Shown here: positions 1 to 32,000 of the stretch, in pieces | How positions within the stretch are numbered: the first letter of the stretch is position 1 | How the letters are laid out: every line of letters begins with the position of its first letter | Assembly: GCF_029222705.1 (NCBI RefSeq) | Contig: NZ_JARGZF010000001.1 | Location: forward strand, 88,437-120,436 | Origin: Knoellia sp. p5-6-4 | GTDB lineage: Bacteria; Actinomycetota; Actinomycetes; Actinomycetales; Dermatophilaceae | Length of the DNA stretch: 32,000 nucleotides | Direction: 5' to 3' | Program-made: the position numbers and the translations under genes | Notes under the pieces: model-generated | Seen by the model: the letters and a program-made list of their open reading frames with translations, nothing else | Database searches by the model: none | What the model was told of the DNA's origin: nothing

Positions 1-398
1 TCCGGCGACAGCACCACGTCGGACGCGACAGTGGTCGTCAGCACCGGGCAGAGCTCGTGCTCGACCACGCCGAGCATCTCGGCGCGGTAGGAGAAGTCCG
101 GGAGCGCCAGGACGGTCGGGCCCACGTCGAGCCCCAGCTCGGCGGCCGCCCTGCGGCGAGCCGCTCCGTCCAGCGGCTCGCCCGGACCGGGGTGGCCGCA
201 CACGGAGTTGGTCCACACCCCCGGGAAGGTCGCCTTGGTGTCGGCCCTGCGCGTGAGGAGCAGCTCCCCCCCGGCGTTGAAGACGTAGAGCGAGAAGGCG
301 AGGTGCAGCGGCGTCTCCCCGTGGTGCACCCCGTCCTTGGGCACCACTCCGATGGCCCGCCCCTGCGCGTCGACCAGGACGACCAGCTCGCGGGTCAC
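1..398 (-). CDS. idi: Isopentenyl-diphosphate delta-isomerase, type 1 (C-terminal part runs off the left edge)
   Basis: Reverse translation from GTG at 398 gives [74 protein letters not shown]...VVEHELCPV. It carries the IDI-1 signatures [13 protein letters not shown] and E.E.CPV. It is absent from the ORF track because it is open at the window edge. The start overlaps the upstream stop as GTGA (395-398). Confidence 0.85.
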
Positions 399-1450
399 CG
401 CACCCGTCCCAGCTCGGCCACGGCCGCGCGGAAGAGGCCCGGCACCGTTGCCGCAGAAGGCACGATGGCACGTCGCGCCCACCCGGCCCGGGTGAGCTGG
501 ACGATCGAACCGGTCAGCACGGCATACCGCCAGGTCACCCGACGCCACTCCCGCTCGTAGGACTCGGGCTGCTCCCGGCGCACGGCCTCGACCGCCGCTC
601 GCGCCTGGGCCAGCCCGAGCGAGATCCCTTCTCCCGTGAGGGCATCCACATAGCCGCTGGCATCACCGACCAGCAGGACCCGACCGCATGCCCGGCGCGA
701 CGCGCGCTGCCGCAACGGCCCCGCTCCGCGCACCGTGGTGGTGGCCTGCGCAGCCGACAGGCGCTCGCGCAGGCCGGCGAAACCGTCGAGCTGCTCCTCG
801 AACGGCGCTCGCGTCGCGCTGAGCACCGCGACCCCCACGAGGTCGTCGGCCACGGGGGTGACGTAGGCCTCGCCATGCGGCGCCCAGTGCACCTCGACGT
901 GGTCGCTCCACGGCCGCATGCCGTAGTGCCGTCGCTGTCCCCAGCGCTGCGGGCCTCCGGCGGCCACCTCGACGCCGAGGGCGCGCCGCATGGGTGAGTG
1001 CAACCCGTCCGCGGCAAGGACGTAGCGTCCCGTGAGACCGGCTCCCTGCGTGCCACCCGGTTCCCGGGTGCTGACGTGGACGGCTCCACCCTCCTGGACC
1101 AGGGCGGTCGCAGAACGCCCGACGACCTCGACGCCCGCCGCCTCGGCCGCCTCCCGCAGCGCACGGTGCAGCGTGGTCCGCCGCACCCCCCTGCCGCGGC
1201 CCGCGGCGAAGTCGGCGGTCGCCTGCCGGCCCCCACCGACGTAGCGGATGCCCTGCAGCTCGCGGCCGGGCGCGTCGACGCCGAGCGCCCCGAGGGCCAC
1301 CACCGCGCCCGGCATCAGACCTTCCCCGCAGGCCTTGTCCACCACGCCCGCACGCGGCTCGAGCACCGTCACCGACAGGCCGGCCCGCACGGCATACAGC
1401 GCGGCCGCAAGGCCGACCGGTCCCCCGCCCACCACCACGACGTCAGGCAC
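395..1450 (-). CDS. FAD-dependent oxidoreductase (geranylgeranyl-reductase / flavoprotein hydroxylase family), at the SrsC/AgqB position of the PKS operon
   Basis: 351-aa ORF with an N-terminal Rossmann motif [22 protein letters not shown], then DKACGEGL and [15 protein letters not shown]. The GTG start at 1450 overlaps the methyltransferase stop by 8 nt. Confidence 0.8.
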
Positions 1451-1997
1451 CGGCCACCTCGCGCTCCGTGCCGGAGGCCCCGCGCAGCGCCTCGTCCTCG
1501 ACGCGGATCCGCACCCGCAGCAGCAGGGCGTTCAGCACCGTGAACACGGCCGCGGTGAGCCAGGCCGAGTGCACCAGGGGCAGCGCCAGGCCCTCGACGA
1601 CGACGGCGACGTAGTTCGGGTGCCGGAGCGCCCGGTAGGGACCGCCGCTCACGAGCGACAGCCCGGGCACGACGACCACCCTGGTGTTCCACTGGTGGCC
1701 CAGGGTGGCGATGCACCACCACCGCAAGGCCTGCGAGGCCAGCACGAGCGCGAGCATGGTGAGGCCCAGGACGGGCACGAACGGCCTGTCGAGGAGCCAG
1801 ACCTCCGCAACCGCGCCCACCAGCAGACCGGTGTGGAGCGCGACCATGAACGGGTAGTGACCGCGACCGTACTCGACGCCCCCGCGCGAGAATGCCCACG
1901 CCGCATGCCTCTTCGAGACGACGAGCTCGGCGAGGCGCTCGAGCCCCACCGCCACCACCAGGGCCGTGAAGAGCACCTCAGACATGACGTCCGTCAT
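1443..1997 (-). CDS. Membrane methyltransferase, ICMT/PEMT-like (SrsB/AgqC-like)
   Basis: This is the C-terminal 184 aa of track ORF 1443..2657, starting at ATG 1997 (MTDVMSEVLFTALVVAVGLERL...). It has several hydrophobic helices and the motif GPYRALRHPNYVAVVVEGLALPLV typical of isoprenylcysteine-carboxyl-methyltransferase-like enzymes. The upstream part of the long ORF is Arg/Gly junk overlapping the PKS gene. Confidence 0.75.
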   Translation of the reverse strand: MTDVMSEVLFTALVVAVGLERLAELVVSKRHAAWAFSRGGVEYGRGHYPFMVALHTGLLVGAVAEVWLLDRPFVPVLGLTMLALVLASQALRWWCIATLGHQWNTRVVVVPGLSLVSGGPYRALRHPNYVAVVVEGLALPLVHSAWLTAAVFTVLNALLLRVRIRVEDEALRGASGTEREVAGA

Positions 1998-2002
1998 GGC
2001 CG

Positions 2003-3070
2003 TCAGGCTGCCCTGGCGCGGAGCAGCACCAGCTCCAGGCAGAAGCCCGGGCCCATCGCGAGCAGCACGCCGTGCGAGTCGGGGGCGGGTGGTCGCTCGC
2101 GAAGGGTGTCTGCGAGCACGTGGAGCACCGAGGCCGAGGAGAGGTTGCCGATGCGGTCCAGCGACCGCCACGTCACGCCGAGCGCCTCCCGTGCGACGCC
2201 GAGGGCCTCCTCCATGGCCTCGAGCACCTTCGGCCCGCCCGGGTGGGCGACCCACCAGCCGACGTCCTCCAGGCCCAGGCCGTGGTCGGCGAGGAAGCGC
2301 ACGACGTCGTCGCCGACGTTGGCCCGCACCAGGTCGGGCACCTCGACCCCGAGGACGATCCGCAGCCCCGAGGCGCCGACGTCCCAGCCCATGGCCCCCT
2401 CGCTGTCCGGGTAGAGCCTGCTGCGAGTGGCGACGACCTCGGGCAGGAGCGTGGCCTCCCGACGGGACTCTCCGACCATCACCACCGCGGCTGCCCCGTC
2501 GCCGAAGAGACCGCTCGCGACGAGGTTCGCCATCGAGGTGTCGTCCCGCTGCACCGTGAGGCTGCAGAGCTCGACCGAGAGCAGCACGGCGATGTCGTCC
2601 GGGTGGCCGCGCAGGTGGTCGTGCACGCGCGCGACGCCCGCGGCACCGGCCACGCACCCCAGGCCCACCAGGGGCACCCGCTTGACGTCCTCGCGCAGCC
2701 CGATCCGGGCCGCCACCCTCGCCTCCAGCGACGGCACGGCCAGCCCGGTGATCGTGGTGGACACGATGAGGTCGACGTCGGCAGGCACCAATCCCGCGTC
2801 GGCGAGCGCCTTCTCGACGGCCTGCGACCCGAGTTCGACTGCCACGCGGATGAACTCGTCGTTGGCCTCACCGAAGTCGGCCAGCGCGGCATACCGGTCG
2901 AGCGGCAACGCGAGGTGACGGTGGCTGACGCCGGCGTTGGCGTGCAGCCTCTCGAGCAGGGCACGGTTGACGCCGCGCGAGCCGAGGACGTCGGCGAAGG
3001 CCTTCGTGACCTCGGACTGGCGGTAGCGGTGGTCCGGCAGGGTCCCGGCGACTGCGGCGAGGTGGCTCAC
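2003..3070 (-). CDS. Type III polyketide synthase (chalcone/stilbene-synthase family)
   Basis: 355 aa. It has a catalytic Cys in [13 protein letters not shown], His in [14 protein letters not shown] and Asn in [13 protein letters not shown]. The N-terminus ([16 protein letters not shown]) is typical of bacterial type III PKS. Confidence 0.9.
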
Positions 3071-3172
3071 CCGGCAACCCTAGGCACAGCAGGCCCCCTT
3101 GCGCGGCCTGGACGCCGTACTCCACGTCGCCGACCACCCGTCACCGCGCGCCCTTCGCCGTACGCTCGCCCC

Positions 3173-4000
3173 GTGCGCAGCCTCCTCCCCGGCCTTCCGC
3201 CGGTGCTCCCCTCACTGGCGCGAGCCTGCCATCCGGGGCCGACCGTCGCCGTGACGACGCTGACCGCGCTGCTGGCCGCAGGGTCCGGCCACGGCCTGGG
3301 CACCGGCGCGCTGGTCACGGCCGCCGTCGGCACCGGGCAGCTCACGATCGGCTGGTCCAACGACCTCGTCGACGCCGGCCGCGACCGGGTCGTCGGACGG
3401 CTGGACAAGCCGGTCGCCCGTGGAGAGGTGCCGGAGGCGGTGGTGCGCCTCGCCGTCGGCGTGGCCGGGTTCCTGTGCGTGACGCTGTCCCTGGCGTGTG
3501 GTGCGGCCGCCGCCGCCGTGCACCTGCTGCTCGGCGTCGCCTCCGGCTGGGCCTACAACCTCGGCCTGAAGCGCACCGCCTGGTCGGCGGTGCCGTATGC
3601 CGTGGCGTTCGGCGCCCTGCCCGCCGTCGTCACCCTGGCCCTCCCCGCCCCCAGCTGGCCCGCTCCCTGGGTGGTCGCTGCGGGTGCGCTGCTCGGCGTG
3701 GGTGCCCACCTGCTCAACGCCCTGCCGGACCTCGCCGACGACGAGCAGACGGGTGTGCGCGGGCTGCCGCACCGCCTCGGGGCGCGCGTGGTGCGCCGCC
3801 TGGCGCCCACCGTGCTGACCGTGGCCTCGGCTGTCGCCCTGCTCGGTCCGCCGGGCCCCCCGTCTCCCTGGGCGTGGGCGGTCTTCGCGATGTGCCTGCT
3901 CCTGGCGGCGGTCGCGGTCGTGGGACGCGGCCGGACCCCGTTCGTGGCGGCGGTGGGCATCGCCGCACTCGACGTCGCTGCCCTGGTGACGGGCGCCTGA
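3173..4000 (+). CDS. UbiA-family aromatic prenyltransferase (AgqD-like)
   Basis: In-frame GTG at 3173 inside track ORF 2072..4000; upstream of it the ORF is a shadow of the PKS gene. It is polytopic and hydrophobic, with Asp-rich motifs WSNDLVDAGRDR and NALPDLADDEQTG. Confidence 0.8.
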   Translation: MRSLLPGLPPVLPSLARACHPGPTVAVTTLTALLAAGSGHGLGTGALVTAAVGTGQLTIGWSNDLVDAGRDRVVGRLDKPVARGEVPEAVVRLAVGVAGFLCVTLSLACGAAAAAVHLLLGVASGWAYNLGLKRTAWSAVPYAVAFGALPAVVTLALPAPSWPAPWVVAAGALLGVGAHLLNALPDLADDEQTGVRGLPHRLGARVVRRLAPTVLTVASAVALLGPPGPPSPWAWAVFAMCLLLAAVAVVGRGRTPFVAAVGIAALDVAALVTGA

Positions 4001-4277
4001 GCCGCGCGGTGGCCCCGTCGAGACGGTCGGCCAGGTGGGCAGTGGCTCCCTAGTCCCGATGTACTAGACCGGCTCGCCGCTCACGCGGACCGCGCCTGGT
4101 CAGGTCGTGGTCACATCGGCGCAGGCCAACTCCCCGTCGAACCGGCACGGTGACACGCCCTCGTCCGTCTGCCCACAGGCGCCGGTGCGTGGAGCCGTCC
4201 GTCCACAGGACTGGTTGTGGAGAACACCCGCCCTCGCCCCGGGCCGGGGGCCACCCGCCTCCAGCAGCGCCAGTGCA

Positions 4278-4295
4278 CCGGTGACTAGTCACCGG
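4278..4295. terminator. Perfect 18-bp palindrome CCGGTGACTAGTCACCGG (hairpin or operator)
   Basis: Self-complementary by inspection. It lies 9 nt downstream of the stop of the minus-strand gene 4305..4976. No U-tract. Confidence 0.35.
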
Positions 4296-4304
4296 GTCCG
4301 CACG

Positions 4305-4976
4305 TCAGAAGTCGCCGCCGCCGAAGTCCCCGCCGAAGTCTCCGAAACCCCCACCACCGAAGTCGCCACCCGCATAGTCGGCGCCACCGGCTTCCGCACT
4401 GCCGGTGTCTGACGTGCTGGTGTCGGCTGTGCCCGTGTCCGCGCCGCCGGTGTCGCCGGCCTCGGCCGCCTCCGGCGAGTCTGCGTACCCGTCGAAGAGC
4501 GCATCCGCGAGGGCCGAGCCGATCACCACGCCGGCGATGGTTCCCATCATCGAGCCCACGATGCTGCCACCCATACCCATACCCGTGCCCCCGGCGCTGC
4601 CACCGAAGCGTCCCCGGCTGAAGGCGTGCTCGAGGTAGCCGGGCCGTCGCAGCTCGGCACGTGTCGCGGAGCGGGCGAGGGACTGTGGGTCCGCACCGGG
4701 TGGCCGCTCCCCCGCCGGCAGGTCCCGGCTGAGCTCGGCGAGCACCTGGCTGCGTTGTTCGGGCGTGAGCCGTGCGAAGGCCTCCGCGTGCACCTGTTCG
4801 AGCGCCTCGGGCGGGGCGGTGCGCAGCAGGTACCGGTAGCGGGCGACGGCTCGTTCGTCAGGGCCGGCTGCTGGGCGCAGCCCCCCGTCCGGCACGGAAT
4901 GATCCGGCGGCGGCGGTGCGTACGGCGGTTGCTGCGTCCTCGGCTCACGGCCGAGCAGCCGGTCCAGGAACCCCAT
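4305..4976 (-). CDS. Hypothetical protein with a glycine-zipper segment and an acidic GGDF-repeat tail
   Basis: ATG at 4976 is preceded by GGAGGTCACC (Shine-Dalgarno, SD). Sequence runs MGFLDRLLGR...ARYRYLLRTAPPEALEQVHAEAFARLTPEQRSQVL...GMGMGGSIVGSMMGTIAGVVIGSALA...GGDFGGGGFGDFGGDFGGGDF. GC3 is high. No family was recognised. Confidence 0.65.
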   Translation of the reverse strand: MGFLDRLLGREPRTQQPPYAPPPPDHSVPDGGLRPAAGPDERAVARYRYLLRTAPPEALEQVHAEAFARLTPEQRSQVLAELSRDLPAGERPPGADPQSLARSATRAELRRPGYLEHAFSRGRFGGSAGGTGMGMGGSIVGSMMGTIAGVVIGSALADALFDGYADSPEAAEAGDTGGADTGTADTSTSDTGSAEAGGADYAGGDFGGGGFGDFGGDFGGGDF

Positions 4977-5103
4977 GGTGACCTCCACCCTCGGGCCGAC
5001 CCCGTGGGCCGGCTGGTTCCACCCTGCAGCAGCCCGAGGCGGGCGGCAACGCAGACGACGTCCATCGAGCCCCTGCCCGCCGGCTCAGGACCCGGCGCTC
5101 GGG

Positions 5104-5121
5104 GCTCAGGCTCAGGCTCAG
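5104..5121. repeat. Hexanucleotide tandem repeat (GCTCAG)x3, equal to (TGAGCC)x3 on the coding strand at the gene end
   Basis: Direct reading of 5104-5121. The first TGA on the minus strand is the stop of CDS 5118..6005. Confidence 0.8.
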
Positions 5122-6005
5122 GGCCCCAGCACGGCCCACACGAACTTGCCTCCATCGACAGTGGGAAGTGCGCCCGACCCCCGAGCCAGTGCCTGCACCA
5201 CGCGCAGGCCGCGCCCCGCGGGGGCATCCGGCGCCGTCAGGCGGGTCACCGGGGGCGCGGGGTTGCGGTCACGCACGCCCACCCGCAGACGGGCCCCGTC
5301 CCCGGCCAGGAAGACGTCGATGTCGGTGTTGGCGTGCTGGATCGCGTTCGTGACCAGCTCGCTCACGACCAGGGGGCCCGATGCGAGGTGCTGGTTGAGA
5401 CTCCAGTCGAGGCAGCACCGGATCAGGAAGCGGCGCGCGTTGCGCGCCGCCATCGCTCCCGGACTCAGCCGCAGGTGGGCGCTGCGTGGCGCACGACGGC
5501 TCATCACCTGGGTCCAGCCGTGCAGCATCGAGGAGGCGTAGCTCAGGTGGTCAGCACCCTCACGTCCCGCGAAGTGCGTTGGGGCACCGACGTCACGGCA
5601 GGCGAACACCACCGGCACGGCCGGCCAGTCGGCGACGTGCCGACCGGCTGACGCCAGCACGTCCAGCGCCTCGTCGGAGGTGCCCGCCAGGGGTCCGGTG
5701 AAGCTGCAGACAACGCCGCGGGGGCACTCGGCGAGGGCGAGCTGGATGCTGTGGTCGACGTCGTCGGCCGTGTCGTCGTAGGGAGGCTCGACCTCGATCA
5801 GCCACACGCCCCGCAGCGGGTAGGCGGAGACCCGCCCGGTGGCGCCCATCGGCGCCGGCGCCGACCAGTTCGCGCCTGCCCACGACCCTCGCTCCGCACC
5901 CTTCCCGGAGCCCCCGCGCGCTCCCCGGACAGCCGGACGCCGTGCGCGTCTGCGCGGGGTGGCGCCGGAACCCGCGGCGCCTGCCGAGCGTGTAGGACCA
6001 GACAT
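5118..6005 (-). CDS. Fusion protein: N-terminal STAS-like (anti-sigma antagonist-like) domain plus C-terminal RsbW-type HATPase_c serine kinase domain (paralog 1)
   Basis: 295 aa. The N-terminal half (VWLIEVEPPYDD..DVDHSIQLALAECPRGVVCSF...PVVFACRD) has a STAS-like alternation pattern. The C-terminal half has RRFLIRCCLDW...LVVSELVTNAIQHA...LRVGVRDRNP...GRGLRVVQALA, an anti-sigma kinase fold. SD GGGAG lies 8 nt upstream of ATG 6005. It is alignable along its length with the protein at 24173..24994. Confidence 0.75.
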   Translation of the reverse strand: MSGPTRSAGAAGSGATPRRRARRPAVRGARGGSGKGAERGSWAGANWSAPAPMGATGRVSAYPLRGVWLIEVEPPYDDTADDVDHSIQLALAECPRGVVCSFTGPLAGTSDEALDVLASAGRHVADWPAVPVVFACRDVGAPTHFAGREGADHLSYASSMLHGWTQVMSRRAPRSAHLRLSPGAMAARNARRFLIRCCLDWSLNQHLASGPLVVSELVTNAIQHANTDIDVFLAGDGARLRVGVRDRNPAPPVTRLTAPDAPAGRGLRVVQALARGSGALPTVDGGKFVWAVLGP

Positions 6006-6306
6006 CGCAGGCTCCCTGTGTGCCAGCCAGACCGGCGGGCTGGCAGCCCGACATCCCCCTGCGACGCGGTCGCCGACGTCGAACTGCTCGGTGCAACGCT
6101 ACGCCGTCGGTCCTGCGGAGACTAGGGCGAGCAGCGGGGCCGAGATCAGGCCCCACCTGTCGAGCTCTCGTGGCAGCCGACTGGGGCGCCTGTACTAGGA
6201 CATCCACCGCTGACGGCTCCACCACATGGCACGAATGTCCTACGGCCGCAGGCTGTTTGGGCCGGGTCTCACTCTCCCTACCGTCAAGGCCCTGGGCTGG
6301 TCGCGC

Positions 6307-6337
6307 CCTCGTCCCGCTCCCGCGGGAGCGCACGAGG
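6307..6337. promoter_or_regulatory. 31-bp imperfect palindrome in the leader of the secreted HExxH protein gene
   Basis: CCTCGT cc CGCTCCCG|CGGGAGCG c ACGAGG. The core 16-mer (6315-6330) is a perfect palindrome. It ends 22 nt before ATG 6360, just upstream of the SD. Confidence 0.35.
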
Positions 6338-6359
6338 TCGCCGCGCCGGAGGGGGGACC

Positions 6360-7151
6360 ATGGCGTCGAAGATGCTGGTCGTGAGCCTGACGGGCGCCGC
6401 GGTCGCCGTCATGTGGGCTTCGTCCGCCGCGGGCGGGACGGGCACCCCACCGGCGGTGGGGACAGCCGCCAGCCCGAGCCGACCTCCTGACGTGAGCCGC
6501 ACGCCCACCGCCACCTCGGCCGAGAAGGACCTGGTCCGGCCCCGTTCCACGTCGGCCCGGCCCACGTCGACGACATCGACCGGCCGGCCGGCCCGGCCCA
6601 CGGCCCTCGTCCCCTCGAGCACGACGAAGAAGACACCCCCGGCCACCCGTCCCGGCGGCACGAGGACGCCGCCCCCACCGACCAAGGCGAAGCCGAGGCC
6701 CGCACCGCCACCCGCACCGCCACCCGCACCGCCGAGGCGGTCGAGCGGACCCACCGGCTGGCCGGCGCTCGATGCCGCGATCGCCCGCATCCCCGGCTAC
6801 TCCGCGGGCGGCATCCGGTGGAGCGTCACCTCACGCTACGGCCACTGGGGGGCAACGGATCTGGCGACGAGCGAGATCTTCATCTCCCCCGCTGTCAGCC
6901 CAGGCCTGCTCGACTCGGTGGTGCGCCACGAGTACGCCCACGTCGTCACCGTCCGCGCCTACGGTGGTGACTGGCGAGCCGCGAAGAGCGCCACGAACGC
7001 TGCCTTCGGCGGGTCGGGCCGCACCGGTGTCGAGCTCGCAGCGGACTGCATGGCCAGGGCGATGGGGGCCTCGTGGACGCAGTACACCTCCTGCGCTCGG
7101 CAGGACTGGCAGCAGCTCTCCGCCCGGCTGCTGTCGGGCAGGCGCCTGTAG
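6360..7151 (+). CDS. Secreted protein: signal peptide, Pro/Thr/Ser-rich linker, C-terminal HExxH (putative zinc metallopeptidase-like) domain
   Basis: SD GGAGGGGGG precedes ATG 6360. The N-terminus MASKMLVVSLTGAAVAVMWASSAAG is signal-like, followed by a long PT-rich region (PPPTKAKPRPAPPPAPPPAPP). The C-terminal domain contains VVRHEYAHVV (HExxH). Confidence 0.7.
   Translation: MASKMLVVSLTGAAVAVMWASSAAGGTGTPPAVGTAASPSRPPDVSRTPTATSAEKDLVRPRSTSARPTSTTSTGRPARPTALVPSSTTKKTPPATRPGGTRTPPPPTKAKPRPAPPPAPPPAPPRRSSGPTGWPALDAAIARIPGYSAGGIRWSVTSRYGHWGATDLATSEIFISPAVSPGLLDSVVRHEYAHVVTVRAYGGDWRAAKSATNAAFGGSGRTGVELAADCMARAMGASWTQYTSCARQDWQQLSARLLSGRRL
6701..6733 (+). repeat. 12-bp tandem repeat (CGCACCGCCACC x 2.75) encoding APPP repeats
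   Basis: Direct reading: cgcaccgccacc cgcaccgccacc cgcaccgcc, inside the linker of CDS 6360..7151. Confidence 0.8.
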
Positions 7152-7193
7152 CGGCGCCGGCAGACCAGCCGGCAGTGGCGGGTGCAGTCCCGG

Positions 7194-7409
7194 TCAGGGC
7201 CCGTCCCCGGTGGCGCCGGACTCCTCGCCGGTGGAGCGGGACCGCTCCTCGCCGGTGGGTGCGGGGCTCACCCCGAGCAGGCTGTCGACCTGTTGCTGGC
7301 TCAGCACGGAGGGCGCCTCGCTGGCCCCGTCGATGACGTCGGCGAGCAGCTCGATCTCGGACCCGAGGTCCTGGTCGGTCAGCTCGGGGTCCACCGGCAT
7401 CGTCACCAT
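7194..7409 (-). CDS. Small acidic hypothetical protein (71 aa)
   Basis: MVTMPVDPELTDQDLGSEIELLADVIDGASEAPSVLSQQQVDSLLGV... GC3 is very high throughout, consistent with real coding. No recognisable family. Confidence 0.5.
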   Translation of the reverse strand: MVTMPVDPELTDQDLGSEIELLADVIDGASEAPSVLSQQQVDSLLGVSPAPTGEERSRSTGEESGATGDGP

Positions 7410-7643
7410 GCCCGCTCAACGCACGGTCGCGCGCCCCGGTTACGGGGACGGACCCACTTTCGCGCGCAGGGCAGCGCAGTTCACCCGAACGGCTGACCCC
7501 GGCCTCGTCGTTTCAGGTGAGGTGCCACCGAGCCCACCCGGCAATCCCCTCGTTCCACGCTTGACCGGTGCAGGTGCTGCCAGGCCGGTGGAGGGGACCT
7601 TCCTCCCTGTCGCGGGGCCCCTCGCCCGGCGCACCGTGAAGGG

Positions 7644-8231
7644 GTGATCACCCCAGCGCGTCCCCTGAGTGCAGCGGCGCCCCTGCCGCGAGGTGCGGCT
7701 TGGCGCGCCGTGGCCCGGTCGGTCCTCGTCACGGCCGGCATGCTCCGTCGGCGAGAGGTCCTCCGCCCGCGCGACAAGGTCGGACGCGTCATCCCCTTCG
7801 CGGACGGGACGTCCGGGCGCGTGTACCGCGAGACCGCCGTGCGCCGGACACCGGCGGCCCCGTGCGTGCTCGTGGTGTCGTTCAGGCTCCGGCTCGTCCG
7901 CGGCCGGGCGCATCCGGTCTTCCGGGCCGAGAGCCTGCTGAACACGCCCCTCTTCGTCGGGTTCCCCGGGTTCGTCTCCAAGCTCTGGCTCGCCCACGAC
8001 GCCCGCGGGCTCTACCGGGGGCTCTACGAGTGGGACGGTCCCACCCGCGCTGACGCCTACGCGCGCTCACTCTGGCGCGTGCTCGAGCTCGTGTCGCAGC
8101 CGGGCTCCATCGACTACCGGGTGCTGCCGGGGCTGGGGCGTGACGCCGTGCTCGCCGAACCCGCACTGCTCGACCGCTTTGCCGCGACCGACGTCGGTGG
8201 GGCCGCGTGGTGGCGCGTCGTGGCGGCCTGA
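7644..8231 (+). CDS. Hypothetical protein, possibly a dimeric alpha/beta-barrel (ABM/YdhR-like) protein
   Basis: The segment FVGFPGFVSKLWLAHDARGLYRGLYEWDGPTRADAYARSLWRVLE resembles the YdhR/ABM pattern. The start is uncertain: GTG 7644 or ATG 7740, with GC3 rising after about 7740. Its stop (8229-8231) sits just before or inside the start region of the next gene. Confidence 0.55.
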   Translation: MITPARPLSAAAPLPRGAAWRAVARSVLVTAGMLRRREVLRPRDKVGRVIPFADGTSGRVYRETAVRRTPAAPCVLVVSFRLRLVRGRAHPVFRAESLLNTPLFVGFPGFVSKLWLAHDARGLYRGLYEWDGPTRADAYARSLWRVLELVSQPGSIDYRVLPGLGRDAVLAEPALLDRFAATDVGGAAWWRVVAA

Positions 8232-9820
8232 CCCCGGAGGTGGACGTGCTGGTCGTGGGTGCCGGACCGGCCGGCTTGGCCACCGCACTCCAGGCGCGGG
8301 CCCACGGCGCCCGGGTGCGGGTGGTCGAGCGCAGGACCGACGCGTTCCGGCCCTCGCGGGCGATGATCGTCCACCCCCGCACGCTGGAGGGACTGCGGCC
8401 GCTCGCCGTGACAGACCGCCTGCTCGAGGTCGGCGACCGCGCGCCGCGCGCCGAGCTGCACCTCGGCAGCCGCACCGTCTCCACACGGCTTGCCGATGTG
8501 GCGCTTGCCGACACGGCATACCCGCACCTGACGATGATCCGGCAGATGGACGTCGAGGAGGCCCTGACGGACGCGCTGGGCCAGCGCGGCGTCGAGGTCG
8601 AGCGTGGCACGGAGCTGGTGGCCGCCGCGGCAGGCCACGGCCTCGCGCGGGCCACCCTGAGTGCTGCCGGGCGGCTCGAGGAGGCCACGGTCCGGTTCGT
8701 CGCCGGGTGCGACGGGCAGTCGAGCACGGTGCGCAGCGTCATGGGCACCGGGTGGCACGGCGGCCCCTACGGCGAGGAGGTCGTGCTCGCGGATGCGGAG
8801 CTCGACGGCGGCCTCTCCCCCGGCGTGCTGCACGTCGCTGCCGGCCGTTCCGGGCTGGTGTTCGTCTTCGCACTGGGTGAGGGCGCCACGTGGCGGGTCC
8901 TGGCGACCCGTCCCACGACCTGCAGCGGGCTCGCGTACGGGCAGCCGGGGCCCGCGGTGCCGGCCGGCGAGGTGCAGGCGCTGCTGGACGCCGGTGGCAT
9001 GGGCGCGAGCCTCACCGAACTGCGCTGGTCGGCGGTCGTCCCCCTGCAGCACCGGCTGGCACGCTCCTTCCGGCAGGGGCCGTTCTTCCTCGCCGGCGAT
9101 GCCGCGCACACGCACTCGCCGGCTGCCGCTCAGGGGATGAACACCGGCATCCTCGACGGGCTCAACCTCGGCTGGAAGCTGGCCTTCGCCGCCCGTCGCG
9201 CCGCTGCAGCCCCGTCGCGGTCCGGTGCCGGGGCCCTGCCTGCCACGAACCAGGTGCACGACAGCTCGGCTCTGCTCGACTCCTACGAGATGGAACGCCG
9301 CCCCGTCGCGAGGGAGGTGCTCGCGCTCACCCACCTGGTCTTCTTCGCCGAGGCCTCCGCCAACCCGCTGGCGGCCTTCCTGCGCGGGACGCTCGTGCCG
9401 CTCGCGGCGCCCCTGGTCCCGTTTGTGCTCCGGCAGCGCCTGCCGATGGCGGAGGTGGTGCGCGTGCTGTCCCAGGGCTGGGTGCGCTACCGCGCCAGTC
9501 CCCTGTCCGTCGACGCCGGCCGGAACCGAAGGGGTGCACAGCCCGGCGACCGGCTGCCGGACGCAGCAGTGACCTGCGGGGGGCGCCGGACCCGCCTGCA
9601 CGAGCGGACCGCGACCCCCGGCATACACGTGCTGCTGCAGCGGGACGGTGTCGTCCCGGACTGGCTGCCTCCGCACGCACCGGTGAGCATCCACCGGGTC
9701 GAGAGCTGGTCGGGCACAGGCCTGCTCGCCGTCCGGCCCGATGGACATGTGGGCTTCCGCACGGATCACGCGGACGACGGCGGACTCGCCCCGTGGCTCG
9801 ACTTGGTCGGCGCGCTGTGA
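8207..9820 (+). CDS. FAD-dependent aromatic-ring monooxygenase (PheA/TfdB-type)
   Basis: VDVLVVGAGPAGLATALQARAHGARVRVVERR (GxGxxG), then FFLAGDAAHTHSPAAAQGMNTGILDGLNLGWKLA (the GD...H..P..GQG.N motif). An alternative start, GTG 8246, has GGAGG 5 nt upstream and lies right after the previous stop. Confidence 0.85.
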   Translation: MVARRGGLTPEVDVLVVGAGPAGLATALQARAHGARVRVVERRTDAFRPSRAMIVHPRTLEGLRPLAVTDRLLEVGDRAPRAELHLGSRTVSTRLADVALADTAYPHLTMIRQMDVEEALTDALGQRGVEVERGTELVAAAAGHGLARATLSAAGRLEEATVRFVAGCDGQSSTVRSVMGTGWHGGPYGEEVVLADAELDGGLSPGVLHVAAGRSGLVFVFALGEGATWRVLATRPTTCSGLAYGQPGPAVPAGEVQALLDAGGMGASLTELRWSAVVPLQHRLARSFRQGPFFLAGDAAHTHSPAAAQGMNTGILDGLNLGWKLAFAARRAAAAPSRSGAGALPATNQVHDSSALLDSYEMERRPVAREVLALTHLVFFAEASANPLAAFLRGTLVPLAAPLVPFVLRQRLPMAEVVRVLSQGWVRYRASPLSVDAGRNRRGAQPGDRLPDAAVTCGGRRTRLHERTATPGIHVLLQRDGVVPDWLPPHAPVSIHRVESWSGTGLLAVRPDGHVGFRTDHADDGGLAPWLDLVGAL

Positions 9821-10184
9821 CAGGGGCACGCCCGTGGACTCTTGACCTGGGACGGGTACCACGGGTCGTCGTCGTGCTTCCCGCGGGTCGGGGGTGGGGG
9901 TGGCCGTGCGGCCGTCAGGACGCCTCTCGTGAACCCGCTTCAGGGTCGTGCGGGTCACGAGAACAGCGAGCAGGAGGATGCCGCCGAGGATGAGAAGCGG
10001 GTAGCCAGGGCCTGGCAGCCGGATCAGAACGGTACCGAGGATGGTCATCACAGCTCCGGCGACAATAGGCAGTGTGCTCACGGCCCCCAGCCCAAGGCCG
10101 AGGTCATCCCGCGAGGACGCGGTTGGGTGGTCATGCCCCGTCCTCTTGCCCGAGTTTTGGCTCGGACTCAGCGAATTCGACGAG

Positions 10185-10271
10185 CAGGGGTGGGACGGTC
10201 CATCCCTAGGGTGGGTATCCGGTGCGCCGGCCACGGGCGACATTGAGGTTGTTGCCCCACCCTCACCCCTG
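10185..10271 (+). promoter_or_regulatory. Candidate structured 5' leader of the AbfB-CHAP gene
   Basis: CAGGGGTG (10185-10192) pairs with CACCCCTG (10264-10271). AGGGTGGG (10208-10215) pairs with the directly adjacent CCCACCCT (10256-10263). Enclosed hairpins are CCGG-TGCG-CCGG (10219-10230) and GCGACA-N7-TGTTGC (10237-10255). No class assigned. Confidence 0.3.
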
Positions 10272-10286
10272 ATCGGAGCCGACCAC

Positions 10287-11189
10287 ATGCCTTCCTCATT
10301 TCCGACGCTCGCCGCGCGCTCACTGCGCCGCCTCGTCGTCGTTCTCGCCCTCCTGGGCAGCCTCGGCGGTCTTCTGCTCGTCACAGCGCAACCTTCCGCG
10401 GCAGCGGTGCCGTATGACCAGGTCGTGTCGTTCGAGTCCAAGAACTACCCCGGACGCTACATCCGGCACCGCAACTGGCTGGGCGAGATCACGCCCCTGT
10501 GGAGCGGTCTGGACCGGCAGGACGCGACGTTCATCGTGCGCGGCGGCCTCACCGGTGCGGCGGGCACGGTGAGCTTCGAGTCGGCCAACTACCGCGGCCA
10601 CTACCTGCGGCACCAGGGTTGGCGGATCAAGCTGGCGGCGCCCGACGGAAGCCAGCTCTTCAGGCAGGACGCGACGTTCACGGCGCGCGAGCTCGGCTAC
10701 GGAGAGTGGAAGTTCGAGTCGGTCAACTACCCGGGCCACTTCATCCGGCACAGCGGTTTCCAGCTGTGGCTGAACAGGGCCGACGGCAGCGTCCTGTTCG
10801 ACCGTGACTCCACCTGGCACCGCAAGCCCGCCGCGAATGGCACCCAGGGTCGTGGCGAGTGCACCGACTGGGCCCTCTACAAGCGTCCCGACCTGTCTGG
10901 CACGGTCAGTGGCAACGCGGAGCTGTGGACGGAGCAGGCACGCCGTGCTGGGCGCCCGGTGTCCAAGGCCCCGTCCGAGCGCGCCGTGGTGGTGTTCCAG
11001 CGCAGCGTCATGGGCGCCGGTTCGACGACCGGCCACGTCGCCCACGTCGAGCGCGTTGCGCGCGACGCCTACGGCAACGCGACGTCGTTCGTTGTCTCGG
11101 AACAGAACTGGAACGGCAACAGGTATCCCACCAACCGCACCATCCAGGTGAGGGACCTGCCGCCCACCGGCGTGGACTTCATCCGCTGA
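10287..11189 (+). CDS. Secreted protein: signal peptide + AbfB-type beta-trefoil (CBM42-like) carbohydrate-binding domain + CHAP amidase/peptidase domain
   Basis: ATG 10287 lies within track ORF 10041..11189 and is preceded by GGAG. The signal reads RRLVVVLALLGSLGGLLLVTAQPSAAA. Three internal repeats are present: FESKNYPGRYIRH / FESANYRGHYLRH / FESVNYPGHFIRH, each followed by QDATF/RDSTW. The CHAP-like Cys is in GECTDWALYK and the His in TGHVAHVE. Confidence 0.8.
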   Translation: MPSSFPTLAARSLRRLVVVLALLGSLGGLLLVTAQPSAAAVPYDQVVSFESKNYPGRYIRHRNWLGEITPLWSGLDRQDATFIVRGGLTGAAGTVSFESANYRGHYLRHQGWRIKLAAPDGSQLFRQDATFTARELGYGEWKFESVNYPGHFIRHSGFQLWLNRADGSVLFDRDSTWHRKPAANGTQGRGECTDWALYKRPDLSGTVSGNAELWTEQARRAGRPVSKAPSERAVVVFQRSVMGAGSTTGHVAHVERVARDAYGNATSFVVSEQNWNGNRYPTNRTIQVRDLPPTGVDFIR

Positions 11190-11200
11190 TCGCGGCGTCT

Positions 11201-11251
11201 GCGGAACGTCGAAGGAGAGGGCGCCCCCCGGGCGCCCTCTCGCTGTTCCGC
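11201..11251. terminator. Bidirectional stem-loop between the convergent CHAP gene and corA
   Basis: The inner stem is GAGAGGGCGCC (11215-11225) / GGCGCCCTCTC (11231-11241), 11 bp. The outer stem is GCGGAAC (11201-11207) / GTTCCGC (11245-11251). It begins 12 nt after the CHAP gene stop. There is no clear U-tract, which is common in high-GC actinobacteria. Confidence 0.55.
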
Positions 11252-11307
11252 GAGTGGTGCGCACTGCCCTGGTAGACACCCGTGACCTGTGCCCTGAGAC
11301 CGGCGCC

Positions 11308-12327
11308 TCAGATCCAGCCGCGGCGCTTGAAGAGCACGTAGAGGGTGAGGGCCAGCACCGAGATGACCACCACGCTGGCAACGAAACCGGAGGTCTTGCC
11401 GATGCCGGGGTAGGCGACGTTCATGCCGAACCACCCCGTCACCGCAGTCGGGACCGCGATGATCGCTGCCCAGCCCGTCAGCTTCTTCATGACGACGTTC
11501 AACCGGGCGTCCTGCAACGCGATGTTCGTCTCGAAGACCGTCGTGACCATGTCGCGCAGAGACTCGGTCCACTCCGAGGCGCGCAGGACGTGGTCGTACA
11601 GGTCGGTGTACCAGCCGTCGAGCTCGCCCTGCCCCCCGCCGAGGTCGGACTGGTGCCGCATGACGGTGTTGACGACCTCACGCATCGGCAGCACGACCCG
11701 GCGCAGCTGGACCAGCTCCTTGCGCAGCCGGTAGGTCCGCTCCTGGAGCCGACGGGTGCCGCTCTCGGCGAAGAGGGCGTCCTCGAGCAGCTCGATCGCG
11801 TCGTCCATCGCCTGGATGGTGTCGAAGTGCCCGTCGACCACGACGTCGAGCAGGCCGTGCAGGAGGGCGCCGGAGCCCTGCTTGACGAGGTCGGGGTGGT
11901 CACTCCACCGCTGGACCACCTCGTCCATGTCGAACCGGTCGTCGGGGCGCACCGTCACGACACCGCCGGGCAGGACGAACACCGACAGCCTCTGCAGCTC
12001 GAGCCGCGACTCCACCGCTCCGTGCTGCCCGTTGTCGCCCGAGGGGAGGCGGGTGGCGTAGACGGTCACGAAGGTGTGGGTCGCGTGCCGGGTGGCCTTC
12101 GGCCGCTCCGCCGACGCCACGGAGTCCTCGACCGCGTGGGGGTCCAGCAGGAGCTCCTGGGCCAGCTTGTCGAGCCCTGCCCGGCTCGGGCCGCACAGGT
12201 CAACCCACACCAGGCAGTCGTGGTCCTGCAGGTGGTCCGAGAGCTCGTCCAGCGGGAAACCGTCCACGACGTCCCCCGACCGGCGCCACAGCCTGGTGCG
12301 GACGCTGTGCGCGATCTCGGTGGTCAC
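11308..12327 (-). CDS. corA: CorA-family divalent cation (Mg2+/Co2+/Ni2+) transporter
   Basis: The C-terminus has two TM helices and the signature WFGMNVAYPG (GMN motif). I prefer GTG 12327 (VTTEIAHS...) with GGGAG 9 nt upstream. The track start 12345 abuts a hairpin. Confidence 0.85.
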   Translation of the reverse strand: MTTEIAHSVRTRLWRRSGDVVDGFPLDELSDHLQDHDCLVWVDLCGPSRAGLDKLAQELLLDPHAVEDSVASAERPKATRHATHTFVTVYATRLPSGDNGQHGAVESRLELQRLSVFVLPGGVVTVRPDDRFDMDEVVQRWSDHPDLVKQGSGALLHGLLDVVVDGHFDTIQAMDDAIELLEDALFAESGTRRLQERTYRLRKELVQLRRVVLPMREVVNTVMRHQSDLGGGQGELDGWYTDLYDHVLRASEWTESLRDMVTTVFETNIALQDARLNVVMKKLTGWAAIIAVPTAVTGWFGMNVAYPGIGKTSGFVASVVVISVLALTLYVLFKRRGWI

Positions 12328-12347
12328 ACCGGCAGTCTCCCGCACAG

Positions 12348-12367
12348 CCGGGGTCGGCGAACCCCGG
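12348..12367 (-). other. GC hairpin between the P-loop NTPase gene and corA
   Basis: CCGGGGT (12348-12354) / ACCCCGG (12361-12367), with a 6-nt loop. Confidence 0.35.
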
Positions 12368-12414
12368 TTCCGGCACAGCGTCTGCCTCCCACGCGCCGTC
12401 TCGGCGCTGGACGT

Positions 12415-13041
12415 TCAGCGGTGGAGCTCCGGGCCGTGGGCGCAGCACTCGGGCAGCTCGGCGTGCAGGATCTCGATGGCCCGCATGGCCTTGTCGACGA
12501 AGCGGGGCGAGGACTCGATGACGAACCGGCGCGGGTGGGCCGACCACGCCTGCAGGATGCGCTCGTCGATCTCGGCCGCCGCCTCCGGTGACTCCGTGCG
12601 GAGCGGGTTGCGATGGTTGTAGCCGCGTCCCGGGGACGGCGTGCGCAGGTGGATCACGGCGCCGTAGCGCTCCAGCTCGCGCCGCGGGTCGGTGTGCACC
12701 GAGGCCCAGAATTCCGCGGGGTCTCCCGGCCAGTAGGCAACCCCGTCCACCGTCCCACGGTCGCACAGCACGATGGCCGGGCGGTGGGCGTCACCGACCA
12801 CCTCGAGCTCACGCTGCACGTGGAAGATGGCGCGCTGGGAGGCCTGCCGGCAGGCGGGGTCCTCCTCCCTCGGGAAACCGCCCCCGAACACCACACCGGC
12901 GGACTCGGGGAGGATGTGGACGTGGCGGCACACCGCGTGCCGGAGCAGCTCGAGCAGTGCAGTCTTCCCTGCTCCGGGGCCGCCGGTCACCACCACCCGG
13001 CGCGGCGTGTGCTCACTCGTGCAGGAACAGGCGACCGTCAT
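12415..13041 (-). CDS. P-loop NTPase (AAA_28/NadR-like ATPase family) with Cys-rich termini
   Basis: Walker A is VVVTGGPGAGKTALLELL and Walker B-like is AIVLCDRG. SD GGAGGAG precedes ATG 13041. The N-terminus is MTVACSCTSEH and the C-terminus ELPECCAHGPELHR. Confidence 0.8.
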   Translation of the reverse strand: MTVACSCTSEHTPRRVVVTGGPGAGKTALLELLRHAVCRHVHILPESAGVVFGGGFPREEDPACRQASQRAIFHVQRELEVVGDAHRPAIVLCDRGTVDGVAYWPGDPAEFWASVHTDPRRELERYGAVIHLRTPSPGRGYNHRNPLRTESPEAAAEIDERILQAWSAHPRRFVIESSPRFVDKAMRAIEILHAELPECCAHGPELHR

Positions 13042-13084
13042 CGTGGCTCGCTCCTCCGGTCGACTGCCACAGGGACGTGCGACC

Positions 13085-15250
13085 TCACTCGGTGCGTCGC
13101 ACGGCCAGCACGGCGACGTCGTCGTCGTGGGACGGCTCCCGCAACCGGTCCACGAGGTCGGCGAGTCCGTCGGCCACGCCGCGGCCGACGAGGTCGGGCA
13201 TCGCGTCGTGGACCCGCTTCATCCCCTGGTCGATGTCCTCGTCGCGCCGCTCGATGAGCCCGTCGGTGAACGTCAGCAAGGTGTCTCCAGCCCGGAAGGG
13301 CACCCGCGACTGCCTCCGGCGCTGCCGCCCGGCGCCCAGCGGTGCCCCGTCTGCGTAGGGCAGCTGCTCGGTGCTGAGGTCGCCGCGCAGGATCACCCCG
13401 GGCGGGTGGCCCGCGTTGGCGATCATCAGCTCGTCGTGGCGGGGGTTGAGCACCATGTAGAGAAGCGTGACCAGCTGCTCGGACCCGTAGCGATCGAGCA
13501 TCAGGTCCAGGCTGCGGATGACCGCCTCGGGCGAGGGGTCGACGGCGGCGTACGCACGCACGGCCGACCGCATCTGCGCCATGGCGGCGGCGGCGCGGAC
13601 CCCCCGGCCCATGACGTCGCCCACGAACACGGCCAGCCGGCCGCCGCCGATCGGGATGGCGTCGTAGAAGTCGCCGCCGACCTCGGTGCGGCCCGAGGGG
13701 CTGTAGTGGCTCGCGATCTCCCATGCCGGGAGGCTGGGCATGGCTTCGGGCAGCACAGCCTGCTGCAGCTGCACCGCGGCCACCAGCGTCTGGCTGTGCA
13801 GCTCGGCGTTGTCGATCGCCACGGCGGCCCGGCGGGCGAGGTCCTCGGCGAACGCGAGGTCCGACGGCCCGAAGTGCCGTTCGGACTCCGCGGCCGCCCA
13901 GGTCATGACTCCCAGCACCCTGCCCCGGGCGGACAGCGGCACGGTGAGGGCGCTGCAGAGCCTGAGGTCGCGCGCGATCCGGAGGTGTTCCTCGTCCTTG
14001 GCGGAGGCGACGAGCATCTCGTCCGTGACCTCCGGGACGAGCAGGCTCGTGCCCGACCGGATGACCTGCCACGGACCAACCGGGGCGTCCGGGTCCGCGG
14101 GGTAGCGGTCCTGGAGGGACCGGGCCAGCTCGACCTTGGCCGGGTCCACGTGGGCGACGGCCAGCCGGTTCAGGCGGGTGCCGTCGACGACGTCGATGCC
14201 GCACCAGTCGGCGAACGTGGGGACGGCCAGCTGGGCCACGCGCGCCAAGGTGGTCTCGTAGTCGAGGCTGCTGGCGAGCTCGGCCGAGGCGTCAGCCAGG
14301 AACTGGAGCTTGGCGGTCTGGGCGGCCACCTCCTCGGACACGCCGATCCGCTCGAGCGCCTGGGCGCACGTGTCGGCGACGATCTCGAGGAACTCCAGCT
14401 CGGCTGCGTCGACGGGACGGCGGCCCTGGAAGGACAGGGCGATCGCGCCGAGGGTCCGGTCAGACGCCCTCAACGGCAGGGCGACGATCGACTGGTCGGG
14501 TACCGGGGTGTCCCCGATGACGTCGGGGAACCGCCGCGTCAGCTCCGCCGCCCCGACCACGGTGACCACCCGGCCGGTGCGCACGGCCTCGCTGGACGGC
14601 GTTCCGATGGCCAGCGGGTAGCGCCTCCACCGACGCGCGTCGCTCTCCTGGAGGCCCCGCAGGCCGATGATGCGCAGCGCGTCGTCGCCGTCGCGCAGGG
14701 TCAGGGTCGCGATCGGCGCCCCGACGGCGTCTGCCGCGTGGGTGATGATGATGCGCTCCACCGCGTCCACCGACTCGGCCACGGCCAGCTCGGAGGTGAC
14801 GCGGGCCAGCCGGGCCAGGCTGCTGGCGGGGCCCAGCCGGCCGTCCCTGTCCACATCCCCCTGCGCCGGCCCGTCGATCGCGGTCGCGACGCAGAGCATC
14901 CCGACGACCGCCCCGTCCCGCCACATCGGAGTGAGGGTGACCCGGCGCTGCACCGGACCAGCAGCAGTGAGAAGCGCCGCGGTTCCTGTCCACGGCGTCC
15001 CTGCCAGCACCTGTTCGGCGACCGCCACGAGGCGCGCGTGCTCGGCCCCGTCGAAGACCTCGCTGGGGAGGTCAGCGCCCTCGAGCCGGGCGGAGGACGC
15101 CGGTGCCCCGACGGTCCCTCGGGCCGCGGCGTTCGCGTACGTGACCCGACTGGAGCGGTCGACGAGCAGAGCCGCGTCGCCGAAGGCGTCGAGCAGGCCC
15201 GGGTCGGCAGGCCAGCAGTCACGCCGTTCGCCACTCACAGCGCACATCAT
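13085..15250 (-). CDS. PAS-GAF-GAF-PP2C (SpoIIE/RsbU-type) serine phosphatase
   Basis: Start at ATGATG 15250 inside track ORF 13085..15928. The order is a PAS-like N-terminus (LLVDRSSRVTYANAAA), two GAF-like segments, then the PP2C core EVGGDFYDAIPIGGGRLAVFVGDVMGRGVRAAAAMAQ ... DTLLTFTDGLIE ... DDDVAVLAVRR. Confidence 0.85.
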   Translation of the reverse strand: MMCAVSGERRDCWPADPGLLDAFGDAALLVDRSSRVTYANAAARGTVGAPASSARLEGADLPSEVFDGAEHARLVAVAEQVLAGTPWTGTAALLTAAGPVQRRVTLTPMWRDGAVVGMLCVATAIDGPAQGDVDRDGRLGPASSLARLARVTSELAVAESVDAVERIIITHAADAVGAPIATLTLRDGDDALRIIGLRGLQESDARRWRRYPLAIGTPSSEAVRTGRVVTVVGAAELTRRFPDVIGDTPVPDQSIVALPLRASDRTLGAIALSFQGRRPVDAAELEFLEIVADTCAQALERIGVSEEVAAQTAKLQFLADASAELASSLDYETTLARVAQLAVPTFADWCGIDVVDGTRLNRLAVAHVDPAKVELARSLQDRYPADPDAPVGPWQVIRSGTSLLVPEVTDEMLVASAKDEEHLRIARDLRLCSALTVPLSARGRVLGVMTWAAAESERHFGPSDLAFAEDLARRAAVAIDNAELHSQTLVAAVQLQQAVLPEAMPSLPAWEIASHYSPSGRTEVGGDFYDAIPIGGGRLAVFVGDVMGRGVRAAAAMAQMRSAVRAYAAVDPSPEAVIRSLDLMLDRYGSEQLVTLLYMVLNPRHDELMIANAGHPPGVILRGDLSTEQLPYADGAPLGAGRQRRRQSRVPFRAGDTLLTFTDGLIERRDEDIDQGMKRVHDAMPDLVGRGVADGLADLVDRLREPSHDDDVAVLAVRRTE

Positions 15251-15318
15251 CACAGTCTGCTCGCTGCCCGAACAGCATTTCGCGGAATCCGTAGGACCGA
15301 GGCTCCCGAGTCGCGGCC

Positions 15319-16107
15319 TCAGGCCAGGACGGCTGCCGGCGCCGGGAACGGCGTGCTGTTGACCACGGCGAGCTGCCGCAGGGTCTGGCGGCACAGGGCA
15401 GCCAACCCGCGACGGTCGAGCCGCTCGCACACCCATTCCCAGTGGAGCGAGCACCAGTCGCCCGCCGAGACGCCCCCGGCGAGCCCGAGGCCGTCGACCC
15501 GCAGGAGGGCCCGCTCCTCGCGCTCCTCGCCCAGGTGCAGGCGACGGCCGTCCCAGCACAGCGGCCGCGACCGGACGACCGCCTCCGGCCCCCGGACCTC
15601 CATCACGTGTCCCCAGCGCACGCGGCAGCGGTCGAGCACGTGCAGCGGCTCGTCCACCCGGCCCTCGCGGAGCAGCCCCAGCCAGGGGTAGACACCGAAG
15701 ACGTGGAACGAGTGGTGCGGCACCGCACCGGCAGGCACCGCGTCGACCAGCCTCGGCCAGGAACGCCGGCCGGCACGGTCGCGGAAACGCGCCTCGAGCG
15801 AGTCCCCGAGCAGGCGTGGACCCACCCGGTCCAGCAGCTCGTTCCCGACCCAGTAGGCCTCGACGACGCGCGCGTCGAGGGGGTCGCCGATCCGGTTGGC
15901 TGCGGCGATGAGCTCGAGGTAGGGCCACGCGCCCTCGAACCCGCGGGCCAGCCGTCGCAGGTCCGGGTCGTCGACCCCGGCCGCGACCTGCTCGAGCAGC
16001 TGCTGCGCCGCGTCGGGCCCGCAGTAGCCGAGCGCGTTCGGCGGGTAGGCGTACGCCGCGAACCGCAGGGCCCCGTGCAGCCCCGACGCTGCGCTACCCG
16101 CCGGCAC
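15319..16107 (-). CDS. DUF6390-like protein of unknown function with a HypC-like C-terminal half
   Basis: GTG 16107 lies inside track ORF 15319..16302 and overlaps the eamA-like stop by 14 nt. The N-terminal motif is LRFAAYAYPPNALGYCGPD. The C-terminal segment CRVRWGHVMEVRGPEAVVRS...GDWCSLHWEWVCERLD parallels the HypC encoded at 17023..17313. Confidence 0.65.
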   Translation of the reverse strand: MPAGSAASGLHGALRFAAYAYPPNALGYCGPDAAQQLLEQVAAGVDDPDLRRLARGFEGAWPYLELIAAANRIGDPLDARVVEAYWVGNELLDRVGPRLLGDSLEARFRDRAGRRSWPRLVDAVPAGAVPHHSFHVFGVYPWLGLLREGRVDEPLHVLDRCRVRWGHVMEVRGPEAVVRSRPLCWDGRRLHLGEEREERALLRVDGLGLAGGVSAGDWCSLHWEWVCERLDRRGLAALCRQTLRQLAVVNSTPFPAPAAVLA

Positions 16108-17026
16108 GGACCGTCCCGCTCTCAGGCACGGGCCGCGCCGCGCCCCTCCAGCCGAGCCACACCGCCGCCGCACCCCCGAGCAGCAGTGTGGCGAGCCACA
16201 ACGCCTGGGGCGCCAGCGCGGTGCCGTTGACGGCGGCGCCCAGGCCGGCTGTGACCGGTGCCGCGAGCACCAGCACGGCCGTGACGTCGACAGCTTGCGC
16301 ACGGGCGAGGGCGGCGAACCACGAGGCGACGTAACCGGCGAGCAGCAGACCGGTGACCAGAACCCACCCGAGCTGCTCCCGGGTCATCGACCCCAGGGCA
16401 CCCGCCTGGCCGGTGACCGCGAGCCAGGCCACGAGGGCCACCGAGCCCAGGCCCATCCGTGCCACGCCGACCGTCCACGACGACACGTCGTCCAGCAGCC
16501 ACTTGGCGACGACGACCTCCACCGACCACAGCAGCGTCGCGGCGAGGATCATGACGCCGGCGGCGCCGAGCTCGCCGGGCAGGCCGCCGGCCAGGCCCAC
16601 CTGCCCGACGACCAGCAGGCCGATGGCGACCCAGTGGCCCCACTGCAGGCGTTCCTTCAGCAGTGGAAGGGCCAGCAGCGCCACCCAGAGCACGAGGGTC
16701 TTGTGGATGAAGGCGGCCTGGGGCGACGACGCCCGGCTGAGCCCCTCGAAGAACAGCACGAACGGCACGCTGCCGCCGATCACCCCGACCGCCGCGAGGG
16801 CCAGCCACCGGCCGCGCGTGCGCGGCACGGTCAGGCGCGCCCCGGCTCGGGAGCCCAGCCCGACGACGGCGAGCAGCACGGCCGCCGCCACGAGGTTCTT
16901 GGCTGTCGTGTACACCGTGGCGTCGTCGAAGGCCTTGACGCCGTAGGCGTTCACGAAGACCGAGAAGCCGCTGATCGCGGCCGTGACGAGCGCGAGCAGT
17001 ATGCCGGTGCGGCGGGTGGTGTTCAT
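16094..17026 (-). CDS. EamA/DMT-superfamily transporter (10-TM type)
   Basis: 310 aa and highly hydrophobic, with two EamA-like halves (GILLALVTAAISGFSVFVNAYGVK...; ILAATLLWSVEVVVAKWLL...). ATG 17026 overlaps the hypC stop as ATGA. Confidence 0.85.
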   Translation of the reverse strand: MNTTRRTGILLALVTAAISGFSVFVNAYGVKAFDDATVYTTAKNLVAAAVLLAVVGLGSRAGARLTVPRTRGRWLALAAVGVIGGSVPFVLFFEGLSRASSPQAAFIHKTLVLWVALLALPLLKERLQWGHWVAIGLLVVGQVGLAGGLPGELGAAGVMILAATLLWSVEVVVAKWLLDDVSSWTVGVARMGLGSVALVAWLAVTGQAGALGSMTREQLGWVLVTGLLLAGYVASWFAALARAQAVDVTAVLVLAAPVTAGLGAAVNGTALAPQALWLATLLLGGAAAVWLGWRGAARPVPESGTVRAGG

Positions 17027-17313
17027 GGCTCCCTCATCTGTTCGGTGGGCTTAGCCTGTGCGGCGGTCCCTGCCTCTTCTGTGGTCTCTGCGAGCCGCGA
17101 CGGTGCGGTGGACCGCAGCGCTGCGGCCTCGTACGCCTCCTGCGGCGACAGCCGGCGCAGGGCGAAGCCGGAGTGGCACAGCAGCCAGTCGCCCGGAGCG
17201 ACGGCCCCGTCGAGGGTCAGCAGCGACACCGTCGCGGTGCGCACGGACGACCGCACCACGGCGGTGCCCACGTCCGGGGCCTCGAGCACCTCGGCCAGCT
17301 CACCCAGGCACAC
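17023..17313 (-). CDS. hypC: Hydrogenase assembly chaperone HypC/HupF family
   Basis: The GTG start at 17313 gives (M)CLGELAEVLEAPDVGTAVVRSSVRTATVSLLTLDGAVAPGDWLLCHSGFALRRLSPQEA. It has the N-terminal Cys2 and the GDW..H.GFA motif. Confidence 0.8.
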   Translation of the reverse strand: MCLGELAEVLEAPDVGTAVVRSSVRTATVSLLTLDGAVAPGDWLLCHSGFALRRLSPQEAYEAAALRSTAPSRLAETTEEAGTAAQAKPTEQMREP

Positions 17314-17851
17314 GGGCGGCTCCTTCCGGCGTGGTGGTCCCCTCCGACGCCTCCCGCACGACTGCGAGGACGCGGTCGACGGCGGTCGGCACGGCGGCGG
17401 CGACGGCGGGCGACAGTGGCGCGCCGTGGTCGAACGACGCCGCCTCGACACCCACCAGCACCACCCGGTCGGGCAGCCGGCGCAGCGCCCTGGCCAGCTC
17501 GACGGCGGAGGCCAGGCCGAACGCGTGGGTGCCACCGCGACCGGTCCGTCCCCAGGCAGACTCGCGCAGCCGCTCACCCAGCGCGCCCGTCTCGAGCACC
17601 GTCAGGGTGCCGGGTTCCGAGCCGGAGCGGACGGCGTCGACCACGACGGCGAGCTCGTGGCCCGACCACAGCTCGACCAGGTCGGTGGGGTCCTCGTGTG
17701 CGACGACGTCCACGCCCGGCACGTGGCACGCCGCGACCCCTCGCGCCACGACGACCCCCACGGCGTCATCGCCCCGGTGCGGGCTGCCCAGCCCCACCAC
17801 GAGCGGTCGGGAGGTGACCGGCCCCGTCGGAGCACCCCTCACGCCCGTCAT
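17300..17851 (-). CDS. [NiFe]-hydrogenase maturation endopeptidase (HycI/HoxW/FrhD family)
   Basis: ATG 17851 overlaps the large-subunit stop as ATGA. Sequence includes LVVGLGSPHRGDDAVGVVVAR...VVAHEDPTDLVELW...AVVVDAVRSG...PGTLTVL...THAFGL. Confidence 0.8.
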   Translation of the reverse strand: MTGVRGAPTGPVTSRPLVVGLGSPHRGDDAVGVVVARGVAACHVPGVDVVAHEDPTDLVELWSGHELAVVVDAVRSGSEPGTLTVLETGALGERLRESAWGRTGRGGTHAFGLASAVELARALRRLPDRVVLVGVEAASFDHGAPLSPAVAAAVPTAVDRVLAVVREASEGTTTPEGAARVPG

Positions 17852-19158
17852 CCCCGGTCCACCGTGAGGTCGAGGAAGTGGGTGGCACAGGAGATGCACG
17901 GGTCGTAGTTGCGGATGGCCTGCTCGCAGCGGTGCTGCAGCGCGTGGTCGTCGAGCTGGGACCAGCTCTGCACCATGGTGCGCAGGTCGGCCTCGACACT
18001 CGGCTGGTTCTGCGAGGTCGGCGGCACGATCTGCGCGTCGCGGATGATGCCCTCGTCGTCGAGGACGTAGCGGTGGAACAACACCCCTCGGGGCGCCTCG
18101 CTGGCGCCGAAGCCCTCGCCCGCCCGGGGCGGGACGGGCACGCTGGCCGGGCCGCTGCCCGTCCAGCCGTCGATGATGCGCAGCGCCTCGTGGTAGGCCT
18201 CCACCAGCTCGACGGCCCGGACGATGATCGAGCGGAACGGGTTGCGGCAGGTGTCGCCGAGCCCGGCCTCGCGGGCCGCCTCCCGGGCCACGTCGCTGAG
18301 CCGGTCGGCGTTCAGGGAGTAGCGGGCCAGCGGGCCCACGACGTAGGGGTCGGGTGAGCCGTCGAGGCGCGCGTGCAGGGCGTTGGAGTGGGGGACGTGG
18401 AACTCCTCGATGTGCTTCGTGAAGTCGCGCACGGCGAAGGCCCCGCCGGAGGACGTGACGACGCTCCCGGCCTCGATGGGGTACCCGCTCTCGGCCCGCA
18501 GTGCGAGGTACTCGTAGGGCTGCTCCAGGTCGGGGAACTCGAACCCGGCCACGAGCTTCACGGTCTGCACCGCCTCGTCGAGGGCCCGCTGCAGCCGGGG
18601 CCGCACGGCCCGCAGCTCCTCGCGGGTGGGGTACCGGTAGAACCCGCCGACCTTGACGTTGACGGGGTGCACCGATCGACCGCCGACGGTGTCCATGAGG
18701 TCGTTGCCGGCCTTCTTGATCCGCAGGCCCCGCTCGACCACGTCGGGGTGGTCGGCAGCCATCTCGACCGCGCCGTCGTAGCCGAGGAAGTCGGGCGCGT
18801 GCAGGAGGAAGACGTGCAGGGCGTGGCTCTCGATCCACTCGCCGCAGTACAGCAGCCGCCGCATGAGCCGGATCTCCTCCGGCACCTCCACCCCGCAGGC
18901 GTCCTCGACCGCCCAGCACGAGCTCATCTGGTAGGCCACCGGGCAGATCCCGCAGATGCGCGCGGTGATGTCCGGCGGCTCCGTGTGGGCGCGGCCGCGC
19001 AGGAACGCCTCGTAGAACCGGGGCGGCTCGTAGATGCGCAGCTGCACGTCGGTGACCGTGCCGTCGCGGTACTCGATGTGCATCGCCCCCTCGCCCTCGA
19101 CCCGCGCCAGGGTGCCGACGTGCATCACCTGGCCGCCGTCGGTGAGCTTGTGGCTCAT
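17848..19158 (-). CDS. [NiFe]-hydrogenase large (alpha) subunit, group 3b type
   Basis: Start at ATG 19158 (MSHKLTDGG...) inside track ORF 17848..19935. The N-terminal Ni-binding motif is [10 protein letters not shown] and the C-terminal motif is DPCISCATH, followed by a short cleavable tail FLDLTVDRG. Confidence 0.9.
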
Positions 19159-19997
19159 GCGTCCTCCCCCTCTCCCGCCGGTGGCCCTCCCTGCTCGTGC
19201 CGCTCGCTCTCCCGGCGGAACGGCTCCGAGGCCGCGTTGAAGGTCCGGAAGATGCGCACTACCTCGGGCTCGCTCATCCCGAGCTCTCTGAGCCCGTGGG
19301 CGATCGAGACGGTGTTGGGTGTGTCCTGGGGGCCGAAGCAGCCGTAGCAGCCGCGGTCGAAGCTCGGGCACAGGGCACCGCACCCTGCCTGGGTGACCGG
19401 CCCGAGGCACGGCGTCCCGTGGGCCACGGTCACGCAGACGTTGCCCCGCCGCTTGCACTCGACGCACACGCTGTGCGACGGGATCCGCGGCTTGCGGTCC
19501 TGGATCGACGCGGCGAGCACCTCGAGCAGCTGGCGCTTGTTGATCGGGCAGCCGCGCAGCTCGAAGTCGACGGAGACGTGCGCCGAGATCGGCGTGGAGC
19601 GCGACAGCGTCGACAGGTACTCCGGGTGGGCGTAGACGATCGAGCGGAACTCGGCGACGTCGCCGAAGTTGCGCAGCGCCTGGATCCCGCCGGCCGTGGC
19701 GCACGCGCCGATGGTGATCAGCCGGCGCGACACCTGGCGCACGTGCTGGATGCGCTCGAGCTCCTCCGGGGTCGTGATCGAGCCCTCGACCAGCGAGACG
19801 TCGTAGGGCCCCTCCACCACCGCGCGGGTGGCCTCGGGGAAGTAGGCGATCTCCACCTCGCCCGCGAGGCGGAGCAGCTCGTCCTCGCAGTTGAGCAGCG
19901 TGAGCTGGCAGCCGTCGCAGGAGGCGAACTTCCACACGGCGAGCGTCGGCCGCGTACGTTCGGTGGCCGTTGCGTCGGATCGGTCGGTGACGGTCAT
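19155..19997 (-). CDS. [NiFe]-hydrogenase small (delta) subunit, group 3b type
   Basis: ATG 19997 (MTVTDRS...). Fe-S cysteines occur in [16 protein letters not shown] and [12 protein letters not shown]...[27 protein letters not shown]. The stop overlaps the large-subunit start as ATGA. Confidence 0.9.
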
Positions 19998-19999
19998 GG

Positions 20000-20863
20000 C
20001 TAGAGCTCCGCCCGGGCCATCAGGGGCTCGAGGACGTCGTAGGTGAGCACCGGGCCGTCCACGCAGAGGAAGTACTCGCGCAGCTGGCAGTGGCCGCAGA
20101 GGCCGACCCCGCACTTCATGTTGCGCTCCATCGACAGCCGCAGCCGCGCCGGGGGGACGCCGCGGGCGCGCAGGGCCATCGCGGCATACCGCATCATGAC
20201 CTCCGGCCCGCACACGAGGGCCAGCGTGTTCACGGCGTCGAAGCCACCCCGCTCCACCAGCTGGGTGACCAGGCCGACCCGCCCCTGCCAGGCGTGCTGT
20301 CCGTTGTCGACGGTGACCTGCACGTCGACGGCGTGGTCGGCGGCCCAGCGGCGCAGGTCGTCACCGAAGAGGATGTCCTCGGGGGTGCGGGCGCCGTAGA
20401 GCAGCAGCACGCGGCCGTAGGACGCGCGGTCGGCGCACACCTCGAGGACGGCCGGGCGCAGGGGTGCCAGGCCGATGCCGCCGGCGACGAAGACGACGTC
20501 GCCACCGCGTCCGGACGACACCTCCCAGCCGGTGCCGAACGGACCTCGTATGCCGAGCTCGGCGCCGGGTGCGGCGTGCACCAGCGCCCGCGTGACCGCG
20601 CCGACGTTCCGAATCGTGTGCTCGAGGACCGCGGGCCGGGCCGGGTCGCCGCTGATGGAGATCGGCGCCTCCCCCGCGCCGAACGCCTGCATCATCGTGA
20701 ACTGGCCGGCGGCGAACGGCATCGGCACCCCGTCGACCGGCTCGAGCACGAGCGTCCAGGTGTCGCGGGTGTCCTGCCGGTGGCGCCGGACGACGAACGG
20801 CCGGGGCAGGAAGGGGTCGCGCGGGCGCGCTGCCCGGGAGCCGGCACCGGCCACCGCCGTCAT
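20000..20863 (-). CDS. Hydrogenase gamma subunit: FAD/NAD(P)-binding oxidoreductase with a C-terminal 2Fe-2S motif (PyrK/HydG-like)
   Basis: ATG 20863 (MTAVAGAG...). It carries [28 protein letters not shown] and C-terminal [12 protein letters not shown]. Confidence 0.85.
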
Positions 20864-21321
20864 ACCGGGGCTCCGTAGACGTCGAGCAGGCGGATGCGCG
20901 CGGAGTGCAGCCTGGTGGACATCACCTGCACCACCCGCTGCAGCATCGCGTAGCCGACAGCCGGGTCGGTGTCGCACTTGTCGCGCAGGCAGGCGCCGTC
21001 GAAGGCGATGGCGCTGGTCTCCTCGGTGGCCCGCGCGTCGAAGAGCCAGCGGTAGGGCGGCACGAGCCACGACCAGCCCACGACGTCGTCGGCGTGGGCG
21101 CTGTCGACGACCACCGGCGAGCCTGCGGGCGCATGCACCTCGAGGCTGACCCGGCCGTGCCGGATCACGTAGAAGGTGTCCGCCGGCTCGCCCTCGTGGA
21201 ACAGGTGCTGGCCCGGGTGGAAGTGCACGTTGACGGCGCACCCCGCGACCAGCGCGACGAGCGGCTCCGGCAGACCCGCGAAGAAGGGGTGCTGGGGAAG
21301 GTACTCGGCGATGGTCTGCAC
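20860..21321 (-). CDS. Stand-alone cyclic-nucleotide-binding (cNMP/CAP effector) domain protein, no DNA-binding domain
   Basis: 153 aa. Sequence: [52 protein letters not shown]...[37 protein letters not shown] 21321 has GGAGA 8 nt upstream. The stop overlaps the gamma-subunit start as ATGA. Confidence 0.8.
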
Positions 21322-21334
21322 GGCGGTCGTCTCC

Positions 21335-22549
21335 TCACTCGGGCGCCGGGTCGGGCGGGCTCAGGGGTGCCGGGAGGTTCGAGCCGCGCACCCCGCGCAG
21401 AGCGGCCGCCTCCTCGGTGATGTCGATCCCGGCCGGGCACCAGGTGACACAGCGGCCACAGCCGACGCACCCCGAGGACCCGAACTGGTCGTGCCAGGAA
21501 GCGAGCTTGTGGGTCATCCACTGGCGGTAGCGGGACCGGGTCGAATCGCGGACGGTGCCGCCGTGGATGTAGGAGAAGTCCGCGTTGAAGCACGAGTCCC
21601 AGACGCGGTGGCGGTCGGCGGACTCCCCGCTGAGGTCGGAGACGTCCTCCACCGTGGTGCAGAAGCACGTGGGGCACACCATGGTGCAGTTGGTGCAGGC
21701 CAGGCACCTCGAGGCGACGTCGTCCCACCGGGGGCTGTCGACGCTGGCGTAGAGCAGGTCGCGGATCCCGTCGGTGTCGAGCCGGCGCCCCATCCGCTGC
21801 GCCGCCTGGTCGGACACGGCACCTGCCGCGGCCAGGTCGCCCGCGGCGGCCGCCGTCGCCCCGATCTCGTCGAGCAGGGCCCCACCCCGCTCGCTGCCGA
21901 CCTCGACGACGAACCGGTGCTCCGGTTCCAGCAGCTCGGTGAGGGACAGGTCGAACGGCGCCCCGCGGCCCTGCTCGGGCCGCGGTCCGGTGCCCATCGA
22001 CACACAGAAGCAGGTGCCGCCGGGGTCGGAGCAGGCGACCGCGATGACGAAGGCCCCCTCGCGGCGCTGGGCGTAGTGCGCGTCGGTGAAGCCGCGGCCC
22101 GTGAGCACGGTGTCGTGGATGCCGACCGCGCTGAGGTCGCAGGAGCGCACGCCGAGCAGGGCAGTGGGCCGCTGGTCGGCGCCGTCCTCGTCCTCCACGT
22201 GGGTCCCGCCGGTCGGGCTGCCCGGCGCGCCACCGACCTCGAAGCCGGTGCCGCCCGCCGTGCGCTGCCCCCGCCACAGCAGCTCGTCGGTCGGGAAGAA
22301 CACCGGTTTGGCCGACTGCGCCCCGGCGGCGAACCCGAAGAGTGCCTCGTCGTCCCGACGGCGCAGGCGATATCGGCCGGGCTCCTGGTCGTCGCCCCAG
22401 CCGCGCGGCAGGTCGGCCACCGCGGTGATCTCCGCGTTGACGACGGCACCGCCTCGCACCGTGGGGCCCATCACGCGGTAGCCGCGCGCGACGAGGGCGT
22501 CGAGCAGGGACTGCAGGCCGGTCTCGTCGATCAGCCGTGTGTCCACCAT
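21335..22549 (-). CDS. Hydrogenase beta subunit: 4Fe-4S cluster protein (HydB/AsrA-like)
   Basis: 404 aa. Cys clusters are [16 protein letters not shown] and [13 protein letters not shown], plus [14 protein letters not shown]. Confidence 0.85.
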
Positions 22550-22694
22550 GACGCCCCCCGCTAGGAGCCCAACGAGATCTCTCCCTCACCACGGTAGGCG
22601 GGTTCGTCCCCCGGCGAGGGCGGTTTGCCAAGGCCCGGGAAGAGGTCGTCGCCGCGGCGGTGCCGGATGCCCTGGCTGGAGTTACGCTGGCCGG

Positions 22695-23660
22695 GTGAGC
22701 CTGCTCACGGGACGGACCGGGCAATCCGGGAGCCACCTTGCGCTCGTCTACCACGGCGTCGACGAGTTCGTCGGCCGGGTGAGCGGGTACGTGCGCGCCG
22801 GGCTGGCCCTCGACGAGCCGGTGCTGGTGCTGGCCTCGCGCGAGAAGGTGGCGCGGGTGCGCGACGAACTGGGGGCCGTTGCGGCAGCCGTGGAGTTCGC
22901 CGATGCCGAGGTCGGCTACCACCCCCAGCTCCGGGCGACCTACGAGTGCCTGGACTACATCCAGCGACAGGGGGGCCGCCGCTCGCGGGTGGTGGCCGAG
23001 CAGGCTCTCGGCAGGCGCTCGCCCATGGAGGTGGCCGACTACCTTCGGATGGAGTCCGCGGCCAACGTGGTCTACCAGCCCTACCCCGTCGAGATCCTCT
23101 GCCCGTACGACGCCTCAGCCCTGAGCAGCGACCTGATCGAGGCGTGTCACCGCACCCACGCGGAGCTGCTGGAGGACGACGGGGCCCGGCGAAGTGCCTT
23201 GTTCGTCGACCCGCACCGCTTCATCCCGGACAGCACGACGGTGCCTGCGCCCCCGGCCTCCGCGCCCGCCATCAGCTGCCTCACGGGAGCCGACGTCCCC
23301 AGCGCGCGCCGCTTCGCGCGCGAGGAGGTGCGGCGGGCCGGGCTGCCCGACGACGTGGTCGACGACGTGGTCCTCGCCGTCAGCGAGCTGGTGTCCAACG
23401 CGCTCACCCACGGTCGTCCGCCTGCCCGCCTGGCGGTCTACACCGAGCACGCGCCGGGGCAGGTGCCGGTGCTGGTCTGCCACGTCCGCGACGACGGGGG
23501 CGGCCCCGTAGACGCGCTCGCCGGCTACGCGCCGCCCGCGGACCTCGGCACCAACGGCCGCGGCCTGTGGATGGCCCGGCAGCTGTGCGACTCCGTGGAG
23601 GTCAGCACCGACGGTGGGACGACCGACGTGCGCGTGCTGTCGCTGCTCCCGACTGGCTAG
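22695..23660 (+). CDS. MEDS-domain sensor fused to an RsbW-type HATPase_c anti-sigma kinase domain
   Basis: GTG 22695 lies inside track ORF 22539..23660. The N-terminus HLALVYHGVDEFVGRVSGYVRAGLALDEPVLVLASREKVARVRDEL is MEDS-like. The C-terminus is ARRFAREEV...LAVSELVSNALTHG...VRDDGGGP...GRGLWMARQLCD. Confidence 0.75.
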   Translation: MSLLTGRTGQSGSHLALVYHGVDEFVGRVSGYVRAGLALDEPVLVLASREKVARVRDELGAVAAAVEFADAEVGYHPQLRATYECLDYIQRQGGRRSRVVAEQALGRRSPMEVADYLRMESAANVVYQPYPVEILCPYDASALSSDLIEACHRTHAELLEDDGARRSALFVDPHRFIPDSTTVPAPPASAPAISCLTGADVPSARRFAREEVRRAGLPDDVVDDVVLAVSELVSNALTHGRPPARLAVYTEHAPGQVPVLVCHVRDDGGGPVDALAGYAPPADLGTNGRGLWMARQLCDSVEVSTDGGTTDVRVLSLLPTG

Positions 23661-24139
23661 GGCTGCACGGGGATGCGGGCGGCGAAGTCCTCCACCTTGT
23701 GCTGCCAGCCCTCCTCGAGCGGACCCTTCAGGCCCGTCACGAGCACCCTGTCCTCGGCGACCTCGGTGAGCCCCTTGGCCTGCAGCGCCTCGTTCATCAG
23801 GGGCCGCACCCGCTGCCACCGGGCCTGCTCCTCCTCGGTCGGCATCCGGCCCGTCTTCTTGTCCGGCTGGGGCGCGGCCTCCGTGGTCAGCAGGGCATAC
23901 CTCGTCCCGGGGGCGAGATCCACCTTCTTCAGGAAGCGCCGCATGCCGCCGATGGGACGTCCCATCCGCCCCGGTGAGCTGAAGAGGTAGAGGTCGGCCG
24001 ACGGCAGCTCCTGCGGCCGCACGTCACGGATGTGGTGCACCGCCACCGCTACCCCCCTGGCCTCCATTCGGTGCTTGAACTCCTGCGCCACCTGGGCGCC
24101 GTTCCCGTACTTGGACGCGTGGACGTACTCGATCCTCAT
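23657..24139 (-). CDS. Flavodoxin-like fold protein
   Basis: ATG 24139 (MRIEYVHASKYGNGAQVAQEF...ADLYLFSSPGRMGRP) follows the pattern of short flavodoxin-domain proteins. It lies 33 nt downstream of the STAS-like/kinase gene. Its stop shares the tetranucleotide CTAG with the convergent MEDS gene. Confidence 0.7.
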   Translation of the reverse strand: MRIEYVHASKYGNGAQVAQEFKHRMEARGVAVAVHHIRDVRPQELPSADLYLFSSPGRMGRPIGGMRRFLKKVDLAPGTRYALLTTEAAPQPDKKTGRMPTEEEQARWQRVRPLMNEALQAKGLTEVAEDRVLVTGLKGPLEEGWQHKVEDFAARIPVQP

Positions 24140-24172
24140 GCCTCCATGGGGACCGAGGGTGCACGGCACCCG

Positions 24173-24994
24173 TCAGGGCCGAACGTCCCCCAGATCGAGT
24201 TCAGGTTCGATGCGCGCCCAGACCAGCTTGCCGCCGTCGCCGGTCGGCAGCGCCCCGCAGGCCTGCGACAGCGCCTCGACCACGACGAGCCCTCGACCGT
24301 TGAGCGAGTCGTGGTCGGCGTCGACGGTGGCCGGTGCGTCGCGGGCCTGGTCGCGCACCCCCACCCGCACCATCGCCACCCCGTCGCTGACCAGCACCAC
24401 GCGGACCTGCTCGGCCGTGTGCTGCACCGCGTTCGCGGCCAGCTCACTGACCACGAGGGCGCCGGCATCCGCGCAGGGGGCGACGTGCCACTCCTCGCAG
24501 GTGCGAGCGAGGAACCGACGGGCTGCCCCCACCGAGGCGGGGTGCCGCGGCAGGGCCAGTTCGGCCCGGAGCAGGTGTGGTCCGTCGGCGACCAGGGCGG
24601 TGGCAGCCAGCATCGAGGACGCGAACGCCAGGCGTGACGTCCCGAGCCGCTCCCGCAGCGCCTCCCGCACCTGCGCGTTCCCACAGGCCACCACGACAGG
24701 CGTCTCGGGCCAGGCGTCGGCGTGCCGGGTCAGGGGCGACAGCGAGGCGACCGAGGTGTCGGTGAGCTCGTCCATCCCGTCCGGCAGCACGAGCACGACA
24801 CCGTCGGGGCACTCCGCGAGCGCGGTCTGGACGGCGTGGTCGACGTCGTCGCCGAGGTCCTCGAGGGGCGCGTCGGCCTCCACGATCCAGACGTCGCCAA
24901 AGGGGTAGACCCTCAGGCCGCCGGCTCGGCCGACGGTCGCCGGTGCCGCCCAGTTCGCACCGGCCCACGAGCGTCGCGCACCCTTGCCACTCAT
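24173..24994 (-). CDS. Fusion protein: STAS-like domain + RsbW-type HATPase_c kinase domain (paralog 2)
   Basis: 273 aa. Sequence: MSGKGARRSWAGANWAAPA...VWIVEADAPLEDLGDDVDHAVQTALAECPDGVVLVL...PVVVACGN...ARRFLARTCEEW...LVVSELAANAVQHT...VRVGVRDQA...GRGLVVVEALS. It is collinear with 5118..6005. Confidence 0.75.
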   Translation of the reverse strand: MSGKGARRSWAGANWAAPATVGRAGGLRVYPFGDVWIVEADAPLEDLGDDVDHAVQTALAECPDGVVLVLPDGMDELTDTSVASLSPLTRHADAWPETPVVVACGNAQVREALRERLGTSRLAFASSMLAATALVADGPHLLRAELALPRHPASVGAARRFLARTCEEWHVAPCADAGALVVSELAANAVQHTAEQVRVVLVSDGVAMVRVGVRDQARDAPATVDADHDSLNGRGLVVVEALSQACGALPTGDGGKLVWARIEPELDLGDVRP

Positions 24995-25139
24995 CGAATC
25001 CCATCTCGCAGCCTTGCCCTGCCGCCTCGAACGCTACTCCCGACCCGAGATGTCCGCCCGGGATAGCGCCGCCGGTGGCAGAGTGGGCGGTGCGACCACG
25101 GGCTCGCCCGTGTGCGGACCGAGGCACGGGGAAGGGAGC

Positions 25140-27968
25140 ATGGAGACCTCCACGACCCAGTCCGACCCCTCCCTGCTCGAGGCCTCGTCCGTGGCGAGCG
25201 AGCTGGGCTCGGACCCCGCGACCGGGCTCAGCCCCCAGGAGGCGGCTGCGCGTCTGGCCAGCGTGGGGCCCAACGAGATCGCGTCCGCTCCCCCGGTGCC
25301 CGCCTGGCGCCGCTTCCTCGAGCACTTCCGCGACCCGCTGGTCTACCTGCTCCTCGCCGCGATCGTCGTCTCGCTCGTCGCGTGGGCGTTCGAGGGCGCC
25401 GAGGGGCTGCCGTTCGACGCGATCGTCATCGCGGTCATCGTCGTGCTCAACGCGGTGCTCGGGCACCTCCAGCAGGCGCGGGCCGAGCACGCGGTCGAGG
25501 CGCTGCAGCGGATGAGCGCGACCACCGCCACGGTGGTGCGCGGCGGGGCGCAGGTGCGGGTGCCCACCCGCGAGCTCGTGCCCGGCGACATCCTCCTGCT
25601 GGCCGAGGGCGACACCGTCGCTGCCGACGCCCGGCTTCTGAGCGCCTCGACCTTGAAGGTCTCCGAGGCCTCGCTCACCGGGGAGAGCGAAGCGGTGCTG
25701 AAGGATGCCGCGCCGCTGCGCGCCCCCGCCGCACTGGGCGACCGGCTCAACATGGTGTTCAACGGCACGGCGGTCAGCCAGGGAGTGGGACGCGCCGTGG
25801 TCACCGACACGGGCATGGCCACCCAGATGGGGCAGGTCGCCGACCTGCTGCACGTTACCAGGGAGGACCCCACCCCCCTGCAGCGGGAGATCGCCCGGGT
25901 GGGCCGGATGCTCGGCACCGCGGTCGTCGTCATCGCCCTGGTCGTCATGACCACGGTGTTCCTCTTCTTCGGCGTCGAGAGCGCCGACGACGTCGTCACC
26001 ACCCTGCTGCTCGGGGTGTCCCTCGCCGTCGCCGCCGTGCCCGAGGGGCTCCCCGCAGTGTTGTCCGTGGTGCTCGCCCTCGGGGTGCAGCGCATGGCCG
26101 CGCACCACGCCATCGTCAAGAAGCTGTCCTCGGTCGAGACGCTGGGGTCGGCCTCGGTGATCTGCTCCGACAAGACCGGCACCCTGACCAAGGGCGAGAT
26201 GACAATCGGCCGGGTCGTCACCCCGCTGGGTGAGGTCAGTGTGACCGGGGCGGGGTACCGGCCGGAGGGGGACCTCCTCCACGACGGCGCCGATCTCGAG
26301 GAGCACGACCCGCTGTGGCTCGCCACGGCATACGTGCTCACCGGCGGCTGCCTGGCCAACAACGCGGTCCTGCAGCAGGAGGCGAACGGTGACTGGGCCA
26401 TCCAGGGCGATCCCACGGAGGCGGCGTTCCTGGTGGCGGAGGCCAAGCTCGGCACCCACCAACGGCGGGCGGCCCGGTTCAGCCGGGTGGCCGAGATCCC
26501 GTTCACCTCCGAGCGCAAGCTCATGACCAGCCTGCACGCGGACGCCTCCCGCGACGGCATGATCGCCGTGGTCACCAAGGGCGCACCCGACGTGCTCCTC
26601 GACCGGTGCACGCGGATCCAGGTGGGCGGCGACGTGGAGCCGCTGGACGCGGGGTGGCGCGCGCGGGTCCTCGACGACGTGGAACGCCTGTCGGGAGAGG
26701 CGTTCCGCACCCTCGCCGTGGCCTACCAACCCCTCGAGGTGACGGCGACCCCCGCCCTCGAGGAGTCCCTCGAGCACGGCCTCGTCTACGCCGGCATGGT
26801 GGGCATCATCGACCCACCGCGCCCCGAGGCCGCCGCCGCGGTCGGGGAGGCCCACCGGGCAGGGATCAGGGTCGTGATGATCACCGGTGACCACCCCCGC
26901 ACCGCGGCAAGGATCGCCCGAGACCTCGGGGTGGTCTCGTCAGCGGAGTCGCTGGCCGTCACGGGCACCGAGCTCGACGCGCTCGACGACAAGGGCTTCC
27001 GGGCCGCGGCCCGGGAGCGCAACGTCTACGCCCGCGTGACGCCGCGCCACAAGCTGCGCATCGTCGACGCCCTGCAGGCCGAGGGCCAGGTGGTCGCGAT
27101 GACCGGTGACGGTGTCAACGACGCACCTGCCCTGAAGTCGGCCGACATCGGGATCGCGATGGGCCAGACCGGCACTGAGGTCACCAAGGAAGCCGCGAAG
27201 ATGATCCTCGCCGACGACAACTTCGCGACGATCGTCCGCGCGGTCCGGGAGGGCCGCGACATCTTCCTCAACATCAGGAAGTTCCTGCGCTACCTGCTGT
27301 CGTCCAACATGGGCGAGGTCATGACGGTCTTCCTCGGCGTCGTGCTGGCCGGCGTCATCGGCCTCTCGCGGGGTGACGGCGCCGTCGTGCTGCCGCTGCT
27401 GGCGACGCAGATCCTCTGGATCAACCTGCTCACCGACAGCGCGCCGGCCCTGGCGATGGGCATGGACGCCGAGACCGAGGACGTCATGAGCCGGCCCCCG
27501 CGCACCCTCGAGGAGCGGGTCATCGACCGCCGGATGTGGGGCGGGGTGCTCTTCATCGGCCTGGTGATGGCGCTGGCCTCCCTCGCCGCGATCGACCTCT
27601 ACCTGCCGGAGGGCCTCCTCGCGGGGACCCACGACCTCGACAACGCGCGCACCGCGGGCTTCACCGTGCTGGTCCTGGCGCAGCTGTTCAACGCGTTCAA
27701 CGCACGGTCGGAGACGGGCACGGCGTTCCACCGCCTCTTCGCCAACCGCTGGCTGTGGGGTGCGGTGGCCCTGTCGGCGGCGCTGCAGGTGGCCGTGGTG
27801 CACCTGCCCGTGCTGAACCGCGCCTTCGGCACCGTGCCGCTGGCCCCCGGGCAGTGGGTGGCCTGTGTCGGGCTCGCCAGCACGGTGCTGTGGGCCGGCG
27901 AGCTGCGCAAGCTGGTGCTGCGCCTGACCGCACCGTCGGGCCGGGGTGGGGTCAGGTCAGCGGGATGA
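25140..27968 (+). CDS. P2-type (SERCA/CtpF-like, probable Ca2+/cation) P-type ATPase
   Basis: ATG 25140 after GGGGAAGGGAG. Motifs: TGES, PEGLP (M4), DKTGTLT, KGAPD, MITGDH, TGDGVNDAPAL. 942 aa with about 10 TM helices. Confidence 0.9.
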   Translation: METSTTQSDPSLLEASSVASELGSDPATGLSPQEAAARLASVGPNEIASAPPVPAWRRFLEHFRDPLVYLLLAAIVVSLVAWAFEGAEGLPFDAIVIAVIVVLNAVLGHLQQARAEHAVEALQRMSATTATVVRGGAQVRVPTRELVPGDILLLAEGDTVAADARLLSASTLKVSEASLTGESEAVLKDAAPLRAPAALGDRLNMVFNGTAVSQGVGRAVVTDTGMATQMGQVADLLHVTREDPTPLQREIARVGRMLGTAVVVIALVVMTTVFLFFGVESADDVVTTLLLGVSLAVAAVPEGLPAVLSVVLALGVQRMAAHHAIVKKLSSVETLGSASVICSDKTGTLTKGEMTIGRVVTPLGEVSVTGAGYRPEGDLLHDGADLEEHDPLWLATAYVLTGGCLANNAVLQQEANGDWAIQGDPTEAAFLVAEAKLGTHQRRAARFSRVAEIPFTSERKLMTSLHADASRDGMIAVVTKGAPDVLLDRCTRIQVGGDVEPLDAGWRARVLDDVERLSGEAFRTLAVAYQPLEVTATPALEESLEHGLVYAGMVGIIDPPRPEAAAAVGEAHRAGIRVVMITGDHPRTAARIARDLGVVSSAESLAVTGTELDALDDKGFRAAARERNVYARVTPRHKLRIVDALQAEGQVVAMTGDGVNDAPALKSADIGIAMGQTGTEVTKEAAKMILADDNFATIVRAVREGRDIFLNIRKFLRYLLSSNMGEVMTVFLGVVLAGVIGLSRGDGAVVLPLLATQILWINLLTDSAPALAMGMDAETEDVMSRPPRTLEERVIDRRMWGGVLFIGLVMALASLAAIDLYLPEGLLAGTHDLDNARTAGFTVLVLAQLFNAFNARSETGTAFHRLFANRWLWGAVALSAALQVAVVHLPVLNRAFGTVPLAPGQWVACVGLASTVLWAGELRKLVLRLTAPSGRGGVRSAG

Positions 27969-28410
27969 CGAGCTCGGTGCGCAGGTCCTCCGGCGGGCAG
28001 CTGCGCGGGTCGGTCACGTAGACCTCCCGCGGCGGCCCGCTCGGCCGGCGGCCGCTGTCCCCCACCCACTGCGTCAACGTCTGCCACGAGGCTGCCAGGC
28101 CGTCGTAGGGGCCGCGGTGCACGAGGGTCGCCCCCTCCCCCTCGGGCAGCTCGCGCGCCTCGATGTCCTGTGCCCCCACTGGGCCCGTCCCCACGGGGAC
28201 GCACACCTCGATGGGGAACTCCCCGTCGGGCGCCCCCAGGTAGAGCACGAACGGCGGGCCGCTGGGCTGCACCCCCGAGTCCGACAGGTGCTGCCAGAGC
28301 GCGCCGAACGCACTGTCCATCCCCGTCGCGATCGACGCGAGAGTCACCTCGCGCCGCACGACCAGCACGTGCTGCGAGGGCAGCGTCGTCACGTGCACCT
28401 GCTCGTCCAT
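27952..28410 (-). CDS. GyrI-like small-molecule-binding domain protein
   Basis: 152 aa with the pattern ...VVRREVTLASIATGMDSAFGALWQHL...GPPFVLY...EVCVPV...LPEGEGATLVHRGPYDGLAASWQTL..W. GAGGAG lies 5 nt upstream of ATG 28410. It overlaps the convergent ATPase 3' end by 17 nt. Confidence 0.65.
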   Translation of the reverse strand: MDEQVHVTTLPSQHVLVVRREVTLASIATGMDSAFGALWQHLSDSGVQPSGPPFVLYLGAPDGEFPIEVCVPVGTGPVGAQDIEARELPEGEGATLVHRGPYDGLAASWQTLTQWVGDSGRRPSGPPREVYVTDPRSCPPEDLRTELVIPLT

Positions 28411-28462
28411 GCATCTCCTCGGGAGTTCGTCGGCACGACCCCAGCCGCGCCGACGGGCACGC

Positions 28463-29632
28463 TCAGGTCGCCAGCGGGTAGTGCGGGTGGACCGGCGAAC
28501 GGCCCTGGAACGACAGGATCGCAGGGTTCTGGACCACCCCGTCGCGGATCTCGATCGCCCGGCGCACCGTCGGGTGCTCCTCCCAGGCGTCGCTGCCGCC
28601 GAGCACGTGCCCGAGGAACGGCAGCAGCGCCTCGCTGATCTCCCACGTCGCCGAGCTCCACAGGTAGGACGGGCTGTGGTCGACCGCGTAGTAGAGGACC
28701 CCGTCGCCCACTTCGAAGACGGGGTCGGCGAACGTCGTGGGCCGTGCCCAGCTGAACCCCATGCCCTCGTCGCACGAGACGTCGACGACCAGGGTGCCTC
28801 GCCGCACGGCCGGCAGGTCCTCCTCGGTGAGGAACACGGCAGGGCGGTCGGTGTCCTGCAGCACGCAGTTGACGACGATGTCGTGCTCGGCGAGGAAGGA
28901 CGCCAGCGGCACCGGTCCCCGATCGGTGACGGCGTGGCTCATGTGCTCCTCGGTCCGGTCGTCGAAGTGCACGATGCGCGCGGTGTGGATGGGGGCTGCG
29001 ACGGCAGCCACCTGCCGGTGGGTCAGCACGTCGACGTCGAAGATGCCGAGGCCGTTCAGGGCGGTCACGGCCCCGCGTGCGGTGGCGCCGAACCCGATGA
29101 CCGCTGCCCTCAGCTTGCGGCCGAAGTCGCCCGTCACCCCAGCGATCTGCATCGCGTGCAGCACCGAGCAGTAACCGGCCATCTCGTTGTTCTTGTGGAA
29201 GACGTGCAGGTTGAAGGAGCCGTCGCGGTTCCAGTGGTTCATGGCTTCGAAGGCGATGAGGGTGAGGCGCTTGTCGATGGCGAGCTGCGTGAGCTTCTCG
29301 TCCTGCACGCAGTGGGGCCAGCCCCAGAAGATCTGACCCGAGCGCATCTCGGCGAGGTCGCTGAGCACCGGCTTCGGCTGGAGGATGACGTCGCACTGCT
29401 CGATGAGCTCCGCCTTGGTCCGCAGGCCCGCCACGAGCTCGCGCAGCGCCTCGTCCGGCACCCCGAACCGCTCGCCGTAGCCCTGCTCGAGGAAGATGCG
29501 CTCCCTGAGATCGGGTGCGACGTGCCGCAGGTGCTGCGGGTGGATGGGCAGTCGGCGCTCATTCTCCTTCTGTGAGCGCGCCATGACGCCGAGCGTCAGG
29601 GGGTGTTCCCGTATGCCGTCCGCTGCCGTCAT
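28463..29632 (-). CDS. Alanine dehydrogenase/PNT-family enzyme, N5-(carboxyethyl)ornithine synthase-like
   Basis: ATG 29632 lies inside track ORF 28463..29833. The N-terminus LGVMARSQKENERRLPIHPQHL resembles the CEOS/AlaDH N-terminus. The NAD fold is AAVIGFGATARGAVTAL. Confidence 0.65.
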   Translation of the reverse strand: MTAADGIREHPLTLGVMARSQKENERRLPIHPQHLRHVAPDLRERIFLEQGYGERFGVPDEALRELVAGLRTKAELIEQCDVILQPKPVLSDLAEMRSGQIFWGWPHCVQDEKLTQLAIDKRLTLIAFEAMNHWNRDGSFNLHVFHKNNEMAGYCSVLHAMQIAGVTGDFGRKLRAAVIGFGATARGAVTALNGLGIFDVDVLTHRQVAAVAAPIHTARIVHFDDRTEEHMSHAVTDRGPVPLASFLAEHDIVVNCVLQDTDRPAVFLTEEDLPAVRRGTLVVDVSCDEGMGFSWARPTTFADPVFEVGDGVLYYAVDHSPSYLWSSATWEISEALLPFLGHVLGGSDAWEEHPTVRRAIEIRDGVVQNPAILSFQGRSPVHPHYPLAT

Positions 29633-29662
29633 CGTCAGACCGTCCTTTGCCGTGGTGCCCCG

Positions 29663-29688
29663 GCGGGTTCTCGCCGATGAGAACCCGC
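29663..29688. promoter_or_regulatory. Inverted repeat GGGTTCTC-N6-GAGAACCC (extendable to 10 bp per arm) in a divergent promoter region
   Basis: GGGTTCTC is at 29665-29672 and GAGAACCC at 29679-29686, with flanking C-G and G-C pairs. It lies 31 nt upstream of the CEOS-like start. A second small hairpin, CCTCC-N6-GGAGG (29690-29705), follows. Confidence 0.35.
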
Positions 29689-29831
29689 TCCTCCACCGTA
29701 GGAGGGCTCGAGGACCCGCTGTAGGGACTTCCGTCACCCCTGGATGGGCGTGCCGAAGCGGGCCACGAGGTTCCGGACCCTCCACACGTCCACAGCGCGC
29801 GTCGGATGGCATGTGAGTGCCACACTCAGCC

Positions 29832-30806
29832 ATGCTGCGCCTCCAGGACCAGTGGGTGTGGGACTCGTGGGTCGCCGACGACGGCGAGCGCTACCACCTC
29901 TTCTTCCTCCATGCCCCTCGCTCGCTGGGTGACCCCGCCCTGCGGCACACGCACGCCACGGTGGGGCACGCGGTCTCCGACGACCTCACGCGGTGGCAGC
30001 ACCTCGGCACTGCGCTGGGTCCTGCGCAGACGGGGTTCGACGACCTCGCCATCTGGACCGGGTCGGTCGTCCACGACGGCCGGCAGTGGCGGATGTTCTA
30101 CACGGCCATCTCCACCGCGGGTCACCACGTCTACGACCAGCGCATCGGCAGCGTGGTGTCCGACGACCTGCACACGTGGCACCGCTCCGCCGACCAGCCC
30201 GTGCTGCCGGTGGACCGGCGCTGGTACAAGACCCTCGACCTGGCACCACCGCCGACGACCGGCCCCCACCTCGAGGGCAGCAGCGAGACGTGGCGCGACC
30301 CCCTGGTGCTGGCCGACCCCGCCGGCGACGGCTGGCACATGCTGCTCACCGCCCGGGCGGTCGGAGGCGCCCGCAACGACGACGGGGTGGTCGGTCATGC
30401 CCGCAGCGACGACCTGGTCACCTGGCGGGCCGACCCTCCCCTGAGCCGGACCGGCAGCGGTTTCGGGCAGCTGGAGGTGCTGCAGAGCAAGGTCATCGAC
30501 GGCCGCTCCGTGCTGGTCTTCACCTGCCACCCGCAGGAGATGACGCAGGAGCGGCTGGTGAGGTCAGGCCACTACTGCACCTGGTCGGTGCCGAGCCCCA
30601 GCCCCGTGGGCCCCTTCGACATCGACCGGGCCCGGCCGTTCACCGCCGACCCCGACCTCTTCGCCGCTCCCCTGGTGCAGCGCCGCGACGGGAGCTGGGT
30701 CCTGGTCGGCTTCCACGACCTCGAACAGGCGGGCGGCGACGGCTTCGAGATCTGCGACCCGATCCCGGTCGGCCTCGACGACGACGGCTACCTCGTGGCG
30801 CGGTGA
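29832..30806 (+). CDS. Five-bladed beta-propeller glycoside hydrolase, GH32/GH68 (clan GH-J)-like, cytoplasmic
   Basis: Sequence: MLRLQDQWVWDSWVADDG (nucleophile-Asp motif WDSW), IWTGSV, ETWRDPLV (RDP motif), QLEVLQ. No signal peptide is visible. Confidence 0.6.
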   Translation: MLRLQDQWVWDSWVADDGERYHLFFLHAPRSLGDPALRHTHATVGHAVSDDLTRWQHLGTALGPAQTGFDDLAIWTGSVVHDGRQWRMFYTAISTAGHHVYDQRIGSVVSDDLHTWHRSADQPVLPVDRRWYKTLDLAPPPTTGPHLEGSSETWRDPLVLADPAGDGWHMLLTARAVGGARNDDGVVGHARSDDLVTWRADPPLSRTGSGFGQLEVLQSKVIDGRSVLVFTCHPQEMTQERLVRSGHYCTWSVPSPSPVGPFDIDRARPFTADPDLFAAPLVQRRDGSWVLVGFHDLEQAGGDGFEICDPIPVGLDDDGYLVAR

Positions 30807-30869
30807 CGGGCGGCGGCTGTGACGCGGCGGGAGGAGTGACGCGGCGAGAGCGGTGACGCAGCAGCTGCC
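30803..30869. repeat. Four degenerate tandem repeats of about 17 bp, each starting GTGACG
   Basis: Units start at 30803, 30819, 30836 and 30853: GTGACGGGCGGCGGCT / GTGACGCGGCGGGAGGA / GTGACGCGGCGAGAGCG / GTGACGCAGCAGCTGCC. They lie in the convergent spacer after the GH-J-like gene. Confidence 0.7.
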
Positions 30870-30882
30870 CCGCACGCCGGGC

Positions 30883-31713
30883 TCAGCCGCGCCGCCAGAC
30901 GTCCACGACCCGCGCACGCCCCGGGTGGCTTGGGTCGTCGACGATCTCGCGACCGTCGAGCCACGACCCGATCACGTGCGCCAGCTCGTCGGGATGGCTG
31001 AAGTTGAGGGCGTGTGCCGCCCCTTCGATGAGCACGACCGTGACGTGGCGCGGCGCCAGGCGCCCAACCTCCTGCACGCGGCGCGGCGGCGGCATCAGCG
31101 GGTCGCGGCTGCCGAGCACGGCAAGCGAGGGCACCGGGGTCTGCAGCAGCCGCTCGAGGGACGGGAACTGCGTGAGCTCGTGGAAGAGGCGCAGCGCGCT
31201 CAACGGGCCGAAGTGGAGGTAGTCGGGTACCGCGACACGGGCCATGCGGGGGCTCTCCCGGAGGGCGTCCGCGCCCAGCTGCACGAGCGCCCGCGCCAGG
31301 GGCTGGTTCTGGATGCCGCCGGCAGGAGAGACGAGCACGAGCCGGTGCACCCGCTCAGGAGCCGCATGCGCCACCTCGAGGGCGACCGGGCAGCCCATCG
31401 AGTTGCCGACCAGCACGACCTGTTCGAGGCCCAGCGCGTCGAGCACTTCCAGCAGAGCCTGCGCGAGCGAGGGAATGCCGAGGACGCTCTCCGGCTTGGC
31501 GCTGCGGCCGTAGCCGGGCAGGTCGGGCACCACGTTGACGCCGCGGGGTGCCAGCACCTGCGCGGTCGGCATCAGGTAGCGGCCCGAGATCCCGAAGCCG
31601 TGAACGTGGACGATGGGCGGGCGGTCCTCGACATCGGCGCTCCTGCGGTAGTACACAGGCCTCCCCGCCACCGCGACGGTGCCGTCGGCCCACCCCACGG
31701 GCAGGGGCCTCAC
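30883..31713 (-). CDS. Alpha/beta-fold hydrolase
   Basis: GTG 31713 overlaps the dedA-like stop as GTGA. It has VHVHGFGISG (oxyanion region), the nucleophile elbow VLVGNSMGCPVA, and a C-terminal GAAHALNFSHPDE (His). Confidence 0.8.
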   Translation of the reverse strand: MRPLPVGWADGTVAVAGRPVYYRRSADVEDRPPIVHVHGFGISGRYLMPTAQVLAPRGVNVVPDLPGYGRSAKPESVLGIPSLAQALLEVLDALGLEQVVLVGNSMGCPVALEVAHAAPERVHRLVLVSPAGGIQNQPLARALVQLGADALRESPRMARVAVPDYLHFGPLSALRLFHELTQFPSLERLLQTPVPSLAVLGSRDPLMPPPRRVQEVGRLAPRHVTVVLIEGAAHALNFSHPDELAHVIGSWLDGREIVDDPSHPGRARVVDVWRRG

Positions 31714-32000
31714 TCGACTTCGGCCGCGGCCGCGCCGCGCCGCGACCGCAGCACCAGGAAGATGACCGCGATGGCGACGGAGCTGATGCCTCCGGCGACG
31801 ACGACCGAGGCGAGCGGGTAGCCGGCCAGGACCGACGCCACGGCATACGCCAGCGTGCAGCTGACGACCGACCAGAGGGTCCCGCCGACGGCGGACCACA
31901 GCAGGAAGGTCCGGTAGGGCAGTCCGCTGAGCCCGCACGAGGCGTTCACGACGAACCGCAGGCCGGGTACGTAGCGACCGAAGGCCAGCATCACGGCAGC
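31710..32000 (-). CDS. DedA/SNARE-associated family membrane protein (N-terminus beyond the right edge)
   Basis: FGRYVPGLRFVVNASCGLSGLPYRTFLLWSAVGGTLWS is the conserved DedA core. The reading frame is open to position 32000. Confidence 0.7.
   Translation of the reverse strand, partial: AAVMLAFGRYVPGLRFVVNASCGLSGLPYRTFLLWSAVGGTLWSVVSCTLAYAVASVLAGYPLASVVVAGGISSVAIAVIFLVLRSRRGAAAAEVE

What the first reader, a model, noticed from the sequence alone, without database searches (positions are those of the whole stretch)
15319..17026. EamA transporter and DUF6390-like protein hard-wired to the end of a group 3b hydrogenase maturation operon
Seen: the hypC stop and the EamA start share ATGA (17023-17026), and the EamA stop and the next gene's GTG overlap by 14 nt (16094-16107). 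Both genes are therefore translationally coupled to hydrogenase structural and maturation genes, not merely adjacent. Established: canonical [NiFe] maturation needs HypABCDEF plus an endopeptidase. A DMT/EamA exporter and a DUF6390 protein are not part of that set, and hypA/B/D/E/F are absent from this window. Inference: these two proteins may form an undescribed accessory module, for example export or import of a metal ligand or thiol metabolite plus a chaperone-like partner for this hydrogenase class.
Basis: partly seen in the sequence, partly recalled or inferred. Interest (0 to 1): 0.7.

Follow-up and report, generated by a model that had tools for sequence, protein, structure and literature searches.

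The report
Hydrogenase-linked permease and HypC-like partner
The last two genes of this hydrogenase operon, a membrane permease and an uncharacterised protein with a domain like the iron-handling chaperone HypC, recur together beside hydrogenase genes in many soil bacteria and probably supply or sense a metal the enzyme needs.

Summary
On the minus strand, nine genes (hyhB, a cNMP-binding gene, hyhG, hyhS, hyhL, protease, hypC, eamA, duf6390) are packed with gaps of -14 to +13 nt. These include the ATGA overlap at 17023-17026 and the 14-nt overlap at 16094-16107.

The pairing is not chance. Of 80 species-level loci that encode DUF6390, 38 have a group-3b large subunit. In 35 of those 38, EamA sits directly upstream of DUF6390, and the small gaps or overlaps are kept.

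New findings:
- DUF6390 has two domains. The helical N-domain has no detectable relatives. The C-terminal OB domain is HypC-like and keeps the Cys and His that align with HypC's Cys2 and conserved His.
- It follows hypC in 67 of 80 loci.
- It also occurs in 1h-like and 2a-like hydrogenase clusters.
- A transporter lies within a few genes in 64 of 80 loci. The family varies (EamA, three ABC types), and DUF6390 subfamilies track the transporter type.
- It is found fused to EamA and to GntR, PadR, XRE or MarR DNA-binding domains.

Best reading: DUF6390 is a cytoplasmic Cys/His ligand-binding partner that links a dedicated transporter to HypC-dependent cofactor assembly. The ligand is probably a metal, but Ni versus Fe is unresolved. 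No paper in the held library describes this. The function is inferred, not shown.

The parts
21335..22549 (-). hyhB-like Fe-S subunit (404 aa), first gene of the operon
   Evidence: Pfam Fer4_22 7e-33. The best NCBIfam matches are sulfhydrogenase beta subunits ShyB/HydB, below their cut-offs.
20860..21321 (-). Stand-alone cyclic-nucleotide-binding domain protein (153 aa) inside the operon
   Evidence: Pfam cNMP_binding 1.9e-14. It is conserved at this position in most group-3b loci (32 loci in the gene-family clustering).
20000..20863 (-). hyhG-like FAD/NAD(P)-binding subunit (287 aa)
   Evidence: Pfam NAD_binding_1 and DHODB_Fe-S_bind. NCBIfam matches a hydrogenase gamma subunit at 1.2e-50.
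19155..19997 (-). hyhS small subunit (280 aa)
   Evidence: Pfam Oxidored_q6 2.6e-22. The best NCBIfam matches are HydD/ShyD.
17848..19158 (-). hyhL [NiFe] large subunit (436 aa), group-3b-like
   Evidence: Pfam NiFeSe_Hases. The best NCBIfam match is ShyA at 293 bits, below the 700-bit cut-off. The sequence contains RICGIC near the N-terminus and DPCISCATH near the C-terminus.
17300..17851 (-). Hydrogenase maturation endopeptidase (183 aa)
   Evidence: Pfam HycI 2.8e-12. TIGR00072 scores 99.5 bits, above its cut-off.
17023..17313 (-). hypC (96 aa, GTG start, N-terminal (M)CLG)
   Evidence: Pfam HupF_HypC 3.4e-12, 46.8 bits against a 28.5-bit cut-off. It overlaps the protease stop by 14 nt.
17023..17026 (-). 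ATGA junction: hypC stop overlaps the EamA start
   Evidence: Read directly from the sequence. The same -4 or -1 nt junction is available in 30 of 32 related loci.
16094..17026 (-). EamA/DMT permease (310 aa, about 10 hydrophobic segments)
   Evidence: Pfam EamA 6.7e-25 with two repeats. A hydropathy scan gives about 10 segments. It sits directly upstream of DUF6390 in 39 of 80 loci.
16094..16107 (-). 14-nt overlap of the EamA stop (TAG 16096-16094) with the DUF6390 GTG start (16107-16105)
   Evidence: Read directly from the sequence. Related loci allow only very short spacing: the median distance from the EamA stop to the conserved DUF6390 N-terminus is 23 nt.
15628..16107 (-). DUF6390 N-terminal domain (residues 1-160), all-helical, with invariant C29, H132, H135 and the motifs YAYPPN, DxRVVxxYW and YPW
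   Evidence: AlphaFold2 model with pLDDT 89.5 and pTM 0.90. Invariant columns come from a 51-sequence alignment. No relative was found in the PDB or in other Pfam families.
15319..15627 (-). DUF6390 C-terminal HypC-like OB domain (residues 161-262 plus stop), with invariant C161, H222 and C227
   Evidence: hhalign against a HypC alignment gives probability 93.6%, E 2e-7. The top three PDB sequence hits are all HypC. The top Foldseek hits are HypC 2z1c_B (E 7.4e-4) and 3vyr_A.
15251..15318 (-). 68-nt spacer after the operon, before a PAS-GAF-GAF-PP2C phosphatase gene
   Evidence: This is the largest gap in the gene series. A hairpin follows the stop codon but is no more stable than shuffled sequence (z = 0.65). 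The downstream genes are not conserved in related loci.

Best explanation
eamA and duf6390 are the last two cistrons of a nine-gene group-3b-type [NiFe]-hydrogenase operon. Together they form a conserved accessory module.

DUF6390 is the constant part. It is a soluble cytoplasmic protein with a helical N-domain of no known relatives and a C-terminal OB domain homologous to HypC. That domain keeps a Cys and a His that align with HypC's Cys2 and conserved His. Those two residues are linked to iron binding in HypC (from my own recollection of the literature, not checked here). Further invariant Cys and His residues lie in both domains.

I propose that DUF6390 binds a ligand, most probably a metal ion or metal chelate (Ni or Fe), at a Cys/His site. 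It would work at the cytoplasmic face of the EamA permease. Its role would be either to take the imported species and pass it towards HypC-dependent active-site assembly, or to sense whether supply is sufficient and adjust transport. In other lineages the same domain is wired to ABC importers, fused directly to the EamA permease, or fused to DNA-binding domains as the effector-binding part of one-component regulators in hydrogenase or transporter operons.

Shown here: operon geometry, conservation, domain homology, the link to hypC and to transporters, and the fusions. Inferred: ligand binding, the identity of the ligand, the direction of transport, and physical contact with HypC or EamA.
For: - Operon packing and overlaps, with no internal promoter-like or terminator-like site on the coding strand.
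The N-domain finds 922 representatives of 50%-identity clusters.
- Synteny: 35 of 38 group-3b loci carry EamA directly upstream of DUF6390. Independent database gene calls show the same nine genes with overlapping junctions (L084).
- Correlated divergence of EamA, DUF6390 and HyhL, r = 0.91-0.95.
- hypC is adjacent in 67 of 80 loci, and in fusion contexts too.
- A transporter lies within a few genes in 64 of 80 loci: EamA, an ABC system with SBP_bac_11 plus a double permease, or an ABC system with Peripla_BP_2 plus FecCD. An SBP_bac_5 ABC system appears next to the PadR and XRE fusions.
- DUF6390 subfamilies follow transporter type rather than hydrogenase class.
- A hypC-DUF6390-ABC module stands alone with no hydrogenase within 10 kb (L081).
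- HypC-like domain: hhalign 93.6%; PDB sequence hits are HypC, and Cys161 and His222 align to HypC's Cys2 and conserved His; Pfam HupF_HypC is hit by 4 of 24 C-domains; the Foldseek top hits are HypC.
- Fusions: EamA-DUF6390 is seen in an NCBI genome assembled from a metagenome and in an independent contig. GntR-DUF6390 heads an ABC operon and is seen on 9 contigs. The PadR-DUF6390 cluster has 15 members and lies upstream of an ABC system and a 1h-like operon. The DUF6390-MarR cluster has 17 members and follows hypC in a 2a-like cluster. The invariant Cys and His residues are retained in the fusion proteins.
- The solved binding proteins nearest to the ABC binding proteins are mostly iron or metal-chelate binders: Fe(III) binding proteins, iron-complex binders, Ni-binding CeuE, and the NikA family.
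Against: - There is no experimental or direct computational evidence that DUF6390 binds a metal. I could not inspect model coordinates to see whether the invariant Cys and His residues cluster.
- EamA has no conserved Cys or His, and its substrate cannot be read from sequence. Characterised DMT members are mostly metabolite carriers (from my own knowledge).
- All ABC components score far below curated cut-offs, and their nearest solved relatives also include binders of 2-aminoethylphosphonate, pyridoxal phosphate, peptides and glutathione. A non-metal substrate is therefore possible.
- A NicO nickel permease is also present in seven of the 1h-like loci, six of which also carry the ABC-II system. 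That argues against nickel for this ABC type.
- About 8-10 of 80 loci show neither hypC nor a transporter.
- The M. smegmatis and Frankia 3b clusters are described in the literature without this module.
- Fusion to a DNA-binding domain fits a sensor better than a hand-over chaperone, so the two halves of the proposal may not both be true.
Confidence: 0.5

Rival explanations
1. DUF6390 is only a second HypC-type chaperone. It would be a functional analogue of HupF/HoxL that holds or protects the large-subunit precursor during maturation in aerobes. The neighbouring transporter would be co-regulated for general metal supply and have no direct link to DUF6390.
For: The C-terminal domain is HypC-like and retains the Cys and His. 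The gene sits directly after hypC in 67 of 80 loci. It occurs with hydrogenase types typical of aerobic soil bacteria: 3b, 1h-like and 2a-like.
Against: The Cys is internal rather than N-terminal, and a 160-residue N-domain precedes the OB domain. DUF6390 subfamilies track transporter type rather than hydrogenase class. A natural EamA-DUF6390 fusion exists. Fusions to four families of DNA-binding domain are hard to reconcile with a pure large-subunit chaperone. DUF6390 plus an ABC system occurs without a hydrogenase within 10 kb.
Confidence: 0.2
2. DUF6390 is purely a regulatory sensor. It might sense redox state, O2 or iron through an Fe-S cluster held by its Cys residues, or sense the loading state of HypC. 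It would control expression or activity of the hydrogenase and its transporter. EamA would carry a non-metal metabolite, such as a thiol like cysteine.
For: The domain is repeatedly fused to GntR, PadR, XRE and MarR DNA-binding domains in real, multi-contig genes. Three Cys and three His are invariant. One protein joins the DUF6390 N-domain to HEAT repeats and a cNMP-binding domain. In a minority of loci it lies next to a cysteine-desulfurase-like gene or SufE. Characterised EamA relatives export cysteine and O-acetylserine (from my own knowledge).
Against: The window protein has no DNA-binding domain. A pure transcription or redox sensor does not explain why importers with binding proteins from three ABC families, whose nearest solved relatives are mostly metal or metal-chelate binders, replace EamA. 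It also does not explain the retention of HypC's aligned Cys and His.
Confidence: 0.22
3. EamA and DUF6390 are passenger genes, or an independent two-gene cassette, that happened to land at the 3' end of the operon and have no role in hydrogenase biology.
For: The genes downstream of DUF6390 are not conserved. A few DUF6390 loci have unrelated neighbours. The module is not mentioned in the published descriptions of the model 3b clusters.
Against: The synteny holds across several phyla down to 46% EamA identity, with the overlaps preserved. Divergence of the three proteins is correlated. DUF6390 is linked to hypC in 67 of 80 loci and to three hydrogenase classes. It contains a HypC-like domain.
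Confidence: 0.03

Closest known systems
HypC/HybG [NiFe]-hydrogenase maturation chaperones (Pfam PF01455; structures 2z1c, 3vyr, 2ot2)
   Same: The C-terminal roughly 100 residues of DUF6390 form an OB barrel followed by a helix. HypC is its best match by profile, by PDB sequence search and by fold search. The GDWxxxH motif is kept, and a Cys aligns with HypC Cys2. The gene lies next to hypC.
   Different: The Cys is internal (residue 161) rather than the processed N-terminus. The barrel carries an extra beta-hairpin insertion. A 160-residue helical domain with its own invariant Cys and His precedes it. The window protein does not reach the Pfam HypC threshold. DUF6390 occurs in addition to a canonical hypC, not in place of it.
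HupF/HoxL, the second HypC-like chaperones of oxygen-tolerant hydrogenases in Rhizobium and Cupriavidus (from my own knowledge)
   Same: Both are extra HypC-related proteins encoded in hydrogenase clusters of aerobes alongside the canonical HypC.
   Different: HupF/HoxL has the HypC domain at the N-terminus, with Cys2, followed by a C-terminal extension. DUF6390 has the opposite domain order. It is also linked to transporters and fused to DNA-binding domains, neither of which is known for HupF.
Metal transporters encoded in hydrogenase clusters (HoxN/HupN NiCoT, HupE/UreJ, NikABCDE; from my own knowledge)
   Same: In both cases a membrane transporter is co-transcribed with hydrogenase structural and maturation genes. 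Some DUF6390 loci carry Nik/Opp-type or CeuE-like ABC systems.
   Different: EamA belongs to the DMT superfamily. To my knowledge no nickel or iron transporter from that superfamily has been characterised. No known hydrogenase-linked transporter has an obligatory cytoplasmic partner with a HypC-like domain.
DMT/EamA carriers such as E. coli EamA (YdeD, cysteine and O-acetylserine exporter) and YddG (from my own knowledge)
   Same: Two EamA repeats and about ten hydrophobic segments.
   Different: No solved structure matches by sequence at E <= 0.01. The subfamily studied here sits next to DUF6390 in every hydrogenase-linked locus examined. In a Candidatus Kerfeldbacteria genome it is fused to DUF6390.
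Metal-sensing regulators of hydrogenase-related transport, such as NikR controlling nikABCDE (from my own knowledge)
   Same: GntR-, PadR- and XRE-DUF6390 proteins sit at the head of, or inside, ABC importer operons next to hydrogenase genes. This is the layout expected of a substrate-responsive regulator.
   Different: The sensor fold is unrelated. The window protein has no DNA-binding domain. Metal binding is untested.
HucE/HhyE NifU-Rieske proteins of mycobacterial hydrogenase operons (PMC6883350)
   Same: They are another lineage-specific accessory protein encoded in actinobacterial uptake-hydrogenase operons and required for activity. They are present in the 1h-like and 2a-like clusters that end in hypC-DUF6390.
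   Different: They are an unrelated family, are absent from the 3b operon of the window, and are proposed to act in electron transfer rather than in transport or sensing.

Membership tests
DUF6390 (Pfam PF19927) | Full-length match above the gathering score | tested here: met
   322.7 bits against a 25-bit cut-off, E 1.9e-96. Protein residues 11-252 match profile positions 4-240 of 244.
EamA/DMT superfamily (Pfam PF00892) | Two EamA repeats, each of about five transmembrane helices | tested here: met
   88.4 bits against a 28.2-bit cut-off, with two matched stretches. A 19-residue hydropathy scan finds about ten hydrophobic segments.
HypC/HupF family (PF01455), applied to the DUF6390 C-terminal domain | Reaches the curated Pfam score | tested here: not met
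   The window protein has no HupF_HypC hit at E <= 0.01. Only 4 of 24 homologous C-domains hit it, with a best E of 7.6e-4. The homology is remote: hhalign probability 93.6%.
HypC/HupF family, applied to the DUF6390 C-terminal domain | OB-fold barrel followed by a C-terminal helix that superposes on HypC structures | tested here: met
   For the domain-only model (pLDDT 87.9), the Foldseek top hits are 2z1c_B (E 7.4e-4, probability 1.00) and 3vyr_A (2.4e-3). E. coli HypC 2ot2 ranks 7th with probability 0.99.
HypC/HupF family, applied to the DUF6390 C-terminal domain | Essential Cys as the first residue after Met removal (free N-terminal Cys2) | tested here: not met
   The aligned Cys is residue 161, in the middle of the polypeptide. 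It is invariant but cannot be N-terminal.
HypC/HupF family, applied to the DUF6390 C-terminal domain | Conserved His in the GDWxxxH strand | tested here: met
   H222 in GDWCSLHW is invariant in 51 sequences and aligns with the His of PGDWVIVH in T. kodakarensis HypC.
Group 3b [NiFe]-hydrogenase (the operon that carries the module) | Four-subunit set: beta Fe-S, gamma FAD/NAD(P), delta small subunit and alpha large subunit | tested here: met
   Pfam and NCBIfam assign all four. The best named relatives are P. furiosus-type sulfhydrogenase subunits.
Group 3b [NiFe]-hydrogenase | Large subunit assigned to the class by a curated model or classifier | tested here: inconclusive
   The best NCBIfam matches are ShyA (293 bits) and HydA (250 bits), both below their 700/880-bit cut-offs. 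The RICGIC and DPCISCATH metal-site motifs are present. No HydDB-type classifier was available.
Known nickel or iron transporter families (NiCoT/NicO, NikABCDE, FbpABC), applied to the window's EamA | Sequence membership in one of these families | tested here: not met
   Only EamA (Pfam) and a weak TIGR00950 match (30 bits against a 230-bit cut-off) were found. Metal transport by this EamA is an inference from context.
One-component transcription regulators with a DUF6390 effector domain | A DNA-binding helix-turn-helix domain on the same polypeptide | tested here: not met
   The window protein is DUF6390 only. GntR, PadR, XRE and MarR fusions occur in other lineages.
Translationally coupled operon | A single transcript and ribosome re-initiation at the overlapping stop and start codons | not testable with these tools
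   The geometry is consistent with coupling (overlaps of 4 and 14 nt). There is no internal promoter-like or terminator-like site. No RNA or ribosome data were available.

The most novel reading that the evidence does not exclude
DUF6390 is a new kind of sensor built on the HypC fold. It would read the state of the [NiFe]-cofactor assembly line, either by binding the same metal species as HypC through the retained Cys and His, or by pairing with the adjacent HypC. It would feed that signal back onto metal import: directly, by gating the EamA or ABC transporter, and in the fused forms by controlling transcription. That would be a dedicated supply-and-demand control circuit for hydrogenase maturation in aerobic H2-oxidising bacteria.
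Probability: 0.25. Interest if true: 0.85.

Novelty: new variant of a known kind. Interest (0 to 1): 0.7.

Why it matters
[NiFe]-hydrogenases of groups 1h, 2a and 3b allow soil Actinomycetota, Chloroflexota and related bacteria to live on trace H2 and to dispose of reductant in hypoxia. How these aerobes obtain and control the metals for the active site is poorly understood. To my knowledge the source of the active-site iron handed to HypC/HypD is still unknown.

This work points to a widespread family (at least 593 species, 922 clusters at 50% identity) that had no assigned function. It contains a HypC-like domain and sits next to hypC. It is also wired to a dedicated transporter or to DNA-binding domains. 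That gives concrete candidates for knockouts, metal-binding assays and operator-binding assays.

It would also give the DUF6390 family a first functional context, and could reveal a metal-related role for a DMT permease.

Tried and rejected
- N-domain relatives: the profile found no PDB or Pfam relatives. Four of 20 sequences gave a weak zf-HYPF hit (E 0.047), which I treated as noise.
- Naming: NCBIfam has no model for DUF6390.
- Substrate from the ABC components: all hits are far below cut-offs. The nearest solved binding proteins are mixed: Fe(III), 2-aminoethylphosphonate, pyridoxal phosphate, iron complexes, Ni-CeuE, peptides, NikA, glutathione. The question stays unresolved.
- Substrate from EamA: the conserved residues include no Cys or His, and no solved homologue matches by sequence.
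- Apparent HypC-DUF6390 fusion P0477: rejected as a frameshift artefact, because its ends are low-complexity out-of-frame sequence.
- 'SELF' HypC hit in L075: this was an artefact of my overlap test. hypC there is a separate, overlapping ORF.
- Internal promoter or terminator: none on the coding strand. The hairpin after the duf6390 stop is no more stable than shuffled sequence.
- Gene calling: my first GC3-based gene caller was too strict for genomes of 64-66% GC and was redone.
- Literature: DUF6390 gave 0 papers. EamA with NiFe and hypC gave 0 papers. The Frankia and M. smegmatis papers do not mention the module.
- Unknown 394-aa protein in the PadR-DUF6390 operon: no relative in the PDB.
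- Not done: a reciprocal survey centred on EamA or HyhL beyond close relatives.
Full report
1. What is in the window

The window has about 73% G+C. Its closest relatives are Intrasporangiaceae/Dermatophilaceae genomes such as Pedococcus cremeus, with 91% DUF6390 identity and 95% HyhL identity.

Codon-position GC analysis and ORF listing define nine consecutive genes on the minus strand. Pfam and NCBIfam identify them as follows.

| Gene | Coordinates | Identification |
|---|---|---|
| hyhB-like | 22549-21335 | Fe-S subunit |
| cNMP | 21321-20860 | 153-aa cyclic-nucleotide-binding protein |
| hyhG-like | 20863-20000 | FAD/NAD subunit |
| hyhS | 19997-19155 | small subunit |
| hyhL | 19158-17848 | large subunit; best named relatives are sulfhydrogenase ShyA/HydA |
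| protease | 17851-17300 | maturation endopeptidase |
| hypC | 17313-17023 | HypC chaperone |
| eamA | 17026-16094 | EamA permease |
| duf6390 | 16107-15319 | DUF6390, E 1.9e-96 |

The junction gaps are +13, -4, +2, -4, -4, -14, -4 and -14 nt. A 68-nt spacer then precedes a PAS-GAF-GAF-PP2C phosphatase gene.

No promoter-like or terminator-like site lies on the coding strand within the last three genes. No hypA, hypB, hypD, hypE or hypF was found among the called genes that were scanned, which is most but not all of them.

The overlaps are typical of high-GC operons and do not prove coupling by themselves.

2. Is the pairing more than chance?

It returned 80 loci at 53-91% identity. They come from Actinomycetes, Acidimicrobiia, Gaiellaceae, Chloroflexota, Dormibacterota and one genome labelled Steroidobacteraceae.

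tblastn with the window's proteins gave these results:
- 38 loci have a 3b-type large subunit.
- 35 of those 38 have EamA immediately upstream of DUF6390, usually with the full nine-gene order.
- In total 39 of 80 loci have EamA directly upstream of DUF6390 on the same strand.

The pair stays together even when it is divergent from the hyh operon (L024, L055).

The spacing is also conserved. A hypC-stop to EamA-start overlap of -4 or -1 nt is available in 30 of 32 loci. The median distance from the EamA stop to the conserved DUF6390 N-terminus is 23 nt.

Independent database gene calls show the same nine overlapping genes (L084). Identity of EamA, DUF6390 and HyhL to the window proteins co-varies across 35 loci (r = 0.91-0.95). 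This is what is expected if the genes are inherited as one unit.

3. What DUF6390 is

Across 51 sequences at 48-87% identity, the invariant residues include C29, H132, H135, C161, H222 and C227. The motifs YAYPPN, DxRVVxxYW, YPW and CRxRWG are also invariant.

AlphaFold2 gives a confident two-domain model with pLDDT 89.5 and pTM 0.90. Residues 12-161 are helical. A beta barrel at 163-230 is followed by helices.

The C-terminal domain is HypC-like by four independent tests:
- Profile-profile alignment to a HypC alignment gives 93.6% probability, E 2e-7.
- A profile search of PDB sequences returns HypC as the top three hits. C161 aligns to HypC Cys2, and H222 aligns to the His of GDWxxxH.
- Pfam HupF_HypC is hit by 4 of 24 C-domains.
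- For a domain-only model, the top Foldseek hits are HypC 2z1c and 3vyr, with E. coli HypC ranked 7th.

A HypC HMM also hits the DUF6390 ORF itself in two loci.

It is not a member of the HypC family in the strict sense. The curated score is not reached, and the Cys is internal rather than N-terminal.

The N-domain has no detectable relative in the PDB or Pfam. The protein has no hydrophobic segment, so it is probably cytoplasmic.

4. DUF6390 is the constant element; the transporter varies

I called and clustered genes in the 80 loci and annotated them with Pfam.

Where DUF6390 is not in a 3b operon, it typically closes a 1h-like cluster. The gene order there is small subunit, 597-aa large subunit, NifU-Rieske, DUF5947, DUF6084, protease, HypA, HypC, DUF6390.

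It also lies next to an ABC importer of one of two types:
- Type I has an SBP_bac_11 binding protein, a fused double permease and an ATPase.
- Type II has a Peripla_BP_2 binding protein, a FecCD permease and an ATPase.

These appear in co-directional, convergent or divergent orientation.

Counts across the 80 loci:

| Context | Loci |
|---|---|
| 3b + EamA | 34 |
| 1h + ABC-II | 12 |
| ABC-I only | 10 |
| EamA only (cut contigs) | 4 |
| 3b without EamA | 4 |
| 1h only | 4 |
| 1h + ABC-I | 3 |
| ABC-II only | 1 |
| neither | 8 |

These counts come from my own gene calls. They undercount EamA slightly relative to the tblastn result in section 2. L021, for example, has EamA by tblastn.

hypC is adjacent in 67 of 80 loci. 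A hypC-DUF6390-ABC module can stand alone, with no hydrogenase within 10 kb (L081).

A rough neighbour-joining tree shows that DUF6390 subfamilies follow the transporter type rather than the hydrogenase class. L047 and L072 sit next to 3b operons, lack EamA, and fall in the ABC-linked clade.

5. Fusions

A full-library search with the N-domain found 922 cluster representatives. Among the best 150 are several fusion proteins (Pfam; sequences).

| Fusion | Evidence that it is real | Genomic context |
|---|---|---|
| GntR-DUF6390 | 9 contigs | First gene of an ABC-I operon; a [NiFe] small-subunit gene lies 8 kb away |
| PadR-DUF6390 | 15-member cluster, dozens of contigs | Upstream of an SBP_bac_5 ABC system and a 1h-like operon |
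| XRE-DUF6390 | 2-member cluster | Between hypC and a Nik/Opp-type ABC system, next to a hydrogenase |
| DUF6390-MarR | 17-member cluster, NCBI accessions from Pseudonocardiales | Directly after hypC at the end of a 2a-like cluster |
| EamA-DUF6390 | NCBI MBI5465924.1 (Candidatus Kerfeldbacteria) plus an independent contig | Next to a [NiFe] large subunit |

The invariant Cys and His residues are retained in these proteins.

Fusion to four unrelated families of DNA-binding domain is how effector-binding domains typically behave. The fusion to EamA argues that DUF6390 works physically at the transporter. From my recollection of the YddG structure, both termini of ten-helix DMT carriers are cytoplasmic, which would place the fused domain in the cytoplasm.

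6. Mechanism

Shown: operon structure, conservation, a HypC-like domain with the retained Cys and His, linkage to hypC, to three hydrogenase classes and to four transporter families, and the fusions.

Inferred: DUF6390 binds a ligand at a Cys/His site and couples a dedicated transporter to HypC-dependent cofactor assembly. It would do this either as an acceptor that hands the ligand over or as a sensor that adjusts transport. In the fused forms it would adjust transcription.

A metal or metal chelate is the most economical common substrate. The solved relatives nearest to the ABC binding proteins are mostly Fe(III), iron-complex, Ni-CeuE or NikA-family proteins. Hydrogenase clusters are also known to carry metal importers.

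Iron is slightly favoured for three reasons:
- DUF6390 resembles HypC.
- The type-I binding proteins resemble Fe(III) binding proteins.
- A NicO nickel permease is present in seven of the 1h-like loci, six of which also carry ABC-II.

Nickel is favoured by the Nik-type systems and by the analogy with NikR.

Non-metal substrates cannot be excluded. All transporter hits fall below curated cut-offs, and EamA has no conserved Cys or His. I put 0.5 on the combined statement.

7. Comparison with what is known, and novelty

No paper in the held library mentions DUF6390, or EamA together with NiFe and hypC. The M. smegmatis Hyd3 cluster is described as five genes, msmeg_3931-3927 (PMC2799521). Frankia synton-4 is described as hyhGB-hupSLD (PMC11879354). 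Work on HucE/HhyE notes further uncharacterised proteins in these operons (PMC6883350).

The nearest known kinds are:
- HypC/HybG and the HupF/HoxL paralogues.
- Nickel transporters in hydrogenase operons.
- Metal-responsive regulators such as NikR.

The module resembles each of these in part and belongs to none of them. I class it as a new variant of a known kind, namely a hydrogenase accessory or metal-supply module. It includes an undescribed use of the HypC fold.

8. Verdict

The module is real and undescribed, but it is broader than group 3b. DUF6390, not EamA, is its core, and a sensing role is at least as likely as a chaperone role. Interest is 0.7.

Noticed in passing
window 20860-21321 (-): A stand-alone 153-aa cyclic-nucleotide-binding protein sits between hyhB and hyhG. 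It is conserved at this position in most 3b loci (32 loci in the gene-family clustering). The five-gene M. smegmatis Hyd3 cluster as published does not list it. One metagenomic protein (P0407) joins a DUF6390 N-domain to HEAT repeats and a cNMP-binding domain.
   Followed up: partly
window 13085-15250 (-), 22695-23660 (+), 24173-24994 (-), 5118-5849 (-): The operon is flanked by regulators of the partner-switching type: a PAS-GAF-GAF-SpoIIE/PP2C phosphatase directly downstream, a MEDS-HATPase_c_2 protein divergent upstream, and two further HATPase_c_2 proteins. These neighbours are not conserved in related loci.
   Followed up: partly
window 25050-27968 (+): A 972-aa P-type cation ATPase lies 2.5 kb upstream of the hyh operon. 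[quoted passage not shown]
   Followed up: no
window 11308-12345 (-) and 12415-13041 (-): A CorA-family divalent-cation channel and an AAA_28 ATPase lie on the same strand, three to four genes downstream of duf6390. CorA proteins can carry Ni and Co, but this neighbour is not conserved elsewhere.
   Followed up: no
window 395-4000: This is a small cluster resembling an alkylresorcinol/type III polyketide pathway. It has an FAD monooxygenase (395-1450), an ICMT-family methyltransferase (1443-1997), a type III PKS (2003-3070) and, divergently, a UbiA prenyltransferase (3212-4000).
   Followed up: no
window 10001-12000; gene 10407-11189 (+): G+C drops locally to about 68%, against about 73% elsewhere. 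The region contains a secreted-looking protein with AbfB and CHAP domains.
   Followed up: no
window 17300-17313: The protease stop and the hypC GTG start overlap by 14 nt. This is the same overlap length as at the eamA/duf6390 junction.
   Followed up: yes
L040-L080, 1h-like clusters (e.g. L041:11845-13287): A conserved 480-aa protein family with no Pfam or NCBIfam match (my family f13, 18 loci) sits between DUF6084 and the protease in the 1h-like hydrogenase clusters.
   Followed up: partly
L088:2466-3650 and L097:2972-4156: A 394-aa protein with no Pfam or PDB relative lies between PadR-DUF6390 and the SBP_bac_5 ABC genes, directly upstream of a 1h-like hydrogenase operon.
   Followed up: partly
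L048, L056, L058 (Pseudonocardiales); L093: In a minority of loci DUF6390 has no hypC or transporter neighbour. Instead it is divergent from a class-V aminotransferase (cysteine-desulfurase-like), with GCS2 and SurE nearby. L093 has SufE close to the DUF6390-MarR gene. This may hint at sulfur or Fe-S chemistry.
   Followed up: partly
L082:14930-19803: In a Chloroflexota contig the hydrogenase-hypC-DUF6390-ABC cluster is followed directly by RuBisCO large and small subunits, CbbX-like AAA, FBPase and phosphoribulokinase. This suggests H2-driven CO2 fixation.
   Followed up: no
DUF6390 residues 18-31 (window 16017-16056): The invariant motif RYAYPPNxLGYCGP gives weak hits to the HypF zinc-finger model (zf-HYPF, E 0.047, 4 of 20 sequences). 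This is probably noise, but it is curious in a hydrogenase context.
   Followed up: partly

Follow-up and report, generated by a model that had tools for sequence, protein, structure and literature searches.

A diverged HypC-type domain probably forms the C-terminal part of DUF6390, a protein encoded beside hypC and transporter genes in [NiFe]-hydrogenase clusters

In soil Actinomycetota, [NiFe]-hydrogenases of groups 1h and 3b drive the oxidation of atmospheric H2 and the production of H2 under hypoxia, and enzymes of group 3b are the main hydrogenases of Patescibacteria. Maturation of the group 1h and 3b enzymes is assumed to follow the HypA-F scheme of E. coli. On the HypCD scaffold, the cofactor iron is proposed to be ligated by residues C2 and H51 of HypC (PMC12134894). 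In HypC and HupF the cysteine is the N-terminal residue of the protein and protrudes into the HypD cavity and into the active site of the large subunit (PMC11565642), and the N-terminal position of this residue is described as a requirement in HypC (PMC11565642, PMC12134894). HupF retains the N-terminal cysteine and adds a short C-terminal extension; like HoxL, HoxV, HupK and HypX, the other known extra maturation factors, it comes from Pseudomonadota (PMC12134894). The source of the iron in the [NiFe] cofactor has been called unresolved (PMC10847431).

The gene under study here belongs to a [NiFe]-hydrogenase operon found in the window, that is, the whole stretch of 32,000 nucleotides that was analyzed, whose GC content is 72-75%. 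The relevant genes are the following.

15319-16107, minus strand: DUF6390 gene (Pfam PF19927), 262 aa, GTG start, TGA stop at 15319-15321
16094-17026, minus strand: EamA permease of the DMT family (Pfam EamA, E 6.7e-25)
17023-17313, minus strand: hypC, 96 aa, GTG start followed by Cys, beginning MCLGELAEV (Pfam HupF_HypC, PF01455, E 1.3e-10)
17300-17851, minus strand: hydrogenase maturation endopeptidase of the HycI family (Pfam HycI, E 3e-11)
17848-22549, minus strand: structural genes of a group-3b-type [NiFe]-hydrogenase (Pfam and tblastn), which are the five that follow
17848-19158, minus strand: large subunit (Pfam NiFeSe_Hases)
19155-19997, minus strand: small subunit (Pfam Oxidored_q6)
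20000-20863, minus strand: gamma subunit, NAD-binding (Pfam NAD_binding_1/DHODB_Fe-S_bind)
about 20869-21321, minus strand: cNMP-binding protein (tblastn with the Nakamurella orthologue)
21335-22549, minus strand: beta subunit, 4Fe-4S (Pfam Fer4_22)

Judged by its subunit set, the hydrogenase is of group 3b. From the small subunit through DUF6390, successive genes overlap by 4 to 14 nucleotides, the start of DUF6390 overlapping the stop of the EamA gene by 14 nt, and the order of the structural genes is repeated in a related locus (L001). No hypA, hypB, hypD, hypE or hypF was found among the window ORFs scanned. The hypC product matches TIGR00074 at E 2.5e-7, under the cut-off of that model. 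Its gene lies two genes upstream of DUF6390, as an earlier note on this DNA had stated, with the EamA gene between them.

The 262-aa product matches PF19927 with 322.7 bits (E 1.9e-96, profile positions 4-240 of 244), well in excess of the 25-bit cut-off; the gathering score of the family HMM is thus exceeded. It has a homologue of the same length with 96% identity over 100% of its sequence (P0001), and the DUF6390 protein of Pedococcus cremeus is 91% identical to it. Among 8000 candidates scored, 4829 matched DUF6390 at E<=0.001. A spurious open reading frame, a hazard in DNA of 74% GC, is ruled out by the Pfam score and by the thousands of homologues. NCBIfam holds no model for the family, and Pfam lists PF19927 as a family of unknown function. 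Two parts of the protein can be told apart, the second of which includes the stretch that gave rise to the present analysis.

15628-16107, minus strand: N-terminal all-helical domain, residues 1-160 (AF2 model)
15355-15627, minus strand: HypC-homologous domain, residues 161-251 (hhalign, PDB profile search, Pfam, AF2)
15388-15627, minus strand: residues 161-240, the stretch flagged in the earlier note (translation checked)

Translation of 15388-15627 on the minus strand yields exactly residues 161-240, which read CRVRWGHVMEVRGPEAVVRS...GDWCSLHWEWVCERLD, and the strings that the earlier note had quoted are correct. The claim made there was that this C-terminal half of the protein resembles HypC. 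Between the two proteins of the window the likeness is faint. BLASTP of the DUF6390 C-terminal domain against the window HypC gave no alignment at E<=100, and an HMM built from 58 HypC sequences reached the window DUF6390 protein only at E=17. The Smith-Waterman score of 45 for the two proteins was attained by 0.15% of 2000 shuffles, and the alignment covers the GDW..H..RL segment only. As a pair, therefore, the window proteins seem to resemble each other only weakly beyond chance. The strings AVVRS and GDWxxxH do occur in both proteins. However, AVVRS was rejected as a meaningful match: its position is conserved in neither DUF6390 nor HypC, and its double occurrence is thus attributable to chance. 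The GDW..H motif is aligned collinearly when the two families are compared.

At the level of families the resemblance clearly exceeds chance. Relatives of DUF6390 were gathered from 1.84 billion cluster representatives, down to 33% identity, and alignments were made of 67 DUF6390 sequences (A1) and of 43 C-terminal domains (A3); the HypC set consisted of 58 sequences taken from 80 related genomic loci. Profile-profile comparison, which the earlier note had proposed as a check, was performed with hhalign in two runs and returned 95.0% (E 3.8e-8) and 95.4% (E 1.7e-8) for the DUF6390 C-terminal domain against HypC, over 63-64 collinear columns. In the controls, the N-terminal domain against HypC gave 0.2%, the reversed C-terminal domain 0.6%, and none of 30 column-shuffled C-terminal domains exceeded 6.2%. 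The alignment pairs Cys161 with HypC Cys2, His222 with the conserved HypC histidine, the GDW..H motifs with each other and the helix that follows with the C-terminal helix of HypC. When the C-terminal domain profile was run against 177,635 distinct PDB sequences, the top three matches were all HypC structures, 2z1c (E 0.0015), 3vyr (E 0.002) and 3d3r (E 0.036), with both conserved segments aligned and in order. Finally, a Pfam scan of the 43 C-terminal domains found weak matches to HupF_HypC (PF01455) in 12 of them (best E 3.8e-5), and every other family was matched by at most one member. The window domain itself did not match PF01455 even at E<=10; likewise, no NCBIfam model, TIGR00074 included, matched the window DUF6390 protein, and the curated thresholds for HypC, HybG and HupF were not reached. 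Since hhalign, the PDB profile search and the Pfam scan agree, homology is supported at the family level, and on these sequence profiles the C-terminal domain of DUF6390 is very probably a true, though very diverged, homologue of HypC.

The predicted structure is consistent with this conclusion. AF2, run on the alignment of 67 sequences, produced a model with a pLDDT of 94.3 and a pTM of 0.92, in which two domains are tightly packed. Helices fill residues 12-161; seven strands follow in 164-230 and then a long helix in 232-251, after which only about 10 residues remain. The same fold was obtained for the C-terminal domain alone (pLDDT 92.7). In the model the C-terminal domain has the layout of HypC, a barrel that leads into a C-terminal helix, with an extra hairpin at about 183-192 in the barrel and a lengthened loop ahead of the final two strands. 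The earlier note had proposed a HypC-type OB-fold, to be checked with AlphaFold. The predicted beta-barrel, the C-terminal helix and the OB-fold character of the best structural matches are consistent with this, but a significant match to HypC did not emerge: Foldseek searches of PDB with the C-terminal domain model gave no match at E<=0.001, and E. coli HypC (2ot2) came at rank 5 with a probability of 0.94, a TM of 0.49 and a non-significant E value. The weak matches of this model were nearly all OB-folds, among them ribosomal uS17, the S1 domain of eIF2-alpha, PriB and the OB domain of RsgA. With the full-length model nothing in PDB was significant, and weak matches to OB-folds were all that appeared. 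HypC ranked better with the domain-only model than with the full-length one, at unchanged significance, and the HypC crystal structures did not figure in the Foldseek top 50. Because no match reached E<=0.001, a structural search alone would not establish the link to HypC. As for the N-terminal domain, no relative was found in PDB by sequence (phmmer, full-length profile) or by Foldseek; allophanate hydrolase and All4940, retrieved when the full protein was compared to PDB with phmmer, are chance-level matches.

Conservation was counted over about 340-390 DUF6390 sequences, ranging from Actinomycetota to Patescibacteria, and singles out six cysteine and histidine residues.

15625-15627, minus strand: Cys161 codon; paired with Cys2, the essential N-terminal residue of HypC, 99.7% conserved
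15442-15444, minus strand: His222 codon; paired with the conserved histidine of HypC (H51 in E. coli), 99.4% conserved
15427-15429, minus strand: Cys227 codon; without HypC counterpart, 98.3% conserved
16021-16023, minus strand: Cys29 codon; motif PPNxLGYCGP, 99.4% conserved
15703-15714, minus strand: His132 and His135 codons; motif PHHxFHV, 97.7% and 95.8% conserved

Three of these residues (Cys29, His132 and His135) belong to the N-terminal domain and three (Cys161, His222 and Cys227) to the HypC-like part; only Cys161 and His222 have counterparts in HypC. The earlier note had seen a cysteine at the position of the essential HypC one, and both hhalign and the PDB profile search place Cys161 there. 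The four further near-invariant residues, and the transporters described below, were absent from that note.

HypC and HybG (PF01455; 2z1c, 3vyr, 2ot2, 3d3r) share with DUF6390 a conserved cysteine at the start of strand 1, the histidine of a GDxVxxH motif (His222 occupies the conserved position in GDxVLxH) and a location in maturation clusters, and the predicted beta-barrel and C-terminal helix of DUF6390 are very probably homologous to theirs. The differences are no less marked. HypC is a single domain of 70-100 aa with an N-terminal cysteine, whereas DUF6390 has 160 extra residues at its N terminus and its cysteine is internal, at position 161 of 262, preceded by helix 152-161 of the N-terminal domain. 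The barrel contains the additional hairpin and Cys227, and W and R residues stand where HypC has its C-x-x-x-P motif. [quoted passage not shown]

HupF and HoxL are HypC paralogues that help O2-tolerant hydrogenases to mature in Pseudomonadota. They resemble DUF6390 in being a second HypC-type protein whose gene shares a hydrogenase cluster with that of a canonical HypC, and in their association with hydrogenases made in aerobes (for DUF6390, those of groups 1h and 3b in Actinomycetota). Yet the members of the HupF subfamily combine a HypC core, an N-terminal cysteine and a C-terminal extension, a combination that DUF6390 does not show. Its extension is a large N-terminal domain with conserved Cys/His residues of its own, its gene is linked to transporters, and its members come from Actinomycetota, Chloroflexota and Patescibacteria, as opposed to Pseudomonadota for HupF and HoxL. 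The suggestion that DUF6390 is a second, HupF-like scaffold is not supported in that form, since Cys161 is internal and sits where a helix of the N-terminal domain ends, and what has been added is 160 aa at the N terminus and not a short C-terminal tail. With the cysteine in mid-chain and not a free N-terminal residue, DUF6390 cannot work exactly as HypC or HupF does.

The genomic context ties DUF6390 to [NiFe]-hydrogenases and to hypC. We compared 83 loci, made up of L001, loci from 80 GTDB species genomes and two Patescibacteria contigs (L082 and L083); the genome loci represent the top-scoring matches and lean towards Actinomycetota, and genes were called by tblastn with a GC3 heuristic. 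A hypC gene lies within 1.5 kb of DUF6390 in 62 of the 83 loci, and a [NiFe] large-subunit gene is present in 64. Where at least 9 kb was available on each side, 54 of 58 loci contain hypC, the large-subunit gene or both. DUF6390 thus shares with HypC, HybG and HupF their location in hydrogenase or hyp clusters. In 11 of the 83 loci no hydrogenase gene and no hypC was detected in the flanks by tblastn, and the neighbors, where scanned, were varied; one of these loci (L064) has a convergent hypC detected by Pfam scan.

Two arrangements recur. In group-3b clusters the order protease-HypC-EamA-DUF6390 is found again in Nakamurella, Nocardioides, Acidimicrobiia and Dormiibacterota, and the HypC-EamA-DUF6390 triad extends to Patescibacteria. 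In the small Patescibacteria genomes, the HypC neighboring DUF6390 has lost the conserved histidine, and no hypD, hypE or hypF was seen within 10 kb. In the group-1h clusters of Arthrobacter and its relatives, and of some Chloroflexia, DUF6390 is found at the end of a cluster in the order hypB, hhyS, hhyL, NifU/Rieske protein, DUF5947, DUF6084, protease and hypC, following hypC immediately in some loci and lying convergent to it in others. Transporter genes accompany DUF6390 closely, one being no more than 300 bp away in 67 of the 83 loci; at a limit of 1.5 kb the number is 70. These 70 loci comprise 41 with EamA, 17 with an importer of the Peripla_BP_2/FecCD/ATPase type, 11 with one of the SBP_bac_11/double-permease/ATPase type (PhnU2/Fbp-like) and one with an ATPase match only. 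NCBIfam matches of the adjacent transporters all fell far under the cut-offs, and substrate assignments by this route were discarded. An EamA-DUF6390 fusion (P0218) was found beside hydrogenase genes in two independent contigs. A few other members are fused to DNA-binding domains, namely PadR (P0193, P0177), an XRE-type HTH (P0221) and MarR (P0145).

We are inclined to view DUF6390, on combined grounds of sequence, predicted structure and gene neighborhood, as a cytoplasmic protein of two domains that assists the maturation of [NiFe]-hydrogenases and has a putative site for a metal or cofactor where the domains meet, a reading that we consider somewhat probable; any specific ligand or partner named for it is doubtful at best. 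The C-terminal 90 or so residues, very probably a HypC-type barrel and helix, keep in Cys161 and His222 the counterparts of the proposed iron ligands of HypC. Together with the other four residues these would form a metal or cofactor site at the domain interface. Such a shared site is a reasonable inference, because in the AF2 model all six Cys/His residues are found at helix ends, in loops or at strand ends. DUF6390 would take up an iron or nickel species, or an intermediate of the cofactor, and exchange it with the HypC encoded next to it, with HypD or with the large subunit. The species might enter the cell through the neighboring transporter, EamA in group-3b operons and ABC importers elsewhere. 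The HypA/HypB/SlyD nickel metallochaperones and the cytoplasmic partners of metal importers offer a possible analogy, and only that, as cytoplasmic proteins rich in Cys/His, encoded with hydrogenase genes and with uptake systems, which DUF6390 might resemble in passing a metal on to the maturation machinery; no similarity in sequence or fold to these proteins was found, and DUF6390 has no NTPase domain. A bolder proposal sees in DUF6390 and its transporter a hitherto unnoticed route devoted to supplying the [NiFe] cofactor. In Actinomycetota, Chloroflexota and Patescibacteria the protein, as a metal chaperone (for iron, or for nickel from an imported chelate) or as a ligand-donating factor, would load the HypC/HypD scaffold, and in the Patescibacteria it might even assume part of the canonical function of that scaffold. 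In this extended form the idea is in our opinion improbable.

The same observations lend themselves to other interpretations. The fusions to helix-turn-helix domains fit a sensor better than a maturation factor, and DUF6390 could be mainly a sensor of a ligand or metal, reporting on the transported substrate or on the state of maturation; it would act through a partner when it stands alone and as a one-component regulator when fused to an HTH, and the HypC-like barrel would simply be its binding fold. The PadR fusion adjoins a convergent hypC, and in Arthrobacter-type loci DUF6390 is divergent from the ABC importer operon, a position typical of regulators; moreover, the operon in the window is flanked by a MEDS/HATPase protein and a PAS-GAF-PP2C phosphatase. 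However, only a handful of the 150 best cluster representatives have such fusions, the great majority, the window protein among them, being devoid of a DNA-binding domain. The usual place of the gene, last in the maturation block and translationally coupled to hypC or EamA, also counts against a sensor, and the fusion to a permease speaks for hand-off of a substrate and not for signaling. We regard a predominantly sensory role as unlikely. Somewhat similar doubts apply to the notion that DUF6390 is an enzyme whose N-terminal Cys/His site processes an imported compound or makes a ligand of the cofactor, by releasing metal from a chelate or by providing CO, while the HypC-like domain docks on HypC or HypD. 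Near-invariant residues of the N-terminal domain other than Cys and His, in the motifs PPNxLGYCGP, AWPYL, VVEAYWxGN and PHHxFHV, do resemble an active site, and the presence of three unrelated transporter families next to DUF6390 would suit this possibility. Against it, neither sequence nor fold revealed similarity to any enzyme family, no cofactor-binding motif was recognized, and E. coli-type systems, which also need CO, lack the family, so that it cannot be a general solution. An enzymatic function thus strikes us as a slim prospect.

It is also worth asking whether the resemblance to HypC might be convergence on a generic small OB-fold, with coincidental Cys/His matches and no mechanistic relation. 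In Foldseek, uS17 and further OB-folds do rank level with HypC, none of them significantly, and the pairwise sequence similarity is likewise insignificant. However, three sequence-profile methods single out HypC from among the OB families, the two conserved HypC motifs and the C-terminal helix fall in the same order in the alignment, and hypC is near DUF6390 in three-quarters of the loci compared. The sequence-profile results in particular make convergence very unlikely. As a widespread protein encoded beside hypC, with the HypC Cys/His pair retained and transporters linked to it, DUF6390 is a new candidate where the source of the cofactor iron and the additional factors needed by group 1h and 3b hydrogenases are concerned, and a domain of unknown function gains a testable functional context.

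No paper naming the DUF6390 family was found in a literature search, in keeping with the remark in the earlier note that the likeness to HypC seemed undescribed, and no description of 3b, hypC or EamA genes that turned up in the search mentions a DUF6390 gene. Jaffe et al. (2020) reportedly observed that some families in CPR gene neighborhoods resemble hypC, and went no further. Two Patescibacteria members of the family carry the JGI name "hydrogenase maturation factor", so that at least one annotation source already links them to hydrogenase maturation.

A transporter gene is a near-constant neighbour of DUF6390, lying no more than 300 bp from it in 67 of the 83 related loci. The transporters concerned are of three unrelated kinds, counted within 1.5 kb: EamA/DMT transporters (41 loci), Peripla_BP_2+FecCD+ATPase importers (17 loci) and importers combining SBP_bac_11, a fused double permease and an ATPase (11 loci). 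The adjacency is found in the Knoellia window and in related loci such as L019, L024-L026, L030, L034, L036-L040, L044, L046, L049, L055-L057, L062, L065, L068, L069 and L072-L079.

Window 16094-17026: transporter adjoining DUF6390

EamA is, in addition, an N-terminal fusion partner of DUF6390. Fusions occur in the homologues P0193, P0177 (locus L084), P0221, P0145, P0218 (loci L085 and L086), P0241 and P0267; the other partners are PadR, XRE-HTH and MarR (C-terminal) and a HypC fragment, and P0267 has the DUF6390 N-domain alone, linked with HEAT repeats and with a cNMP-binding domain. Two Patescibacteria contigs, L082 and L083, have a HypC gene adjoining the EamA and DUF6390 genes.

L082:8930-9121: HypC gene
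L083:8876-9082: HypC gene

The conserved HypC His is absent from both products (GDWVLTN..., GDYILAQ...), and the equivalent residue is retained in the DUF6390 beside them. Loci L082, L083 and L085, the last with an EamA-DUF6390 fusion, showed none of hypD, hypE and hypF within 10 kb.

The HypC of the window departs from the usual N-terminal motif.

Window 17023-17313, minus strand: group-3b-linked HypC

This HypC begins with MCLGELAEV; the Pro that normally ends the MC(L/I)(G/A)(I/V)P motif is missing from it and from its close actinobacterial orthologues, whereas HypC proteins linked to group 1h begin with MCLGIPG. Its PF01455 score is only 41.7 bits, and it does not reach the TIGR00074 cut-off. 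Group-1h clusters bearing DUF6390 also hold two other families of unknown function, with the NifU/Rieske gene on one side of them and the protease gene on the other; equivalents occur in about 25 loci.

L036:13546-14981, minus strand: DUF5947 and DUF6084

Two genes flanking the hydrogenase genes of the window look like a partner-switching regulatory pair. About 70 nt separate the DUF6390 stop from the start of the first, which lies downstream; the second is divergent and upstream of the operon.

Window 13085 to about 15250, minus strand: PAS-GAF-GAF-SpoIIE (PP2C) phosphatase
Window 22539-23660, plus strand: MEDS + HATPase_c_2 (anti-sigma-kinase-like) protein

The pair is not conserved in Nakamurella. 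The hydrogenase operon itself includes a cyclic-nucleotide-binding-domain gene, set between those for the beta and gamma subunits; its placement is the same in Nakamurella (L001 4801-5265).

Window about 20869-21321, minus strand: small cyclic-nucleotide-binding-domain protein

Three further genes were observed near the operon.

Window 24984-27968, plus strand: P-type cation ATPase
Window 11308-12345, minus strand: CorA-type Mg/Co/Ni channel
Window 12415-13041, minus strand: AAA_28 ATPase
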